Shown: positions 1 through 64,000 of the stretch, in pieces
Position numbering within the stretch: the stretch's first letter is position 1
Layout: every line of letters begins with the position of its first letter
Assembly: GCF_046119375.1 (NCBI RefSeq)
Contig: NW_027362763.1
Span: 416,020,001-416,084,000 of the forward strand
Direction of reading: 5' to 3'
From: Phyllobates terribilis
Lineage: Eukaryota
Length of the DNA stretch: 64,000 nt
The notes under the pieces: model-generated
Told to the model about the DNA's origin: nothing
What the model saw: only the letters and a program-made list of their open reading frames with translations
The model's database searches: none
Position numbers and translations under genes: made by a program

Positions 1-1752
1 ACATGACCATTCCTGGCTGTAGGTTCAGCAGTGTCAGCCACAGATCTGCCTGCTCTTTCAGAGCTGTCCACAACTCTTCAGCGGTGTTTGGTTTGTCACC
101 TAAGCATATTAGTTTCAGCACAGCCTGTTGCCGCTTGGCCGAGGTAGTGCTGCAGTGCTTCCAGCTTGTGACTGATGTTGTCATTTCAGAGATGGAGGCT
201 GAAGAGGAGGAGGAGGTGCAGGAGCTGTAGAATGTGGTGGCAACCCTGATTGACCCAGGGCCCGCAATCCTCGGCATCGGGAGGACGTGTTCCATCCCAA
301 GGTCCGACTTGGTCCCTGCTTCCGCTATATTAACCCAGTGTGCCGTCATCGAGATGTACCATCCCTGCCTACAGGCACTTGCCCACGTGTCTGTGGTTAG
401 GTGGACTTTCCCAGTAACTGCGTTGTTGAGGGCACGGCTAATTTGTGGGACACATGCTTGTGTAATGCGGGGATAGCTCATCGGGAGAAATAGTGGCGGC
501 TGAGGACCGAGTACCAAGGGATGGCCGTCGCCATCAGGTTGCGGAAAGCTTCTGTCTCCATGAGCCTAAAAGGTAACATTTAGAGCGCAAGCATTCGCAA
601 AATGTGTGAATTTAGTAGTGTGGCCTGTGGAGTGTTGGCTGCATATTTGTGCTTGCGTTCCAAGGACTGGGGTATGGACAACTAAGCGCTGTGCTGGGGC
701 AAGGACGTGGACGTGGTTGCTGATGGTGCTAGATGAGAGTGTGCAAGGACAGGTGCAGGGAGGGAGGCATCCTCGCATGCACCATGGACAGGGGATTGGC
801 GTGACACCTAATTGGTGTGTACGCACAACAGCAGAAGAAGCAGTGGTGTCACCCGCAGACACTGTTTCTGGACCCTAGTGTTCGGCCCACCTAGTCGAGT
901 GTTTTGCTGTAATTTGCCTGATCATGCTAGTGGTGGTCAGGCTGCTAATTTTGCTACCCCTGCTGATGCTAACCTGGCATATGGTGCAAATGGCCTTTTT
1001 GGGGTTATCTGCAGAGTCTTAAAAAAACAACCGGACTTGGGAAGACCTAACAGTTGTACTGGCAACTTCCGTCGTGTTGGTGTTCCGGGCAGCGGATGCC
1101 CGCCTTGTGTCTGCAGTCACCACACTGCTTGTTCCTGCCTGTTGTGGTGCTACTCCTCCTTCCCCCTGTGTGCTGCTGTCCTCGCTCTGCATGTCCCCCT
1201 GCCAGGTTGGGTCAGTAACTTCATCATCCACCACCTCGTCTTCCACTTCCGCACCCTGATCCTCCTCCTGACTTTCTGGCAATTGTGTCTCATCATCATC
1301 CTCCACCTCTTGCGACAGTGATTGCACTTTCCCACCATCGTCTTCATGTGATCGTAGCTGCTCAAATATTTGGGCATCGCTACATGCATTCTCCTCTTGC
1401 CCCGCTTGAAGCTGGCCGGGCACTCGGCATGGTGGGAGGAGGGAGGATCAGGATGAGGAATATGCGGTCCAGACTCACGGCTACTGAGACTTGACCGTGT
1501 GGATGACAGTGTGGTGGTGGTAGTGGCAAAGTGGCTGGAACCATTATCTGCTATCCAACCAACAACCTTTTGACACTGCTCTGGGTTCAATAGTGGTGTG
1601 CTGCGGACTCCTGGCAATTGGGACAGGAAGGTCAGGCGACAAGATGTGGGTGTTTGTTGTGGCACAATTTCAGCTTGCCCACGGCCTCGGCCTCTGAATA
1701 CACTATCACCATCACGTCCACTTCCCCGTCTGTTGCCACGCGCCTTGGCCAT
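1..1752 (-). pseudogene. hAT transposase pseudogene, N-terminal part (copy 1)
   Basis: ATG at 1752 is homologous to those of copies 2 and 3. A BED zinc-finger remnant (LFF..KKAICTIC..SRG..TTTSMIR..KH) lies at about 890-1040 across a frameshift. Multiple stops. Confidence 0.85.
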
Positions 1753-2654
1753 TTTAAATGGAGGACAATATTTTCCACATTCACTACAAATGACTGGATT
1801 TGTAGCGCAGTTATATGTGATACTTCTGATGGACATCCATGGTTTTAAATAGCAGCCCTGTAGTTTACTATTCTTCACAGCGATCACGTGTGAATAGCTT
1901 CACTGACACACTGATGCAAAACTCTAAATGGGGGACAATATTTTCCACGTTCAGTACAAATTTGTGGATTTTAATCGCTGTAAAATGGGATCACGTCTGA
2001 TGATAGAAAAGATCTGGCTGTATTCTGCAGTGCTAACAAGCAAATGGAGCACTAAAATGGTGTACTCTGGATTGCTTTTTAAGCAAATAATCAGGATTAA
2101 GATAAAAAAAATTAGCCCTGGCCCCTGATATCTGGGGCTATGTCTACGGATATCTGTAACAGCAGCAGCAGATAGAACGTGCAATGGACCCTCTTGTGCT
2201 GTATACACTGCCACAAACCCTGCCTGCCTGCCTAACTCCTTCTATCACCACTGAATATATACAACTGGATTAGTCCTCAGAAGGACTGTTAGTTCAGATG
2301 GATATATAGATATGCTGTGAAATACTTATACTAACTAAAAAACAAGCAAAAAGCTCTCCCTACTCTGCCTGTTTTCAGGTTACACTGTGACGAGCATAGG
2401 GGCACCAGGTCTTATATAGACCCGATGACGCTATGCGGTAAACTAATCACTGTAATTCCACATCCAACATGGCTACGGCATTACAGTGCATGGCAGGCAA
2501 TCCCTGCATGTTCATTAGCTCTCTAAAGAGCGCCAAACATGGAGGGCGGGGACCAGAGCTCCCGCCGAGCAACCCCAGAAATGCTCACCGAGTGCTGAGC
2601 ACTGTGATGCTCGGGCGAGTACCGAGTAGTGGCAAGCAGGCTCGCTGATCACTA
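1..2654 (-). mobile_element. hAT DNA transposon, copy 1 (decayed; 3' part lies outside the window)
   Basis: Terminus TAGTGATCAGCGAG (reverse complement, ending at 2654) matches the termini of copies 2 and 3. The sequence is colinear with 8050-10523. Confidence 0.9.
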
Positions 2655-3195
2655 CTAATGGCGCATCCAACAATCCACAGTGGCCTATTGCTTACAAACA
2701 TATATTTTTAAAAATAAGCATGGTTTCATAGTGTGCACATTTTGATTGTATAAGTCCACTCAAGGTTGGACTGGCCCACCACAGAACAGAGAATCCTTAA
2801 ATGATCCCTGGCCTCTCATTCATGGGTGTTCATAGGTACAGACCTCGTGGCCGCTATGGGTCACTGAGTTACAGAGAACCTGGTGCCTAGTGGCAGGCCG
2901 GTGATGTTGCTGCCTTCCGGATTTCAACAGTATCTGCATTCTAAGGATGAGGAGAGGTTCGATGGCTCCCTCAGACCGCCATTCAGCCTGTGCGTTTGAG
3001 ACTGGATGTGGCAAGTGCAATGACGTCACTTGATCACGCCTGCAGCTCTGAGCCACAGATCACATGCTGCAGAGATCAAAGCATCGTGCCGAAGAGTACA
3101 GCAAAGTGAGTAGTTTTTTTATCATTATTCTATCAGTCAGTACTTGTGGGGACTCCATACTATATGTAACAAAACTGTGGGGCTCCCATAGTGTA

Positions 3196-4370
3196 CAGGT
3201 GTATCTCACTAAATTAGAATATAATCAAAAAGTTAACTTATTTCAGTTCTTCAATACAAAAAGTGAAACTCATATATTATATAGAGTCATTACAAACAGA
3301 GTGATCTATTTCAAGTGTTTATTTCTGTTAATGTTAATGATTTTATCTTTCAGCGAATGAAAGCACAAAAGTCATTATCTTAGTAAATTAAAATAATTAA
3401 CAAAAAACACCTGCAAAATCTTTCTAAGCATTTAAAAAGGTCCCTTAGTCTGTTTCAGTAGGCTCCTCAATCATGGGGAAGACTGCTGACTTGACAGATG
3501 TCCAGAAGGCAGTCATTGACATACTCCACAGGGTCCAAGAGTTCCAATGTTCATTTGGAAATCAAGGTTCCAGAGTCTGGAGGAAGAGTAGAGAGGCACA
3601 CAATCCCAGCTGCTTGAGGTCTAGTGTGAAGTTTCCACAATCAGTGATGGTTTGGGGAGCCATGTCATCTGCTGGTGTAGGTCCACTGTGTTTTATCAAG
3701 ACCAAAGTCAGCGCAGCCGTCTACCAGGAAATTTTAGAGCACTTCATGATTCCCTCTGCCGACAAGCTTTTTGGAGATGGAAATTTCATTCTCCAGCAGG
3801 ACTTGGCCCCTGTCCACACTGCCAAAAGTACCAATACCTGGTTTAAAAACAACAGTATCACTGTGCTTGATTGGCCAGCAAACTCGCCTGACCTTAACCC
3901 CATAGAGAATCTATGGGGTATTGTCAAGAGGAAGATGAGAGACACCAGACCCAACAATGCAGACGAGCTGAAGGCTGCTATCAAAGCAACCTAGGCTTCC
4001 ATAACACCTCAGCAGTGCCACAGGCTAATCGCCTCCATGTCACGCCACATTGATGCAGTAATTGATGCAAAAGGAGCCCCGACCAAGTATTAAGTGCATT
4101 TATTGAACATACATTTCAGTAGGCCAACATTTCGTATTTTAAAAACATTTTCCAAGCTGTTGTTATAAAGTATTCTAATTTATAGAGATAATGACTTTTG
4201 TGTTTTCATTGGCTGTAAGCCATAATCATCAACATTAACAGAAATAAACACTTGAAATAGATCACTCTGTTTGTAATGACTGTATATAATATATGAGTTT
4301 CACTTTTTGTATTGAAGAACTGAATTCAATTTACTTTTTGATGATATTCTAATCTAGTGAGATGCACCTG
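3196..4370 (+). mobile_element. Tc1/mariner element, internally deleted
   Basis: TA-flanked long TIRs: CAGGTGTATCTCACTAAATTAGAAT at 3196 and ...TCTAGTGAGATGCACCTG ending at 4370. Transposase remnant inside. Confidence 0.92.
3473..3994 (+). pseudogene. Tc1 transposase remnant (first ~20 aa fused in frame to the partial catalytic domain)
   Basis: Motifs VMVWG, QQDLAPVH and WPANSPDLNPIENLW are present. The DNA-binding domain and the first catalytic Asp motif (FSDE) are absent, and there is a premature TAG. Confidence 0.88.
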
Positions 4371-5639
4371 TATATAGGGGATCTGTGGGGCCTACATACT
4401 GCATGTAAGGGAGCTGTTGGGGGCATCATACTGTATATAGGGGCTGTGGTGTCACTCAACAGCACAGTATGGTGGTGTGGAAGCTATCATACTGTATATA
4501 AAGGGCTGTGGTGCCTCCATGCTGCCTATAGAGGTGCCGTGGGGTTCATCATACTGTATTTAGTGAAGTTGCAGGGCTTCCATACTGCATATAGGGGTTG
4601 GGTGGGGGACACCATAGTGTATATAGAGGGCTTTGATGCTTCCATACTACATATTGGGGTGCTGTAGGGACCATAATATTGTATATCGGGGAGCTGTGGT
4701 GACCATTATACTGTATATAGGGAGCTACAGATAGTGAGGTGTGGGGACACTATACTATATATTTGGAGCTGTGGAGACAGCATACTGTATATAAGGAGCT
4801 GTGGGGACATCACTCTGTATATAGAAAACTGTTAGCACCTTCATACTATATACATTGAGCTGTGAGGACATCATAGGAAAATATATGTAGGAAAACTGTG
4901 GGTACCATCATACTGTGTATAGGAGGGCTTTGGGGATATCATTAGTGAGGAGCAAGCACTAAAATGCTCGGGTACTCGTTGCTCGGGTCGAGCAAATTGG
5001 AATGCTCGAGTGCTCGGTCCGACTAACGAGCCCAATGTAAGTCTATGGGAAACTTGAGCATTTCTCCGGCGGCCCTCCCCGGCGGTCTGCAGGGGGCCTA
5101 AAAATTGGCCAAATCAATGGGAACAGTGCTCAAATGACATGGGAACAGCATGGGGAAGATCCCTGGAAGCATCTCTGACTCCCAGGTCACTGCTGTCAAC
5201 AACGTTGCCAGAGGTATTACACCACTTTTACAGACTCAAAATGAAGCATACAAAAACAAAAACAAAATGGATTTTCCTGGGAAATATGTTAAGGAACATC
5301 CTTTCCAGGGTAATGACTTGTATATAAGGCAAAATAAATATACAAAAACAAAAATGCTCCTCCATACCTTAGGCTATGCTCACGCGTAGCGTTTTTGATG
5401 CGTTTTTCCACTTTTGCATTGCTTTCAACGGTGAAAAATACATTCACTGGTAAATGTCATTTTAACATTTTACTACCTTATCTGGCCATGTTGTGTGTGA
5501 GACATCATCAGACACATCCTATTTCATTTATGATGGAGGGACTCTGAAAGTCACAAAGCCTATTTTTATAGGGCCATCAGGCGGCCCTTACTATTCTTAA
5601 AGGTCCAGCAGTCGGCTATGCTTTGTTGTTCCCATTATT

Positions 5640-6400
5640 AAAGAGTATGTCTCCTATACTGATATTGGGTATGCAGTAACTGCAAGGACTGCCAAAAACT
5701 TGGACGCACCCCAAAACCACTTTGAAGAGACATAGAGGAGGGCCTAAGAAAAAAAAAATGACCCATTATAAAGGAGTGGGTCTCCTATAGTGGTAAATGC
5801 CCATGCAGTGACTGCAAGGCCTGCCAAAATTTGGGAGAACCCCCAATAACAATTTAAAGACACATAAAGGTGGGCCTCAGTAACGACATGTTCCTAATAG
5901 AAAGTAGGGGGTCTGCTATCCAGTTATAGGGTATGCTGTCAGTCCAACGGCTGCCAAAATTTAGGAAAAACCCCAATACCAATTTAAAGGCACATAGAGC
6001 TGGGCCACAGTAACGACATGTTCCCATTATAAAGGAGCAGTTCTGTTATACAGTTATAGGGTATGCAGTGATTGCAACAGCTGCCAAAAATTTGAAGGAA
6101 CTCCAATGCCCCTTGCAAGAGATGTAGAGGTCAGAGGGCCTCCTGAAAACAATGTTCCCATTGTTAGCTACTGGGTCTCCCATACTGTTTGCCTATGCAG
6201 CGAATTCAACGGCTGCCAAAAATTTGGAGGAAATCCAATGCCCCTTGCAAGAGATGTGGAGGACGGAGGGCCTCCTGAGAACAATGTTCTCATTATTAGG
6301 AAGAGGTTCTCCCATACTGTTTGTCTATGCAGTGAATGCAACGGTTGCCAAAAATTTGGAGGAACTCCGATGCCCCTTGCAAGAGACGTAGATATGGTGA
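5640..6400. repeat. Subterminal ~130-bp tandem repeats of hAT copy 2
   Basis: taacgacatgttcc recurs at 5881 and 6011 (130 bp apart). atgccccttgcaagaga recurs at 6106 and 6238 (132 bp apart). Confidence 0.8.
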
Positions 6401-6567
6401 TATGGTAGATATGCTGATGATATGGTGGCGGAAGATGAGGATGAGGAGAAGGAGGAGGACAGGAGCAAATAGACAAAATCAGGAAGCATATACCCATGTT
6501 TGGGTGTGAAGACAGAGGTGCATGGGAATAGAGTTAGACCTCCCAAAAAAAGACACTGTATTTGAGT

Positions 6568-9500
6568 TTATGTTACACTGCTATAATTTGGTGGTGTTGA
6601 GAAGTCTGTCCCAATGCAGCCCTTGTTCATTTTAATAAGAGTCAGCCTGTCAGCATTTTCAGTTGACAGGCGGATGCGCCTATTAGTTATAATTCCACCA
6701 GCGGCACTAAAAACCCGCTCTGACAAAACGCTAGCGGAAGGGCAGGCCAGGACCTCCAAGGCGTAGAGAGCCAGTTCATGTCACGTGTCCAGCTGGATAC
6801 CCAATAATTATAAGGCACAGAGGAATCATGGAGGACGTTGGTATGGTCAGCAAGGTACTCCCTCAGCATCTTCCAAAACTTTTCACTTCTTGTGAGAGTA
6901 CCCCTCTCATCAGGGCCTGTGCGATGGGAGGGTCTGAGAAAACTGTCCCAGAACTTTGACAGTGTTCCCCTGCCTCTGAAGATTGCATTTGTGTCTCTCT
7001 CGCCTGTACTCCTTGGTTGTCCAACGAACTGTGACCTCTGCCGTTTTCAGATGGGAATTTTTTTAATAATTCCATAACAAGGGCATTCTGGTACTGCCCC
7101 ATTTTATGAGGCCTGTCTGGCATGGGAAAAAGAGACAGAAAGTTCTCCTTGTAGTGTGGGTCTAGAAGTGTCACCAACCAGTAATGACTGTCACCCAAAA
7201 TTTGGACAACGCGAGGGTCACGGGAAAAGCAGCATAACATAAACTCAGCCATGTGTGCCAGACTGCTAACAGCAAGACTTCCATGTCCTCACCAAGAGGA
7301 AGACTGACCATGTTCTCCTCCTCCCTGTCTTCAGGCCATCCACGCTGAACTGACGGTATGACAGTTGTGCAGGTGATACTGTCTATAGCGCAGGAAACTA
7401 GATCTTGTTCTTCCTCCTCCTCCTTCTCTTCCTTTTTGTCACCCAATCCATGTTGGGATGAGATGAGGCTGGGCTGTGTGGAATCACCCTGTATGGTTCC
7501 TTGCTCCGTCTCATCGTGCTCTGCCTGCAATGCATCTTCTTTAATTGTGAGCAGAGAGCATTTCAGAAGACAGAGAAGCGGGATGGTGACGCTAATTATG
7601 GCGTCATTGCCGCTCACCATCTTGGTTGACTTCTCAAAGTTTTGGAGGATGGTACATATGTCTGATATCCATGTCCGCTCCTGAGGTTTTATGTGTGGAG
7701 TCTGACCTGAATACCGACGGCTGGTAGTCAACAACTGCCCTATTCTGCTCACAAATCCTTCCCAACATCTGCAATGTAGAGTTCCAAGCTGTGGGGACAT
7801 CACACACCAGTCGGTGAGCTGGAAGCTGCAAATGCTGCTGAAGCACGGCAAGGGCGGCGGATCCTGTAGTTGACTTTCTAAAATGGGCACACATGCGGCG
7901 TACTTTGACAAGCAGATCAGGGTAGGTTTTGAGAAACCGCTGTACCACAAGGTTAAGCACATGGGCCAGGCATGGTACGTGTGTGAGCTCTCATCGCCTC
8001 AGAGCTGCCACCAGGTTCCATTGTCACACACAACCATGCCTGGCTGTAGGGTCAGTGGTGTCAGCCACAGATCTCTTTCAGAGCTGTCCACAACTCTTCA
8101 GCATTGTGGGGTTTGTTGCCTAAGCATATTAGCTTCAGCACAGCCTGTTGCCGCTTGGCCGAGGGAGTGCTGCAGTGCTTCCAGCTTGTGACAGATGTGG
8201 TCATTTCAGAGATGGAGGCTAAAGAGGAGGAGGAGGTGCAGGAGTTTTAGAATGTGGGGGGCAACCCTGATTGACCCAGGGCTCGCAATCCTCGGTGTCG
8301 GGAGGACGTGTTCCGTCCCAAGGTCCGACTAGGTCCGGCTTCCACTATATAAACCCAGTGTGCCGTCAGCGAGATGCACCGTCCCTTCCCACAAGCACTT
8401 GTCCATGTGTCTGCGGTTAGGTGGACTTTCCCAGTAACTGCGTTGTTGAGGGCATAGCTAATGTTATGGGACACGTGCTCGTGTAATGCGGGGACGGCAC
8501 ACCGGGAGTAATAGTGGCGGCGGATGGGGACCGAGTACCGAGGGACGGCCTCCGCCATCAGATTGCGGAAAGCTTCCATCTCCACGAGCCTAAAAGGCAA
8601 AATTTTGAACGCAAGCATTCGCGAAATGTATGAATTTAGTAGGGTGGCCTGTGGGGCTTTGGCTGCGTATTTGCACTTGCGTTCCAAGGACTGGGGTAGG
8701 GACAACTGAACGCTGCGCTGGGACAAGGACGTGGGCGTGCCTGCTGATGGTGCTAGTTGAGAGTGTGCAATGACACGTGCAGGGTGGGAGGCATCTTCGC
8801 ATGCTCCATGGACAGGGGATTGGCGTGCACACACAAAAGTGGAAGAAGCAGTGGTGTCAGCCACAGACACTGTTTCTGGATCCTGGGGTTTGGCCCACTT
8901 AGTCGGGTGCTTTGCTGCCATGTGCCTGATCAGGCTGGTGGTGATCAGTCTGCTAGTTTTGCCACCCCTGCTGATGCTGGCCTGGCAGGTGGTGCAAATG
9001 GCCTTTTGGGGTTATCTGCAGAGTCTTTAAAAAACAACCAAACTCGGGAAGACCTAACAGTTGTACTGGCAACTTCCATCGTGCTGGCATTGCGGGAAAG
9101 GCTTTCACACCTTGTGTTTGCGGCCACCACCCTGCTTCTTCCTGCCTGTTGTGGTGCTACACCTCCCTCCCCCTTTCTGCTGCTGTCCTCGCTCTGTATG
9201 TCCCCCTGACAGGTTGGGTCAGTTACTATATCATCCACCACCTCGTCTTCCACTTCTCCACCCTAGTCCTCCTCCTGATTTTCTGGCAATTGTGTCTCAT
9301 CATCATCCACCTCTTGCGACAGTAATTGTTCTTTCCCACCATCGTCTTCTTGTGATCGTGGCTGCTCAAATATTTGGGCATCGCTACACTCGTTCTCCTC
9401 TTGCCCCACTTGAAGCTGGCTGGGCGAAAGGCCCGAATCTATAAATGGAAAAGTAAACAGATCTTTGGAGTGTCCAAGTGTGGGATCAGTTATACCAACA

Positions 9501-9694
9501 ACCTTTTGACACTGCTCTGTGTTCAATAGTGGTGTGCTGCAATCCCCTAGTAATTGGAACAGGAAGGTCGAGCAACAAGATGTGTGTCTTTCCTGTGGCA
9601 CAATTTCAGCTTGCCTACGGCCACGGCCTCGGCCTCTGCATGCACCATCACCATCACATCCACTTCCCCATCCCTTGCCATGCACCTTTCCCAT
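6568..9694 (-). pseudogene. hAT transposase pseudogene (copy 2)
   Basis: Pieces across frames contain a BED finger (VWLFF..C-x2-C..LIRHMAAKH), VHLTADTWTS, CLAHVLNLVVQ, DVPTAWNS and the hATC motif SVLSERVFSAAG. Many stops and frameshifts. Confidence 0.92.
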
Positions 9695-10961
9695 TTTAAA
9701 TGGAGGACAATATTTTCCACGTTCACTAGAAATGGCTGATTTTGGATCGCAGTTTAAATAGCAGGCCTGTAGTTTACTAATACTATTTTTCACAGAGATC
9801 TAGTGTGAATAGCTTGACCGACACACTGCAGCGAAATTAAAATGGAAGCCAGAAATGGCTGATTTTGGAACACAGTTGTATGTGATACGTCTGACAGTGA
9901 ACCACAGTTTTAAATAGCAGGCCTGTAGTTTACTAATACTATTCTTCACAGAGACTTAGTGTGAATAGCTTGACCGACACACTGCAACAAAATTAAAATG
10001 GAAGCCAGAAATGGCTGATTTTGGAACGCTGTTATATATGATACGTCTGACAGAGATTTTTATCGCTGTAATATGGAAAATATCTGGCTGTATTCTGCAG
10101 TGCTAACAAGCAAATGGAGCAGAAAATGGTGTACTCTGGATTGCTTTTTAAGAAAATAACAAGGATTAAGATAAAAAAAAAAATTAGCCCTGGCCCCTTG
10201 TACCTGGGGCTATGTCTACAAATATTTGTCACAGCAGGATCAGTCAGAAGTTGAACATGCAATGGACCCTCTTGTGCTGTATCATCCACTGCAGTCTGTC
10301 ACATACCCTGCCTGCCTTGGTTTTTAAGCAAATAACCAGGATTAGGATAAAGGAAAAAAATTCCCTGGCCCCTGCTACTTGGGGCTATGTCTACAAACAT
10401 GCAGGGCGGAGACCCGAGTTCCTGCCCGAGCAACCCGGAAATACTCGCCGAGCGCCGAGCTTGTTGAGCACTGTGATACTCTGGCGAGTACCGAGTAGTA
10501 GCGAGCATGTTCGCTCATCATTAGATATCATACTATTTTGTTGAGGCATCAAATTTTACTGGGGTCACTCTGGGGTCATCATTCCGTGCTTGTGTGGAGG
10601 AATTCATTGTAAGAGCATTGCATCTTATGTAAGGGAGAAACATTTTGACATCATACATAAAGGGAGTCATGAAAGGGAGTCTTGTAGTGAAAACACTAAA
10701 GGGTTTCTCTGGAGAAATGACTTTGATGATCGGAGAGGGCCCAACATGCAGCACCCCTGCTCATCAGCTGTAATAATTTCTGGCAGCTTCCGGATATAAA
10801 CATTTATGGGGCTACACTGTACAACTCTCTCCATTGCGTTATTTTGCATTATAATTAAAGGGGTTTTCCAGGCCAGGGCTCATTTTTTTCATTACTGTAC
10901 CAGGCCATATCCTAACAGTGATCAGTCATCACATGATTGCTCATATTCGGTTCTCCATTAA

Positions 10962-11152
10962 GGGCGCAGTCAGATGGCCCTATTACACGGACGACAATCG
11001 CATCGCAATGCTCGGACTGGCCAGCAGCTCTCCTGACCCGAGTGTGCCAGCTGCAAACAAAAACATGCTGTCACGCTCATGTCAGGAGAGCCGACAGTCC
11101 GAGCATTGTGAAGCGATCATCGTCCGTGTTATACGGCGGTTTCACTGCTTCC
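10962..11152. mobile_element. Palindromic Harbinger/Tourist-like MITE (~190 bp)
   Basis: Long inverted arms (acacggacga..caatgctcggactg / cagtccgagcattg..tcgtccgtgt), flanked by TAA and TTA. A relative lies at 15429-15627. Confidence 0.75.
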
Positions 11153-12036
11153 TTATATTTAGAGAAGCAGGAAGATTAACTCGTCGACAAGTGACTACAA
11201 GAATGCAAATCGCATATGAGCAATTATGTGATAATAACCAATCGAACCTGCAAGCAGAGCAGAGTCAAGTCCTAACATTATGTGTCTTATGGCAATACCG
11301 CAAGATACAGTGCCAGAAGAAATTTGCACCTGAATTATAATTTTTATTGCAAAACCCAGACGAGCGCTGTTCTGATGACTCAAACCAACAGCATAAACAT
11401 CAAATACGATATACATGTATTAGGCTGGTCTAAAACCGGAATTTTTAGTTTCTACTCAAATGAATGAGTGCTAAATTGTGGAAAACACTAATCAGCACAG
11501 AAAATGTTAAAACTGCTTATTTATTGCTACATGATTACCACCTGTGAGCAATATTGCAAATGTGACTGCAATCTATGGAGAACGCCGGATATACTGTAGG
11601 TCTTTATTGTGATTTTATGGGTATCTCCTAAGTAATACAATTCAGATGTAGCAATCATCACCATGTTGGGCAACACGTTTTGTTGATAGCATAACTCACC
11701 GGTTCACATTATGCTTTATGTTTATTTTCAATTTAACACCTGATACGTGCTGCCCAATCCGAGGTCAGTATGTATCAGGCACTGACTGTACGATCTCAGC
11801 CAGGTATGTTGGACTCTGAAACGCTGCGATGTTTCACAGAAAAACGTAATAGCCGCCAGGGTCCGCACTTTGCGGCAGACTAGTCAATCAGGAGGGTCTC
11901 CAGCAGTTTCTCAGTTTCAGATTTATGCGCACATAGGCAGAGACCTGTCGATCCAGGGCAGCGGGTGGGGAGAAACTGCCCGGGACCTGCCTGCTCTACT
12001 AATCTCCAGCGCTGCTTGGTTCCCGGTGGCTATTAA

Positions 12037-12486
12037 AGAAGCACTCCTCCCATCAAAGCTATTATCCTCGTAAAATATTGCAATCATCATATTATATAGC
12101 ACTGTGCACTTACAATTGCTCATTTTGCCTTTCTACCCAGCTAATTCTTCTCTTTTCCATTAGATCTATGACATCACCTGATTAAAAACAGACTAGCGGA
12201 ATCCCTCTTAGCTCTATGTAGAAACAGGAGGTCAATTTTCTCTGCACAAGTCATGAGTAACTGCAAAAGTCTATGGCAGGGGGGAGAAGTGGAACAGCTG
12301 GGTCAGGAGTTGAAGAGGGGAATGATTTCTGCAGGAACAAGATGCTTCCTGTTTCTACATAAAGCAGAGGAAAGAGAATAAAAACTGGGTAGAAAGGCAT
12401 AATGAGCAATTGTAAGTCCACAGTGCTATATAATATGATGACTATAATATATTAAGAGGATAAAAACTGTGGTGGAAGCACATTTA
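12037..12486. mobile_element. T2/Kolobok-type MITE with ~150-bp inverted arms; right tip degenerate
   Basis: Begins TTAA-AGAAGCACTCC. The arm tatattatatagcactgtg..cattttgcctttctacccag is mirrored at 12385-12450. Confidence 0.75.
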
Positions 12487-12489
12487 CTC

Positions 12490-12890
12490 AGGCGAAACGC
12501 GCGTTGAGGCGTTCTACTCCATGGGTTTATTGCACTCAGCACTTAAGCTTTGTGTCCCACCTCCTCTGATAAGGTTCCTTTTTTCTATTTATATACACGT
12601 GGACTGTGGACCTTACATGAGACTATGGACATTTCCTGGTCCTGGTTATAATGCATGATTGATTGCTCCCTGGCCACTTTTTCCAGATTATGATGGTTAC
12701 CTTACCTTAGGAGTCCCCGCCCCGCAAGTTACAAATATGATGCGGGTGTGTGGGGGTTCAAAAGCTGTTTTGTGCTGCTACCACTCAACTCCCCTTTTTA
12801 CCCCCATTTGTGTCAATGCTATGACTTGATTACCAATTTTGATATTTATGTATTCAATAAAGATTGTCTTTTATCTAAGCTACTCCTGAC
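12490..12890 (+). mobile_element. Possible Penelope-like element 3' remnant
   Basis: Starts with CGAAACGCGCGTT and ends shortly after AATAAA (~12857), resembling PLE tails. No ORF; assignment by recalled motif only. Confidence 0.35.
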
Positions 12891-13009
12891 TTTCTCCTTG
12901 GTTTACCATTTGTAAAATGTTGTTTTATTTTGTTAGCATTTTAGAAGGTTTAAAAATGTAGCAGTAATTTTTCATTTTTTCAAGGAAATTTTCAAAACTT
13001 CTTTTGATT

Positions 13010-13216
13010 TATATTACTCACTTATATAGCGCCATTAATTCCACAGCGCTTTACAGACATTATTATCACTGTCCCCATTAGGGCTCACAATATAAATTCC
13101 CTATCAGTATGTCTTTGGAGTGTGGGAGGAAACCAACGCAAACATGGGGAGAACGTACAAACTCCTTGCAGATGTTGTCCTTGGTGGGATTTGAACCCAG
13201 GACCCCAGTGCTGCAG
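13010..13216 (-). mobile_element. V-SINE (tRNA-derived), 5'-truncated
   Basis: B-box GGTTCAAATCC (13187-13197 on the minus strand), V-domain-like core (ttcctcccacactccaaagacat) and an L2-type GCGCTATATAA tail. Confidence 0.8.
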
Positions 13217-13705
13217 GGAATAGGAATCTATTCAGTTTTGAAGTGACCTTGAGGGTCCTATATATTGGAAACCACCCAAAAGTGATACCATTTTAAAAAC
13301 TGCACCCCTCAACGTAATCAAAATTGCTTTCAGGTAGTTCATTAACTCTTCAGGTACTTTTCAGCAATTAATGCAAAGTGGCTGGACAGGAAAGAAAAAG
13401 TTTATTTTTACCACTTAAATTTTGATAACTTCTGAGCATAGCTGGCAGACTCTAAGGCCGTTATTTGGCCAAACATCAGGACCACACGATCAAGATCTCA
13501 GGGTGCCAGTTAGGTTAAAGACGGAGCCCCCACACTCTGTTAACTATTTAGATGCTGTAGTCACTATTGACAGCACCAATAAACGGCCATGATCGGTGCC
13601 AACACTGATCCTGACTGATGCAACAAGTTGTCAGCTATAGTGTACAGCTGACTACAGGATTGTCACCTGTCAGGGGATGCTAGTCTTTTATATTGCAGGT
13701 CAGTA

Positions 13706-14564
13706 AATCCGCATGCGTTTTTTCTGCCAGGGAGATGCAGAAACGCTCAGGAAAAAATCCGGAGCATTTCTGGCCAGGGACTTGCTGATGTGAAGCGTTC
13801 CTTACATGCATTTCCGCATGCGGGTTGTCAAGCGCTTTCCAAGCTTTTTTAGCATCACTTGGAAAGTGCTTGTCAACTTGGTCACACTATATGAATCCAT
13901 GCAACTGGCATGGATTTATTTAGGGTGACCATAAAGAATGGTAAAAAATAAAAAATAAATATCATACTTACCTTCTGATGGCCCCCGGTGTCTTTATTTG
14001 ATGCGTCCTGGCTTGCCGGCAGCTCGCAGTACACTGAAGGACCTGCCGACGTCAGCGGTCGCGTGACCCGTCACATGACTAAATGACGCCATGGCCGTTC
14101 CATTTCAGGCCATTGCGAGTTGCCGGCAAGCTGAGACGCATCGCTAAGGACACTGGGGGCCATTTGAAGGTAAGTATAATATTTATTTTTTATTTTATTC
14201 TTTTTTTACAGGTTCTATGGTACCCGGGTCCGGAGGAGAGTCTCCTCTTCTCCAGACCCGGGTACCATCCACACATTGAAACGCATGGATTCAGCATGTA
14301 CAGATCCAGTGATGCGGATTCCATGCGTTCCAATGCAAGTCAATGGCGGCGAAAACGCAGCGCTTCCACAAAATAATTGGTAATGCTGCGGAAATTTCTG
14401 CTGCGGATTATCATTGCGGAAAAATCCGCAGCATTACCAATAATCAGCACATGCGGATTATCATTGGGGAACATGGCAGGCCTTCTACCAAGCATTTTTA
14501 AGCGTTTCTGCAGCGCAATTGCCGCTGCGGAAACGCTTAAAAAACGCATAGTGGGCACACAGCC
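13706..14564. mobile_element. Harbinger-type MITE, ~0.9-kb family, copy A (left end lost or rearranged)
   Basis: Right terminus ...GTGGGCACACAGCC followed by TTA. Homologous (inverted) to 44781-45696 and to 60894-61704. Confidence 0.8.
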
Positions 14565-15428
14565 TTAGTGTTATGTATACTTTGACAATAATGTAAAGCC
14601 TATGGTGACTCCAGTGAGAGTTTGTCTACTTTAGTACCATGACCTCTGTATACACCCAATCTCTAGTAGATGGGTAATTTATTGCTCTCATTATTTGTTT
14701 AACTGAGAAGACAAGATAGTATGCACAATATAAAATAGAACGCAAAAAGCATTTATTGTAGCTGCTGAAGGGAGAAGAGAAGTAGGGTAAGTCAACAAAG
14801 CATTACTTCCTAAATGACATGCAGGGGGAAAGTGCATTCATGAAAAGGCTTTTAACAATGCAGAGATAAAAAGAATGTGCTCCTCTGGCCATCAGAAACA
14901 GATTCTTGAAGGCACAGGAGTGGGATTTAACTGCGTAATGATTGACTTCTTATCAGAGTGAGAGCTTTTTGAAGTTAGACATGAAGGAGTTCATACCCTG
15001 GCTGTAATGAAGTGCAGGTACTACTACTAGTTATCCATGATGCCACTAAGTGTGTTGTACAAAAGTCACCCTGTGCTTATTATTCTAAGTTTTACAAATT
15101 TGCGGAACTGAGAAAGAAGAAAAAGTCTTTAAGTCATTCTGGCCTGTAATTCTGACAATTTACTTTCTTTTTTTATTTTTTTCACACATTTCATTTTTAC
15201 ATTGTAAAATGTAGGAAATTTAACATTTGAAAGTACAAGTGGCAAAATCTGGTGCTCTCCAGAGAAACCATAGGTATAAAACTGTATGAAGAAGCATCCA
15301 CTGAGTGCTAGAGAGGCGTAGGCTCCAATTCATTAAATCTTTAACACTGGAATTCTAGCTTAAAAAGCTTTGAAAATGCACATAATTTTGGTAAAATACG
15401 AGGCTGCGCTAAAATTTTGTGATTATTA

Positions 15429-15627
15429 GGGTCTAGTCAGGCGGCCGTATCACACGGACGACGATCACATTTCAATGCTCGGACTGGCCGATGGCTCTCC
15501 AGACCCGAGATTGATTGCATATACTGTAATTCTATGCAGCTGTCACACTCGGGTCAGGGGAGCTGCTGGCCAGTCCGTGCACTGGGATGCGATTGTCACC
15601 CAGTGTCTCGGCCGCCTTACTGTGTCC
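15429..15627. mobile_element. Palindromic Harbinger/Tourist-like MITE
   Basis: TTA on both sides (15426-15428, 15628-15630) and inverted arms. Reverse-orientation relative of 10962-11152. Confidence 0.75.
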
Positions 15628-15774
15628 TTAGTGGAATGCCGCTATTTTTGCACAGCTCTTATAAAGTGGACGGATCTTGTGCTAGTCAAATTTATGACGA
15701 GCGACGGCATCCCTGACTGGAGTAAGATTTGTTATGAGGCGTACACTGAGGCGCATGTCACTTTTCAGACGCGT

Positions 15775-15812
15775 CTGATTCATTAAGAGACATGTGTCTC
15801 TTAATGAATCAG
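15775..15812. repeat. Perfect 18-bp inverted repeat with a 2-nt spacer
   Basis: CTGATTCATTAAGAGACA-TG-TGTCTCTTAATGAATCAG; probably part of a MITE remnant. Confidence 0.85.
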
Positions 15813-16165
15813 GAGCATCTGACTCCAGCATCCATCAAGACTGATATGAAAAACACTGTTCCTGATTAATTTGAGCCATAGTGTCAATGCATCAATTAAT
15901 AAGTGCTTATATGGCAAGAATTTACCAAATTCCACTAGAAATAACCTTAAAGCTACCTTCTCATATTTTTGGAGGTATCTTTTTGTCTGAAAAAGCATGT
16001 AAAAACAGGAACATTTTAGCATTTTTTGCAACGGTTTTTGGTGCAAAAGCAATTTGATCTATAACTTACCATTTTGGTTGATTTTTCTATAGTTGAGTTT
16101 TTAAAATTACAAGTAACGAGATTCATATATCATATATTCCCTAAATTCTTCTTAGAATCAAAATA

Positions 16166-16607
16166 GTGTGTACAATTTGGGGCTCCAGTATACAAGAAGG
16201 ACATAGCTGAACTTGAATGGGTGCAGAGAAGAGCGACCAAGGTTATCCTTGTAAATTGTGAGCACTTGCGGGCAGGGTCCGCGCTCCTCCTGTACCAGTC
16301 GCTGACTCGTTTTTGCTCAAGATTACTGTAATTGTTTTTTGCTATGTATACTCCTTTTCACATGTAAAGCACCATGGAATAAATGGCGCTATGATAATAA
16401 ATAATAATAATAAATGCAATGGGTTAACAGCAATACCAAGATAGATAATTATCAAACCTGGGGTTATTTAGTTTGGAAAAATGAAGGCTTAGGGACAATC
16501 TTAATATATTGCACAAATATATGAGGGGGCATTACAGAGATCTGTATAATGATAATTTTACACCTAGGCATGCGACGGGAACAAGGGTGCATCCTCTACG
16601 TCTAAAG
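16166..16607 (+). mobile_element. CR1 LINE ORF2 C-terminal fragment, interrupted by an L2 tail and cut by a hAT end
   Basis: Decayed translation: VQFGAPVYKKDIAELEWVQRRATKV...LGLFSLEK.RLR...HPLRL. Confidence 0.8.
16247..16413 (+). mobile_element. L2-type LINE/SINE 3' tail
   Basis: tgtaaagcaccatggaataaatggcgctat followed by an (AAT)n tail, inside the CR1 fragment. Confidence 0.7.
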
Positions 16608-17360
16608 CAGAGGTGGGGAACCTCCGGCCCGCAGGATGCATGTGGCCCGCGATGACCTTTTCTGTGGCCCCTGGGCAGAGTCCCAAGCACTGCAGTGCTC
16701 GGGCCAGCAGACGCATTTTGCCCTTTAAACCTCCACTTGCACTGCGAGCACATGCACGCAGCGTCCACTACTGAACATGCGCATGCATTGAAGGATTACA
16801 TCCTCATGGATGTACTTTGTGGGCGAAATTAGCGTGCAATGTGTTCCCGTCCCACAGGTGAAGAGAGCATCTATAATATAATCGTACAAGCTTCCCTCTG
16901 TCTGAAGCCTCTATAGACTACGCAAGCGCGACATGCCGGCGCAGTCTGGCTCCAGACAGAAGAACGCATGGAGCAGTTACAGGTAAGATGAGTGTATGGC
17001 GCCGGAGATCGCAGTATGCGCAGACACTGAACGCATACCGTGATCTCCGGCGCCATGCTTACCTGACCAGGAGGAGCGTTGCCGCGGCGCCTCTCTTCTC
17101 GCCGGAGACTGGGGCAGGAGTGAAAGCGTTGTAATCGGCACATGCACATAGCGCTATCCAGCACCATTTTACTGAAGACACATTTGCAGTGTGTCTTCAG
17201 CAAAATGGCGCCGGACAGCCGGTATGGGCACGCGCTTACTCCGGCGCCACACTCCTCCCCGGCCTCCAGCAGAACAGGACACAGCAGTGCTGGAGCACAG
17301 GGACGAAAGTTGAGTATAAGTGTTTTTTTTTTGTATGTGTGCAGCGTGAAAGGGATGAGG
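16608..17360 (+). mobile_element. Left end of a non-autonomous hAT/Charlie-like element leading into a minisatellite; right end not found
   Basis: Terminus CAGAGGTGGGGAACCTCCGGCCCGC is preceded by GTCTAAAG, close to the Charlie NTCTAGAN target consensus. Confidence 0.6.
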
Positions 17361-19320
17361 GGGCCACACATACCAGGATTGGGGGGTGAGGGGGGCACAC
17401 ATATCAGAATTGGGGGGTGATGGGGCCACACATACCAGGATTAGGGGATGAGGGGGCCACACATACCAGGATTGGGGGATGAGGGGGCCACACATACCAG
17501 GATTGGGGGATGAGGGGTACCATACATACCAGGATTGAGGGGTGAGGGGTACCATGCATACCAGGATTGGGGGTGAGGGGACCATGCATACCAGGATTGG
17601 GGATGAGGGGTGCCATGCATACCAGGATTGGGGATGAGGGGTGCCATGCAAACCAGGATTGGGGGGTGAGGGGTGTCATTCATACCAGGATTGGGGATGA
17701 GGGGTGCCATGCATACCAGGATTTGGGATGAGGGGTGCCATGCATACCAGGATTGGGGATGAGGGGTGTCATGCATACCAGGATTGGGGATGAGGGGTGC
17801 CATGCAAACCAGGATTGAGGATGAAGAGTGCCATGCATATCAGGATTGGGGATGAGGAGTGCCATGCATACCAGGATTGGGGATGAGGGGTGCCATGCAA
17901 ACCAGGATTGGGGATGAGGGGTGCCATGCATACCAGGATTGGGGATGAGGGGTGCCATGCATACCAGGATTGGGGATGAGGGGTGCCATGCATACCAGGA
18001 TTGGGGATGAGGGGTGCCATGCATACCAGGTTTGGGGGTGAGGGGTGCCATGCATACCAGGATTGGGTATGAGGGGTGCCATGCATACCAGGATTGGGGA
18101 TGAGGGGTGCCATGCATACCAGGATTGGGGATGAGGGGTGCCATGCAAACCAGGATTGAGGATGAAGAGTGCCATGCATATCAGGATTGGGGATGAGGAG
18201 TGCCATGCATACCAGGATTGGGGATGAGGGGTGCCATGCAAACCAGGATTGGGGATGAGGGGTGCCATGCATACCAGGATTGGGGATGAGGGGTGCCATG
18301 CATACCAGGATTGGGGATGAGGGGTGCCATGCATACCAGGATTGGGGATGAGGGGTGCCATGCATACCAGGATTGGGGGTGAGGGGTGCCATGCATACCA
18401 GGATTGGGGATGAGGGGTGCCATGCATACCAGGATTGGGGATGAGGGGTGCCATGCATACCAGGATTGGGGATGAGGGGTGCCATGCATACCAGGATTTG
18501 GAATGAGGGGTGGCATGCATACCAGGATAGGGATGAGGGGTACTATGCATACCAGGATAGGGATCTGGGGGGCCATGCACACCAGGATTTGGATGAGGGG
18601 CCATGCATACGACGATAGGGATGAGGGTTACCATGTATACCAGGATAGGGATGAGGGGTACCATGCATACCAGGATGAGGGATGGGGTGGCATGCATACC
18701 AGGATAGGGATGAGGGGTACCATACATACCAGGATGAGGGGTACCATACATACCAGGTTAGGGATGAGGGGTACCATGCATACCAGGATGAGGGATGAGG
18801 TGCCATGCATACCAGGATAGGGATGAGGGGTACCATGCATACCAGGATGAGGGGTACCATACATACCAGGATAGGGAAGAGGGATGGGGTACCATGCATA
18901 CCAGGATTGGGTATGAGGGAGCCATGCATACCAGGATGAGGGGTGCCATGCATGCCAGGATTGGGATGAGGGGTGCCATATATACCAGGATTGGGGATGA
19001 GGGGTGCCATGCATACCAGGATTGGGGGTGAGGGGTGCCATGCAAACAGGATTGTTGGTGAGGGGGCCATACATACCAGGATTGGGGGTGAGGGGTGCCA
19101 TGCATACCAGGATTGGGGATGAAGGGTGCCATGCATACCAGGATAGTGGTGAGGGGTGCCATGCATACCAGGATTGGGAGTGAGGGGTGCCATGCATACC
19201 AGGATTGGGGATGAGGGGTGCCATGCATACCAGGATAGGGATGAGGGCAGCACATAACATGATGGGGGCAGCACAAATACCAGGATGGGGGCAGCACATA
19301 CCAGCATGGGAGACCATATA
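17360..19320. repeat. 31-32 bp G-rich minisatellite array (~60 units)
   Basis: Unit ggattggggatgaggggtgccatgcatacca. The ORF track shows a 31-aa period, equal to 3 units. Confidence 0.95.
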
Positions 19321-19346
19321 CCAATAAAAATTACAAAAAGCAAAAT

Positions 19347-20155
19347 GGGCAGATGCAAAAGTTTGGGCACCCTTGGAGATTTGTGTGCTCAGATAACTTT
19401 GACCAATATTTCAGACCTTAATTAGCCTGTTAGGGTTATGGTTTGGTCACTATTATCATTAGAAAAATCCAGGTGATACAAATTTCCCAGCTTTATAAAA
19501 ACCCAGCATCCTTTAACCTTGTGCCAAAAAACAACATCCATAGGTTCTTTTAAGCAGCTGCCTAGCTCTATGAAAATGAAAATGGTGGAGGCCCACAAAA
19601 CAGGAGAAGGCTGTAAGAACATAGCAAAGCATTTTGAAATAATTAAGAAATGGCAGGAACACTGGAGGTAAAGATAAGGTCTGGAAGACAAAGCAAAATT
19701 TCAGTGAGTGTTGCTCGTAGGATTGCTAGAGAGGCAAATCAGAAACTCCGCTTGACTGCAAAAGAACTTCAGACAGATTAGCAGACTCTGGAGTTGTGGT
19801 ACATTGTTCTTCTGCTCAGAGACACGTGCACAAATATGGCCTTCATGGAAGAGTCATCAGAAGAGAACCTTTCCTGTGTCCTCACCATAAAATTCAGCGT
19901 CATAAGTATGCAAAGGAATATCTAGACAAGCCTGATGCGTTTTGGAAACAAGTCCTGTGGGCCGATGAGGTTAAAATAGAACTTTTTGGCCACAATGATC
20001 AAAGGTATGTGTGGAAAAAAATTGGCACAGAATGTCAGGAAAATCTCTCCAACCATTAAGCATGGGGGTGGATCAATCATGCTTTGGGGTTGTGTTGCAG
20101 CCAATGGCACAGGGAATATTTCACAGGTAGAGGGAAGAATGTATTCAATGAAATA
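19347..20155 (+). mobile_element. Tc1 element, 5' half (3' truncated)
   Basis: TIR-like gcagatgcaaaagtttgggcac, then transposase pieces: HKYGLHGRVIRREPFL..FWKQVLWADEVKIELFG..HGGGSIMLWGC. Confidence 0.88.
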
Positions 20156-21041
20156 ATAGCTGTTATCAATGTCGGCGGCGAGAAGTGGATGTGTAGTAGT
20201 AGACAAAAACAGAAAAAAAACCTCTCTAAAATTCTGCTTTATTATTATGCTATATTAAAATGCTAGTTACTCACAGCTCACAAAAACATTAATTCACTAA
20301 ATTACCAGGGGAATTTAATGTATTTAAAGGTCCCTAGAAGGAATCCTATTCTTACCCCTGCCTGTGAGCAGAGGTTGGCACCCTAATGTGTAGTCAACAT
20401 GGCGCCACCCGCTGAACGTAGGCTGACCTTACTGGTCTTTAGTAATCCCTATATCCTCAATTGGGCGTGAACAAAAACATATATATATATACCTCGTGGT
20501 ATCATTCCACTAGGTGCCAACTCAGACTCAATAGAATTGTGTAAAAAATACCCTTAATATAATGATGCTAGACAGGTAATTTTTAGAAAAAAGTGGGAGA
20601 AAAGGAAGATAACTCTCTTGGGCCTTGATACACCCCTATACGTGCCCCTACCTGTCAGCGGAGGTTGACACCCTAATTTTTATTGGCATCCCTGCCATTT
20701 GTCAGCTGATCCTATTAATCCCTACAAGGCCCTAAATAAAAAAAAGGGAGCCAGTCAGATAAAGTAAGAAAAAAAGGGTTAAATGCTAGTCGTGGCACTA
20801 CATCACTAATGCAACTCCATAAATTAAAGACGCCCAAGTATCATGGTATCTAAGAGATTAATCGTTCAAGTATACTGGCCTCAAAGACCATAATAATAAT
20901 AAAGAATAATTTTGGAGTTTTTTTTTTCTGTTTTTGTCTACTGATTAAGAACCCCTTGATTTATCTACTTTGGTTTTTCTGCGGATGTGTAGTTCCAAGC
21001 CTCGGTCACTATCAGAAGACAGCCAGCTCTGCAAGTGAGTA

Positions 21042-22058
21042 TGACTCACTCCCTGGGCCGTGGGGCACCCGGAACCGGGCTTCTGTGCGATGCTGGGGGT
21101 AGTAGTGGCAACCCGATCCCGAGGCTCAGGGTGGTCAGACCAAATTGTGTGGCAGTCTGTTTATAGATTTGGGAATGTCTGACTATGCCACCCGTGGATT
21201 GCGGTCAGAGATAACCGCCGCTGCGAGGCAGACCACTGAGGCTGGTGTTGGTGTGCAGCACAGGGGTAGGACAACTCCCCATGGGAAGAGTGTAGCCTCA
21301 GGGCAGTGTAGGTGAATGCTGGGGGTGATAGTGCAGGCCGCAATAGTAAGAGTTCAGAGTCCGCTTCAAACAGTCCAGGTTCTTTATTGCAGATGTTATT
21401 ACTGACCCAACAGGAGTACCGGTTAGGAATGGGCCTGGGTATCTGAGAGCATTCGGGCGAGCCCCACTGGTCAGGGTGAGTGTGTAGGCCTACCGTCCTC
21501 TCTCTGTGCTCTTGCTGACTATCCCCCTTTTCGTGGTGTAATAGCCCACGTCCCTGAGCTGGCCGTGTACTTTCCCTGTATGGCTTGCGACTCGGGCCTT
21601 GGGTGCCTTTTGCTTCTCCTTGCTGTACTGGTCCCTCTGTGTGGCGGAGCCTCCAGGCTTCTTAGGCCAAGGGACCTGAAATCCCTCGCGGGTTGGTTCT
21701 CTGCTGCTGGGCTTGCAACCCTGACAGCCTCGGACCCCAATGTCCGGTTGTGTACTTCTCTCAGCCAGGACCGGCTCTCGTCGCCTCTGTCCCTGGCTCG
21801 CAGTCTCTCCTCTGCCTCACGGACTCCTCAGCTGCTGCTGACCTGTCCCTCTTCTCTGAGAACCCTTCTGGACACTTCAGAAGTGGGTTCTGGTCTCTCT
21901 AACCCTGCCCCAGTTCCAGCTTTTATAGGGGCAGCCTGCTCCCCCTACTGGCCTGGGACAGGAGGTGCTGCATGCTAATGGTCCCTGACCAGGGAACCTC
22001 CCTCCTGCTCTCAGACACAGCCTTTAATATTTGTGGCATCCAGGCCTGGGGTGACACA
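21042..22058 (-). mobile_element. Solo LTR (1017 bp) of a Gypsy lineage structurally related to element A
   Basis: On the minus strand it runs TGTGTCACCCC...GAGTCA. 4-bp TSD AGTA at 21038-21041 and 22059-22062. AATAAA on the minus strand at about 21383-21388. Confidence 0.85.
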
Positions 22059-22177
22059 AGTACGTCCGGCCACAGCCGCCAATAACAGCTGGGTGCCGAC
22101 TAAAAAAAACGCTATTGAGGAAGACACCCCAAGAAGAGTGAGTAGTTTTAAAGATGTACTTTATGTTGTATAAGTAA

Positions 22178-22248
22178 GGCCTAATTCATACATAAATTTT
22201 TTGGTCAGTGTTTCATCAGTATTTTAAAGTCAAAACCAGGAGTGGCTC
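22178..22248. mobile_element. Left arm of a palindromic Harbinger-type MITE split by Gypsy A (right arm 34315-34437)
   Basis: TIR GGCCTAATT / AATTAGGCC. The arm ttttggtcagtgtttcatcagt..aaaaccaggagtgg is mirrored at 34352-34412. Flanks are TAA and TTA. Confidence 0.85.
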
Positions 22249-23302
22249 TTTGGCACCCTGCTGCGCACAGGTACCACAGGACCCGGGGTGCATGGACGGA
22301 CTTCTCCACAAGAGGCCCTCATTACATACAAACACCTCCACCCTTCCACCTCACACCACCAGAGGGAGTCCGGATAGGGATATATATATGGAGGGTGGAG
22401 CCACACAGCTCAGTTTGTTGTGAGTCAGACAGAGAGAGAGTCTGAGAGCGTGCTGACGCTGAGAACAGCGAACACGCAGCGCATCTGCTGCTGGGTTCTG
22501 AGGGCCCTGAGTGTGGCCAAAGGCAAGAGGAGAAAGGAGAGAGGAGTTGAGGGGGCAGAGGAGCATCATAGGCTCACCCCGATATAGAAACCGGACACCG
22601 GGTCCGCGCCTACAGAGTCCCTTTATACCCAGAAAGGATCACCGGCATTCCAGGAGGACTACAAGTCCCTGGACGACCTGAAGTTAGACCCATTACAGGA
22701 CCAGGAACCACAAGGCCCCAGCGTCCAGGGAGAGTGGTTACCAGCAGAAGGTCCTACTACCGAGCGACAGGTGAAGGAACAGCACGACACATAAGCTAGG
22801 CCCAGTTGCAGGCTGGCCAGTAGCATACAGAGAGGCAGACACGGACCAGGAGGCCTTATACCCGCTCACTGGGGAGAAGTCCTGAAGTGCAGCCACCCTA
22901 CTGAGTACCCTGGACCGTACCTGACATCCGCACCAGTAAAGGTATTGAAGCGAATCCCCTGTCTCTGTCAGTTACTCCTGCTACACCATCCCGCCTGCAC
23001 TACAAGCCCCAGCATCACCACCATCAAACTCCACACTGCCCTGGGGGCCTGCTCCACCTGTGGGGAGCAGAAACACCTCAGCTGCCATCCCATCACCCCC
23101 CGGAGGTCTGCAGCAGCGCTGGTAAAAACCTTACCAGGTACCACAGGTGTTGTCACGAACTTTATAACCCCCCCCTATAAATAAAACCCCCCCTTTTTAT
23201 TGACCACCCTGGGTCATGGACCGCGCCAGCCACCGTGATATCCCCCACCAGCATCCATAGGCCCGGCTGCCGAGTAACCCCCACGGCCCAGGGGGCGCGT
23301 CA
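22249..23302 (+). repeat. 5' LTR of Gypsy A (1054 bp)
   Basis: Homologous to 33368-34314. Start TTTGGCACCC (family start TGTGGCACCC), end GGGGGCGCGTCA. TATA-like GATATATATAT at ~22379 and AGTAAA at ~22936. Confidence 0.9.
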
Positions 23303-23307
23303 ACTTC

Positions 23308-23325
23308 TGGCGTCACGAACAGGAT
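23308..23325 (+). other. Primer-binding site of Gypsy A (tRNA-Ser type)
   Basis: TGGCGTCACGAACAGGAT, 5 nt after the LTR. It is complementary to the 3' end (..ATCCTGTTCGTGACG-CCA) of vertebrate tRNA-Ser(CGA) as I recall it; not database-checked. Confidence 0.8.
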
Positions 23326-23716
23326 TTCGTGTCCGTTGCAACGAACAGGATTCTGTGCCCGTTGCCATCGGGTACTGTGCGCCTTAAAAGACTGTAACAC
23401 TTACTGTGGTGAAGATTTCCCCCATTCCCGAGGTTTCCCGCCATTTTCCTGTCGCCGTGCAGGAAGAAGAGGGGCGTAACCGTGGGAATCGGAGAGGCGT
23501 AACCGCTGGAAGCGCGCGAAGCCCAGGCCCCGCCTCGCGCCTTGACGCTGAACCAGGAAGCGTCAGGTCCTAGAAGGAGACCGTTGTCAAGCGCACGCTC
23601 TGACGTCAGCCGCGAGCGAGACGCAAGGTCCTGGAAGGAGACCGTCGCCTGCGGAGATGCGGCCTACCCGATCAAAGTAAAGAAGGTAGGCTACAGTTTA
23701 CCAGGGGGGCGCAACC

Positions 23717-24784
23717 ATGGCCGACGACCAGCAAGCCGCCGGAGCACCGGTTAACGCTCCTGATGCCCAACTTGTGCCCGGCGCTGCACAGGCCGGAGTG
23801 GCCGCCCCACCAGCAGGGGTCGTGACTCCGTTGATACCTATGGCCCTTCCGTATATCCCTGGAGTGAAATGGCTTCCCCAGTATGATGGCAGACCAGACA
23901 CCCTGTCTGGGTTCAAGAGAAAAATATGCGGTGTACTGGATATGTATTCTATGATTGGTAAGCAGAGAGCCACTGTTGTGCTGGGACAATTGACTGGTGC
24001 TGCAGAGCGGGAAGTTGAAACCTGGCCAGCCGCAGACCAGGAATCAGTATCCATTATCTTTAAGAGACTGCAAACTGTGTTTGAAAACCGCACTGAGACA
24101 GATCTCCGGATGAGGTTCTACCACTGTGCCCAGAAACCTGAGGACAGTATCCGGGACTACGCCTGGCGCTTACAGGAAGCCCTGCGGGCCCTGAAACAGG
24201 TTAGTCCAGCCAGCATACAAGATGAGAATAAAATGCTGATGGAACAGTTCATCCGGGGGTGGAGGTCCCAGGAGGAGAGCAGAACTGTACGGTGGTGGGC
24301 TTTAGATCATCCAGATGCCACCTTTTACACCCTTAAGGACATGGCTATAAAGGGTCTGCAGCCCCTGGAAACAACAGATACTGCTATCCAGCGTTACCAG
24401 GGTGGGGCCACCCCAGTGCCCGCAGCACCCACTGCTCCTTCATTAACGGCTGAAACAAAGATGCAAACAGTGTCCCCTAGCGAGCTGGACAGCCTGCGCT
24501 CGAAAGTGAGTCAGCTAAGCAAAACTCTGACCACTGTCCTGAGCGCCCTACAGCTACGGATGGAGCCCGAGATGGAAGGAAGGATCCTGCTAGCTGACAG
24601 CCCTGAGGATGTCCCCTGGATGAGGAGAAGAAGGAAGGCGACGCCACCCCGTGGGAGGACCAGCGACCAACTCCGCCCGCCAAAGGAACTCATCTGCTAC
24701 CGTTGCCACAAGGCAGGCCACGCTGCCCGGACCTGCCCTTTAAACGAGAAAACCCTGGGGCCGAGGGCAGACACCCAGGAGTAG
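23717..24784 (+). CDS. gag: Gag of Gypsy A (PNMA-like capsid plus CCHC zinc knuckle), 355 aa
   Basis: Uninterrupted ORF downstream of the PBS, with a capsid-like region (QKPEDSIRDYAWRL) and the knuckle CYRCHKAGHAARTC. Confidence 0.85.
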   Translation: MADDQQAAGAPVNAPDAQLVPGAAQAGVAAPPAGVVTPLIPMALPYIPGVKWLPQYDGRPDTLSGFKRKICGVLDMYSMIGKQRATVVLGQLTGAAEREVETWPAADQESVSIIFKRLQTVFENRTETDLRMRFYHCAQKPEDSIRDYAWRLQEALRALKQVSPASIQDENKMLMEQFIRGWRSQEESRTVRWWALDHPDATFYTLKDMAIKGLQPLETTDTAIQRYQGGATPVPAAPTAPSLTAETKMQTVSPSELDSLRSKVSQLSKTLTTVLSALQLRMEPEMEGRILLADSPEDVPWMRRRRKATPPRGRTSDQLRPPKELICYRCHKAGHAARTCPLNEKTLGPRADTQE

Positions 24785-25253
24785 ACCAACCAGGCCCATC
24801 AAACTGGTACCATTGATTCGTGGGAGGAAGACCTTTCCTGTCCACTGTGCTGGATGGCATCGCGACACCTGCCTTGCTGGACACGGGATCATCATGCCTG
24901 ATGTCCTCTACAAAAGGTTCTGGTCCATAGACGAACTTCACCCGCCAGATCCAAACCTTTCTGTGTATGCCTCCAATGGCCTTCCCCTTAACCTAGTCGG
25001 GGTTAAGGATGTGGCAGTAAAGGTGGGAAGAGTGGAACTGAAGGACCAGGGACTAATTGTAGTAGAGACTAATCCTGGTGATACAGACTTGTATATGGTA
25101 CTTGGCACAAATATTGTTTGTAACTGTTTGGGAGAAGTGTTGTTCTTGCTCCAACAGATGGCCGACACTGCCAAACCAGGGCAGAGGAGGGTGCTCCAGA
25201 AAGAGATATGAGCCCTTATGTACCAGCAACAGGTAAAATTGTCAGGTGGTGAA
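24746..25253 (+). pseudogene. pol: Gypsy A pol part 1: aspartic protease (disrupted)
   Basis: The -1 frame after TTTAAAC reads ..WYH*FVGGRPFLSTVLDGIATPALLDTGS, then frameshifts to IMPDVLYKRFW..VGRVELKDQGLIVV. Confidence 0.85.
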
Positions 25254-26517
25254 TGTAGTGCCGGCGTCCCTGCCCTCTGCTAGGCAGGGACGCTGTTCCC
25301 CTCACCGCTCTGCTCCGTGCCCGGCGTCCCTCTCCCGCTCTGCTGGCAGCGCGCGCTCCTTCCCGGCCACTGTGCTTAGGGCGCGCGCGCGCGCCCTCCC
25401 TCCCTCTTAAAGGGGCCGCGCGCGCCGTCCTAAGGAGTCCCCGGCCAATGGCCGGAGGACTTTACCATATATAAGGCACCTCCTCCAAAATGGAGGTGCC
25501 CGAGCAATGTTGTTGCACCGTTCTACTCTGCTTCAGCCCTCAGGTCCCGTTGCCAGTTACCTGCCAGTTACCTGCCAGATTCCTGCCAGCTTGCTGTCCT
25601 AATCCTGCCTGATTTCCTGTTACCTGCCTGCCTGCCTGAGGTCCGACGGTCTGCCTTACAACTCCGGTCAGTCTGTCTAAGGACCAACTTGCCCGCTCAC
25701 CTGGGAGCGCACATCAGCTACCTGCCTGCTTGCCTGAGGTCCGACGGTCTGCCTTACAACTCCGGTCAGTCTGTCTATGGACCAGCTTGCCCGCTCACCT
25801 GGGAGTGCTTCTCCGCTACCTGCCTGCTTGCCTGCCCGGAGGCTCCGCTGTCACGTGCTGTGACCACCAGCTATTCCAGACTCTTGCCCGCTCACCTGGG
25901 AGCGCTTCTCCGCTACCTGCCTGCTTGCCTGCCCGGAGGCTCCGCTGTCACGTGCTGGGACCACCAGCTATTCCAGACTCTTGCCCGCTCACCTGGGAGC
26001 GCTTCTCCGCTACCTGCCTGCTTGCCTGCCCGGGGGTTCCGCTGTCACGTGCTGGGACCACCAGCTATTCCAGAGACTCTTGCCCGCTCACCTGGGAGCG
26101 CTTCTCCGCTACCTGCTTGCTTGCCTACCTGGAGGCTCCGCCGTCACGTGCTGTGACCACCTGCTATTCCAGAGACTCTCGCTTGCTCACCTGGGAGCAC
26201 ACATCCTCCATCTGCCTTGCTAGCCTACCTGGAGGTTCAGCCATCACAGGTCGTACCTACCCTTTACCTAGAGACTGCCCCGGTCACTTGCCGTGACCTC
26301 CAGCCCGTTCTTCCAGAGACTGCCCCGGTCACTTGCCGTGACCTCCAGCCCGTTCTTCCAGAGACTGCCCTGATCACTTGCCGTGACCTCCTGCCCGTAC
26401 ACCCAGAGACTGTCCCGGTCACCTGCTGTGACTGCCTGCTTGGTCGCCACCCGCTCCCTTACAAGGACCGCTCCCTTGTATAGTAGCCCAGAGGTTCCGC
26501 CTCCCAGACCCGTTACA
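25254..26517 (+). repeat. 5' LTR of element B (1264 bp)
   Basis: Near-identical to 30732-31989: about 7 substitutions and one 6-bp (GC)n indel by manual comparison. Confidence 0.97.
25443..25507 (+). promoter_or_regulatory. LTR promoter core of B: CCAAT, TATA, 9-bp hairpin and predicted start region
   Basis: GGCCAAT at 25443-25449, TATATAA at 25468-25474, stem GGCACCTCC/GGAGGTGCC at 25475-25500, and GCCCGAGCAA at 25498-25507. Confidence 0.7.
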
Positions 26518-26519
26518 GT

Positions 26520-26529
26520 TTGCTCGGGC
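26520..26529 (+). other. Self-priming PBS of element B
   Basis: TTGCTCGGGC lies just after the LTR and is exactly complementary to 25498-25507. There is no TGG-type tRNA PBS. Confidence 0.75.
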
Positions 26530-26530
26530 C

Positions 26531-27481
26531 ATGGAACCCGGTGGCACCCAAGCTCCCTCGCTCTCGGACCTGTGTCATGAACTGTCCCGTCAAAGGTCCC
26601 AACAGGAGTCCATCCTGGGTCACCTGCGGAATGTCAATACTCGCCTGGACACTCTGACTGTTCCACCAACAACCTCCGCCAGTGCCATGTCTCGCAATCC
26701 GGCAGCTCCGCTATCCACTAACACCATGATATCCTACCCCGAACCTCGGCTTTCTGCACCTCCTCGCTTCGGAGGCGACTCAGCCCAGGCTCGGGGCTTC
26801 ATAAATCAGTGCACCCTGCACTTTGAACTATTGTCCCACCAGTTTAACTCCGACCGAGCCAAAATTGCATTCATCATGTCCCATCTCACCGGGGAGGCCC
26901 TGGCCTGGCTAAATCCTCTATGGGAGAGAGGAGACCCCCTGGTGTCCAACTTGCCTGCTTTTCTCACGGCTTTCCGGAAAGTCTTCGACGAACCCGGACG
27001 GAAGACCTCATCCGCATCATCGTTGCTACGCCTCCGTCAGGAAAGTCTCACCGTGGGCCAATATGCCATACGGTTCCGTACCCTTGCCTCGGAGCTGGCC
27101 TGGGATAACGACGCTCTGGTTTCCGTCTTCTGGGAGGGTCTGTCCGGCCGTATTAAAGATGAACTTGCCGGTCGGGACATTCCTACCACTCTCGATGACT
27201 TAATAACTCTTGCCACCCGGATTGACCTACGGTTCCAGGAGCGTGCCAGAGAGGTCACCCGTGAGAGGAGGTTACCACGTCTAGCTCCTACTTTTCAGAA
27301 ACCCGTCACTCCTTCTGTCTCTAACCAGGTACACCCTCCTGAGCCTATGCAGGTCGACCAGACCAAGATGGTCAAGACCCGTCAGGACTTACGCCGTGCC
27401 GAGGGGACCTGCTTCTACTGTGGCAGTAAGGAGCACCGGATCCGTGCCTGCCCGGAGAGGTCGGGAAACGCCTGTGTCTAG
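26531..27481 (+). CDS. gag: Gag of chromovirus B (PEG10/RTL-like capsid plus CCHC), 316 aa
   Basis: Motifs LSAPPRFGGDSAQARGFINQC, LRQESLTVGQYAIRFRTLA and the knuckle CFYCGSKEHRIRAC. Confidence 0.95.
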   Translation: MEPGGTQAPSLSDLCHELSRQRSQQESILGHLRNVNTRLDTLTVPPTTSASAMSRNPAAPLSTNTMISYPEPRLSAPPRFGGDSAQARGFINQCTLHFELLSHQFNSDRAKIAFIMSHLTGEALAWLNPLWERGDPLVSNLPAFLTAFRKVFDEPGRKTSSASSLLRLRQESLTVGQYAIRFRTLASELAWDNDALVSVFWEGLSGRIKDELAGRDIPTTLDDLITLATRIDLRFQERAREVTRERRLPRLAPTFQKPVTPSVSNQVHPPEPMQVDQTKMVKTRQDLRRAEGTCFYCGSKEHRIRACPERSGNACV

Positions 27482-30400
27482 GTTCGCTCAGAGAGGTCCA
27501 CCTAGACAAGAATAAATCCTCTCCATCCCTGCTGTTGTCAGTTTCAATCGTCTACGGGGAGAACCGTTATTTCGAACTAGCCCAACTGGACTCTGGAGCA
27601 GGCGGGAATCTTATTTCACAGTCCCTGGTAGAGAAATACCGCATCCCCACCAAACCTCTGGCTGTACCCTTGTCTGTTGCTGCCGTGGATGGGGGGCTCT
27701 TACCACGCCCCATCCAACTCATCACCGAATCCATTACTCTGCAGGTGGGAATGCTGCATTCTGAAAGTATCTCCTTCCATGTTCTGCCTGGACTCTCTCA
27801 CGCCCTCTTGCTAGGCCTACCTTGGCTCCAGAAACATGCACCCGTTCTTGACTGGCAGACCGGAGAAGTCCTTCGCTGGGGACAGGGCTGCCATAAGACC
27901 TGTCTGGTTCCCGTTCATCCCGTCCGTCCTTCTCCTACCCCAGCTAATCTACCTGGACTTCCGATTCCTTATTGGTCTTATGCTGATGTCTTTAATAAAA
28001 AGGAGGCAGAGACACTACCCCCTCATAGACCATACGACTGCCCTATCGACCTGTTACCTGGTACTTCTCCTCCCCGTGGGCGTATTTATCCATTATCCGC
28101 TGCTGAGACCCAGTCGATGTCCGAATATATTGAGGAGAATCTGGCCAGGGGATTCATCCGGAAATCTACCTCCCTGGCGGGAGCAGGCTTCTTTTTCGTC
28201 AAAAAGAAGGACGGCTCTCTCCGTCCCTGTATAGACTATAGAGGCCTTAACCAGATCACGGTGAAGAATAAGTACCCCCTTCCGCTCATTCCGGAGTTAT
28301 TTGATCGTCTGAGGGGGGCTAGAATCTTCACCAAACTGGACCTCCGTGGGGCGTACAACCTGGTTCGTATCCGTCAGGGGGATGAATGGAAGACGGCATT
28401 CAACACCCGGGACGGCCACTATGAATATCTGGTAATGCCCTTTGGCCTCTGTAACGCTCCTGCCGTCTTTCAAGAGTTGGTCAATGACATCTTCCGGGAC
28501 CTTCTCTACTCCTGCGTAGTGGTGTACCTGGACGACATCTTGGTCTTCTCTCCGGATCTCCAGACTCACCGGAGGGATGTTTGTCAGGTCCTGCTCAGGC
28601 TCAGGCAGAACCATCTCTACGCTAAATATGAGAAGTGCCTCTTTGAGCAGACCTCGCTTCCGTTTCTGGGCTACATTATCTCTCAGACCGGCCTACAAAT
28701 GGATCCTGAGAAACTGTCTGCCATCGAGAAATGGCCCCGACCAGAGGGGTTGAAGGCTATTCAACGGTTCCTGGGCTTCGCCAACTATTACCGCCTCTTC
28801 ATCCCGCACTTCTCTTCCCGGACTGCCCCAATTTCCGCGCTCACCCGTAAGGGTACTAATCCCAAAGAGTGGCCGCCCGAAGCAGAGGAGGCCTTTCTTT
28901 CCCTAAAACAGGCCTTCTCTTCCGCCCCGGTGCTGCATCGCCTGGACGGCAACAAGCAGTTCTTCCTGGAAGTTGACGCCTCCTCCTCTGGAGCCGGAGC
29001 GGTACTTACTCAAAAATCATCTTCCGGGAGAATGGTAACTTGTGGCTTCTTCTCCAAACTCTTCTCCTCTTCTGAGCGCAACTATTCCATAGGAGACCGA
29101 GAGTTATTGGCCATCAAGCTGGCGTTGGAGGAGTGGTGTTACCTACTCGAGGGGGCTCTTCATCCGGTAATAATTTACACTGACCACAAGAACTTGGCTT
29201 ACCTCCAGCATGCCCAGAGACTTAACCCGCGCCAAGCCCGGTGGTCCTTGTTTTTTGCTCGCTTTGATTTTGTTCTTCATTTTCGCCCGGCTGACAAAAA
29301 CGTCAAAGCAGACGCCTTGTCCCGATCCTTTCTGGTGTCCGATCTCGAGGAAGAACCTAAACATATCATCGATCCCGCCAGAGTAATGCAGGTGGCTCCC
29401 GTGAGTCTAAATCGTCTCCCTCCCGGTAAGACGTTTGTTTCAGTACCTGATCGGGAGAAGATCCTACACTGGGGCCATTCGTCTAAACTAGCTGGCCACG
29501 CCGGTCAGAAAAAGACCCTCCAGCTTATTGCCCGGCACTATTGGTGGCCTACCCTGCACAAGGACATAATAGACTTTGTTTCTGCCTGTGTGTCCTGCGC
29601 CCGCAACAAAGTCCCGAGACATCTGCCAGCCGGACGCCTCCTTCCGCTTCCTGTACCTGCTGCCCCCTGGCAGCATATAGCAATGGACTTTATAACTGAT
29701 CTCCCCGTCTCTGCCGGTTGTACGGTCATTTGGGTGGTCGCTGACCGCTTTTCCAAGATGGCTCACTTTATTCCCCTGCCAGGCCTTCCGTCTGCACCCG
29801 AGCTGGCTAAAGACTTTATCCGCCACATCTTCTGTCTTCATGGCCTGCCCCTCCACATCGTGTCGGATCGTGGGGTACATTTCACCTCACGTTTCTGGAG
29901 AGCCACTTGTAAACTACTAGACGTCACCCTGGACTTCTCTTCCGCTTACCACCCACAGTCCAATGGTCAAGTGGAGCGGATCAATCAGAACCTGACCAGT
30001 TACCTCCGGCACTTCGTTAATGCCCACCATTCTGACTGGGTGGATCTCCTACCATGGGCCGAGTTCTCTTATAATAATCACGAGAGCGAATCCTCCTCCA
30101 AATCCCCGTTTTTTGTAGTCTTTGGTCAGCATCCTCGGATTCCTTTTCCTGTCTCCACCTCTGTGGACAACCCGGCTGCGGAATCTCTCATTAGCAAATT
30201 TTCCTCCATATGGGAGAGTACCCGGTCCGCACTCCTTCTGTCATCCGAGCGTATGAAAAGACACGCTGACAAAAAACGCCTGGATCCTCCACAATTTCGT
30301 CCAGGAGATAAAGTCTGGCTCTCATCTAAATATGTTCGACTCAAGATACCTTCTTACAAGTTAGGGCCTCGGTTCATCGGTCCTCTGGAGGTCATCAGTC

Positions 30401-30882
30401 AGATCAACCCGGTGGCCTATAAATTGAAACTCCCGGCCATCTTACGGATCCCTAACTCCTTCCATGTATCTCTCCTCAAACCCGTGGTGCTTAACTCTTT
30501 TTCCAAGTCTACAGGTACGCCTCCTGCTCCGGTTTCTGCTGAGGACGAGTTTGAGGTAGAGAACATTCTTGCCACCAAAAGGGTAAGAGGAAAGACCTTT
30601 TTTCTGGTAGATTGGAAGGGGTTTGGTCCTGAGGAGAGAACGTGGGAGCCCCGGGAGAACATCCATGCCCCTCTCATCCTAGCTAAATTTCTATCTGGCC
30701 TAAAAAAGGGGGGGCCTAAAGGGGGGGGTACTGTAGTGCCGGCGTCCCTGCCCTCTGCTAGGCAGGGACGCTGTTCCCCTCACCGCTCTGCTCCGTGCCC
30801 GGCGTCCCTCTCCCGCTCTGCTGGCAGCGCGCGCTCCTTCCCGGCCACTGTGCTTAGGGCGCGCGCCCTCCCTCCCTCTTAA
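27469..30882 (+). CDS. pol: Pol of chromovirus B, expressed by -1 frameshift (PR, RT, RNaseH, IN, chromodomain)
   Basis: Open from the GGGAAAC site. Motifs LDSGA, VVYLDD, EVDAS/RELLA/TDHKNL, H-x6-H..CVSC, MDFITD/SDRG/QVER and FEVENIL..VDWKGFGPEERTWEP. Confidence 0.95.
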   Translation, partial: RLCLGSLREVHLDKNKSSPSLLLSVSIVYGENRYFELAQLDSGAGGNLISQSLVEKYRIPTKPLAVPLSVAAVDGGLLPRPIQLITESITLQVGMLHSESISFHVLPGLSHALLLGLPWLQKHAPVLDWQTGEVLRWGQGCHKTCLVPVHPVRPSPTPANLPGLPIPYWSYADVFNKKEAETLPPHRPYDCPIDLLPGTSPPRGRIYPLSAAETQSMSEYIEENLARGFIRKSTSLAGAGFFFVKKKDGSLRPCIDYRGLNQITVKNKYPLPLIPELFDRLRGARIFTKLDLRGAYNLVRIRQGDEWKTAFNTRDGHYEYLVMPFGLCNAPAVFQELVNDIFRDLLYSCVVVYLDDILVFSPDLQTHRRDVCQVLLRLRQNHLYAKYEKCLFEQTSLPFLGYIISQTGLQMDPEKLSAIEKWPRPEGLKAIQRFLGFANYYRLFIPHFSSRTAPISALTRKGTNPKEWPPEAEEAFLSLKQAFSSAPVLHRLDGNKQFFLEVDASSSGAGAVLTQKSSSGRMVTCGFFSKLFSSSERNYSIGDRELLAIKLALEEWCYLLEGALHPVIIYTDHKNLAYLQHAQRLNPRQARWSLFFARFDFVLHFRPADKNVKADALSRSFLVSDLEEEPKHIIDPARVMQVAPVSLNRLPPGKTFVSVPDREKILHWGHSSKLAGHAGQKKTLQLIARHYWWPTLHKDIIDFVSACVSCARNKVPRHLPAGRLLPLPVPAAPWQHIAMDFITDLPVSAGCTVIWVVADRFSKMAHFIPLPGLPSAPELAKDFIRHIFCLHGLPLHIVSDRGVHFTSRFWRATCKLLDVTLDFSSAYHPQSNGQVERINQNLTSYLRHFVNAHHSDWVDLLPWAEFSYNNHESESSSKSPFFVVFGQHPRIPFPVSTSVDNPAAESLISKFSSIWESTRSALLLSSERMKRHADKKRLDPPQFRPGDKVWLSSKYVRLKIPSYKLGPRFIGPLEVISQINPVAYKLKLPAILRIPNSFHVSLLKPVVLNSFSKSTGTPPAPVSAEDEFEVENILATKRVRGKTFFLVDWKGFGPEERTWEPRENIHAPLILAKFLSGLKKGGPKGGGTVVPASLPSARQGRCSPHRSAPCPASLSRSAGSARSFPATVLRARALPPS
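30700..30730 (+). other. Polypurine tract of element B
   Basis: A6-G7-cctaaa-G8-ta immediately before the 3' LTR. Confidence 0.85.
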
Positions 30883-31989
30883 AGGGGCCGCGCGCGCCGT
30901 CCTAAGGAGTCCCCGGCCAATGGCCGGAGGACTTTACCATATATAAGGCACCTCCTCCAAAATGGAGGTGCCCGAGCAATGCTGTTGCACCGTTCTACTC
31001 TGCTTCAGCCCTCAGGTCCCGTTGCCAGTTACCTGCCAGTTACCTGCCAGATTCCTGCCAGCTTGCTGTCCTAATCCTGCCTGATTTCCTGTTACCTGCC
31101 TGCCTGCCTGAGGTCCGACGGTCTGCCTTACAACTCCGGTCAGTCTGTCTAAGGACCAACTTGCCCGCTCACCTGGGAGCGCACATCAGCTACCTGCCTG
31201 CTTGCCTGAGGTCCGACGGTCTGCCTTACAACTCCGGTCAGTCTGTCCAAGGACCAGCTTGCCCGCTCACCTGGGAGCGCTTCTCCGCTACCTGCCTGCT
31301 TGCCTGCCCGGAGGCTCCGCTGTCACGTGCTGTGACCACCAGCTATTCCAGACTCTTGCCCGCTCACCTGGGAGCGCTTCTCCGCTACCTGCCTGCTTGC
31401 CTGCCCGGAGGCTCCGCTGTCACGTGCTGTGACCACCAGCTATTCCAGACTCTTGCCCGCTCACCTGGGAGCGCTTCTCCGCTACCTGCCTGCTTGCCTG
31501 CCCGGGGGTTCCGCTGTCACGTGCTGGGACCACCAGCTATTCCAGAGACTCTTGCCCGCTCACCTGGGAGCGCTTCTCCGCTACCTGCCTGCTTGCCTAC
31601 CTGGAGGCTCCGCCGTCACGTGCTGTGACCACCTGCTATTCCAGAGACTCTCGCTTGCTCACCTGGGAGCACACATCCTCCATCTGCCTTGCTAGCCTAC
31701 CTGGAGGTTCAGCCATCACAGGTCGTACCTACCCTTTACCTAGAGACTGCCCCGGTCACTTGCCGTGACCTCCAGCCCGTTCTTCCAGAGACTGCCCCGG
31801 TCACTTGCCGTGACCTCCAGCCCGTTCTTCCAGAGACTGCCCTGATCACTTGCCGTGACCTCCTGCCCGTACACCCAGAGACTGTCCCGGTCACCTGCTG
31901 TGACTGCCTGCCTGGTCGCCACCCGCTCCCTTACAAGGACCGCTCCCTTGTATAGTAGCCCAGAGGTTCCGCCTCCCAGACCCGTTACA
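30732..31989 (+). repeat. 3' LTR of element B (1258 bp)
   Basis: TGTAGTGCC...CCGTTACA, followed by the TSD GTGAA. Confidence 0.97.
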
Positions 31990-32968
31990 GTGAAATTGGT
32001 AATGTACGGGTGACAGACCCGATGCTCACTGTGATACCCCCGTTAAGCGAAATGTTGATTTGGTGTAGGGCAGCAATAGGTCTCAGGGGACAGAACTACC
32101 AGGCGGTAGTAGAGTCCATTAGCTCAGAGCACAGACCTACACTGTTAACTGCCAGAGGGGTAGTTGACGTATGCAATGGGAGGGTACCCATCCGTCTCCT
32201 AAATTATGGAGAAGAGGAAGTTAAATTGCCACGATACGCCACGGTTGCCAGATTATATACTGTGGACAATAGCGACATACACACAGTAGAGTCCTTAACC
32301 TCATCAGACACAGTGGAGGGTAATGACTCAGACACCCAGGTGGGGGATTGGTGTCAACAGCTCCATGTTGGGACTGACGCCACTCCTGTCCATCAAAAAG
32401 AAGGTGTACACAGGGTGGTCCAGGAATACGAACAGGTATTCAGAAAACACCCACTTGATTTTGGGAGGATTAAAGGGGTACAACACCATATACCCACAGG
32501 TGACCATCCACCCATCAAAGAACGTTACAGGCCTATACCACCAGCACACTACCAGAAATCGAAGGAAATGTTGCATGACATGAAGAAAGCTGGGGTAATA
32601 AGAGATAGCTGTAGCCCCTGGGCAGCTCCCCTGGTCCTGGTCAGGAAAAAGGATGGAAGCATGAGGATGTGTGTAGATTACAGACAGGTAAATCGCATAA
32701 CACATAAAGATGCATACCCTTTGCCCCGTATAGAGGAATCCCTGGCTGCACTAAAGTCTGCAAATTACTTCTCTACGCTTGACCTCACTAGTGGGTACTG
32801 GCAAGTAGCAGTTGCTGAGGAGGACCGGGAGAAGACAGCCTTCACTACCCCGACGGGACTCTGCGAGTTCAACAGTATGCCGTTCGGACTCTGCAACGCC
32901 CCTGGAACGTTCCAGAGATTGATGGAGTGCTGTTTGGGACACTGTAACTTCGAGACCGTGCTGCTATA
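31990..32968 (+). pseudogene. pol: Gypsy A pol part 2: PR-RT linker and reverse transcriptase, cut at the Tyr of YxDD
   Basis: SPWAAPLVLVRKKDGSMRMCVDYR, DLTSGYWQV, MPFGLCNAPGTFQRLM..ETVLLY, then a Tc1 TIR. Confidence 0.9.
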
Positions 32969-33198
32969 CAGTACAGACCAAAAGATTGGACACACCTTCT
33001 CATTTAAAGATTTTTCTGTATTTTCATGACTTTGAAAATTGTACATTCACACTGAAGGCATCAAAACTATGAATTAACACATGTGGAATTATATACTTAA
33101 CAAAAAAGTGTGAAACAACTGAAAATATGTCTTATATTCTAGGTTCTTCAAAGTAGCCACCTTTTGCTTTGATGACTGCTTTGCACACTCTTAGCATT
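32969..33198 (+). mobile_element. Tc1 terminal fragment (one TIR only)
   Basis: TA followed by CAGTACAGACCAAAAGATTGGACACACC; it ends abruptly at about 33198. Confidence 0.8.
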
Positions 33199-33367
33199 AG
33201 TTAGACAATTGAAAAAAGCCTTGGACAGGCTGAAACGTCTTGTGTGAGTTGTGGAATAAATCAACTGATTATCAACACGTGAGTGCCGGGATTTTCTTTT
33301 CCTACAGACATTGTTTTCCACGTGCACCACTCTAGCTATACGGAGTGCCGACTATTCCTTTTTGATA
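33199..33367 (+). mobile_element. Probable Penelope-like element terminal-repeat/tail remnant
   Basis: Hammerhead-like motif, then AATAAA (33256-33261), then GTGAGTGCCG, an order that resembles PLE tails. Confidence 0.55.
33201..33247 (+). ncRNA. Minimal type I hammerhead-ribozyme-like motif (U3-A8 core variant)
   Basis: Stem I TTAGACAA/TTGTGTGA, core TTGAAAA(A), stem II AGCCT-tggac-AGGCT, GAA, palindromic stem III ACGT, and a GUC cleavage triplet at 33237-33239. Confidence 0.6.
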
Positions 33368-34314
33368 CTCATTACATACAAACACCTCCACCCTTCCACC
33401 TCACACCACCAGAGTGACCCTGGATAGGGATATATATATGGAGGGTGGAGCCAGACAGCTCAGTTTGTTGTGAGTCAGACTGAGAGAGAGAGTCTGAGAG
33501 CGTGCTGGGTTCTGAGGGCCCTGAGTGTGGCGGAAGGCAAGAGGAGAAAGGAGAGAGGAGTTGAGGGGGCAGAGGAGCATCATAGGCTCACCCCGATATA
33601 CAAACCGGACACCGGGTCTGTGCCTACAGGGTCCCTTTATACCCAATAGGGATTACCGGCATTCCAGGAGGACTACAAGTCCCTGGACGACCAGAAGCTA
33701 GACCCATTACAGGACCAGGAACCACAAGGCCCCAGCGTCCAGGGAGAGTGGTTACCAGCAGAAGGTCCTACTACCGAGCAACAGGTGAAGGAACAGCATG
33801 ACACATAAGCTAGGCCCTGTTGCAGGCTGGCCAGGAGCATACAGAGAGGCAGACACAGACCAGGAGGCCTTATACCCGCTCACTGGGGAGAAGTCCTGAA
33901 GTGCAGCCACCTTACTGAGTACCCTGGACCGTACCTGACATCTGCACCAGTAAAGGTATTGAAGCGAATCCCCTGTCTCTGTCAGTTACTCCTGCTACGC
34001 CACCCCGCCTGCACTACAAGCCCCAGCATCACCACTATCAAACTCCACACTGCCCCGGGGGCCCGCTCCACCTGTGGGGAGCAGAAACACCTCAGCTGCC
34101 ATCCCATCACCCCCCGGAGGTCTGCAGCAGCACTGGTAAACCTTACCAGGTACCACAGGTGGCGTCACAAACTTTATAAACCCCCCCTATAAATAAAAAA
34201 AACCCTTTTTATTGTCCGCCCTGGGTCACGGACCGGGCCAGCCACCATGATATCCCCCACCAGCATCCATAGGCCCGGCTGCCGAGTAACCCCCACGGCC
34301 TAGGGGGTGTGTCA
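33368..34314 (+). repeat. 3' LTR of Gypsy A (first ~70 bp missing)
   Basis: Colinear with 22318-23302, with scattered substitutions and a ~35-bp deletion. Ends GTGTGTCA, followed by the TSD GCTC. Confidence 0.9.
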
Positions 34315-35048
34315 GCTCCACAGTACAGGTCCAATTCTTTTAACAATATTTTTTTTCTCATAGGTTCCACTCCTGTTTTTTGCTTACAAACACTGATGAA
34401 ACACTGACCAAAAAAAACCTGACCTACAAATTAGGCCTTACTGTGAATTGATAGAGGCAACTCCCCCCACCATCTCCCAATCAAGGCCTCTTTCTAACAA
34501 CCAAAGTTGTTAGAAGTTTATTGGGAATTCTGCTGTATTTCAGTTGTGGTGACGCTGCAGGGAAATTATTCACCCACAGATTATAGCTAACATCTGGTGA
34601 GGGCTGTTTGTAATTATTTTATCAATCTAACAAAAGGCATTATCTAAAGTGAATAATCCCATTAAAACCCTGTTGATCCATCTGTCATTGTTTCTACTAG
34701 AGAGCATTTTGCTTTTCAGTAGCTTTGATCATTGGTCATATGCCGAGTCGGCTGCCTTGGAATTTGGGCTCAATTTTGATAAACAGTGAAGTTATAGGTC
34801 CTTATGACAGCAGCTTACCTGAAAAGAACCCAAAGGACACTTCCTGTAATGCAATGCATAGAAAAAGGTCAACCAGTATAATAAGCCAAGCAAGTGTCAA
34901 TGCTATGGCCAGTTTACCAGAGTGTATAGACTATAAATTGTAGATCACGTAATCAAATAATTAAAATCCTATAAGAATTCTCAGTTGAGAACATGTTCAG
35001 TATTTTTTCAGCTGTGTTCCGGTTCACTGCAGGAAACGTGTTATTATA

Positions 35049-35937
35049 CAGTTAGATCCAGAAATATTTTGACAGTGACTGAATCTTTGTGATTTCAGCT
35101 CTGCATTCCATTATTATTGATTTAAAATGAAACAACTAAGATGCAATTGAAGTGTAGACTTTCAGGTTTAATAAAGGGGTTGAACAAAAATATCCTGTGA
35201 ATCATTTAGGAATTGCAAGCATTTTTCTACAAAGCCTCCTCATTTCAGAGGCTCAAAAGTACCGTAATTGGACAAATTATCTTTACCATAAAATAAAATG
35301 TTGACTTTTAATACGATGTTCTTCAGTTGGGTCGGTGTTGTGAAGTTTTTTTTCACCATAGAAACGATTCTGCAATCATCCACCACTGTTGTCTTTTGTG
35401 GACGTCCAAGCCTTTTGCGTTTCCAATCTCACTAGTGGGATCTTTTTTTGTAGCATGTACCAAACTGTTGATTTGGCCACTCCTAATATTTCTGCTATCG
35501 CTATCTTTCTGATGGTTTTCTTATTTTTTTTCAGCCTAATGATGGCCTGCTTCTCTTTCATTGAGAGCTCCTTTGACCGAAAGCTGTGGGTTCACAGCAC
35601 CTGCTTCCAAATGCAAAGGCCACACCTGGAATCAGCTCCAGACCTTTTACCTACTTAATTGATGATGGACTAACGAGGGGATAGCCCATGCAGCCTATTA
35701 AAGAGCTTTTGAGATAATTGTTCAATTACTTTTGGTCCCTTTAAAAAGAGGCAGCAACATATTAAAAAGCTGTAATTCCTAAACCCTTACTCCAATTAGG
35801 ATGTGAAAATCCTCAGATTAAATCTGAGAATCTGCACTTTAAGCTCTTATTGATTACGGTATATAACTCTATCTTGAATATGTTTTGATAAAATGCCAAA
35901 ACTTGTGTCACTCTCCAAATATTTCTGGACCTAACTG
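35049..35937 (-). mobile_element. Tc1 element, internally deleted (889 bp)
   Basis: TA-flanked TIRs CAGTTAGATCCAGAAATATT / AATATTTCTGGACCTAACTG. N-terminal HTH remnant KELSMKEKQAIIRLKK..IAEILGVAKSTVW. Confidence 0.9.
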
Positions 35938-36049
35938 TAAGAAGGTTTTTACATTTTAAGATTTTTGTCATCAGCTCCAAATATTGAACAGATGGATAAC
36001 TATATACTGTGACAGGCAAAAGGGTAAAGGATTCAATAGGCGTCATGGG

Positions 36050-37670
36050 ACATTTCTCTATTGGGTTACTGTTGGGACTTCCTGGATTTATTTTTAATTA
36101 ATAAATGGGTAAACAAGGGAGTGTGGGGGAGTCTTTATTCAAATAAAGTATTTTTTTCCTATGTGTCTGTGTTTTTTTTACTCACTTACCGGGTTAGTAA
36201 TGGGAGTGTCCGATAGACGCCGCCCCACTACTAACCTCTGGGCTTGATGTCAGCGGACATTACACAGCTAACATCAACCCCAAAATATTTCCCCGCATCA
36301 GGGCAAAGAGGAAGAGCCGGGCAAAGCACCAGAACTGGCGCACCTATGGATCCGTCTTTTCTGTGGGGGCAGCGGGATGCTATTTTTAGGGGAAAGCGTG
36401 AGTGCCGGACTAATGAGTGCCGCAGTGCTGAGTGTCGGACTCATGGTCGCTCATTAGTCCAGTACTCGCGCTGCCCTCGTGAGACTCGGCCGCTGTGAAC
36501 TGAAGTGACGTCAAAGTGCAAAGTGAGATTCGGCAGTGGCTGCTGCTCCAGTCTATGGAGCTACGTTCTCTGAATGGAGCTCCATAGACTGATTGAAGAA
36601 GACTGGGATCTTCGTGAGACCTGCAGATTATGGATATGGCAGATCCTGTGGATTATTATCTTTTTTTTCTTAATAAATGGGGAAAAGAGGGAAATTGTTG
36701 GGGAGTTTTTTTTTCCAAATAAAGATTTTTATTCTGTGTGTTTTCTTCTCTTTTTACTTACTAGGTTAGTAATGGGGGTGTCTTATATATTGTTGTGAAC
36801 TGCAATAACCTTCCTGATGTCACTGCTCATCACAGCAGCCAGATTCACACACTACTCTCAGCGTGTTCTGGCTGCCGTGTTGAGCGGTAATGTTACTGAT
36901 GTCACTGCTTATCACAGTCTCCAGATGTAGCAGAGTGGAGGATCATCGTGGGTCCTTCATATTATGTATTAAGGCAGACTATTTGGATTACGTTTTTATG
37001 GTATTAAATGGGTAGAAGAGGGTAACTGTCGGGAGTGCCTTTTACAATTAAATGACTTTTCTGTGTATGTGTGTTTATTTCTTTTGAGTATGGAGTTAGC
37101 AATGGGGATTTCTGACAGATGCCTCTCCATACTAACCCCTGGGCTTGATATCAGGAAATATTGCACAGTTGACATCCACCCCAAAACCATTACCCTGATT
37201 ACCACCGCACCAGAGCAATCGGGAAGAGCTGAGGCTAAGTGCAAGAATTGGCACATCTAATGGATACGCCATTTCTGGGGCAACTTAGGGCTGGTGCTAT
37301 TAGTGTGGGAAGGGGCCAATACCCATGGCCCATTACCAGCCTATTACTATCAGCTGTCTGCTTAGCCTTTGGTGGTTATTAAAAATAGGGGGGACCCCAC
37401 AACATTTTTTTTAGGGTCCTCCTTTTTTAATTACCAGCAAAAGCTAAGCAGACAGCTGTGAGCTGATATTAATAGCCTGGGAAAATGCATGGATATTGGC
37501 CCCTTCCCATACTATTAAGACCAGCTCACAGCTGTCTGCTTTCCCTTAGCTAGTTATTAAAAATAAGGGGGACCCCACGCCATTTTTTCTTTTATTTATT
37601 AGCTAACAACAAGTACAGAAAACTACACATGCAAAGCACTGATTACATATATCACTGACATCTATCTATC
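36050..37670. mobile_element. Unclassified non-autonomous composite repeat with three internal modules
   Basis: The module taataaatggg..gttagtaatggg..ctaacc(c/t)ctgggcttgat recurs at ~36095, ~36670 and ~37000. No termini or ORF resolved. Confidence 0.55.
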
Positions 37671-38311
37671 TATTTTAGCCTCCACTCCAATCATTGTCTA
37701 TGAGACTCGGAAGAAAGCCAAGTACAGTGCTCAGCTACTTCCAGTAGTCCCATCGATAGTGAATAGAGCGGAGGACGAGCATGCACACTACTGCTTTACA
37801 TGACACTTTGGATCCAGAGCTCCATTCTTATGATCTCTGGGTGTCCCAGCTGTTGATCATTAAGTTATCCGATATCTTATGTATAGGGGATAACTTTCAG
37901 TTCCAGGAATACTCCTTTAAGAGGTAAAATTAAGGTATATTTAATTTGGGATTTCTTCAAGAAAATTAACGAAACTGTGAATTTTCATAAGATGTTGCCC
38001 TGCCAGATCAGGTCGGTGCACATGCTATGACTAATCTGATCTGAAAAGGGCTGTGCAATGTTGTTTTGGTGTAAAAAAAAATAATGGTTTACATGATTTT
38101 AAAAGTAATTAGGTTGCGCCCAAACTCCCAAATTGAAAGTATACAGATAAATTTATTCTCTAGTAGGTGAGACTTCGTATGCTAGTAAAAGACGTGTAGT
38201 TTGGCAATGTAGTGGTGGCTACATTCTTTGGATTGACTATATACTTTGCTTCTATAGGAACTTTCATTTTCCCACTCTAAATGAATTAAATTTGGTAAAT
38301 TTGGGCTTTAA

Positions 38312-38534
38312 GGCCTCATGCACGCAACCATATTACTGATTTATTTTATACGAATCCCCAATACACTGTTAGGGGCCTTTTACTGTATACAATCAGAGGA
38401 ACATCGAAAAATAGAAATTGATTAATTTAGGGTTTTTTAGGGGATAGAAAGTGGCTCTTTGAATCTCCATGGCTCTGTGATAGTGTGCCACATACAAGGT
38501 CAGGGTAACACAACTTTGTCATGTGCATGTGACT
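38312..38534. mobile_element. Harbinger-type MITE
   Basis: GGCCTCATGCAC...GTGCATGTGACT with TAA and TTA flanks. Same family as 40223-40556. Confidence 0.7.
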
Positions 38535-39328
38535 TTAGAACAGGGCAAATCTATTGCAGTCTGTATGTTGTGAAAAAACCTTGCTAATCAATTCACAATC
38601 CTTCATTCAGTGCATACAATGGAATAACTGTGTTTAAAAAAAAAAAGGTAACATTTTTCTTTTTAGTTTGTAGAACGCCCTTTTCAAACAGGCAGAGCCA
38701 GACATCAGGTTTATTTTGTGATAAGAGGTAATAATCCAGTAGTATTATCACTGTTGTATTGAATATGTTTGGTACAAGAAGTGGTTTGGCGAGCATTTGA
38801 CGTATTTACCTAGCACAATGGTAAATTCTGGACAAGCTGTCTGGACCTCCCGCTTGCCTAACAAATGCATTTAGGAATAGCCCTAATATAGATTTCCTGA
38901 ATACCTTAATATTTAAAAGAAAAATCCAGCCAATGTGAACAATATAATGTTCTCACTTGTATCTATTATGTATCAGAAGATTGTTCCAACTGGATTTTCT
39001 CTTTAAATAAAAAGTAATGAGGCAGATTTGTTAAAACTAATAGTAAAAAAAATAAAGTTACAGTACTATTAAGGCTGCAATATTTTAGCTTTAGGGTTAG
39101 CGCACACAGCGTCTTTTTCAGGTGGTTTCCACCTGGAATCCACCTGAAAAAGCACTCAATAAGTGTAAAAAGAAAAAAAATTAACATATTGCACAGAAAT
39201 GTCGGACCGACTTGCTATACTTATGTTCCATCCTTTTTAACTTCTCTTAATCGCTTCAAACTTCAAAAGCTGTGAAGAGCCTAAAAGAACTCCATGATTC
39301 ATCTGCCCCAATGTTTTTATCTTTCCAA

Positions 39329-39710
39329 GGCCGGGGTCACACTAGTATATAGCATCCGATGCGAGAGCTGCGAGCGAGAACGGAATGTCATGCTACGGTG
39401 ATCCGATCCGCATGAGAGAATCGCTGCACAGGTGCGGACCATACTGAGAAAGTAATTTCACCATCTCCTCCGTTGCCAGCATCCGGGGTAATCGCACTGC
39501 ACTTGGATAGCATCCGAGTGCAGTCCGATGTTGTGCACTTACCCATAGAGTTGTATGGGTGCGAGCTGTTCGATATACGCTGCCATTTGCAGTATGCAGC
39601 AATTTTTTTTCTCATGACGATTTGGCATGAGAAAATAAATGCTAGTCGGCACTGCTCTATAGTATAACATTGGAGCTATACGCTGGCTATACGCCAGTCT
39701 GAGCGAGCCC
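39329..39710. mobile_element. Harbinger-type MITE
   Basis: GGCCGGGGTCACAC...GTCTGAGCGAGCCC followed by TTA, with internal inverted segments (cggtgatccgatccg..atgagagaatcgctg / cagcgattctctcat pattern). Confidence 0.6.
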
Positions 39711-40222
39711 TTACTACAATAAATTACTTATTTAGGATTTATTACTTGCTAATTTGCTACATATAAAGGTCCAAAATGTCCTTTTACAGTATATACTATC
39801 ACATTTACCTCCAAGAATGAGATGAATTTGACATGAATTAGGAAAAAAACATGTTTCAATTAATTTATTAAAGCAGATTCTTTTTGTTGTATTCGTCACT
39901 GCTCAGGACATGCCAATGACGTTCTGTACCTCCTAAAAATACTAAATAGGCAGGTAACATTAGGGAATGGCAGTTCTGCTGTAGGTTTGCAATGTTCACA
40001 TTTTCTACATTTTTTCTGCACATCAGACAAGGGTTTGGAGAATACCTTTGCTAGTGCGTGAGTCATCATGTGTGCAGAAAGAGCAAGTATATCATGGACT
40101 TATATGGTCAGGCAACGGCAGCTACTTCCTTTGGATTGACGAGAATTTGTACACTGCTTTTATAAACACTTATATTCTCCTCCGTCTCAATAAATCAAAT
40201 TTGGAAAATACGTTTCAGTTTA

Positions 40223-40556
40223 GGCCTCATGCACACAACCATACTACATATCCATGTTGTACAACACCGGAGTGGGGGGCCCAAAGTCCTCTCTACCATG
40301 CAAGTATTTTAAATAGAACATTTTAGGAAGGTAGATCTTATGCAGATTTTGCATTTAAGCCCAGGAGCTTCAAGTTATACCCATACTATACACAAACAGA
40401 GGCACTTAAGGATTTTTTTGGATTATTTTGTGCATGCTTTTAGGGGTGAAGAGTGTTCCACCAATAGGCACTATGTAGTGACTCTTGGCTTGTTTACAGC
40501 TTTGTGTGGCATAATACAGGGTTATTGTGGCACAACTTTATCATGTGCATGAGACT
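40223..40556. mobile_element. Harbinger-type MITE
   Basis: TTA-GGCCTCATGCAC...GTGCATGAGACT-TTA. Confidence 0.75.
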
Positions 40557-40564
40557 TTAAATTT

Positions 40565-41460
40565 AATATATTTTTATTAAACTTATATAACAATACAAAT
40601 AAACAAGGTTTTAATATGAGTGTAGGGCTAGAAGAATTCCTTATCCTGTTACAGGTTCAAAATAATGATGAATCTATACAATAACATTTTTAACCTTTGA
40701 TTAGAGACATATTAATCGATGGCCTTGCATAGATAACAAAGGTACAAGGAAGAGAAAGAAAGAGAGGGAAGAAGGAAAAAAGAAGAAAAGGGTTAGGATG
40801 TCACTGATTTTCACATCTTGGTAGTCTTAATAAACCTTTATTATGTAGTTGATAAATAAAATCACCTTGTGTCAACCATGTCTGAAAGTTCTTAGATTCT
40901 TTGGGCTGGATCCATACTGAGTCCAACCTGTTATCAAACGCCCTGAGCTCCTTCACTTGCTGAAGCGCATTTACCACCTCTACCCAGTCTGTTCTTTTGG
41001 TGAGAGCCAAGGGATAATTTGTTGACTGGCTAACATAAAGTATGGCAATATGTCCTTCTTAATTTTAGAAAATCCCAGGAACTTAGATATTGGGCCTTCT
41101 CAGCATCTGGCTCAATCTGGGAATTGTGTAGGTGATTATAGAGAGAAAATATGACAGTCCAGAGAGGTTCGATTCCCTGGCAGCTCCACCTGATATGTGG
41201 CATTGATCCGGGTGCACAGGAACACCTCTAGCAAATATCTGACACCTCTCGATAAATTATGTGCAGATTAATAGGCGTGCTATACCACCGGGTCAAGATC
41301 TTATAATTCAGTTCTTGTAGTCCACAAGACACCGTGAGTTTATGGGTAAGGATAAAGGACTTAGTCCACCTCTCAATTGGAATGACATATGACATATCCC
41401 AGCTCTTTATGCCATTGAACCATACAGTTCAAAGGCTTGTTTCTCGACACTACTATATTA
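40565..41460 (-). mobile_element. L1-type LINE 3' fragment (ORF2 C-terminal cysteine-rich region and 3' UTR)
   Basis: The minus strand gives a decayed RCSCAPGSMPHIRWSC motif, then a pyrimidine-rich UTR and an AATAAAAAA-like end. Confidence 0.6.
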
Positions 41461-41499
41461 TATAGCAAAGGTATACAAAGGAGGTGAGAAAGTGGGGAA

Positions 41500-41759
41500 G
41501 CTCGAATCTATATTAAGCTGTGATCCCATGCTGTAATATCTGTATACGCTTTTGCTTCCTCCCCTGCCCAGGAGATGTGGTATGATCAGACCATGTTCCT
41601 GTACGGTCAGACACAGCCATTACACAGTACACAGCAGGGACACATTGATAAGATTATCTCAGCACAGGGACATTTTATTTAAACACATCCAATTGTGAAA
41701 GTTATTATTATTCCAAGATCTAGTGATTAAAATCAACTTTTGTTCATGGGAAAACCCCT
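41500..41759. mobile_element. T2/Kolobok-type MITE, right part
   Basis: Ends ...GGGAAAACCCCT-TTAA; left end not resolved. Confidence 0.55.
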
Positions 41760-42234
41760 TTAAATGACTTGTCTGGTATTTTATATTGATTGCCTCTCCA
41801 TAGAATAGACCATGAATATCAGATTGATGGGGTCCAACACCCAACACCCCCACCAGACAGCTGTTCTTGGTGCCGGTGGCGACCGGATGTGCTCATTTGC
41901 AAAGCAGAACTTCACAGCTCCGAAAACTGTACAGTGGCCAAGTTGGCAGCGGATTAATCTCCGTACTGTCCAGCCATTCAACAGTGAGTATATATTTATT
42001 CAGGAACAAAGATAACACAGCTTACAACGGGTATTTCTTACAGCTTAGGATCTTAGCATCTTGTATGTCAGCTTGCAAAGTGAAAGCTGCACACACAGTG
42101 AACAGGAACTTCCTGTTCTTTTTTTTGTTGGTTTTTTAACTGTGAATTATTGGCAATATAACACTATTGCTGGAGACAGAAACTCATGCACTATTAAACA
42201 GTAGTAAATAGTAGTTGATGCAATGCTTAATCTA

Positions 42235-42495
42235 ATCTTTATTTTTTATATAGCGCCAACATATTCCGCAGCGCTTTACATACATTATCATTGCTGTCCC
42301 CATTGGAGGTCAAAATCTAGGTTCCCTATCAGTATGTCTTTGGAGTGTGGGAGGAAACCGGAGAACCCGGAGGAAACCCACACAATCACGGGGAGAACAT
42401 ACAAACTCCATGCAGATGTTGTCCTTGGTGGGGTTTGAACCCAGGACCCCAAAAATGCAAGACTGCAGTGCTAACCACTGAGCCACCGTGTTGTC
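42235..42495 (-). mobile_element. V-SINE (tRNA-derived), near full length
   Basis: A-box TGGCTCAGTGG (42475-42485), B-box GGTTCAAACCC (42431-42441), V-domain core ttcctccgggttctccggtttcctcccaca and a GCGCTATATAAA tail. Confidence 0.85.
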
Positions 42496-42829
42496 AATAA
42501 TAAGCATTATTACAACACCCGCCCTCAACAACTAGTTATCCTGTTAGTCCCATAATGGTTCTGAATTCATCCCACTGAGCCACCTTGCTGTCAATAATAA
42601 GCATTATTACAACACCCCCCCTCAACAACTACTTATCCTGTTGGTCCCATAATGGTTCTGAATTCATCAAACTTGGCTCTTGGAAGTGGCTTTGTCATAA
42701 CATCAGCTATCATTTGATCAGTCTGGCAATTAACAAACTCAATTATGCCATGTTCTATCAAATCATGCAGGTGATGATGTTTAATGTGCATGCAAGTTTA
42801 ATGCATCCTTGGATGTCTTTATAAATCAC

Positions 42830-44415
42830 TGACTGTTGAGTTGATGGCTTACCAAGATTGCCAAACAATTGGTTTAACCAAATGACCTCATAACTTGCGT
42901 GGGCTGCAGACACATACTCTGCTTCTGTAGATGACAACTTGACATGGCTACAGACACCTGTTTTCTGCTAGACCAAAAAATTTAACTTTCTCCAAGCTTG
43001 CACAAATAGCTATTTGTCGATTTACGATCACCTAAGTCACCAGCCCAGTCTGCATCCACATAGTGTGTGAGTTTTAGATCTCCTGTTGCATATATCCTTA
43101 AATTTATATTTTGAGTCTCTTTCAAATGTCGAAGAAGTTTCTTAACTACATTCCAGTCTTTTTGACACGGTTTTTCCATATATCTGCAGAGAATTCCAAT
43201 TGTTGCTGCGATATCCAGTCGATTGATAGTTGCTATGTATAGAAGTGCCCCCCACTGCCTGTCTGTATTTCTCATTGTAATAGATCATCTTCTCTTCCAA
43301 CTTTAAGCTGAATGGTTCCATTGGGGTTGATATACCTTTGGCTTCTGACATTCCATACTGACTCAGAATTGAATTGATTTTTGCACTTTGGTTTAGAAGA
43401 AAGCTTCCATCTTCTTCTCTTTGGACCTCGATCCCTAGATAATATGTCACATTTCTAAAGTCTTTAGTTTCAAAATGCAGATTCAGAATTTTAGTTATCT
43501 TTGCAATTTCTGTTTCCTCTTGATAAACCATAATCACATTGTCCACATATAAGAGAATATTAGTGATGAGCGAGTGTGCTTATTTAACCCTATTGCCGAG
43601 CACGCTCAGGTGCTTTTCGAGTATCTTCGGCGTGCCCTTATATTAACTTCAAGTCCCTGCGTCTGCATGATTTATGACTGTTAGTCTGCCTCAACACATG
43701 TGAGGATTCCCTAACAAACAGGCAATCTCTGCATGTGTTGAGGCTGACTAACAGTCATAAATCATGCAGACGCAGGGACTCGAACTTAATATACGAGCAC
43801 GCCACCGAAGATACTTGGAAAACACCCAAGCGTGCTCGGCGAAAGGGTTAAACGAACACGCTCACTCATCACTAGAGAATATATGTCCACTTTCCATCTG
43901 TACATTTTGTGTATAAACACGGATCAGCTTGACCACTTTTAAATCCTTCTTCCAATAAGACTGTTCATTTTGGTGTTCCACGCTCTTGCCAATTGCTTGA
44001 CCATACAGAGATTTTTGTAGTTTGCAAACAAGATTCTGTTCACCCTCTTTGATGTAACCCTCAGGTTGAGTCATGTACAAGTCCTCTTCAATGTCACCAT
44101 TTATAAAGGCAGTTTTGATGTCCAAATGTCTGACAAACATTTTTTTGTACAGCAGCTATAGCCATTAGCGTCCTGAATGTGGTCTGCTTTGCAACTGGAG
44201 AAAATGTGGCATCATAATCTTCACCATATTTCTGAGAATATCCTTGTGCTGCTAATCTTACTTTAAAACTGTGAACCTTGCCTCCAGAATCATACTTGGT
44301 CTTAAATACCCATTTACATTTGATTGCTTTCTTACCTAGTGGTAGTTTGGTGAGTTTCCAAGTTTGAAGTTAATGAAGGGACTTAATTTCCTCATTAGCA
44401 GCATTAATCCACTAA
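42830..44415 (-). pseudogene. pol: Ty1/Copia pol fragment (RT and RNaseH), split by a hAT MITE
   Basis: Motifs [67 protein letters not shown] and STEAEY. Confidence 0.92.
43561..43874. mobile_element. hAT MITE (314 bp) with the same terminus as the large hAT family
   Basis: TAGTGATGAGCGAG...CTCACTCATCACTA. Perfect 8-bp TSD GAGAATAT at 43553-43560 and 43875-43882. Confidence 0.93.
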
Positions 44416-44780
44416 ATATTATATGTTCAATAGAGATTCTGTGTTTAACTGTCACACATCAGTACTAATACTGTGTTTTTTAATAATGTAACAGGATGGT
44501 AGTTATATTCAGACACTATGTGATGATAATATATGGTCATTGTGAAGCAGTATTTATTCCCTTTATATGGTTTAATTATTTGTATACTAGTTTTGGTATA
44601 GCGGACTTGCTTAGTACTAATATGGAGGTATTTGTTATTTGGTAACTGTATGACTACTATTTAGAAGTAATACTTAGAAAATGCCATTTATATCTCTATA
44701 TTTGTTCTCTTTTTTAAATATGGAGTGGGGGAGAGATGGCGTGGACAAACACATATGCCTGTATAGAATCTAGAATGTTA

Positions 44781-45696
44781 GGCTGTGTGCCCACGATGCA
44801 TTTTTTAAGCGTTTCCGCAGCGGCAATTCCGCCACAGAAATGCTTAAAAACACTTGGTAGAAGGTCTGCTATGGTCCCCAATGATAATCCTGCTGTGGAA
44901 ATTTCCGCTGCGGATTATCATTGCGGAAAAATCCGCAGCACTACCAATTATTTTGTGTAATTGCGGCGCCAATGACTTGCATTGAATCGCTTAATATCCG
45001 CATCACTACATGTGCACATGCGGATATTAAGCGATTCAGTGTGCGGATGGTACCCAGGTCTGGAGAAGAGGAGACTCTCCTCCAGACCCGGGTACCATAG
45101 TCCCTGTAAAAAAAAAAGAATTAAAATAAAAAATATACATTATACTTACCTTCCGATGTCCCCTGGTCTGCTCCGGTGCGTCCTGGCTCCCTGGCAGCTC
45201 GCAATGTTCTAAAAGGACCTGCCATGACGTCATTTAGTCATGTGACGGGTCACGCGACCGCTGAGGTTGGCGCTCGTGTGACCTGTCACATGACTAAATG
45301 ACATCATGGAAGGTCCTTTTAGACCACCCCGAGCCGCCCAACACACCAGACGCACCGGAGGAGACGGGGGGCCATCGGAAGGTGAGTATAATATTTATTT
45401 TTTATTATTCTTTTACTATAACTTGGTCACACTATATAAATGCATGCCGGTTGCATGGATTTATATAGTGTGACCAAGTTGTCAAGCACTTTCCAAGTGA
45501 TGCTAAAATCTCTTGGAAAGTGCTTGACAAACCGCATGTGAAATCGCATGATCAAAACGCTTCACTTACACTTGTCGCTGGCAGGAAAAATGCATGTAAA
45601 ATCCGCATGTACAATCCGCATTTTTTTTTTCTGCCAGGGAGATGCAGAAACGCTCAGGAAAAATCCAGAGCATTTCTGCATCGTGGGCACATAGCC
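44781..45696. mobile_element. Harbinger-type MITE, copy B (916 bp)
   Basis: TIR GGCT(G/A)TGTGCCCACGATGCA, TSD TTA/TTA. Confidence 0.92.
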
Positions 45697-45906
45697 TTAC
45701 AGTGGCCCGTGTATCTGACCTATATGCTGGTGGGGGCCCATGTTAAAATTTTGCACCAGGGCCAATTGGACTCTAATTACGCTACTTATATATTAGGTAT
45801 TAGATTGACATTGTAAAGCATGGTATCCAATTATGTATTGGATTTGTTATTTGTTCAGGAAATATTCCCCTTTGGAGATTTCATTTCCTTATTGTTAATT
45901 CTATTA

Positions 45907-46274
45907 GGACTCGTGCAGATGGCCATAGATCCCATCACCCGAAAATGGAGCCGATTATGCAAATGACACTGATCATTGTTTGATCAGAGTGTGAGCATAG
46001 TGAGCTCCGATTCTCCCGGATGAGGAAAAGATGGAGAAAAAAGCGTCATCTTCTTCATTCTGTCAGTCTGTGGAAATTGGACTGTACCAAGATGCTATAT
46101 GAGTCCATTGACTTCCACCTGTCATTGACTTGCATGGTTGAGTGAGATCTAATATCTGTCCGAGGAAAAAAATCGGACATTTGCACAGCCCTACAGAATA
46201 ACATAGGGACGAGTGCTATCCGTCAAAACGACGGATAACACTCGTCACTTTATTACAGCCATCTGCATGAGCCT
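45907..46274. mobile_element. Harbinger-type MITE
   Basis: TTA-GGACTCGTGCAGATGGC...GCCATCTGCATGAGCCT-TTA. Confidence 0.7.
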
Positions 46275-47059
46275 TTAATAAGACAAATGAAGAGCATCAC
46301 TCTTTGTAGATAGGCAGAGTAGTCACTGTACAGTATTTGCCTTTTGTTACTAGATTGTCTGATATATTTTTACTCATTTTTCCTTCTAATGCTGCCTATT
46401 GATTTCTAGGAGGTAATATGTGAGAAATTCATGTCATTCATAAACTTAACTCATTTTTATTCCAATGTTCTCCCATTCAGACTTATATTTAATTCTGGAT
46501 ATTTATAAAAGTTTGAAAGCCTAGACCACTGCCACAGTTTACTGGAAATGAGAAAGGAAAGAAAGTCAATCATTTTTCTTCCAGAGAAAAATGAGTAAAA
46601 ATGTTCTGTTCTTCTTTTTTTTTTAAAGGATGCTACTTCATAACTTCCAAATTGTAATCCTCACTTGTCTGGTTCAGGTTCCTGCTTCACTCATGCTAAT
46701 TGTTTACTATCTACGATACTTATACCATTACAGTTCTTTTACAGCAGGTTCAATTAGTTTTACTTTTTAAAAAAAAAGCTTTAAAAATAAGAAAATGTAT
46801 TCCTTTGTTTTGACATGATTTATTGTGTGGATTTTGTTCTTTTCACAAAAGTGGCACCAACACTTAATGGTTACAATCACACTAAAGTGGCACAATATGG
46901 TTAGGGGTTATAGGTCACACTTACAGGTACAAACCACTTGAAAAGGGGACCGCATGGTACTCCAGAAGTTCACCATTAGTTAGGTTGCTTCCAAAAGTGT
47001 CTCCAGTCTTTCACTTGTCCTTCATTGCATCTGTGGACAGGGGCGTACATAGAAATCAT

Positions 47060-47470
47060 AATGGCCCGCACTAGCCCTCCAAACAGTATAATGGCCCCCA
47101 CACAGCCCTCCAAACAGTATAATGACCCCCACACAGCATAATGGACCCCACACAAACCTTCACACCGTATTGCTTTCATACAGTATAATGGCCCCCCACA
47201 TAGCCCTGAAAATATTATAACGGCCCCACATAGCCTTCCATATAGTATAATACGCTACCCATAATCCTCCATATAGTAAAATGCGCCCCCGATAATCCTC
47301 GATATAGTACAATGCGCCCCCCATAATCATCCATATAGTATAATGAACTTCCCATTGTCCTCCATAGAATATAATGCACTCCCCATAGTCCTCCATACAG
47401 TATATTACACACCCCATAGGGTAAAATGCTGCCCCCATATAGTATAATACACCCCACAGTCCTGCAGTAT
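47060..47470. repeat. ~30-bp minisatellite (cagtataatggcccccacatagccc), related in reverse to 3140-4942
   Basis: Recurring (c/t)agtataatg..ccccc..(t/g)agcc/tcc units. Confidence 0.8.
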
Positions 47471-47619
47471 TATGGGCACCACGTTCTCACTGATTGTAAA
47501 ATACCGTATATTTTAAATAAGCCGACCCGAGTATAAGCCGAGGCCCCTAAGGCCACAAAAAACTGGGAAAACGTATTGACTCGAGTATAAGCATAGGGTG
47601 GGAAATGCAGCAGCTACTG

Positions 47620-48285
47620 GTACATTTCCCCCTCCTGGTACGCATGGCTCCCTCATCACCAATCCTGGTATGTATGGCACCTCTCATCCCCCAATCCTGG
47701 TACGTTTGGCACCCCTCATCCCCCAATCCTGGTATGCTTGGCCTCCTCACCCCCAAATCCTGGTATGTGTGACCCCCTCATCCCCCAATTCTGGTATGCA
47801 TGGCACCCCTCACCCCCAATCCTGGTATGCATGGCACCCCTCATCCCCAATCCTGGTAGATATGGCACCCCTCATCCCCCAATCCTGGAATGCATGGCAT
47901 CCCTCATCCCCAATCCTGGTATGTATGGCACCCCTCATCCCCCAATCTTGGTATGCATGGCCTCCTCATCCCCCAATCCTGGTATGTATGGCACCCCTCA
48001 TCCCCCAATCCTGGTGTGCATGGCCTCCTCATCCCCCAATCCTGGTATTTATGGCACCCCTCATCCCCCAATCCTGGTATGCATGGCATCCCTCATCCTC
48101 CAAACCTGGTATGCATGGCACACCTTATCCCTCAATCCTGGTATGCATGGGCTCCTCATCCCCCAATCCTGGTATGTGTGGCCCTCTAATCCCCCAATCC
48201 TGGTATGTGTGGCCCCATCATCCCCCAATCCTGGTATGTGTGGCCTCCTCATCGCCCAATCCTGGCATGCATGGCCCAATCACTG
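47620..48285. repeat. 31-32 bp minisatellite, reverse complement of the 17360-19320 array (~20 units)
   Basis: Unit cccctcatcccccaatcctggtatgcatggca. Confidence 0.93.
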
Positions 48286-49369
48286 CACACATAAAACAAA
48301 TAAACACTTATACACACCTGCCTTCCTCACCTCTGTTCCAGCACTGCGTCCTGTCTGCCAGCAGCTCATGTCAGCATCTGAGCAGCGCAAACTCTCAGAT
48401 GCTGCTGTGAGCTGCCGGCATATTCACTCCTCTCCACACTGGGACTATGGGCATGGAAAAGAGTGAATATGTATTCTCTTTAGCAGCGGGCACTGTCAGC
48501 AGGAGCCGTGGCTCAGTGCTCCTCTGTGCCCGCTGCTGAAGAGAATGAATATTCATTCTTCTCCACACCCATGGGAGTAGGGAAGAAGGAATAGTCATTT
48601 CCCTTTAGCAGTGGGCACACGTAGTAGCTGCAGCAGCGGCTACTGCGTGTGCCTGCTCCTCCGCCGCCACAACCTCCCCTCCCCCTGTAAATACAATACT
48701 CAACTATCCTCCTCGTTCCCCTGCTGCTTCGGTGCCCCCTGGCTCATGGGCTTCCCCCGCCTCATGGGCCCCATAGCAGTGGCGTGGCCTGCCGCCATTG
48801 GCGGTACGCCACTGGCAATGGAGCTCTGAGAAGCTACCTTCTGTTACAGCCTACCCCAACTAGGTGCTTCCAAGAGCATCATAGTAGATTGTCCTCTAGA
48901 TCTGCACATGTCTCTGTAGGCACTTGTGACCACTAGGTCATCATTACCACTGGCAGACAGTCAGGAGAGGGACCCGGTGCAAGAACAATACATGGACTAG
49001 TGATGAGCGAACATGCTCGCCACTGCTCGGTACTTGCCCGAGCATCAAGGTACTTGACAAGCTCAGCGCTCGGTGAGTATTTCCGGGTTGCTCGGGCCGG
49101 AACTCGGGTCTCCGTCCTGCATGTTTGGCGCTCTTTAGAGAGCCAATGAACATGCAGGGATTGCTTGCCACGCACTGTAATGCCATAGCCATGTTGGTTT
49201 TGGGCATTACAGTGATTGGCTGGCCGCACAGCGTCAGCAGGTCTATATAAGACCTGGCGCCGCTATGCTCGTCACAGTCTACCCCGGAATCAGGCAGAGT
49301 AGGGAGAGATGCTGCTGAGTCAGGGAGAGATTTGCTTGTTTATAGTTAGTATAGGTATTCCACAACATA

Positions 49370-49505
49370 CAGTGAAGGAAATAGTTATTTGATCCCTTGC
49401 TGTTTTTGTAAGTTTGCCCACTGACAAAGACATGAACAGTCTATATTTTTAAGGGTAGGTTAATTTAATAGAATAAAATATCCCCCCCAAAAAATCAAGA
49501 AAATC
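49370..49505 (+). mobile_element. Tc1 terminal fragment inside hAT copy 3
   Basis: TA-CAGTGAAGGAAATAGTTATTTGATCCC. Confidence 0.65.
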
Positions 49506-51978
49506 ACATTGAACGTTCTGTCTGCTGCTGCTGTTCTTAAAGATATTTGTATACATAGTCCCAGGTTTCAGGGACCAGGGCAAATTTTATTTGCTCTTAA
49601 TCCTGGTTATTTGCTTAAAAACCAAGGCAGGCAGGGTATGTGACGGACTGCAGTGCATGATACAGCACAAGAGGGTCCATTGCATGTTCAACTTCTGACT
49701 GATCGTGCCTTGACAAATATTTGTAGACATAGCCCCAGGTATCATGGGCCAGGGCACATTTTTTTTTATCTTAATCATGGCTATTTTCTTAAAAAGCAAT
49801 CCATTTTTCTGCTCCATTTGCTTGTTAGCACTGCAGAATACAGCCAGATCTTTTCCATATTACAGCGATAAAAATCCTGAAACTTGAACTGAACGTGGAA
49901 AATATTGGCCTCCTTTTCCATTTTGTTGCAGTGTGTCAGTCAAGCTATTTAAACTTGATCTCTGTGAAGAATAGTATTAGTAAACTACAGGCCTGCTATT
50001 TAAAACCGTGGTTCTCTGTCAGACGTATCACATAAAACAGCGTTCCAAAATCAGCCATTTCTGGCTTCCATTTCGTTGCAGTGTGTCGGTCAAGCTAGTC
50101 ACACTAGGTCTCTGTGAAGAATAGTATTAGTAAACTACAGGCCTGCTTTTTAAAAGTGTAGTTCTCTTTCAGACGTATCACATATAACAGCGTTCCAAAA
50201 TCAGCCATTTCTAGTGAACGTGGAAAATATTGTCCTCCATTTAAAATGGGCAAGGTGCGTGGCAAGGGATGGGGAAGTGGACGTGATGGTGATGGTGCAT
50301 GCGGAGGCCGAGGACGTGGCCGTGGGCAAGCTGAAATTGTGACACAACAAACACCCACATCTTGTCGCTCGACCTTCCTGTCCCAATTACTAGGGGACCA
50401 CTAGCCCACCACTATTGAACACAGAGCAGTGTCAAAAGGTTGTTTGTTGGATAGCAGATAATACTTCCAGTCACTTTGCCGCCACCACTACCACCCTGTC
50501 TTCCGCACGGTCAAGCCTCAGTAGCCATGAGTCTGGACCACATATTCCTCATCCTGTTCCTCCTTCCTCCCACCGTGCCCGGAGACAACTGATCCCACAC
50601 TTGGACACTCAGAAGAGCTGCTCACTTTTCCCTTTGTAGATTCGGGCTTCTCGCCCGGCCAGCTTCAAGCAAGTCAAGAGGAGAACGCAAATATTTGAGC
50701 AGCCACGGTCACGAAGGTAACTGACTCAACCTGGCAGGGGGACATGCAGAGCGAGGACAGCAGCACACAGGTGGGGGGAGGCATAGCACTACAACAGGCA
50801 GGAAGAAGCAGTGTGGTGGCCACAGACACAAGGCAGGGAAGCGTTCCCCGTAACGCCAACACGACGGAAGTTGCCAGTACAACTGTTAGGTTTTCCCGAG
50901 TCTGGTTGTTTTTGAAGACTCTGCAGATAAACCCAAAAAGGCCATTTGCACCACCTGCCAGGCCATCATCAGCAGGGGTAGCAAAACTAGCAGCCTTACC
51001 ACCACCAGCATGATCAGGCGCATGGCAGAAAAGCATCCGACTAAGTGGGCTGAACCCCAGGGTCCAGAAACAGTGTCTGCAGGTGATACCACTGCTTCTT
51101 CAGCTGTTGTGCGTGCACGCCAATCCCCTGTCCATGGAGCATGCGAAGATGCCTCCCTCCCTGCACGTGTAGTTGGACACTTTCAACTAGCACCATCAGC
51201 AAGCACATTCACGTCCTTGTCCCAGCGCAGCATTCAGTTGTCCCTACCCCACTCGTTGGAACGCAAGCGCAAATACGCAGCCAACGCTCCACAGGCCACA
51301 CTACTAAATTCACACATTTTGCGAATGCTTGCGCTCGAAATGTTGCCTTTTAGGCTCATGGAGATGGAAGCTTTCCACAACCTGATGGCAGCGGCCGTCA
51401 CTCGGTACTTGGTCCCCAGCCGCCACGATTTCTCCCAGTGTGCCGTCCCCGCATTACACGAGCAGAGCACGTGTCCCCCAACATTAGCCATGCCCTCAAC
51501 AACGCAGTTACTGGAAAAGTCCACCTAACCACGGACACGTGGACAAGTGCTTGTGGGCAAGGATAGTACATCTCGCTGACGGCACACTGGGTTAATATAG
51601 TGGGAGCCGGGACCCAGTCGGACCTTGGGACGTAACACGTCCTCCCGACGCCGAGGATTGCGGGCCCTAGATCAATCAGGGTTGCCCCCACATTCTACAG
51701 CTCCCGCTCCTCCTCCTCCTCTTCAGCCTCCATCTGCGAAATGACCACATCAGTCACAAGCTGGAAGCACTGCAGCACTGCCTTGGCCAAGCGACAACAG
51801 ACTGTGCTGAAGCTAATATGCTTAGGTGACAAACCGCACAACGCTGAAGAGTTGTGGACGGCTCTGGAAGAGCAGGCAGATCTGTGGCTGACACTGCTGA
51901 CCCTACAGCCAGGTATGGTTGTGTGTGACAATGGCTAGAACCTGGTGGTGGCTCTGAAGCGAGGTGAGCTCACACACG

Positions 51979-52963
51979 TGTGGCACCCCTGAGGGTAGGA
52001 GGTATAACAGTAAGGAACCATCTTGGTTCAGGGAGTGGGGAGAGTTCAGTTCCAGTCAGTCAGACTGAGGTGCTGACAGGGGGCAGAGGCTCTGTATGAG
52101 CTCTGCTCCACCGGCAGGCCTAGCCAGGAGGCCTGAGCCTGAAGGAGAAAGGAGAGGAAAGAGGGAACAGGAAGGCTCCCGGACGAGGAGTGAAGGGACC
52201 CTAGGGGTACGGGCCGTGCAGCAAGCCACCCGTACGCCCGCCGCTGCCAGGAGGTAGGGGGGTCAGGCCAGAGAAGGGGAACCGGGTCCCCCAGCCAGCA
52301 GAGACTACAGGACTCAACTGGGAACCGGAGGCTGCAGCACTTCAAGTACAGCAGGCCGCCCACACCAGCCACTAGGAAAGTAGCCACATAGGGCCAGGGG
52401 ACGGAACACACGTCGCCTGCCAAGGCCCGAGGACACTGGACAGAGGTGCCTCTAGGTGTGAGGTACAAGGAGAGAGGCCAGAGAGGACACACTGAAGGGG
52501 GTCCTGCTAAATGCTCCAGAGCTACCTGGGAGTCGGCTGAGCCCCTTACTCGGTAAACACAGGATGACCCGGGAAGTTATAAACCTGCAGTAATAACTTG
52601 GAGTGAAAGAACTGTGAGTAAAGACCATGAGACTGCATTGCAAAGACTCCGCGTTGTCATTACTGATTCCCTGCACTACCACCACCATCATCCACCCACG
52701 CTGCCCTGAAGCTACACTCCACCTGTGGGGAGTCACACCGCCTAGTTGCACATACCACCAGCTTCAGCGGACTGCTACGCAGCGGCGGTTACCGATAACC
52801 GCAATCCACAGGTGGCGTAGTCGGACATTAATATTTGTGCACATAGACTACTACCCTGGTTTGACCGCCCTGGGTCACGGACCGGGTCACCGCCACGGTG
52901 ACTGCAACCCCCAGCATCTACAGGCCCGGCTCCGGGTACCCCCACGGCCCAGGGGGCACATCA
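51979..52963 (+). mobile_element. Solo LTR (985 bp)
   Basis: TGTGGCACCCC...GGGGGCACATCA. 4-bp TSD CACG at 51975-51978 and 52964-52967. The empty site gctcacacacgtacc is seen in hAT copy 2. Confidence 0.92.
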
Positions 52964-54037
52964 CACGTACCATACCTGGCCCATGTGCTTAACCTCGTGG
53001 TTCAGCGGTTTCTCAAAACGTACCCGGATCTGCCGGATCTGCTTGTCAAAGTACGCCGCCTGTGTGCCCATTTTAGAAAGTCAGCTACAGCTTCCGCTGC
53101 CTTTGCTGTGCTTCAGCAGAGTTGGCAGCTTCCAGCTCACTGACTGGTGTCACCATGCGTTGGAACTCTACATTGCAGATGTTGGGAAGGATTTGTGTGC
53201 AGAACAGGGCAGTTGTTGACTACCAGCATCAACAAGGCCGTCAGTATTCAGTTCAGACTCCACAAATAAGACCTCAGGGGTGGACATGTATGTCAGACAT
53301 CTGTACCATCCTCCAAAACTTTGAGGACTCCACCAAGATGGTGAGCGGCGATGACGCCATAATTAGCATCACCCGCTTCTTTGTCTTCTGAAACTCTATC
53401 TGCTCACAATTAAAGAGGTTGCATTGCAGGCGGAGCACGATGAGATGGAGCAAGGAACCATACAGAGGAATTTCATCTCAACGTGGATTGGGTGACAATG
53501 AGGAAGAGGAGGAGGAAGAACAGGAGCTAGTTTCCTGCGCTATAGACCGTACTACCTTCACAACTATCATACCGTCTGTTCAGCTTAGATAGCCTAAGAA
53601 CAGGGAGGAGGAGGAGGAAGATGAGGAGGAGAGCATGGTCAGTTGTCCTCTTGATGAGGACATGGAAGTCTTACCTGTTAGCAGTCTGGCACACATGGCT
53701 CAGTTTATGTTATGCTGCCTTTCCCGTGACCCTCGCGTTATCCAAATTTTGGGTGACAGTCATTTATGGTTGGTGACACTTCTAGACCCTTGCTACAAGG
53801 AAAACTTTCTGCCTCTTATTCTCGCGCTGGACAGGCCTAATAAAATGGGGCAGTACCAGAATGCCCTTGTTGCGGAATTATTTAAAAAATTCCCATCTGA
53901 AAACACTGGCGGCAGAGATCACAGTTCGTTGGACAACCAAGGAGTACAGACGAGAGAGACACAAATCCAATCCAGCAAAGGCAGGGGAATACTGTCAAAG
54001 TTCTGGGACAGTTTTCTCAGACCCTCCCATTGCACAG

Positions 54038-54850
54038 TGCAAACCACAGAAAAAGGTATAAAGAAACTACAGTATTGACAAGTATAATTCATAAATTTTA
54101 TTAGATTCAAAAACAAACAATTAAAAAGCAGACTACAAAACAAAAATTAAAAAATATGAGTAAAACATGATTAAAATACAGCTCAGGAGGGGGGGAGGGG
54201 GATGCTCACAATAAATATTAAACATGGATCACCTATATAAAAAATATATATATGTATTTGAATGGCAACCAAATTTAATTCATAGTAGTTGATTAAACAT
54301 ACATAATTACCTCTAATAGCAGCATAATATTAATATATCAAAAAACAATATATATAAATAAATGTAAAGTGCTTGTGCAGTAAATATATATACATATATG
54401 TGTAATTAATTGCCAAATACTGGATTATGAGAGGGAAAAGAAAACTCTAATGATTAACTACTGCTATGAGAATAAAGCGCTAATGAAAGATTTTGGCCGC
54501 AAAAAATCCAGTCCTATTATATGTAAACCCTCTAAACAGGGAATTATCTAAATATTTTAACAAATAAAGGAGACCATGATTATAAAAAATGAGATTGGAG
54601 ACATACCCTGGCCCCCTCACACCACTCCTGTATTTTAATCATGTTTTACTCATATTTTTTAATTTTTGTCTTGTAGTCTGCTTATTAATTGTTTGTTTTT
54701 GAATCTAATAAAATTTATGAATTATACTTGTCAATATTGTAGTTTCTTTATACCTTTTTCTGTGGTTTGCATTGTGAGTTTTGAGGTATTTATATATTTA
54801 TATATATATTTTTTTAAACTTGTGGTATTTCCTTCTTTTATAGGATCTAT
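54038..54850. mobile_element. Unclassified 813-bp AT-rich foldback insertion with a 15-bp TSD
   Basis: TSD CCTCCCATTGCACAG at 54023-54037 and 54851-54865. Inverted arms of ~144 bp at 54038-54181 and 54628-54771, plus a 79-bp unpaired tail. Confidence 0.85.
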
Positions 54851-55610
54851 CCTCCCATTGCACAGGCCCTGATTCGTGGGGTACTCTCACAAGGAGGAAC
54901 AAGTTTCGGAAGATGCTGAAGCAGTATCTTGCTGACCGTACCAACGTCCTCCGTGATTCCTTTGTGCCTTATAATTATTGGGTATCCAAGCTGGAGACGT
55001 GGCATGAACTGGCTCTCTACGCCTTGGAGGTCCGGGCCTGCCCTGCTGCTAGCGTTTTCTCAGAGCGGGTTTTTAGGGCCCTTGTTGGAATTATAACTGA
55101 TAAGCGCATCCGCCTGTCAACTGAAAAGGCTGACAGGCTGACTCTTATAAAAATGAACAAGGGCTGGATTGGGCCAGACTTCTCAACACCACCGAATGAT
55201 AGCAGCGTATCATAAACTCAAATACTCTATTCCCATGCACCTCTGTCTTCACACCTAGACATGGGTATATGCTTCCAGATTTTGTCTATTTGCTCTTGTA
55301 CTCCTCCTCCTTCTCCTCATCCTCCACCACCATATCACCACCATATCTACCATATCACCATATCTACGTCTCTTTCAAGGGGCATTGGAGTTCCTCCAAA
55401 TTTTTGGCAGCCATTATATTCACTGCATAGGCATACAGTATGGGAGACCCATTTCCTGATAATGGGAACATTGTTTTCAGGAGGCCCTCTGACCTCTACG
55501 TCTCTTGCAAGGGACATTGGAGTGCCTCCAAATTTTTGGCAGCCGTTTTAGTAACTACATATTCAAGAAGAGTACGGGAGACCGTCTCCTTTTAAATGAG
55601 AACATGTCGT

Positions 55611-56130
55611 TACTGTGGACCAGCTCTATGTGTCTTTAAATTGTTAGTGGTTTTTTTTCTAAATTTTGGCAGCCGTTGGACTCACTGCATACCCTATACC
55701 TGTATAGCAGACCCTCCGCTTTCTAATGGGAATATGTCATTACTGTGGCCCAGCTCTATGTGTCTTTAAATTGTTAGTGGGGTTTTTCCTAAATTTTGGC
55801 AGCCGTTAGACTCACTGCATACTCTATAACTGTATAGCAGACCCTCTGCTTTCTAATGGGAACATGTCGAAACTGTGGCCCAGCTCTATGTGTCTTTAAA
55901 TTGTTAGTAGGGTTTTTCATAAATGTAAGCAGCCGTTGAATTCCGTGCATACCCTATAACTGTATAGCAGACCCTCTTCTTTCTAATGGGAACATGTCGT
56001 TACTGTGGCCAGCTCTATGTGTCTTTAAATTGTTATTGGTGGTATTTCCCAAATTTAGGCAGCCCTTGCAGTCACTGCATGGGCATTACCACTATAGGAG
56101 ACCCACTCCTTTATAATGGGAACATTTTTT
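55611..56130. repeat. 130-bp tandem repeat x4 in the 3' subterminal region of hAT copy 3
   Basis: (t/a)actgtgg(a/c)c recurs at 55611, 55741, 55871 and 56001. Confidence 0.9.
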
Positions 56131-57093
56131 TACTGAGACCCTCCTCTATGTCTCTTCAAAGGGGTATTGGGGTGCGTCCAAATTTTTGGCAGCTCTTGCA
56201 CTCACTGCATACGCAATAACAGTATAGGAGACCCACTCTTTAATAATGGGAACAACAAAGCATAGCCGAATGCTGGCCCTTTAAGAATAGTAAGGGCAGT
56301 CGGATGGTAAAAATAGTGTTTGTGATTTTCAGAGTCCCTTCTTCATAAATGAAACAGGATGTGTCTGACGGTGAGTCACACACCACTTGGCCAGATAAGG
56401 TTGTAAAATGTTAAAATTACATTTCCCGGTGAATGCATTTTTCACCGTTGGAAGCAATGCAAAAGTGCAAAAACCCATCAAAAACGCTAGGTCTGAACAT
56501 AGCCCAAGGTGTGGAGGAGCATTTTTGTTTTTGGTTATTTACTTTGCCTTATATACAAGTCATTACCCCGGAAAGGATGTTCCTTACCATTTTTCCCAGG
56601 AAAATCCATTATGGTTTGGTGTTTGTATGTTTTATTGTGAGTCCGTAAAAGTGGCTTAATACCTCTGACAACATTGTTGACAGCAGCGACTTGAGTCAGA
56701 GATGCTTCCAGGGGTCTTCCCTATGCTGTTCCCATGTCATTTGAGCACTGTTACCATCGATTTGGGCAATTTTTAGGCCCTCTTCAGACTGCCGGGGGAA
56801 GCCGCCGGAAAAATATTTGAGTTTCCCATAGATTTACATTAGGCTCGTTGCTCGGACCGATCACTCACGCATTTCAATTTGCTCGACCCGAGCAATGAGC
56901 ACCCGATCATTTTAGTGCTTGCTCATCAATAATATGGACTCTTTGCAGCCCAAAACCTCATCATAATGGACAATTCAAACGGCTTGGAAGGTTGAATTGG
57001 CCCCCTTACCTCTTGGGACCCTATATAGCCACACAGGTTGCACCAATGATATGTCCGCCCCTGGCCATTACCTTTCAAAGAATTTCTCCTAGA

Positions 57094-57295
57094 TAGGGAT
57101 GGCCAAACCCCATTTAAAACATTGGTGATTCGAACTTTTGAGCTGTAAAATTCTCTCTCTCTCCTCCCGAACTTCCCCCGGTACTCTGAGCATTGCAACG
57201 GTCTTCCAGGAGAAGTCTGTGTTTGGCGTTTAGCATCGGACACTGAGTGCCAGGGGCGAACCCATAACTTTTAAGTTCAGGTTCCCTCATCTCTA
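57094..57295. mobile_element. hAT-type MITE (~200 bp)
   Basis: TAGGGATG...CATCTCTA, with flanks CTCCTAGA/CTCCTAAC matching at 6 of 8. Confidence 0.7.
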
Positions 57296-59979
57296 CTCCT
57301 AACACTTCTATTGTGAATGTACAAATATGGATGCTGTCCAACTCTCTGCACAAAGGAGTGTAGTCAGACACCAACAGGTTGTCATTGAGCATCAGTCCCA
57401 GACTTTCTTGAAAATCTATATTGTCTCTTTAAAGACCACTCACCTTTCAGCTGGAATAACAGCAATACAGTAGTATTCTTATATCAGTACCTTACCTCTA
57501 GGTTATGTTAACACGTTGCATTTTTTCTGTTTTTCTTGTCTTTTTTTCCTGTGAAAAAATGCAGCGTTTTACTGTAACAGCAAAGTGAATGAGATTTGTA
57601 AAATCGTATGCACATGCCGCTTACTTTATCCATACAGTATTGAAGCTATTTCAAATTTGCAGTATGTCAATTTTCTTAGCATTTTTTTTTTAACCTACTC
57701 AAATGAATTGGAAATATTGCAAGGAAAATGGATGCAAATTCCCCCTCCTCTAAGATGAGGTCCATGGGAATTTTGTCTCATTTGTTCCCAGACTTTGTTA
57801 CCGAAACTGGTTGTTTTTTGGTTGTGGTTTTTGAGATGTTGCTTTACAGTGTTTTTATCCTTGTATTCGTTATATGATATTACTTGCACCATTGATTTTC
57901 TCGCTCGAAGAGAGTTAATATTCATGAATAAGAACTTCTGGCTTTCCCATGCAGTCTCATTCTGTATGAAAAATGGCAGTAAAAATCTTATCTTTAAATG
58001 TAAAGGGACTTAATAGTACCATTAAGAGGCACTCTGCTTGAAATGAAGCTAAAATCTCAAATTGTGACGTAATTGCTTTCCAAGAAACAAAACTATCTAT
58101 TAATCCACCAAAATTTTCCCATAAGAATTTCCCGTATATTTTGGATCCTCCTTAGACAAAAAGAAGACAGGAGTGATTACAGCTATCAGAGATACTGTCT
58201 CTTTTCAATTATTAGAGGAAATTACTGATATTAGCGGCTGATTCCACATTCTTATCTGTGTAATCAATACGATCACTTATACTCTTGTTAATTTGTACGC
58301 TTCTAATCGTGGGCAAATCACATTTCTAAGCAAACTCATGAAAAAAGTCCAAAAACATCAGAAAGCGGATTTAATTATTTTGGGGGATATTAATATTTTT
58401 CCTGACCAAGCAATGGATACAACAGCCACACCCAGAGGTAAAATGTTCACCTTAAAAAACTGGATCATCAAACAGCAACATTTGATGTCTTTAGATGTCT
58501 GAACTCTTCATCTAAGGAATTTACATATTATTCCGACAGTCATCAAACTTTTTCAAGGATTGATTTGGTTTTAACCAATATCACTTCTCTTCAGAGATTT
58601 AAGGACATCAACATAGGGAACATTTCATGGTCTGATCACGCACCAATACATTTTTCGATTAAATCAGTTGTTAATGGGAACAACTGTAGGAGGTGGAGGT
58701 TTACAGAAACTCTTTTCTTCTTCGATGCCCAGCATTCATGGAGAAAATAGAAAAAGCAATGTTTTTTTATTTCCAGGAGAATTCTACTCAAAATATTTCC
58801 CCTTTTTCTATTTGGAACGCCCACAAGGCAGTTATTAGAGGTGTTCTTATTCAGTTAAATGCTCAAGGGAAAAATATTCAAAATATCTCACAAAAAATAA
58901 CAGAAGAGGAGAAAAAGCAACAAATAAATCCCTCTGATGAAACACATTCTAAAATTTTAAGCCTAAGAGCAGAATTTAAAACTTTGCTGTTGGAGGATTA
59001 TGACAAAGTAATTAATGCGATCAAACTAAATCACTACTTCTCATATAATAAAATGACTAGGCCAATAAAGTTAAACAGCAATGCTTGAAATCTAGAGTTT
59101 ATCTGTCAAAAATGCTGGTAGTTCCTATCTTCATCCTCAAGATATAGCAGAACAATTTGCATTATTCTACTCCTCTCTATACAATCTAAAGGATGACTCT
59201 TCTACTCCACAACCCAACTGCAATGAAATTAACCAATTCCTCACTAACATTAGTCTTCCCCAACTCAATTTAGAACAAATTAATCAGCTAAACTCTCCTT
59301 TTACCACAGATAAAATTAGCTCAACAATCCACAAATTAAAGGAAAATAAGTCACCTGGCCCAGACGGCTTACCTAATGAATATTATAAGATATTTAGTCA
59401 ACATCTCTCTTTTTCATTAACTTCCATGTTCAACCATGCAGTCAACGAGACTTCTTTTCCCAAAGAATCTCTACAAGCAACTATAGTAGTGATTCCCAAA
59501 CAAGGCAGTGATCCCTCAGAAGTATCGAGATACAGACCTATCTCATTGCTAAATTCAGATTGAAAGATCTATGCTAAAGCGATTGCCCAGAGATTACTCA
59601 AAGTTCTGCCGGGACTTATATATTCGTACCAGGTTGGCTTTGTTAACCCTCCGTCACATATAATATCGGTTCTAACGAGTTCACATACAATGTGACTGTC
59701 AGGCGCAGACTAGAAAAATACCTATAATATCTAATGTTTGCAATTTCAGTGCTCTAAAAGTGATCAGTGACCTTCATAGGGATGTAATAAAAGAGACTAC
59801 ACATAATCAGGTGCAAAAAAAAACCACTTACTTAACATAAAACTAATAACTCTGAAATACAAACATTTCAAAACTCCCGCCAAATAGTCCCCAGTTCGAC
59901 TCTGTCAAAAAACTCTACAAAGAAAATTTATGGAAACAAACTTAATTTTAAGGTACCTTAAGTACTATTAAACACATAT

Positions 59980-62570
59980 TCAATCAGAATTAGATCCTGA
60001 AGTTTCCCCAGAAAAATTACACTTGCAGAGCAAAGAGCAAGAATTACACATCATTTTTGCATGTGTCAGGCAGATTGCATTATGACATTTGTGACATTCA
60101 TTATTAGAAAGCCTTCTGATTCCGCTTTCCGTGGTGCAGGTGGTGCATCTCCTTCTTTTGGGAGGTGGTGCAGGTGGTGAATTTTCACTATCATCTTCTG
60201 GGCGGAATCTTTTGAGCTGAACTTGAAGTCGAGAGGGGATACCGATTGTTTTCATACTTCTCCTGCATAGCTCTCCAAGCACTAGTTCATGGGCCAATTT
60301 TTTTCAGATAGAATCGTCTACGGAGTGGTTCAAGCTTGTTTTCAAGGTAAATGACTTGTGAATTTATACCACCCAAATTCAACATAGCAAAAAATATGAC
60401 CATTGGCCAGCATTTGGTGTTTCTGCTGACGTTGAAAGTTGAGCACATCTGATCAGCTGTATCAACACCCCCTTTGGTTGCATTATAAAATGTAATTATC
60501 TCCGGTTTTTTTTGTGCCTCAGTCCCAGGATCGATGGCATCATCATCATGAAGTGTTGAGAGAAGAAGTACAATTTTTTTTGCTTGTGGTACATAGGAAA
60601 CCAAAACCTTTCCATTATGGAATGCAAACATACTGCTGTACTGTTGTCTCCCTTTCACACTTACAAACTGTGTAGGCAATTCTTTTTTATTTTTTCTTAC
60701 AGTTCCGACATATGAAAGCTTCTGCATTTTCAGATAATCAATCAGATCACAATTTGAAAACCAATTGTCAGCTGTTATATTGCGACCCGATCCAAATAAG
60801 GGCTCAGCCAGTCTTTTTACAACATCACTGGGTTTGTTGCTGACACAGTAAGGACCTTCTGGTTGTTATCCTGCATAAACTTCCAGGTTGTAAGGCTGCG
60901 TGCCCACGTTGCGGATTATAAGCGTTTTTGCTGCGGATTTTCCGCAGCGGAAACGCTTGTTAAACGCTAGGTAATCCGCACCCCATGGTCCCCAAGGGGA
61001 TTCCGCATGTTCTATGCACATGCTACGGATTTTTCCGCAGCGTTTATGCTGCGTACAAAAATCCGCAGCATGTAATTTAATTTTGCGGAAGCGCAGCGGA
61101 ACTCCCGCCATTGACTTGCATTGAGACGCACAGAAACTGCGACTGTACATTTGTACAAGCGGCTTCTATGCGTCTCTATGTGCGGATGGTACCCAGTTCT
61201 GGAGGAGAGGAGACTCTCATCCAGACCTGGGTACCATTGTACCTGTAAAAAAAGAATAAAATAACAAATAAATTTTATACTCACCTTTCCGAAGGCTTCT
61301 CTTTGAATGCCAGCAGCGCTGAAGGACCTTCGGTGACCGCAGGCCCTTCACCGCTCTGTCTCGCGATATGCCGGCAGCCGGGAACCAGCCAGGAAGCAGC
61401 GCTGCAGCCACGCCGGGGCCTCGGGGGTGAGTATAGCTTTATTTGTTTTAATTTTTACGGTTCACACTGTATAAATCCATGCTGTTTGCATGGATTTATA
61501 CAGTGTGACCTAGTTGTCAAGCACTTTCCAAGTGATGCTATCGCCTGGAAAGCGCTTGTCAATCTGCATGCGGAAACGCATGTGGATCCGCATGTATTCT
61601 GCAGGAAAAACGCATGCACAATCTGCATGCGTTTTTTCTGCCAGGGAGATGCAGAAATGCTGCAGAAATTTTCTGCTTCATTTCTGCATCGTGGGCACAT
61701 AGCCTAAGTGTAGGTCTTACTGGCATCAACAAGGGCATACATTTTTATTCCATATTTGTTAGGCTTTGATGGAATATATTGACGAAAGGCACATTTACCA
61801 CGAAAACCAGGGAGCACTTCGTCAATAGTGAGATTCTCCCCAGGGCAATAGCTTTTTTTACAGTTTTCAACAAATTTTTGGAATATATCACGAATTGGAG
61901 CAAGTCGGTCATGTGTTTTACGTTTGGTTCGGGTAGTTCTGTCGTCAAACCGAAGGCAACGAATTAGAAGCTTGAATCTGTTTATGGACATAACAAGGCC
62001 AAATTTTTCAACTCCATCCCCATCTTTACTTCAAAGTTCCTCCAAACTTTGTCTATTTTCCCTATAAGCTCCTGCAAGGTATAATAATCAAAAAAAAGCA
62101 CGCAGTTCTATTTCATCTGTGGCCTTGATGGTTCTGTTGCAGATGAACTTGTCCTTTATAATGTCTATATATTGGTTGGTATATGTGACAATAGAGTCCA
62201 GAATGTCATCTGTGAATAAACTATTCCAGCATTCAACTGCAGTTTTTGCATTACTTGCAGTTCCTATAACTGCAGGAAGGTGAGTAATAATGTTTTGAGG
62301 TTCCCTACGTTTTTTCTGGAGTGGCTTCTTTTTCCATTGTTTTTTTTTATCTTTTCCCATATAATAAGATTCTACATCTTCATCCTCATCACTGTCACCA
62401 TCTCGCTCTGTTTCAGAATCCACTTCACATACTTCCACCTCATCATGAGAATCAATCTCACTTTCCTCTGCTAAATCCTCATTCAGTGTGGGGTCTGCAT
62501 CATCTAACAGCATGTTTGTTACTTCCTCAACATCAAGGTTTTTTGATAAATTGTACATTTCACTCTCCAT
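59980..62570 (-). pseudogene. piggyBac transposase pseudogene
   Basis: DDD motifs LTIDE, ITADNWFS and GGVDTADQ, plus a C-terminal Cys-rich domain (CTTC..CHKC..ICLTH..CNSC). I count three nonsense codons, one frameshift and one MITE insertion. Confidence 0.93.
60894..61704. mobile_element. Harbinger-type MITE, copy C (811 bp), inside the piggyBac ORF
   Basis: TIR GGCT(G/A)(C/T)GTGCCCACG, TSD TAA/TAA. Confidence 0.93.
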
Positions 62571-64000
62571 TTCAGCAGATAATCTGAAGCAAGCGAAGGA
62601 ATATGTGTTAGGGAACTACTGTATATGCCTGAGCAGCACACTTTCTTTTTTAATCTGCCTTATTTCTATGAAATATCCTCACACTTTGTGCTATACATTC
62701 ATAAAACAAGCTAAATAAACAATTGTGCTGAATAAAAACATAAAATACCAACCTTATTGAGTGTGACGTGTTCACATACAATGAGCCTGAGAGATTAGCG
62801 CAGTTATATCTGTCCTCCTGAAGCTCTGCAATCCAACTGTGGTATGAGGTTTCACAGAGCTGCTAGAGACAGGAGACTACCTGGAGGGAGGGGATTTCCT
62901 CACAATCTGGTGAGGAAGGAGAAATGAAAGTAAAAGAGATGTGCCTGTCAGGCCTATTGTATGTGACAGAGGGTTAAGGGAAGGCAGGCTTCGGATGGAA
63001 CGAGAAGAATTTTGAATTTGTTATCATCCATAGAGGAGAGGAGATCCCCCTCAATTCTATTATCACTGGACTCCGAAAAGGCATTTGACCGTATAAACTG
63101 GAACTACACGTTTGCCACCCTTGAAAAATTTGGATTTAAAGCGCAAATTCTAAGAGCAATTTCAGCTTTATACTCCTTCCCTTCAGCAAAAGTCTCTGTT
63201 AATAATCATTTTTCTAATTACTTCTCCATATCCGATGGTACTCGCCAGGGGTGCCCATTATCCCCATTACTCTTTACCTTGATTATGGAGCCTTTTGCTG
63301 AATCTATTAGGCGTAATCATTTAATAAGGGGTTTTGTTGCAAATTCAAGACAGCATCAAATAGGGCTCTTTGCAGATGATACACTAATTACAATTTCAGA
63401 TCCTATAAATTCATTACAAGCAGTTTTCTCAGTGATTGAGTCCTTTTCCTTGGTTTCTCATTATAAAGTAAATATAAAGAAATCAAAAATACTGTTTTTT
63501 TTTGCATAGATTCCAGCCTAAGGAAATCCCTAAAAATGAATTTCCTTACTCATGGGAGACATTTAGTATTCCTTATTTGGGGATAAAAATTGCTAATCCA
63601 AGCTACAAAATCTTACATGAAAATCCACGTAATATTCAGAAATCCAGATAAGATAACCTTACAACTTTAATAAATCCGATACGTCTTGGTTAGGCAGGAT
63701 TGTTCTTTTTAATATGATGATCCTTCCTAAACTTCAATATATATTTCGTACTATCCCTATCCAAATCCCTGACCATTGGATTAATAAACTGCAAAAACAA
63801 TTATCCAATTTTATATGGCAATCTAAACCCACTAGGATCTCAAAGCTTTCACTGTTTAAACATAAGAAAAATGGTGGAATCGGCCTACCCAATATCTATG
63901 CCTACCATGCTTCTAATATCATTCTTCAAAGTAGATACTGGTTCCTTGAGTCCAACAAATCTGCCTGGACGGAACTTGAAAAAGCTTCTAATAATAATTT

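Follow-up and report, generated by a model that had tools for sequence, protein, structure and literature searches.

A duplicate tRNA-complementary site within the LTRs of a clade of gypsy-like elements and its possible role in primer docking

A large clade of Ty3/gypsy elements from a 10.6-Gb frog genome displays, within its LTRs, a conserved segment that repeats the first 11-13 nucleotides of the primer-binding site (PBS). Comparison of copies indicates that this inner site is real and selected, and that it adds a duplication of the CCA-end match to the multipartite tRNA-template contacts already described; its function is putative. Quite possibly, though we propose it tentatively, the inner 11-13-mer is an accessory docking site for the acceptor arm of the primer tRNA, and neither a start point of synthesis nor an integration end.

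The inner site and its conservation

The window, i.e. the whole stretch of 64,000 nucleotides analysed here, carries the element on its forward strand, to which all coordinates refer. The 5' LTR (22249-23302) starts with an inverted repeat (22249-22278), the 3' arm of which contains, in the window subfamily, the CAGGTACCACA that also accompanies the inner site; its first TG was mutated to TT in this copy, and relatives begin at the same point behind the polypurine tract (PPT). A 5-nt spacer (23303-23307) separates this LTR from the true 18-nt PBS (23308-23325), which begins where an earlier note on this DNA had put it. The 3' LTR (33368-34314) misses approximately 70 nt at its 5' end. Both LTRs did contain, as also claimed, CAGGTACCACA-GG followed by a PBS-like 13-mer (23135-23160 and 34147-34172), 142 nt before the true LTR ends at 23302 and 34314. 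The 13-mer, here called the inner site, occupies 23148-23160 and 34160-34172 and matches the 3'-terminal 13 nt of tRNA-Ser(CGA), with two substitutions in the first copy and one in the second. Chance expectation in a 1054-nt LTR was ~2e-5 for the exact 13-mer and 3e-4 for an 11-mer.

The primer was tRNA-Ser(CGA), the gene of which was called by ARAGORN in L033; this gene plus CCA is complementary to the PBS without a single mismatch. The host tRNA's 3' end matches the inner site over 13 nt, in agreement with the tRNA-Ser assignment of the earlier note, and the inner site thus shares with a PBS its complementarity to the host tRNA 3' end including the CCA (11-13 nt). Over-long complements of tRNA-Ser(CGA) including the CCA, reaching ~50 nt, were encountered in copies of this element group (L182, L184-L189, L032 and L051); they look as if reverse transcriptase (RT) had read far into the primer, and some then join unrelated sequence.

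All 30 best relatives retrieved (of 40 scored, from 4263 candidates) carried the inner site, and 31,590 exact genomic matches were obtained with an inner-site 20-mer that allowed G or A at a single position; the full PBS gave 8,117. To avoid selecting on the motif, an unbiased sample was picked by the true PBS only: 81 among the first 100 PBS matches listed, minus two near-duplicates, provided 79 copies with a median identity of 0.67 over their last 330 nt. The inner 13-mer proved to be conserved across copies of the family and not local to the window, being present in 71 of these 79 copies (at most three mismatches in 16 nt); inspected copies without it displayed local deletions or a truncated U5. 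No inner site is present in the natural copies L222, L228 and L229. Watson-Crick matches to the tRNA were found in 75, 74, 74, 69, 69, 75, 76, 76 and 71 of the 79 copies at positions 1 to 9 and in 54, 75, 67 and 57 at positions 10 to 13, beyond which they dropped abruptly (15, 5 and 1 at positions 14 to 16). In a 66-row alignment with 13 multi-copy subfamilies, from which 14 truncated or rearranged copies were excluded, positions 1-9 and 11 were intact in all 13 subfamilies and position 10 in 12; two out of three subfamily substitutions at position 12 were G-U-compatible. The 11 conserved positions correspond to tRNA nt 66-76, i.e. the acceptor 3' strand plus NCCA.

Carriers of the inner site formed one group of 28 in an RT tree of 31 rows (support 92/99, not starred), and two outgroups with the same PBS fell outside this group. 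Fourfold-degenerate RT sites were 36-41 % identical between deep carrier lineages and 27 % identical to outgroups. Since the inner site was kept across lineages whose silent sites diverged to this extent, it is under selection. It was absent from the outgroup families with the same PBS and from metagenome relatives, and is dispensable for tRNA-Ser priming because these outgroups do without it. These comparisons mark the inner site as a trait derived and selected within a single large clade. Contigs under a second organism label also cover it. A metagenome scan provided 29 PBS matches, mostly due to chance; two displayed a gag match and two more were LTR-like by eye, an inner site being present in none. 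The single viral-contig match contained no retroelement proteins. Many other U5 blocks were conserved to an equal degree in the 79-copy sample, so that conservation cannot name the partner of the inner site.

Position 10 was G>A in 21 of the 79 copies and fixed as such in one subfamily. The CpG at this position had given 18 CA against 2 TG, to be compared with 1474:713 (about 2:1) in the true PBS. No tRNA isodecoder with U67, able to pair with A at position 10, was found among the matches examined; of eight, one was a true tRNA-Ser(CGA) gene. A U partner would accept G or A at this position, and the inner site might then pair with the first U3 nucleotides at the RNA 3' end, circularising the genomic RNA in the manner of the CYC5/CYC3 elements described for Ty1 (PMC3681743). 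In many cases the strongest intramolecular pairing was with the LTR start, at roughly -15 to -17 kcal/mol. This pairing is quite improbable as an explanation: the tRNA duplex is the stronger one, many copies (those with a window-type start included) do not have the LTR start among their top partners, LTR-start variants do not track inner-site variants, and the likeness of both segments stems from the terminal inverted repeat.

The inner site bound the tRNA with a predicted energy of -23.4 kcal/mol, versus -33.9 kcal/mol for the PBS. The earlier note had suggested a decoy for the tRNA or its fragments; this proposal is weak because the inner site binds less well than the PBS. 3' tRNA fragments bear a CCA end, which the inner site matches. 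As a decoy or an extra target for such fragments, it would be ~10 kcal/mol weaker than the PBS, lack the five nt that would pair with the 5' end of the fragment, and be present only once per RNA, in cis, all of which makes this role very improbable.

LTR ends and origin of the inner site

Integration used the outer end, as the earlier note had it: the window element was flanked by the target site duplication (TSD) GCTC (22245-22248 and 34315-34318), and 4-bp TSDs were also seen at the outer end in the five LTR pairs and the two solo LTRs that were checked. The inner site does not, as a PBS does, set the U5 end of integrated copies. No match was obtained for GGTACCACA, the inner end of the window subfamily, followed by the full PBS. 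One of 27 CCACA+PBS junctions corresponded to an inner end joined to the leader (L042/L122); since its 3' LTR was full length and its TSD (CACA) lay at the outer end, this fusion was attributed to deletion or mis-annealing between the two 13-mers. In the hairpin-type subfamilies, the inner site was followed by GG in 13,117 cases and by two letters other than G in 15. Fourteen of these 15 continued in the LTR, and the remaining one had a normal 5' LTR and no TSD. None of the 13,132 inner sites scanned, within these subfamilies and for ends that do not happen to precede G, terminated an element with a TSD.

These observations bear on the proposal of the earlier note that alternative priming yields two LTR lengths. 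The geometry would permit a working alternative primer site producing short-LTR copies, and the single fused junction could be one of its products. That junction itself belongs to a copy integrated at its outer end, and together with the zero matches for a fused window-type end, the zero TSDs at inner ends and the outer-end TSDs of the elements checked, it largely refutes this activity for integrated copies; we regard it as scarcely credible. Growth of the LTR by capture of its own leader, also put forward at the time, was unsupported in that form, as the 142-nt extension displayed no similarity to the leader nor to upstream U5/LTR sequence.

The earlier note had further described the inner CCACA plus two nt as the canonical junction of an LTR end with a PBS, i.e. 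a 'ghost' end. Spacers of the family were three to 11 nt long in 77 of 79 copies and two nt long in none, two copies being unscorable, which contradicts this geometry. This spacer, from the terminal CA of the LTR to the PBS, was hypervariable and often pyrimidine-rich, its length being two nt in metagenome relatives; with such variable spacers, the integrase would need to trim a variable overhang. As to the inverted match with the LTR start, the inner end was indeed the better one over the last five nt (4.4 versus 2.5 for the outer end). Over 11 nt the outer end scored 7.0 and the inner end 6.1, and the 11-nt match noted in the window turned out to be a subfamily trait, CAGGTA ahead of the inner site being found in none of the 71 PBS-chosen copies. 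The letters CAGGTA are part of the 3' arm of a small predicted hairpin, whose sequence varies among subfamilies and whose pairing is kept. The 'ghost end' holds only in part. PBS-finding software may miscall the LTR end by ~150 nt in this gypsy family.

An old LTR end plus PBS is a possible origin of the inner site. In its full form, this explanation states that an ancestral end (CA, two nt and a truncated tRNA copy) was internalised as U5 grew and is now retained for a purpose unrelated to tRNA, either because a protein binds it (on RNA or DNA) or because it contributes to the fold. Metagenome relatives with the same PBS show CA+2 nt junctions (L204, L218, L196), outgroups from the frog genome end in CCACA, and the better match of the inner last five nt to the LTR start is in keeping with a former end. 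Plus-strand strong-stop DNA of Ty3 stops after 12 nt of tRNA according to a review (PMC5371799), a plausible source of a copy of 12-13 nt, and a partner other than tRNA would agree with the excess of G>A at position 10. On the other hand, the extension is unlike both leader and upstream U5, the sequence CCACAGGT ahead of the inner site is accounted for by pairing with a hairpin loop (see below), and the conserved length is that of the tRNA acceptor strand; one outgroup with an equally long U5 carries, at the inner position, a loosely alignable segment that is not PBS-like, with another tRNA-complementary segment (site B, see below) at -96. On balance we deem the relic with a new role unlikely; if correct, it would provide a tidy case of LTR evolution. 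A relic origin is also compatible with docking of the tRNA.

Next to the true PBS, the leader of the window element repeats the last 11 PBS nt at 23341-23351. This repeat was found in 15 of 19 close relatives and in one of the 79 copies of the broad sample, a distribution that marks it as a recent subfamily duplication.

Predicted U5 structure and a proposed docking function

A likely poly(A) signal, AGTAAA, at 22935-22940 would place the inner site in U5. In 68 of 71 copies the hexamer A[AG]TAAA preceded the inner site by 150-260 nt (about 200), and only nine had one between this site and the PBS; its placement supports the earlier note in this respect, and the inner site probably belongs to U5 of the genomic RNA.

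Several helices were predicted upstream of the inner site. A long stem (23041-23102) has arms at ~23041-23048 and 23096-23102; five out of seven pairs of this helix 1 changed on both sides and 94 % of cells were paired. Within it lies a hairpin (23051-23068), its closing pair (helix 2) being C-G in 41 and U-A in 21 rows, with a loop (23056-23063) complementary to 23141-23148. The latter segment, CCACAGGT, comprises the supposed ghost end plus GG; its conservation and the helix counts designate it as a predicted pseudoknot arm, the hairpin loop lying ~85 nt upstream. This loop-arm helix was 97 % paired, with mostly G-U changes and one double change. A further predicted hairpin (23119-23137) provides, with its 3' arm, the CAG of the supposed ghost end, and five out of seven pairs of helices 5-6 displayed double changes. 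Downstream of the inner site, a hypervariable AU-rich linker (23161-23200) was mostly conserved below 60 %.

Over the named structure, 94.8 % of cells could pair, versus 88.4 in shuffles and 30-49 in slid controls, and double-change cells amounted to 162, versus 57 in shuffles. Covariation here means counts on the named helices, unsupervised mutual information being confounded by subfamily structure. The U5 fold stays a prediction because it was derived from the same sequences, and related copies inflate the covariation counts. Single-sequence folding of U5 was not unusually stable (z -0.7), and an Rfam search of 22240-23750 gave three chance-level matches, no family reaching its gathering score. 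HDV-like ribozymes are characterised by a P3 loop and a catalytic C; judged by eye, neither was conserved in the U5 fold, and this identity was rejected. Four short elements (L132, L133, L142, L146), with no gag or pol match and ~1.2-2.3 kb between their LTRs, retain the U5 structure and the inner site, as a cis-acting signal would.

A second tRNA-complementary segment, site B (23230-23239), can pair with nt 1-10 of tRNA-Ser(CGA). Its median distances were 70 nt to the inner site and 67 nt to the PBS. When tRNA 11-mers were scanned against U5 at every second position, the best binders were the two acceptor strands (-19.7 and -18.1 kcal/mol); for tRNA nt 1-11, one of 200 shuffles was as good. 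Variation of site B was mostly G-U-compatible; exceptions were nt 4, mismatched in 26 of 66 rows, and nt 5, where eight rows displayed CpG decay. One outgroup family (three of four copies tested) and one of three metagenome relatives displayed site B; a second outgroup family (none of three) and the two other metagenome relatives did not. The evidence for it is suggestive, since transitions yield wobble pairs by default and since site B is able to pair locally within U5 in some subfamilies. In silico, site B pairs with a part of the tRNA different from that bound by the PBS, while the inner site repeats the PBS match.

Among the readings offered by the earlier note, a second anchor for the tRNA fared best, as a function that we infer rather than observe. 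U5 could well dock the acceptor arm of the tRNA in a poorly extendable state before handing it off to the PBS. U5 would engage both strands of the acceptor arm: site B would hold the 5' strand (nt 1-10) of the tRNA halfway between the two 3'-end sites, leaving the CCA end to occupy the inner site or, alternatively, the true PBS. In the first position, the end of the primer would abut the 8-bp loop-arm helix and extend poorly. The PBS, with its 18 nt, would win thermodynamically and take over the tRNA. Docking would in this way load the primer, or park it, and set the time at which minus-strand synthesis begins. Complementarity, clade-wide conservation, covarying surroundings and the lack of any copy found to end at the inner site speak for docking; the G>A excess at position 10 with no matching isodecoder, the equally conserved U5 blocks and the outgroups without the site speak against it. 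The support expected from site B is weakened by its nt 4 mismatch, local pairing and patchy presence. A stricter version, in which tRNA-Ser is anchored in mid-U5 and its CCA swings between a parked site blocked by the pseudoknot and the PBS, as a two-state switch gating the start of reverse transcription, is a rather unlikely one.

Additional tRNA contacts have precedents, by analogy, in other elements (PMC1635307, PMC5371799). Drosophila Gypsy, as presented by Gabus et al. 2006 (PMC1635307), contains two binding sites for tRNA-Lys,2. This Ty3/gypsy element thereby resembles the present ones in offering its primer tRNA a further site of 11 nt, which does not serve priming. Outside the LTR and close to the 3' end of the RNA, that site binds the anticodon and T stems, which allows one tRNA to bridge both sites. 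Here, by contrast, the site is located in U5 and is complementary to the very CCA end that the PBS binds, so that the inner site and the PBS would be mutually exclusive for one tRNA. According to a review (PMC5371799), Ty1 and Ty3 have a bipartite PBS and extended tRNA contacts, and HIV-1, FIV and RSV have contacts outside the PBS. The present elements would share with these such extra pairing in or close to the LTR; site B belongs to this kind. The extra sites treated in the relevant parts of that review bind other tRNA arms, with no same-sense duplicate of the first 11-13 PBS nt among them. Ty1 also has a 5' pseudoknot near its tRNA-binding region that is required for efficient reverse transcription (PMC3681743); the position of the predicted U5 pseudoknot is similar, but its sequence is unrelated and the structure is here predicted from covariation only.

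A same-sense duplicate CCA-end site inside U5 was not found in the literature searched, a scope outside which fall Repbase/Dfam/GyDB annotations and most subscription papers. The earlier note knew of no description of this arrangement, which within that scope stood for the duplicate itself and has to be restricted in that multipartite tRNA sites are known from Ty1, Ty3 and Drosophila Gypsy. Loading of the primer with delayed initiation is understood in few models of LTR elements only. The duplicate CCA-end site, the site for the tRNA 5' strand and the covarying U5 pseudoknot co-occur across tens of thousands of copies and would form a compact system, with natural variants at hand, in which to study how vertebrate gypsy elements capture and hand off their primer.

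Family affiliation and other sequences of the window

The elements displayed the hallmarks of Ty3/gypsy (Metaviridae): LTRs, PBS, PPT and TSD. Full copies (e.g. L129, L134, L158) also displayed the order PR-RT-RH-IN, with RNase H and integrase behind RT; pol of the window copy breaks off beyond RT, a remnant of which (32460-32960; PF00078, E 3.7e-21) is interrupted downstream. In Gmr1-like elements integrase lies ahead of RT, and this identity was ruled out as RT precedes integrase in full copies. Self-priming elements of Tf1/sushi type use an LTR segment complementary to the PBS in place of a tRNA primer; this type was likewise ruled out, since the inner site runs in PBS sense and the true PBS is an 18-nt tRNA complement.

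The gag gene (23717-24784) is PNMA-like with a Retrotrans_gag domain (PF14893, E 1.3e-5; PF03732, E 2.9e-4), the PNMA match lying right at the curated cut-off (25.1 versus 25 bits). PNMA genes were assigned to the Barthez lineage of Metaviridae in a table of PMC3670739, and Barthez is therefore taken as the provisional home of this element group. PNMA-like gag, the PR-RT-RH-IN order of full copies and the 4-bp TSD are features in common with Barthez as presented there (PMC3670739). Relatives with the same PBS and no inner site do exist here.

An unrelated Gypsy element with a 5-bp TSD (GTGAA), an unbroken pol frame of 1080 codons and repeat-rich LTRs ~5472 nt apart is nested in the window copy at 25254-31989. 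RT is interrupted by the end of a putative Tc1/mariner-like element (~32968-33367), and a deletion removed the remaining pol and the beginning of the 3' LTR. Just upstream of the element, a reverse-oriented LTR-like stretch (~21500-22058) ends in the inverted repeat TGTGGCA..GTGACACA; similar sequence was present in L048. Elsewhere, the window contains tandem arrays with periods of 31 nt and 130-132 nt and several long dispersed repeats (17351-18960, 47190-48310, 5600-6400 and 55300-56270).

Follow-up and report, generated by a model that had tools for sequence, protein, structure and literature searches.

Three families of long terminal repeats (LTRs) in a 64,000-nt stretch of the Phyllobates terribilis genome (hereafter the window) carry within the LTR a short site complementary to the 3′ end of a tRNA-Ser, directly adjoining a predicted RNA pseudoknot. 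Taken together, site and knot suggest a part of the copying machinery for which we found no prior description. A PBS (primer-binding site) copy inside such LTRs was not found described in the literature covered, outside of which lay subscription journals, repeat-database reports and preprint supplements. Families P and M are represented by solo LTRs and the third by a damaged full-length copy (22249–34314, hereafter the host element); all three are assigned to a Ty3/Gypsy retrotransposon lineage of frogs whose Gag is of the PNMA type. The coordinates are collected in Table 1.

Table 1. Features of the three LTR families, in positions of the window; structural features refer to solo LTR P.
Feature	Position	Strand	Remarks
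Solo LTR, family P	51979–52963	+	TG...CA; target duplication CACG at 51975–78 and 52964–67
Putative poly(A) hexamer AGTAAA, solo P	52617–52622	+	starts 347 nt before LTR end
Helix H1, 8 bp	52706–52767	+	52706–13/52760–67; pairing probability 0.00–0.07 in pseudoknot-free folding
Hairpin H2 (pseudoknot stem 1)	52716–52733	+	5 bp; 8-nt loop of 1 nt plus 7-nt strand 52722–28; layout in 4/4 copies
Hairpin H4, 7 bp	52785–52802	+	pairing probability 0.93–0.97 in 4/4 copies; 3 nt ahead of pseudoknot 3′ strand
CCACAGG, 3′ strand of predicted stem 2	52806–52812	+	pairs with 52722–28
Inner tRNA-Ser (UGA-type) site, solo P	52813–52824	+	12 nt; complement of CCA, discriminator and acceptor strand, plus 1 nt beyond
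Hypervariable A/C-rich spacer	52828–52860	+	39–53% identity between families
Conserved terminal U5 module	52861–52963	+	71–83% identity between families; 7-bp closing stem 52868–74/52948–54; ends at real LTR end
Solo LTR, family M	21042–22058	−	target duplication TACT; structured domain 21301–21191
Inner site, family M	21179–21190	−	UGA-type with two CpG-type transitions; 137 nt before LTR end
5′ LTR of host element	22249–23302	+	target duplication GCTC; first letters TT; structured domain 23041–23147
Inner site, host 5′ LTR	23148–23160	+	11/13 identical to own PBS
True 18-nt PBS of host	23308–23325	+	5-nt spacer after LTR; tRNA-Ser, taken to be of CGA type
PNMA-type Gag of host	23717–24784	+	Pfam PF14893 match at cut-off (25 bits)
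Broken aspartyl protease region of host	24805–25199	+	between Gag and RT
Linker and truncated RT of host	31990–33011	+	resumes past nested insertion
3′ LTR of host	33368–34314	+	first ~70 nt missing; inner site 34160–34172, 12/13 identical to PBS

All three insertions (solo P, solo M and the host element) are flanked by 4-nt target duplications, and both ends of solo LTR P are fixed by a paralogous copy of the flanking element near 7804–8164, which is uninterrupted at the insertion point. Reading from the LTR bounds confirms what the initial annotation had proposed for family P, namely CCACA-GG-TGGCGTAGTCGG at 52806–52824 with 139 nt between the 12-mer and the LTR end. The CpG-decayed counterpart it had described near the end of solo M was likewise recovered, and this site differs from that of P at two positions, each of them a G-to-A change and each at a CpG. 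A BED-finger (hAT-like) element with 130-nt internal repeats is present in several long, diverged copies in both orientations (1–9750 and 49585–56930), and solo LTR P sits within one of these copies. Long arrays of 31-nt units (17350–18950 and 47190–48470), also in both orientations, yield spurious long open frames.

The host element is ordered Gag, protease, reverse transcriptase (RT) and stops inside RT near 33011; the closest named relatives of its Gag are frog proteins. In the Gmr1-like clade the integrase lies ahead of RT, and an assignment of the host element to that clade was rejected on its protease-RT order and the lack of an integrase match between the two. A nested chromodomain Gypsy element (25254–31989) is located between protease and RT, with an open pol frame of 1150 aa and LTRs of ~1.26 kb, which are ~99% identical and hold tandem repeats of 97–99 and 45 nt. 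The host element itself lies in the middle of an inverted-repeat element with 80% complementary flanks (22173–22248 and 34315–34442), and between its two LTRs there are 3 gaps and 46 differences in 987 aligned columns. Directly after its PBS a tandem duplication of ~26 nt (23315–23370) repeats PBS nt 8–18, the second copy being at 23341, and the tail of the first copy is predicted to fold back onto the PBS; a partial PBS repeat is likewise found just 3′ of the PBS in the metagenomic locus L011. The host LTR terminus GCGTCA consists of the letters of PBS nt 3–8 and is predicted to pair with PBS nt 1–6 across the 5-nt spacer (23297–23313). The LTRs of all three families end in TCA, not ACA.

In the alignment of the homologous LTRs the inner sites of the solo and host copies occupy one and the same column, beginning 149–155 nt before the LTR end. 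The host inner sites correspond to PBS nt 1–13, with two mismatches in the 5′ LTR and one in the 3′ LTR; these lie at different positions, and each of the 13 positions is matched by at least one of the two LTRs. The match ends at nt 12–13 in all four copies, with neither a full 18-nt match nor a T-arm match. The initial annotation had tied the inner site to the primer of each family, and this tie is borne out for the host family, the only one in which a PBS is visible (inner and outer site agree in 1/1 family); families P and M, known as solo LTRs, would be primed by a UGA-type tRNA-Ser. It had furthermore stated that the position is kept while the type of tRNA-Ser changes. The position stands, and the two types, aligned with a 1-nt gap, differ at ~4 positions rather than at all six distal ones.

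In pairing energy each inner site favours its own tRNA type over the other one, with −24.5 vs −16.1 kcal/mol in solo P, −12.5 vs −9.8 in solo M, and −15.7 vs −5.1 and −18.6 vs −8.8 in the host LTRs. For the full host PBS the pairing energy is −33.9 kcal/mol, for the best inner site the −24.5 of solo P. The UGA-type motif with up to two mismatches is found three times in the 64 kb (shuffle mean 1.86, three being reached by 30 of 100 shuffles) and the host-type 13-mer three times as well (shuffle mean 0.79, 4 of 100 shuffles). Since 64 kb can well contain the motif by chance at two mismatches, it is the position, and not the count, that carries the argument.

We take the host PBS to be of the tRNA-Ser(CGA) type, a label for which literature look-ups gave no confirmation. 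For the solo LTRs the match had been assigned to tRNA-Ser(AGA/TGA), the AGA isoacceptor presumably having the same 3′ end as UGA. The UGA part is secured by published transcription templates of human tRNA-Ser(UGA), which start with an 18-mer whose first part is the 12-mer (available excerpts of PMC7449687 and PMC3299991). The five supplementary files of PMC12853362 and the four of PMC4131045 contain none of the motifs, and the accessible portions of PMC3212995, PMC10202947 and PMC3424704 contain nothing relevant to the inner site.

Between families, identity amounts to 52–59% in the first 600 nt of the LTR (51% in shuffles), 63–76% in the 120-nt domain preceding the site and 71–83% in the last 100 nt, the terminal module of P being 83% like that of the host. 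As the site is flanked by two shared modules of one ancestral LTR, its tRNA match would have changed later. On sequence grounds this shared architecture speaks for a site that arose once, possibly when the LTR was extended a single time, and was retuned afterwards. The initial annotation had argued against a one-off duplication; the architecture common to both flanks of the site gives no indication of repeated duplications.

A poly(A)-like hexamer (AATAAA in solo M) starts 347, 347 and 368 nt before the LTR end in the three families, ~195–215 nt upstream of the inner site, and a TATA-like box is located ~130 nt into two of the three LTRs. Judged by the hexamer positions only, the inner site would be located in a long U5; a second AATAAA follows the site in the host family. 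This AATAAA lies just 3′ of the inner site (23175–23200 and 34185–34212) and is folded back on a T-rich stretch in a predicted hairpin, which looks like masking; in the solo families no AATAAA follows the site. The CCACAGG ahead of the site reads as an LTR-end-like CA plus 2 nt, followed by TGG, and solo P starts with TGTGG, a perfect inverse of CCACA (4/5 in the host).

The layout upstream of the site is that of a predicted H-type pseudoknot with flanking hairpins, which recurs in all four copies with a first loop of 1 nt and a second stem of 7 bp. A 1-nt first loop together with a 7-bp second stem is H-type pseudoknot geometry. Stem 2 is paired 7/7 in three copies and 6/7 in solo M, its 3′ strand adjoins the TGG of the site in 4/4 LTR copies, and H1 encloses H2. 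One base pair of H1 is A-U in solo P and G-C in solo M, both sides having changed, and H4 of the host has another sequence than in the solo LTRs and is still paired 7/7. Pseudoknot and H4 occur jointly in 0, 4, 0 and 0 of 4000 dinucleotide shuffles per copy, numbers that refer to pseudoknot features chosen after inspection in three related families, which are not independent samples.

Folding z-scores of the whole U5 are weak (−0.4 to −1.3), and in pseudoknot-free folding the inner site of solo P is mostly paired (unpaired 0.2). With control partners slid along the sequence, some G-rich stems, namely host H1 and the terminal stem, still came to 6/7 pairs. In the predicted host fold PBS nt 1–12 are paired and nt 13–18 open, the latter being the part that is missing from the inner site. 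Pairings with a downstream 'anti-site' differ from copy to copy and were left out of the evidence. A search of Rfam 15 for ribozymes, riboswitches and IRES elements gave no match at gathering score, only chance-level matches of 14–16 bits.

Contigs of four public runs were aligned to 52640–53010. The bin 52809–52821, which covers the inner site, is the deepest LTR bin in three of the four runs and the second deepest in the fourth, and two bins further on, in the spacer, the depth is down 200- to 500-fold; summed contig depth is no copy number, and the assembly word length may have narrowed the peak, which is ~31 nt wide. The inner-site peak stands out more sharply, ~5-fold above the terminal module, in the two runs guessed to be RNA. 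To the extent that contigs show it, the inner site is not missing from most relatives. None of the 40 variant rows listed of 107 falls in the site or in stem 2. Fifteen of these 40 listed rows lie in 52700–52827, 11 of them outside the four helices, three keeping a wobble pair and one breaking the loop-closing pair of H4. The depth shows no drop at CCACA, nor is a loose end at this position among the 24 listed of 438, so that LTRs ending there would form no large class; contigs drop rare forms. The same 24 loose ends listed of 438 (read pile-up) include no LTR-to-PBS junction, and no RNA data set is listed as containing the LTR. One contig links the LTR end back to the start of the terminal module through an A-rich spacer, which suggests a tandem duplication of the module, and a high-depth contig of 725 nt, from a run guessed to be RNA, begins at the terminal module and extends beyond the LTR end.

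No close relative was found in viral, metagenome or prokaryote collections, nor did a word-indexed homolog search give a homolog. In viral contigs the host PBS gave one unrelated match, and none was obtained with the UGA-type PBS, with the inner motif or with Gag and RT. A metagenome scan for inner plus outer site gave 23 loci, 22 of which were judged chance matches in GC-rich DNA; the remaining one, L011, has an LTR-like junction, its upstream match being a GGC run. Prokaryote genomes contained the inner motif nowhere and the 18-mer 41 times, mostly by chance as judged. Thirteen loci were examined further (12 of the 41 18-mer matches and L011), and nine of them encode Gypsy proteins beside the UGA-type 18-mer.

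These nine (L027, L033, L042, L051, L058, L059, L060, L063 and L065) are contigs from bacterial bins which combine Gypsy proteins with the tRNA-Ser PBS-type 18-mer and are probably contamination by animal host DNA. Four of the nine match Gag relatives at 21–28% identity, and the distant loci have the same UGA-type 18-mer as their PBS, behind CA-to-PBS spacers of mostly 1–4 nt (5 nt at the real end of the host LTR). An upstream inner site with fewer than three mismatches is present in none of the nine. By these sequences the lineage can use a UGA-type primer, and the inner site reads as a later addition. The host element resembles PNMA-Gag Ty3/Gypsy elements in Gag family, protease-RT order, tRNA-Ser PBS and 4-nt target duplication, and differs from the distant Ser-primed loci in its inner site.

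We tentatively favour, with somewhat less than even confidence, that an old U5-PBS module has been kept as a non-priming docking site for tRNA, which follows the primer. An older U5-PBS module would have been enclosed once, as the LTR end shifted ~150 nt downstream, and then retained; such an enclosed module is suggested by the succession of CA, 2 nt and TGG and by the inverse of CCACA at the start of solo P. In genomic RNA the primer tRNA would be held at the inner site by its CCA end and acceptor strand and would stack on the pseudoknot helix. The site would serve as a dock rather than as a primer because it is without a T-arm match and starts at the base of a helix, where extension would meet the knot. 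The docked tRNA may then be opened and passed to the tighter-binding full PBS of 18 nt, and a change of Ser isoacceptor in a family would entail a change of the inner site. In this sequence of events the folding, the tRNA binding and the hand-off are all conditional. It counts against a dock that the distant Ser-primed relatives manage without an inner site.

An elaboration modelled on the bacterial T-box goes further and appears unlikely: the knot would stack on the CCA end, admit only uncharged tRNA-Ser of the right type, open the acceptor stem and hand the tRNA to the masked PBS via its six open nt, dock and PBS switching tRNA together. In the T-box antiterminator a UGGN beside a helix pairs with the NCCA end of the tRNA under coaxial stacking, an arrangement which would favour uncharged tRNA. 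T-boxes are bacterial, pair 4 nt without opening the acceptor stem and read the anticodon. The frog site shares with them the UGGN next to a helix and differs by its length of 12–13 nt and by the absence of an Rfam match.

The same LTR-end-like geometry, textbook in its CA plus 2 nt plus TGG, also fits a relic of a former LTR end and PBS, which is occasionally primed and rewritten by the plus-strand tRNA copy, with no selection for a second role needed. The inverse of CCACA at the start of solo P and the short CA-to-PBS spacers of the distant relatives, as compared with the real end of the host LTR, agree with such a relic, and a change of several positions in one step comes more readily from templated copying than from stepwise selection. 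We nevertheless consider it possible but rather doubtful, as copying of the tRNA would be expected to leave as many as 18 nt where 12–13 are seen, and short 3′ LTRs form no large class by the absence of a depth step at CCACA and of a loose end among the 24 listed of 438. Moreover, a neutral remnant is unlikely to retain compensated helices at 63–76% identity or to track a tRNA change. Tracking of the primer would likewise be expected if the exposed partial site acted as a decoy or regulatory target, soaking up host 3′ tRNA fragments that otherwise block the PBS, or tuning expression. Such fragments (3′-tRFs) act via the PBS, and their repression can be seed-independent (available part of PMC12853362), on which account an argument that the site lacks a fragment seed and hence is no target was dropped. 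The sharper inner-site peak in two runs would also suit a decoy, but their RNA label is a guess; a 12–13-nt site binds more weakly than the PBS, and the start of the site at a helix base is left unexplained, so that we regard a decoy as improbable.

Similarly low is the probability we give to a tRNA-Ser site unlinked to the primer. Since an outer PBS is visible in the host alone, P and M may have a host-type PBS, as the resemblance between the terminal modules of P and host would allow, and the second tRNA might serve folding, dimerisation or packaging. Dimers bridged by tRNA have been proposed for Ty1 and Ty3 (accessible text of PMC3681743 and PMC11381356). Against this stands the agreement of inner and outer site in the one family showing both. 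Finally, a conserved protein-binding site at the DNA level, the tRNA match being partly accidental, seems very improbable. Such a site would be what we take to be an E-box, CAGGTG, or a CTCF-like CAGGTGGCG core; the core is found both in P and in the 3′ LTR of the host, and the LTR end has a G-rich core resembling it. A protein site leaves unexplained the paired changes in H1, H4 and stem 2 as well as the correspondence, in each family, of the distal 6–7 nt to an actual tRNA end, and solo M breaks the E-box.

Among known systems, the frog site is likened to the primer activation signal (PAS) and the A-rich loop of HIV-1 and other retroviruses, which are additional tRNA-complementary elements upstream of the PBS. 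According to the available sections of PMC11181671, the tRNA bound at the PBS pairs through its T-arm with the PAS and through its anticodon with the A-loop, and both elements must co-adapt with the PBS. In contrast, the frog site pairs with the CCA end, so that one tRNA is unable to hold the inner site and PBS nt 1–12 together, and the T-arm complementarity of a PAS is absent from a match that stops at nt 12–13. Second sites for the primer tRNA are present in other Ty3/Gypsy elements, namely Drosophila gypsy (PMC1635307) and Ty3 with its bipartite PBS (PMC11381356). As far as the accessible parts of both sources describe them, these sites are located near the RNA 3′ end, use other tRNA arms and bridge the ends, and that of Drosophila gypsy is dispensable for cDNA synthesis. 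The frog inner site instead repeats the acceptor-end match (PBS nt 1–13) inside the LTR, ~155–160 nt upstream of the PBS.

A pseudoknot in the 5′ region of the RNA is found in a further LTR retrotransposon, the Copia element Ty1, where it is required for reverse transcription and, in the accessible text of PMC3681743, is not described as adjoining a second PBS. The frog knot, as predicted, is formed within U5 and runs up to the tRNA site. We infer that the frog site works like the auxiliary tRNA elements but fails their defining pairing, as it repeats the CCA-end match.

How LTR elements choose, open, retain and switch their primer is known from few models, i.e. HIV, Ty1, Ty3 and Drosophila gypsy. 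The frog LTRs add a natural vertebrate lineage of great abundance, each copy of which lets a second CCA-end site and a predicted conserved knot be read beside the PBS, so that primer switching and co-adaptation become testable from genomes alone. Furthermore, each solo LTR leaves behind a tRNA-complementary site, which is normally missing from solo LTRs, and these residual sites may have effects on the regulation of host transcripts by tRNA fragments.
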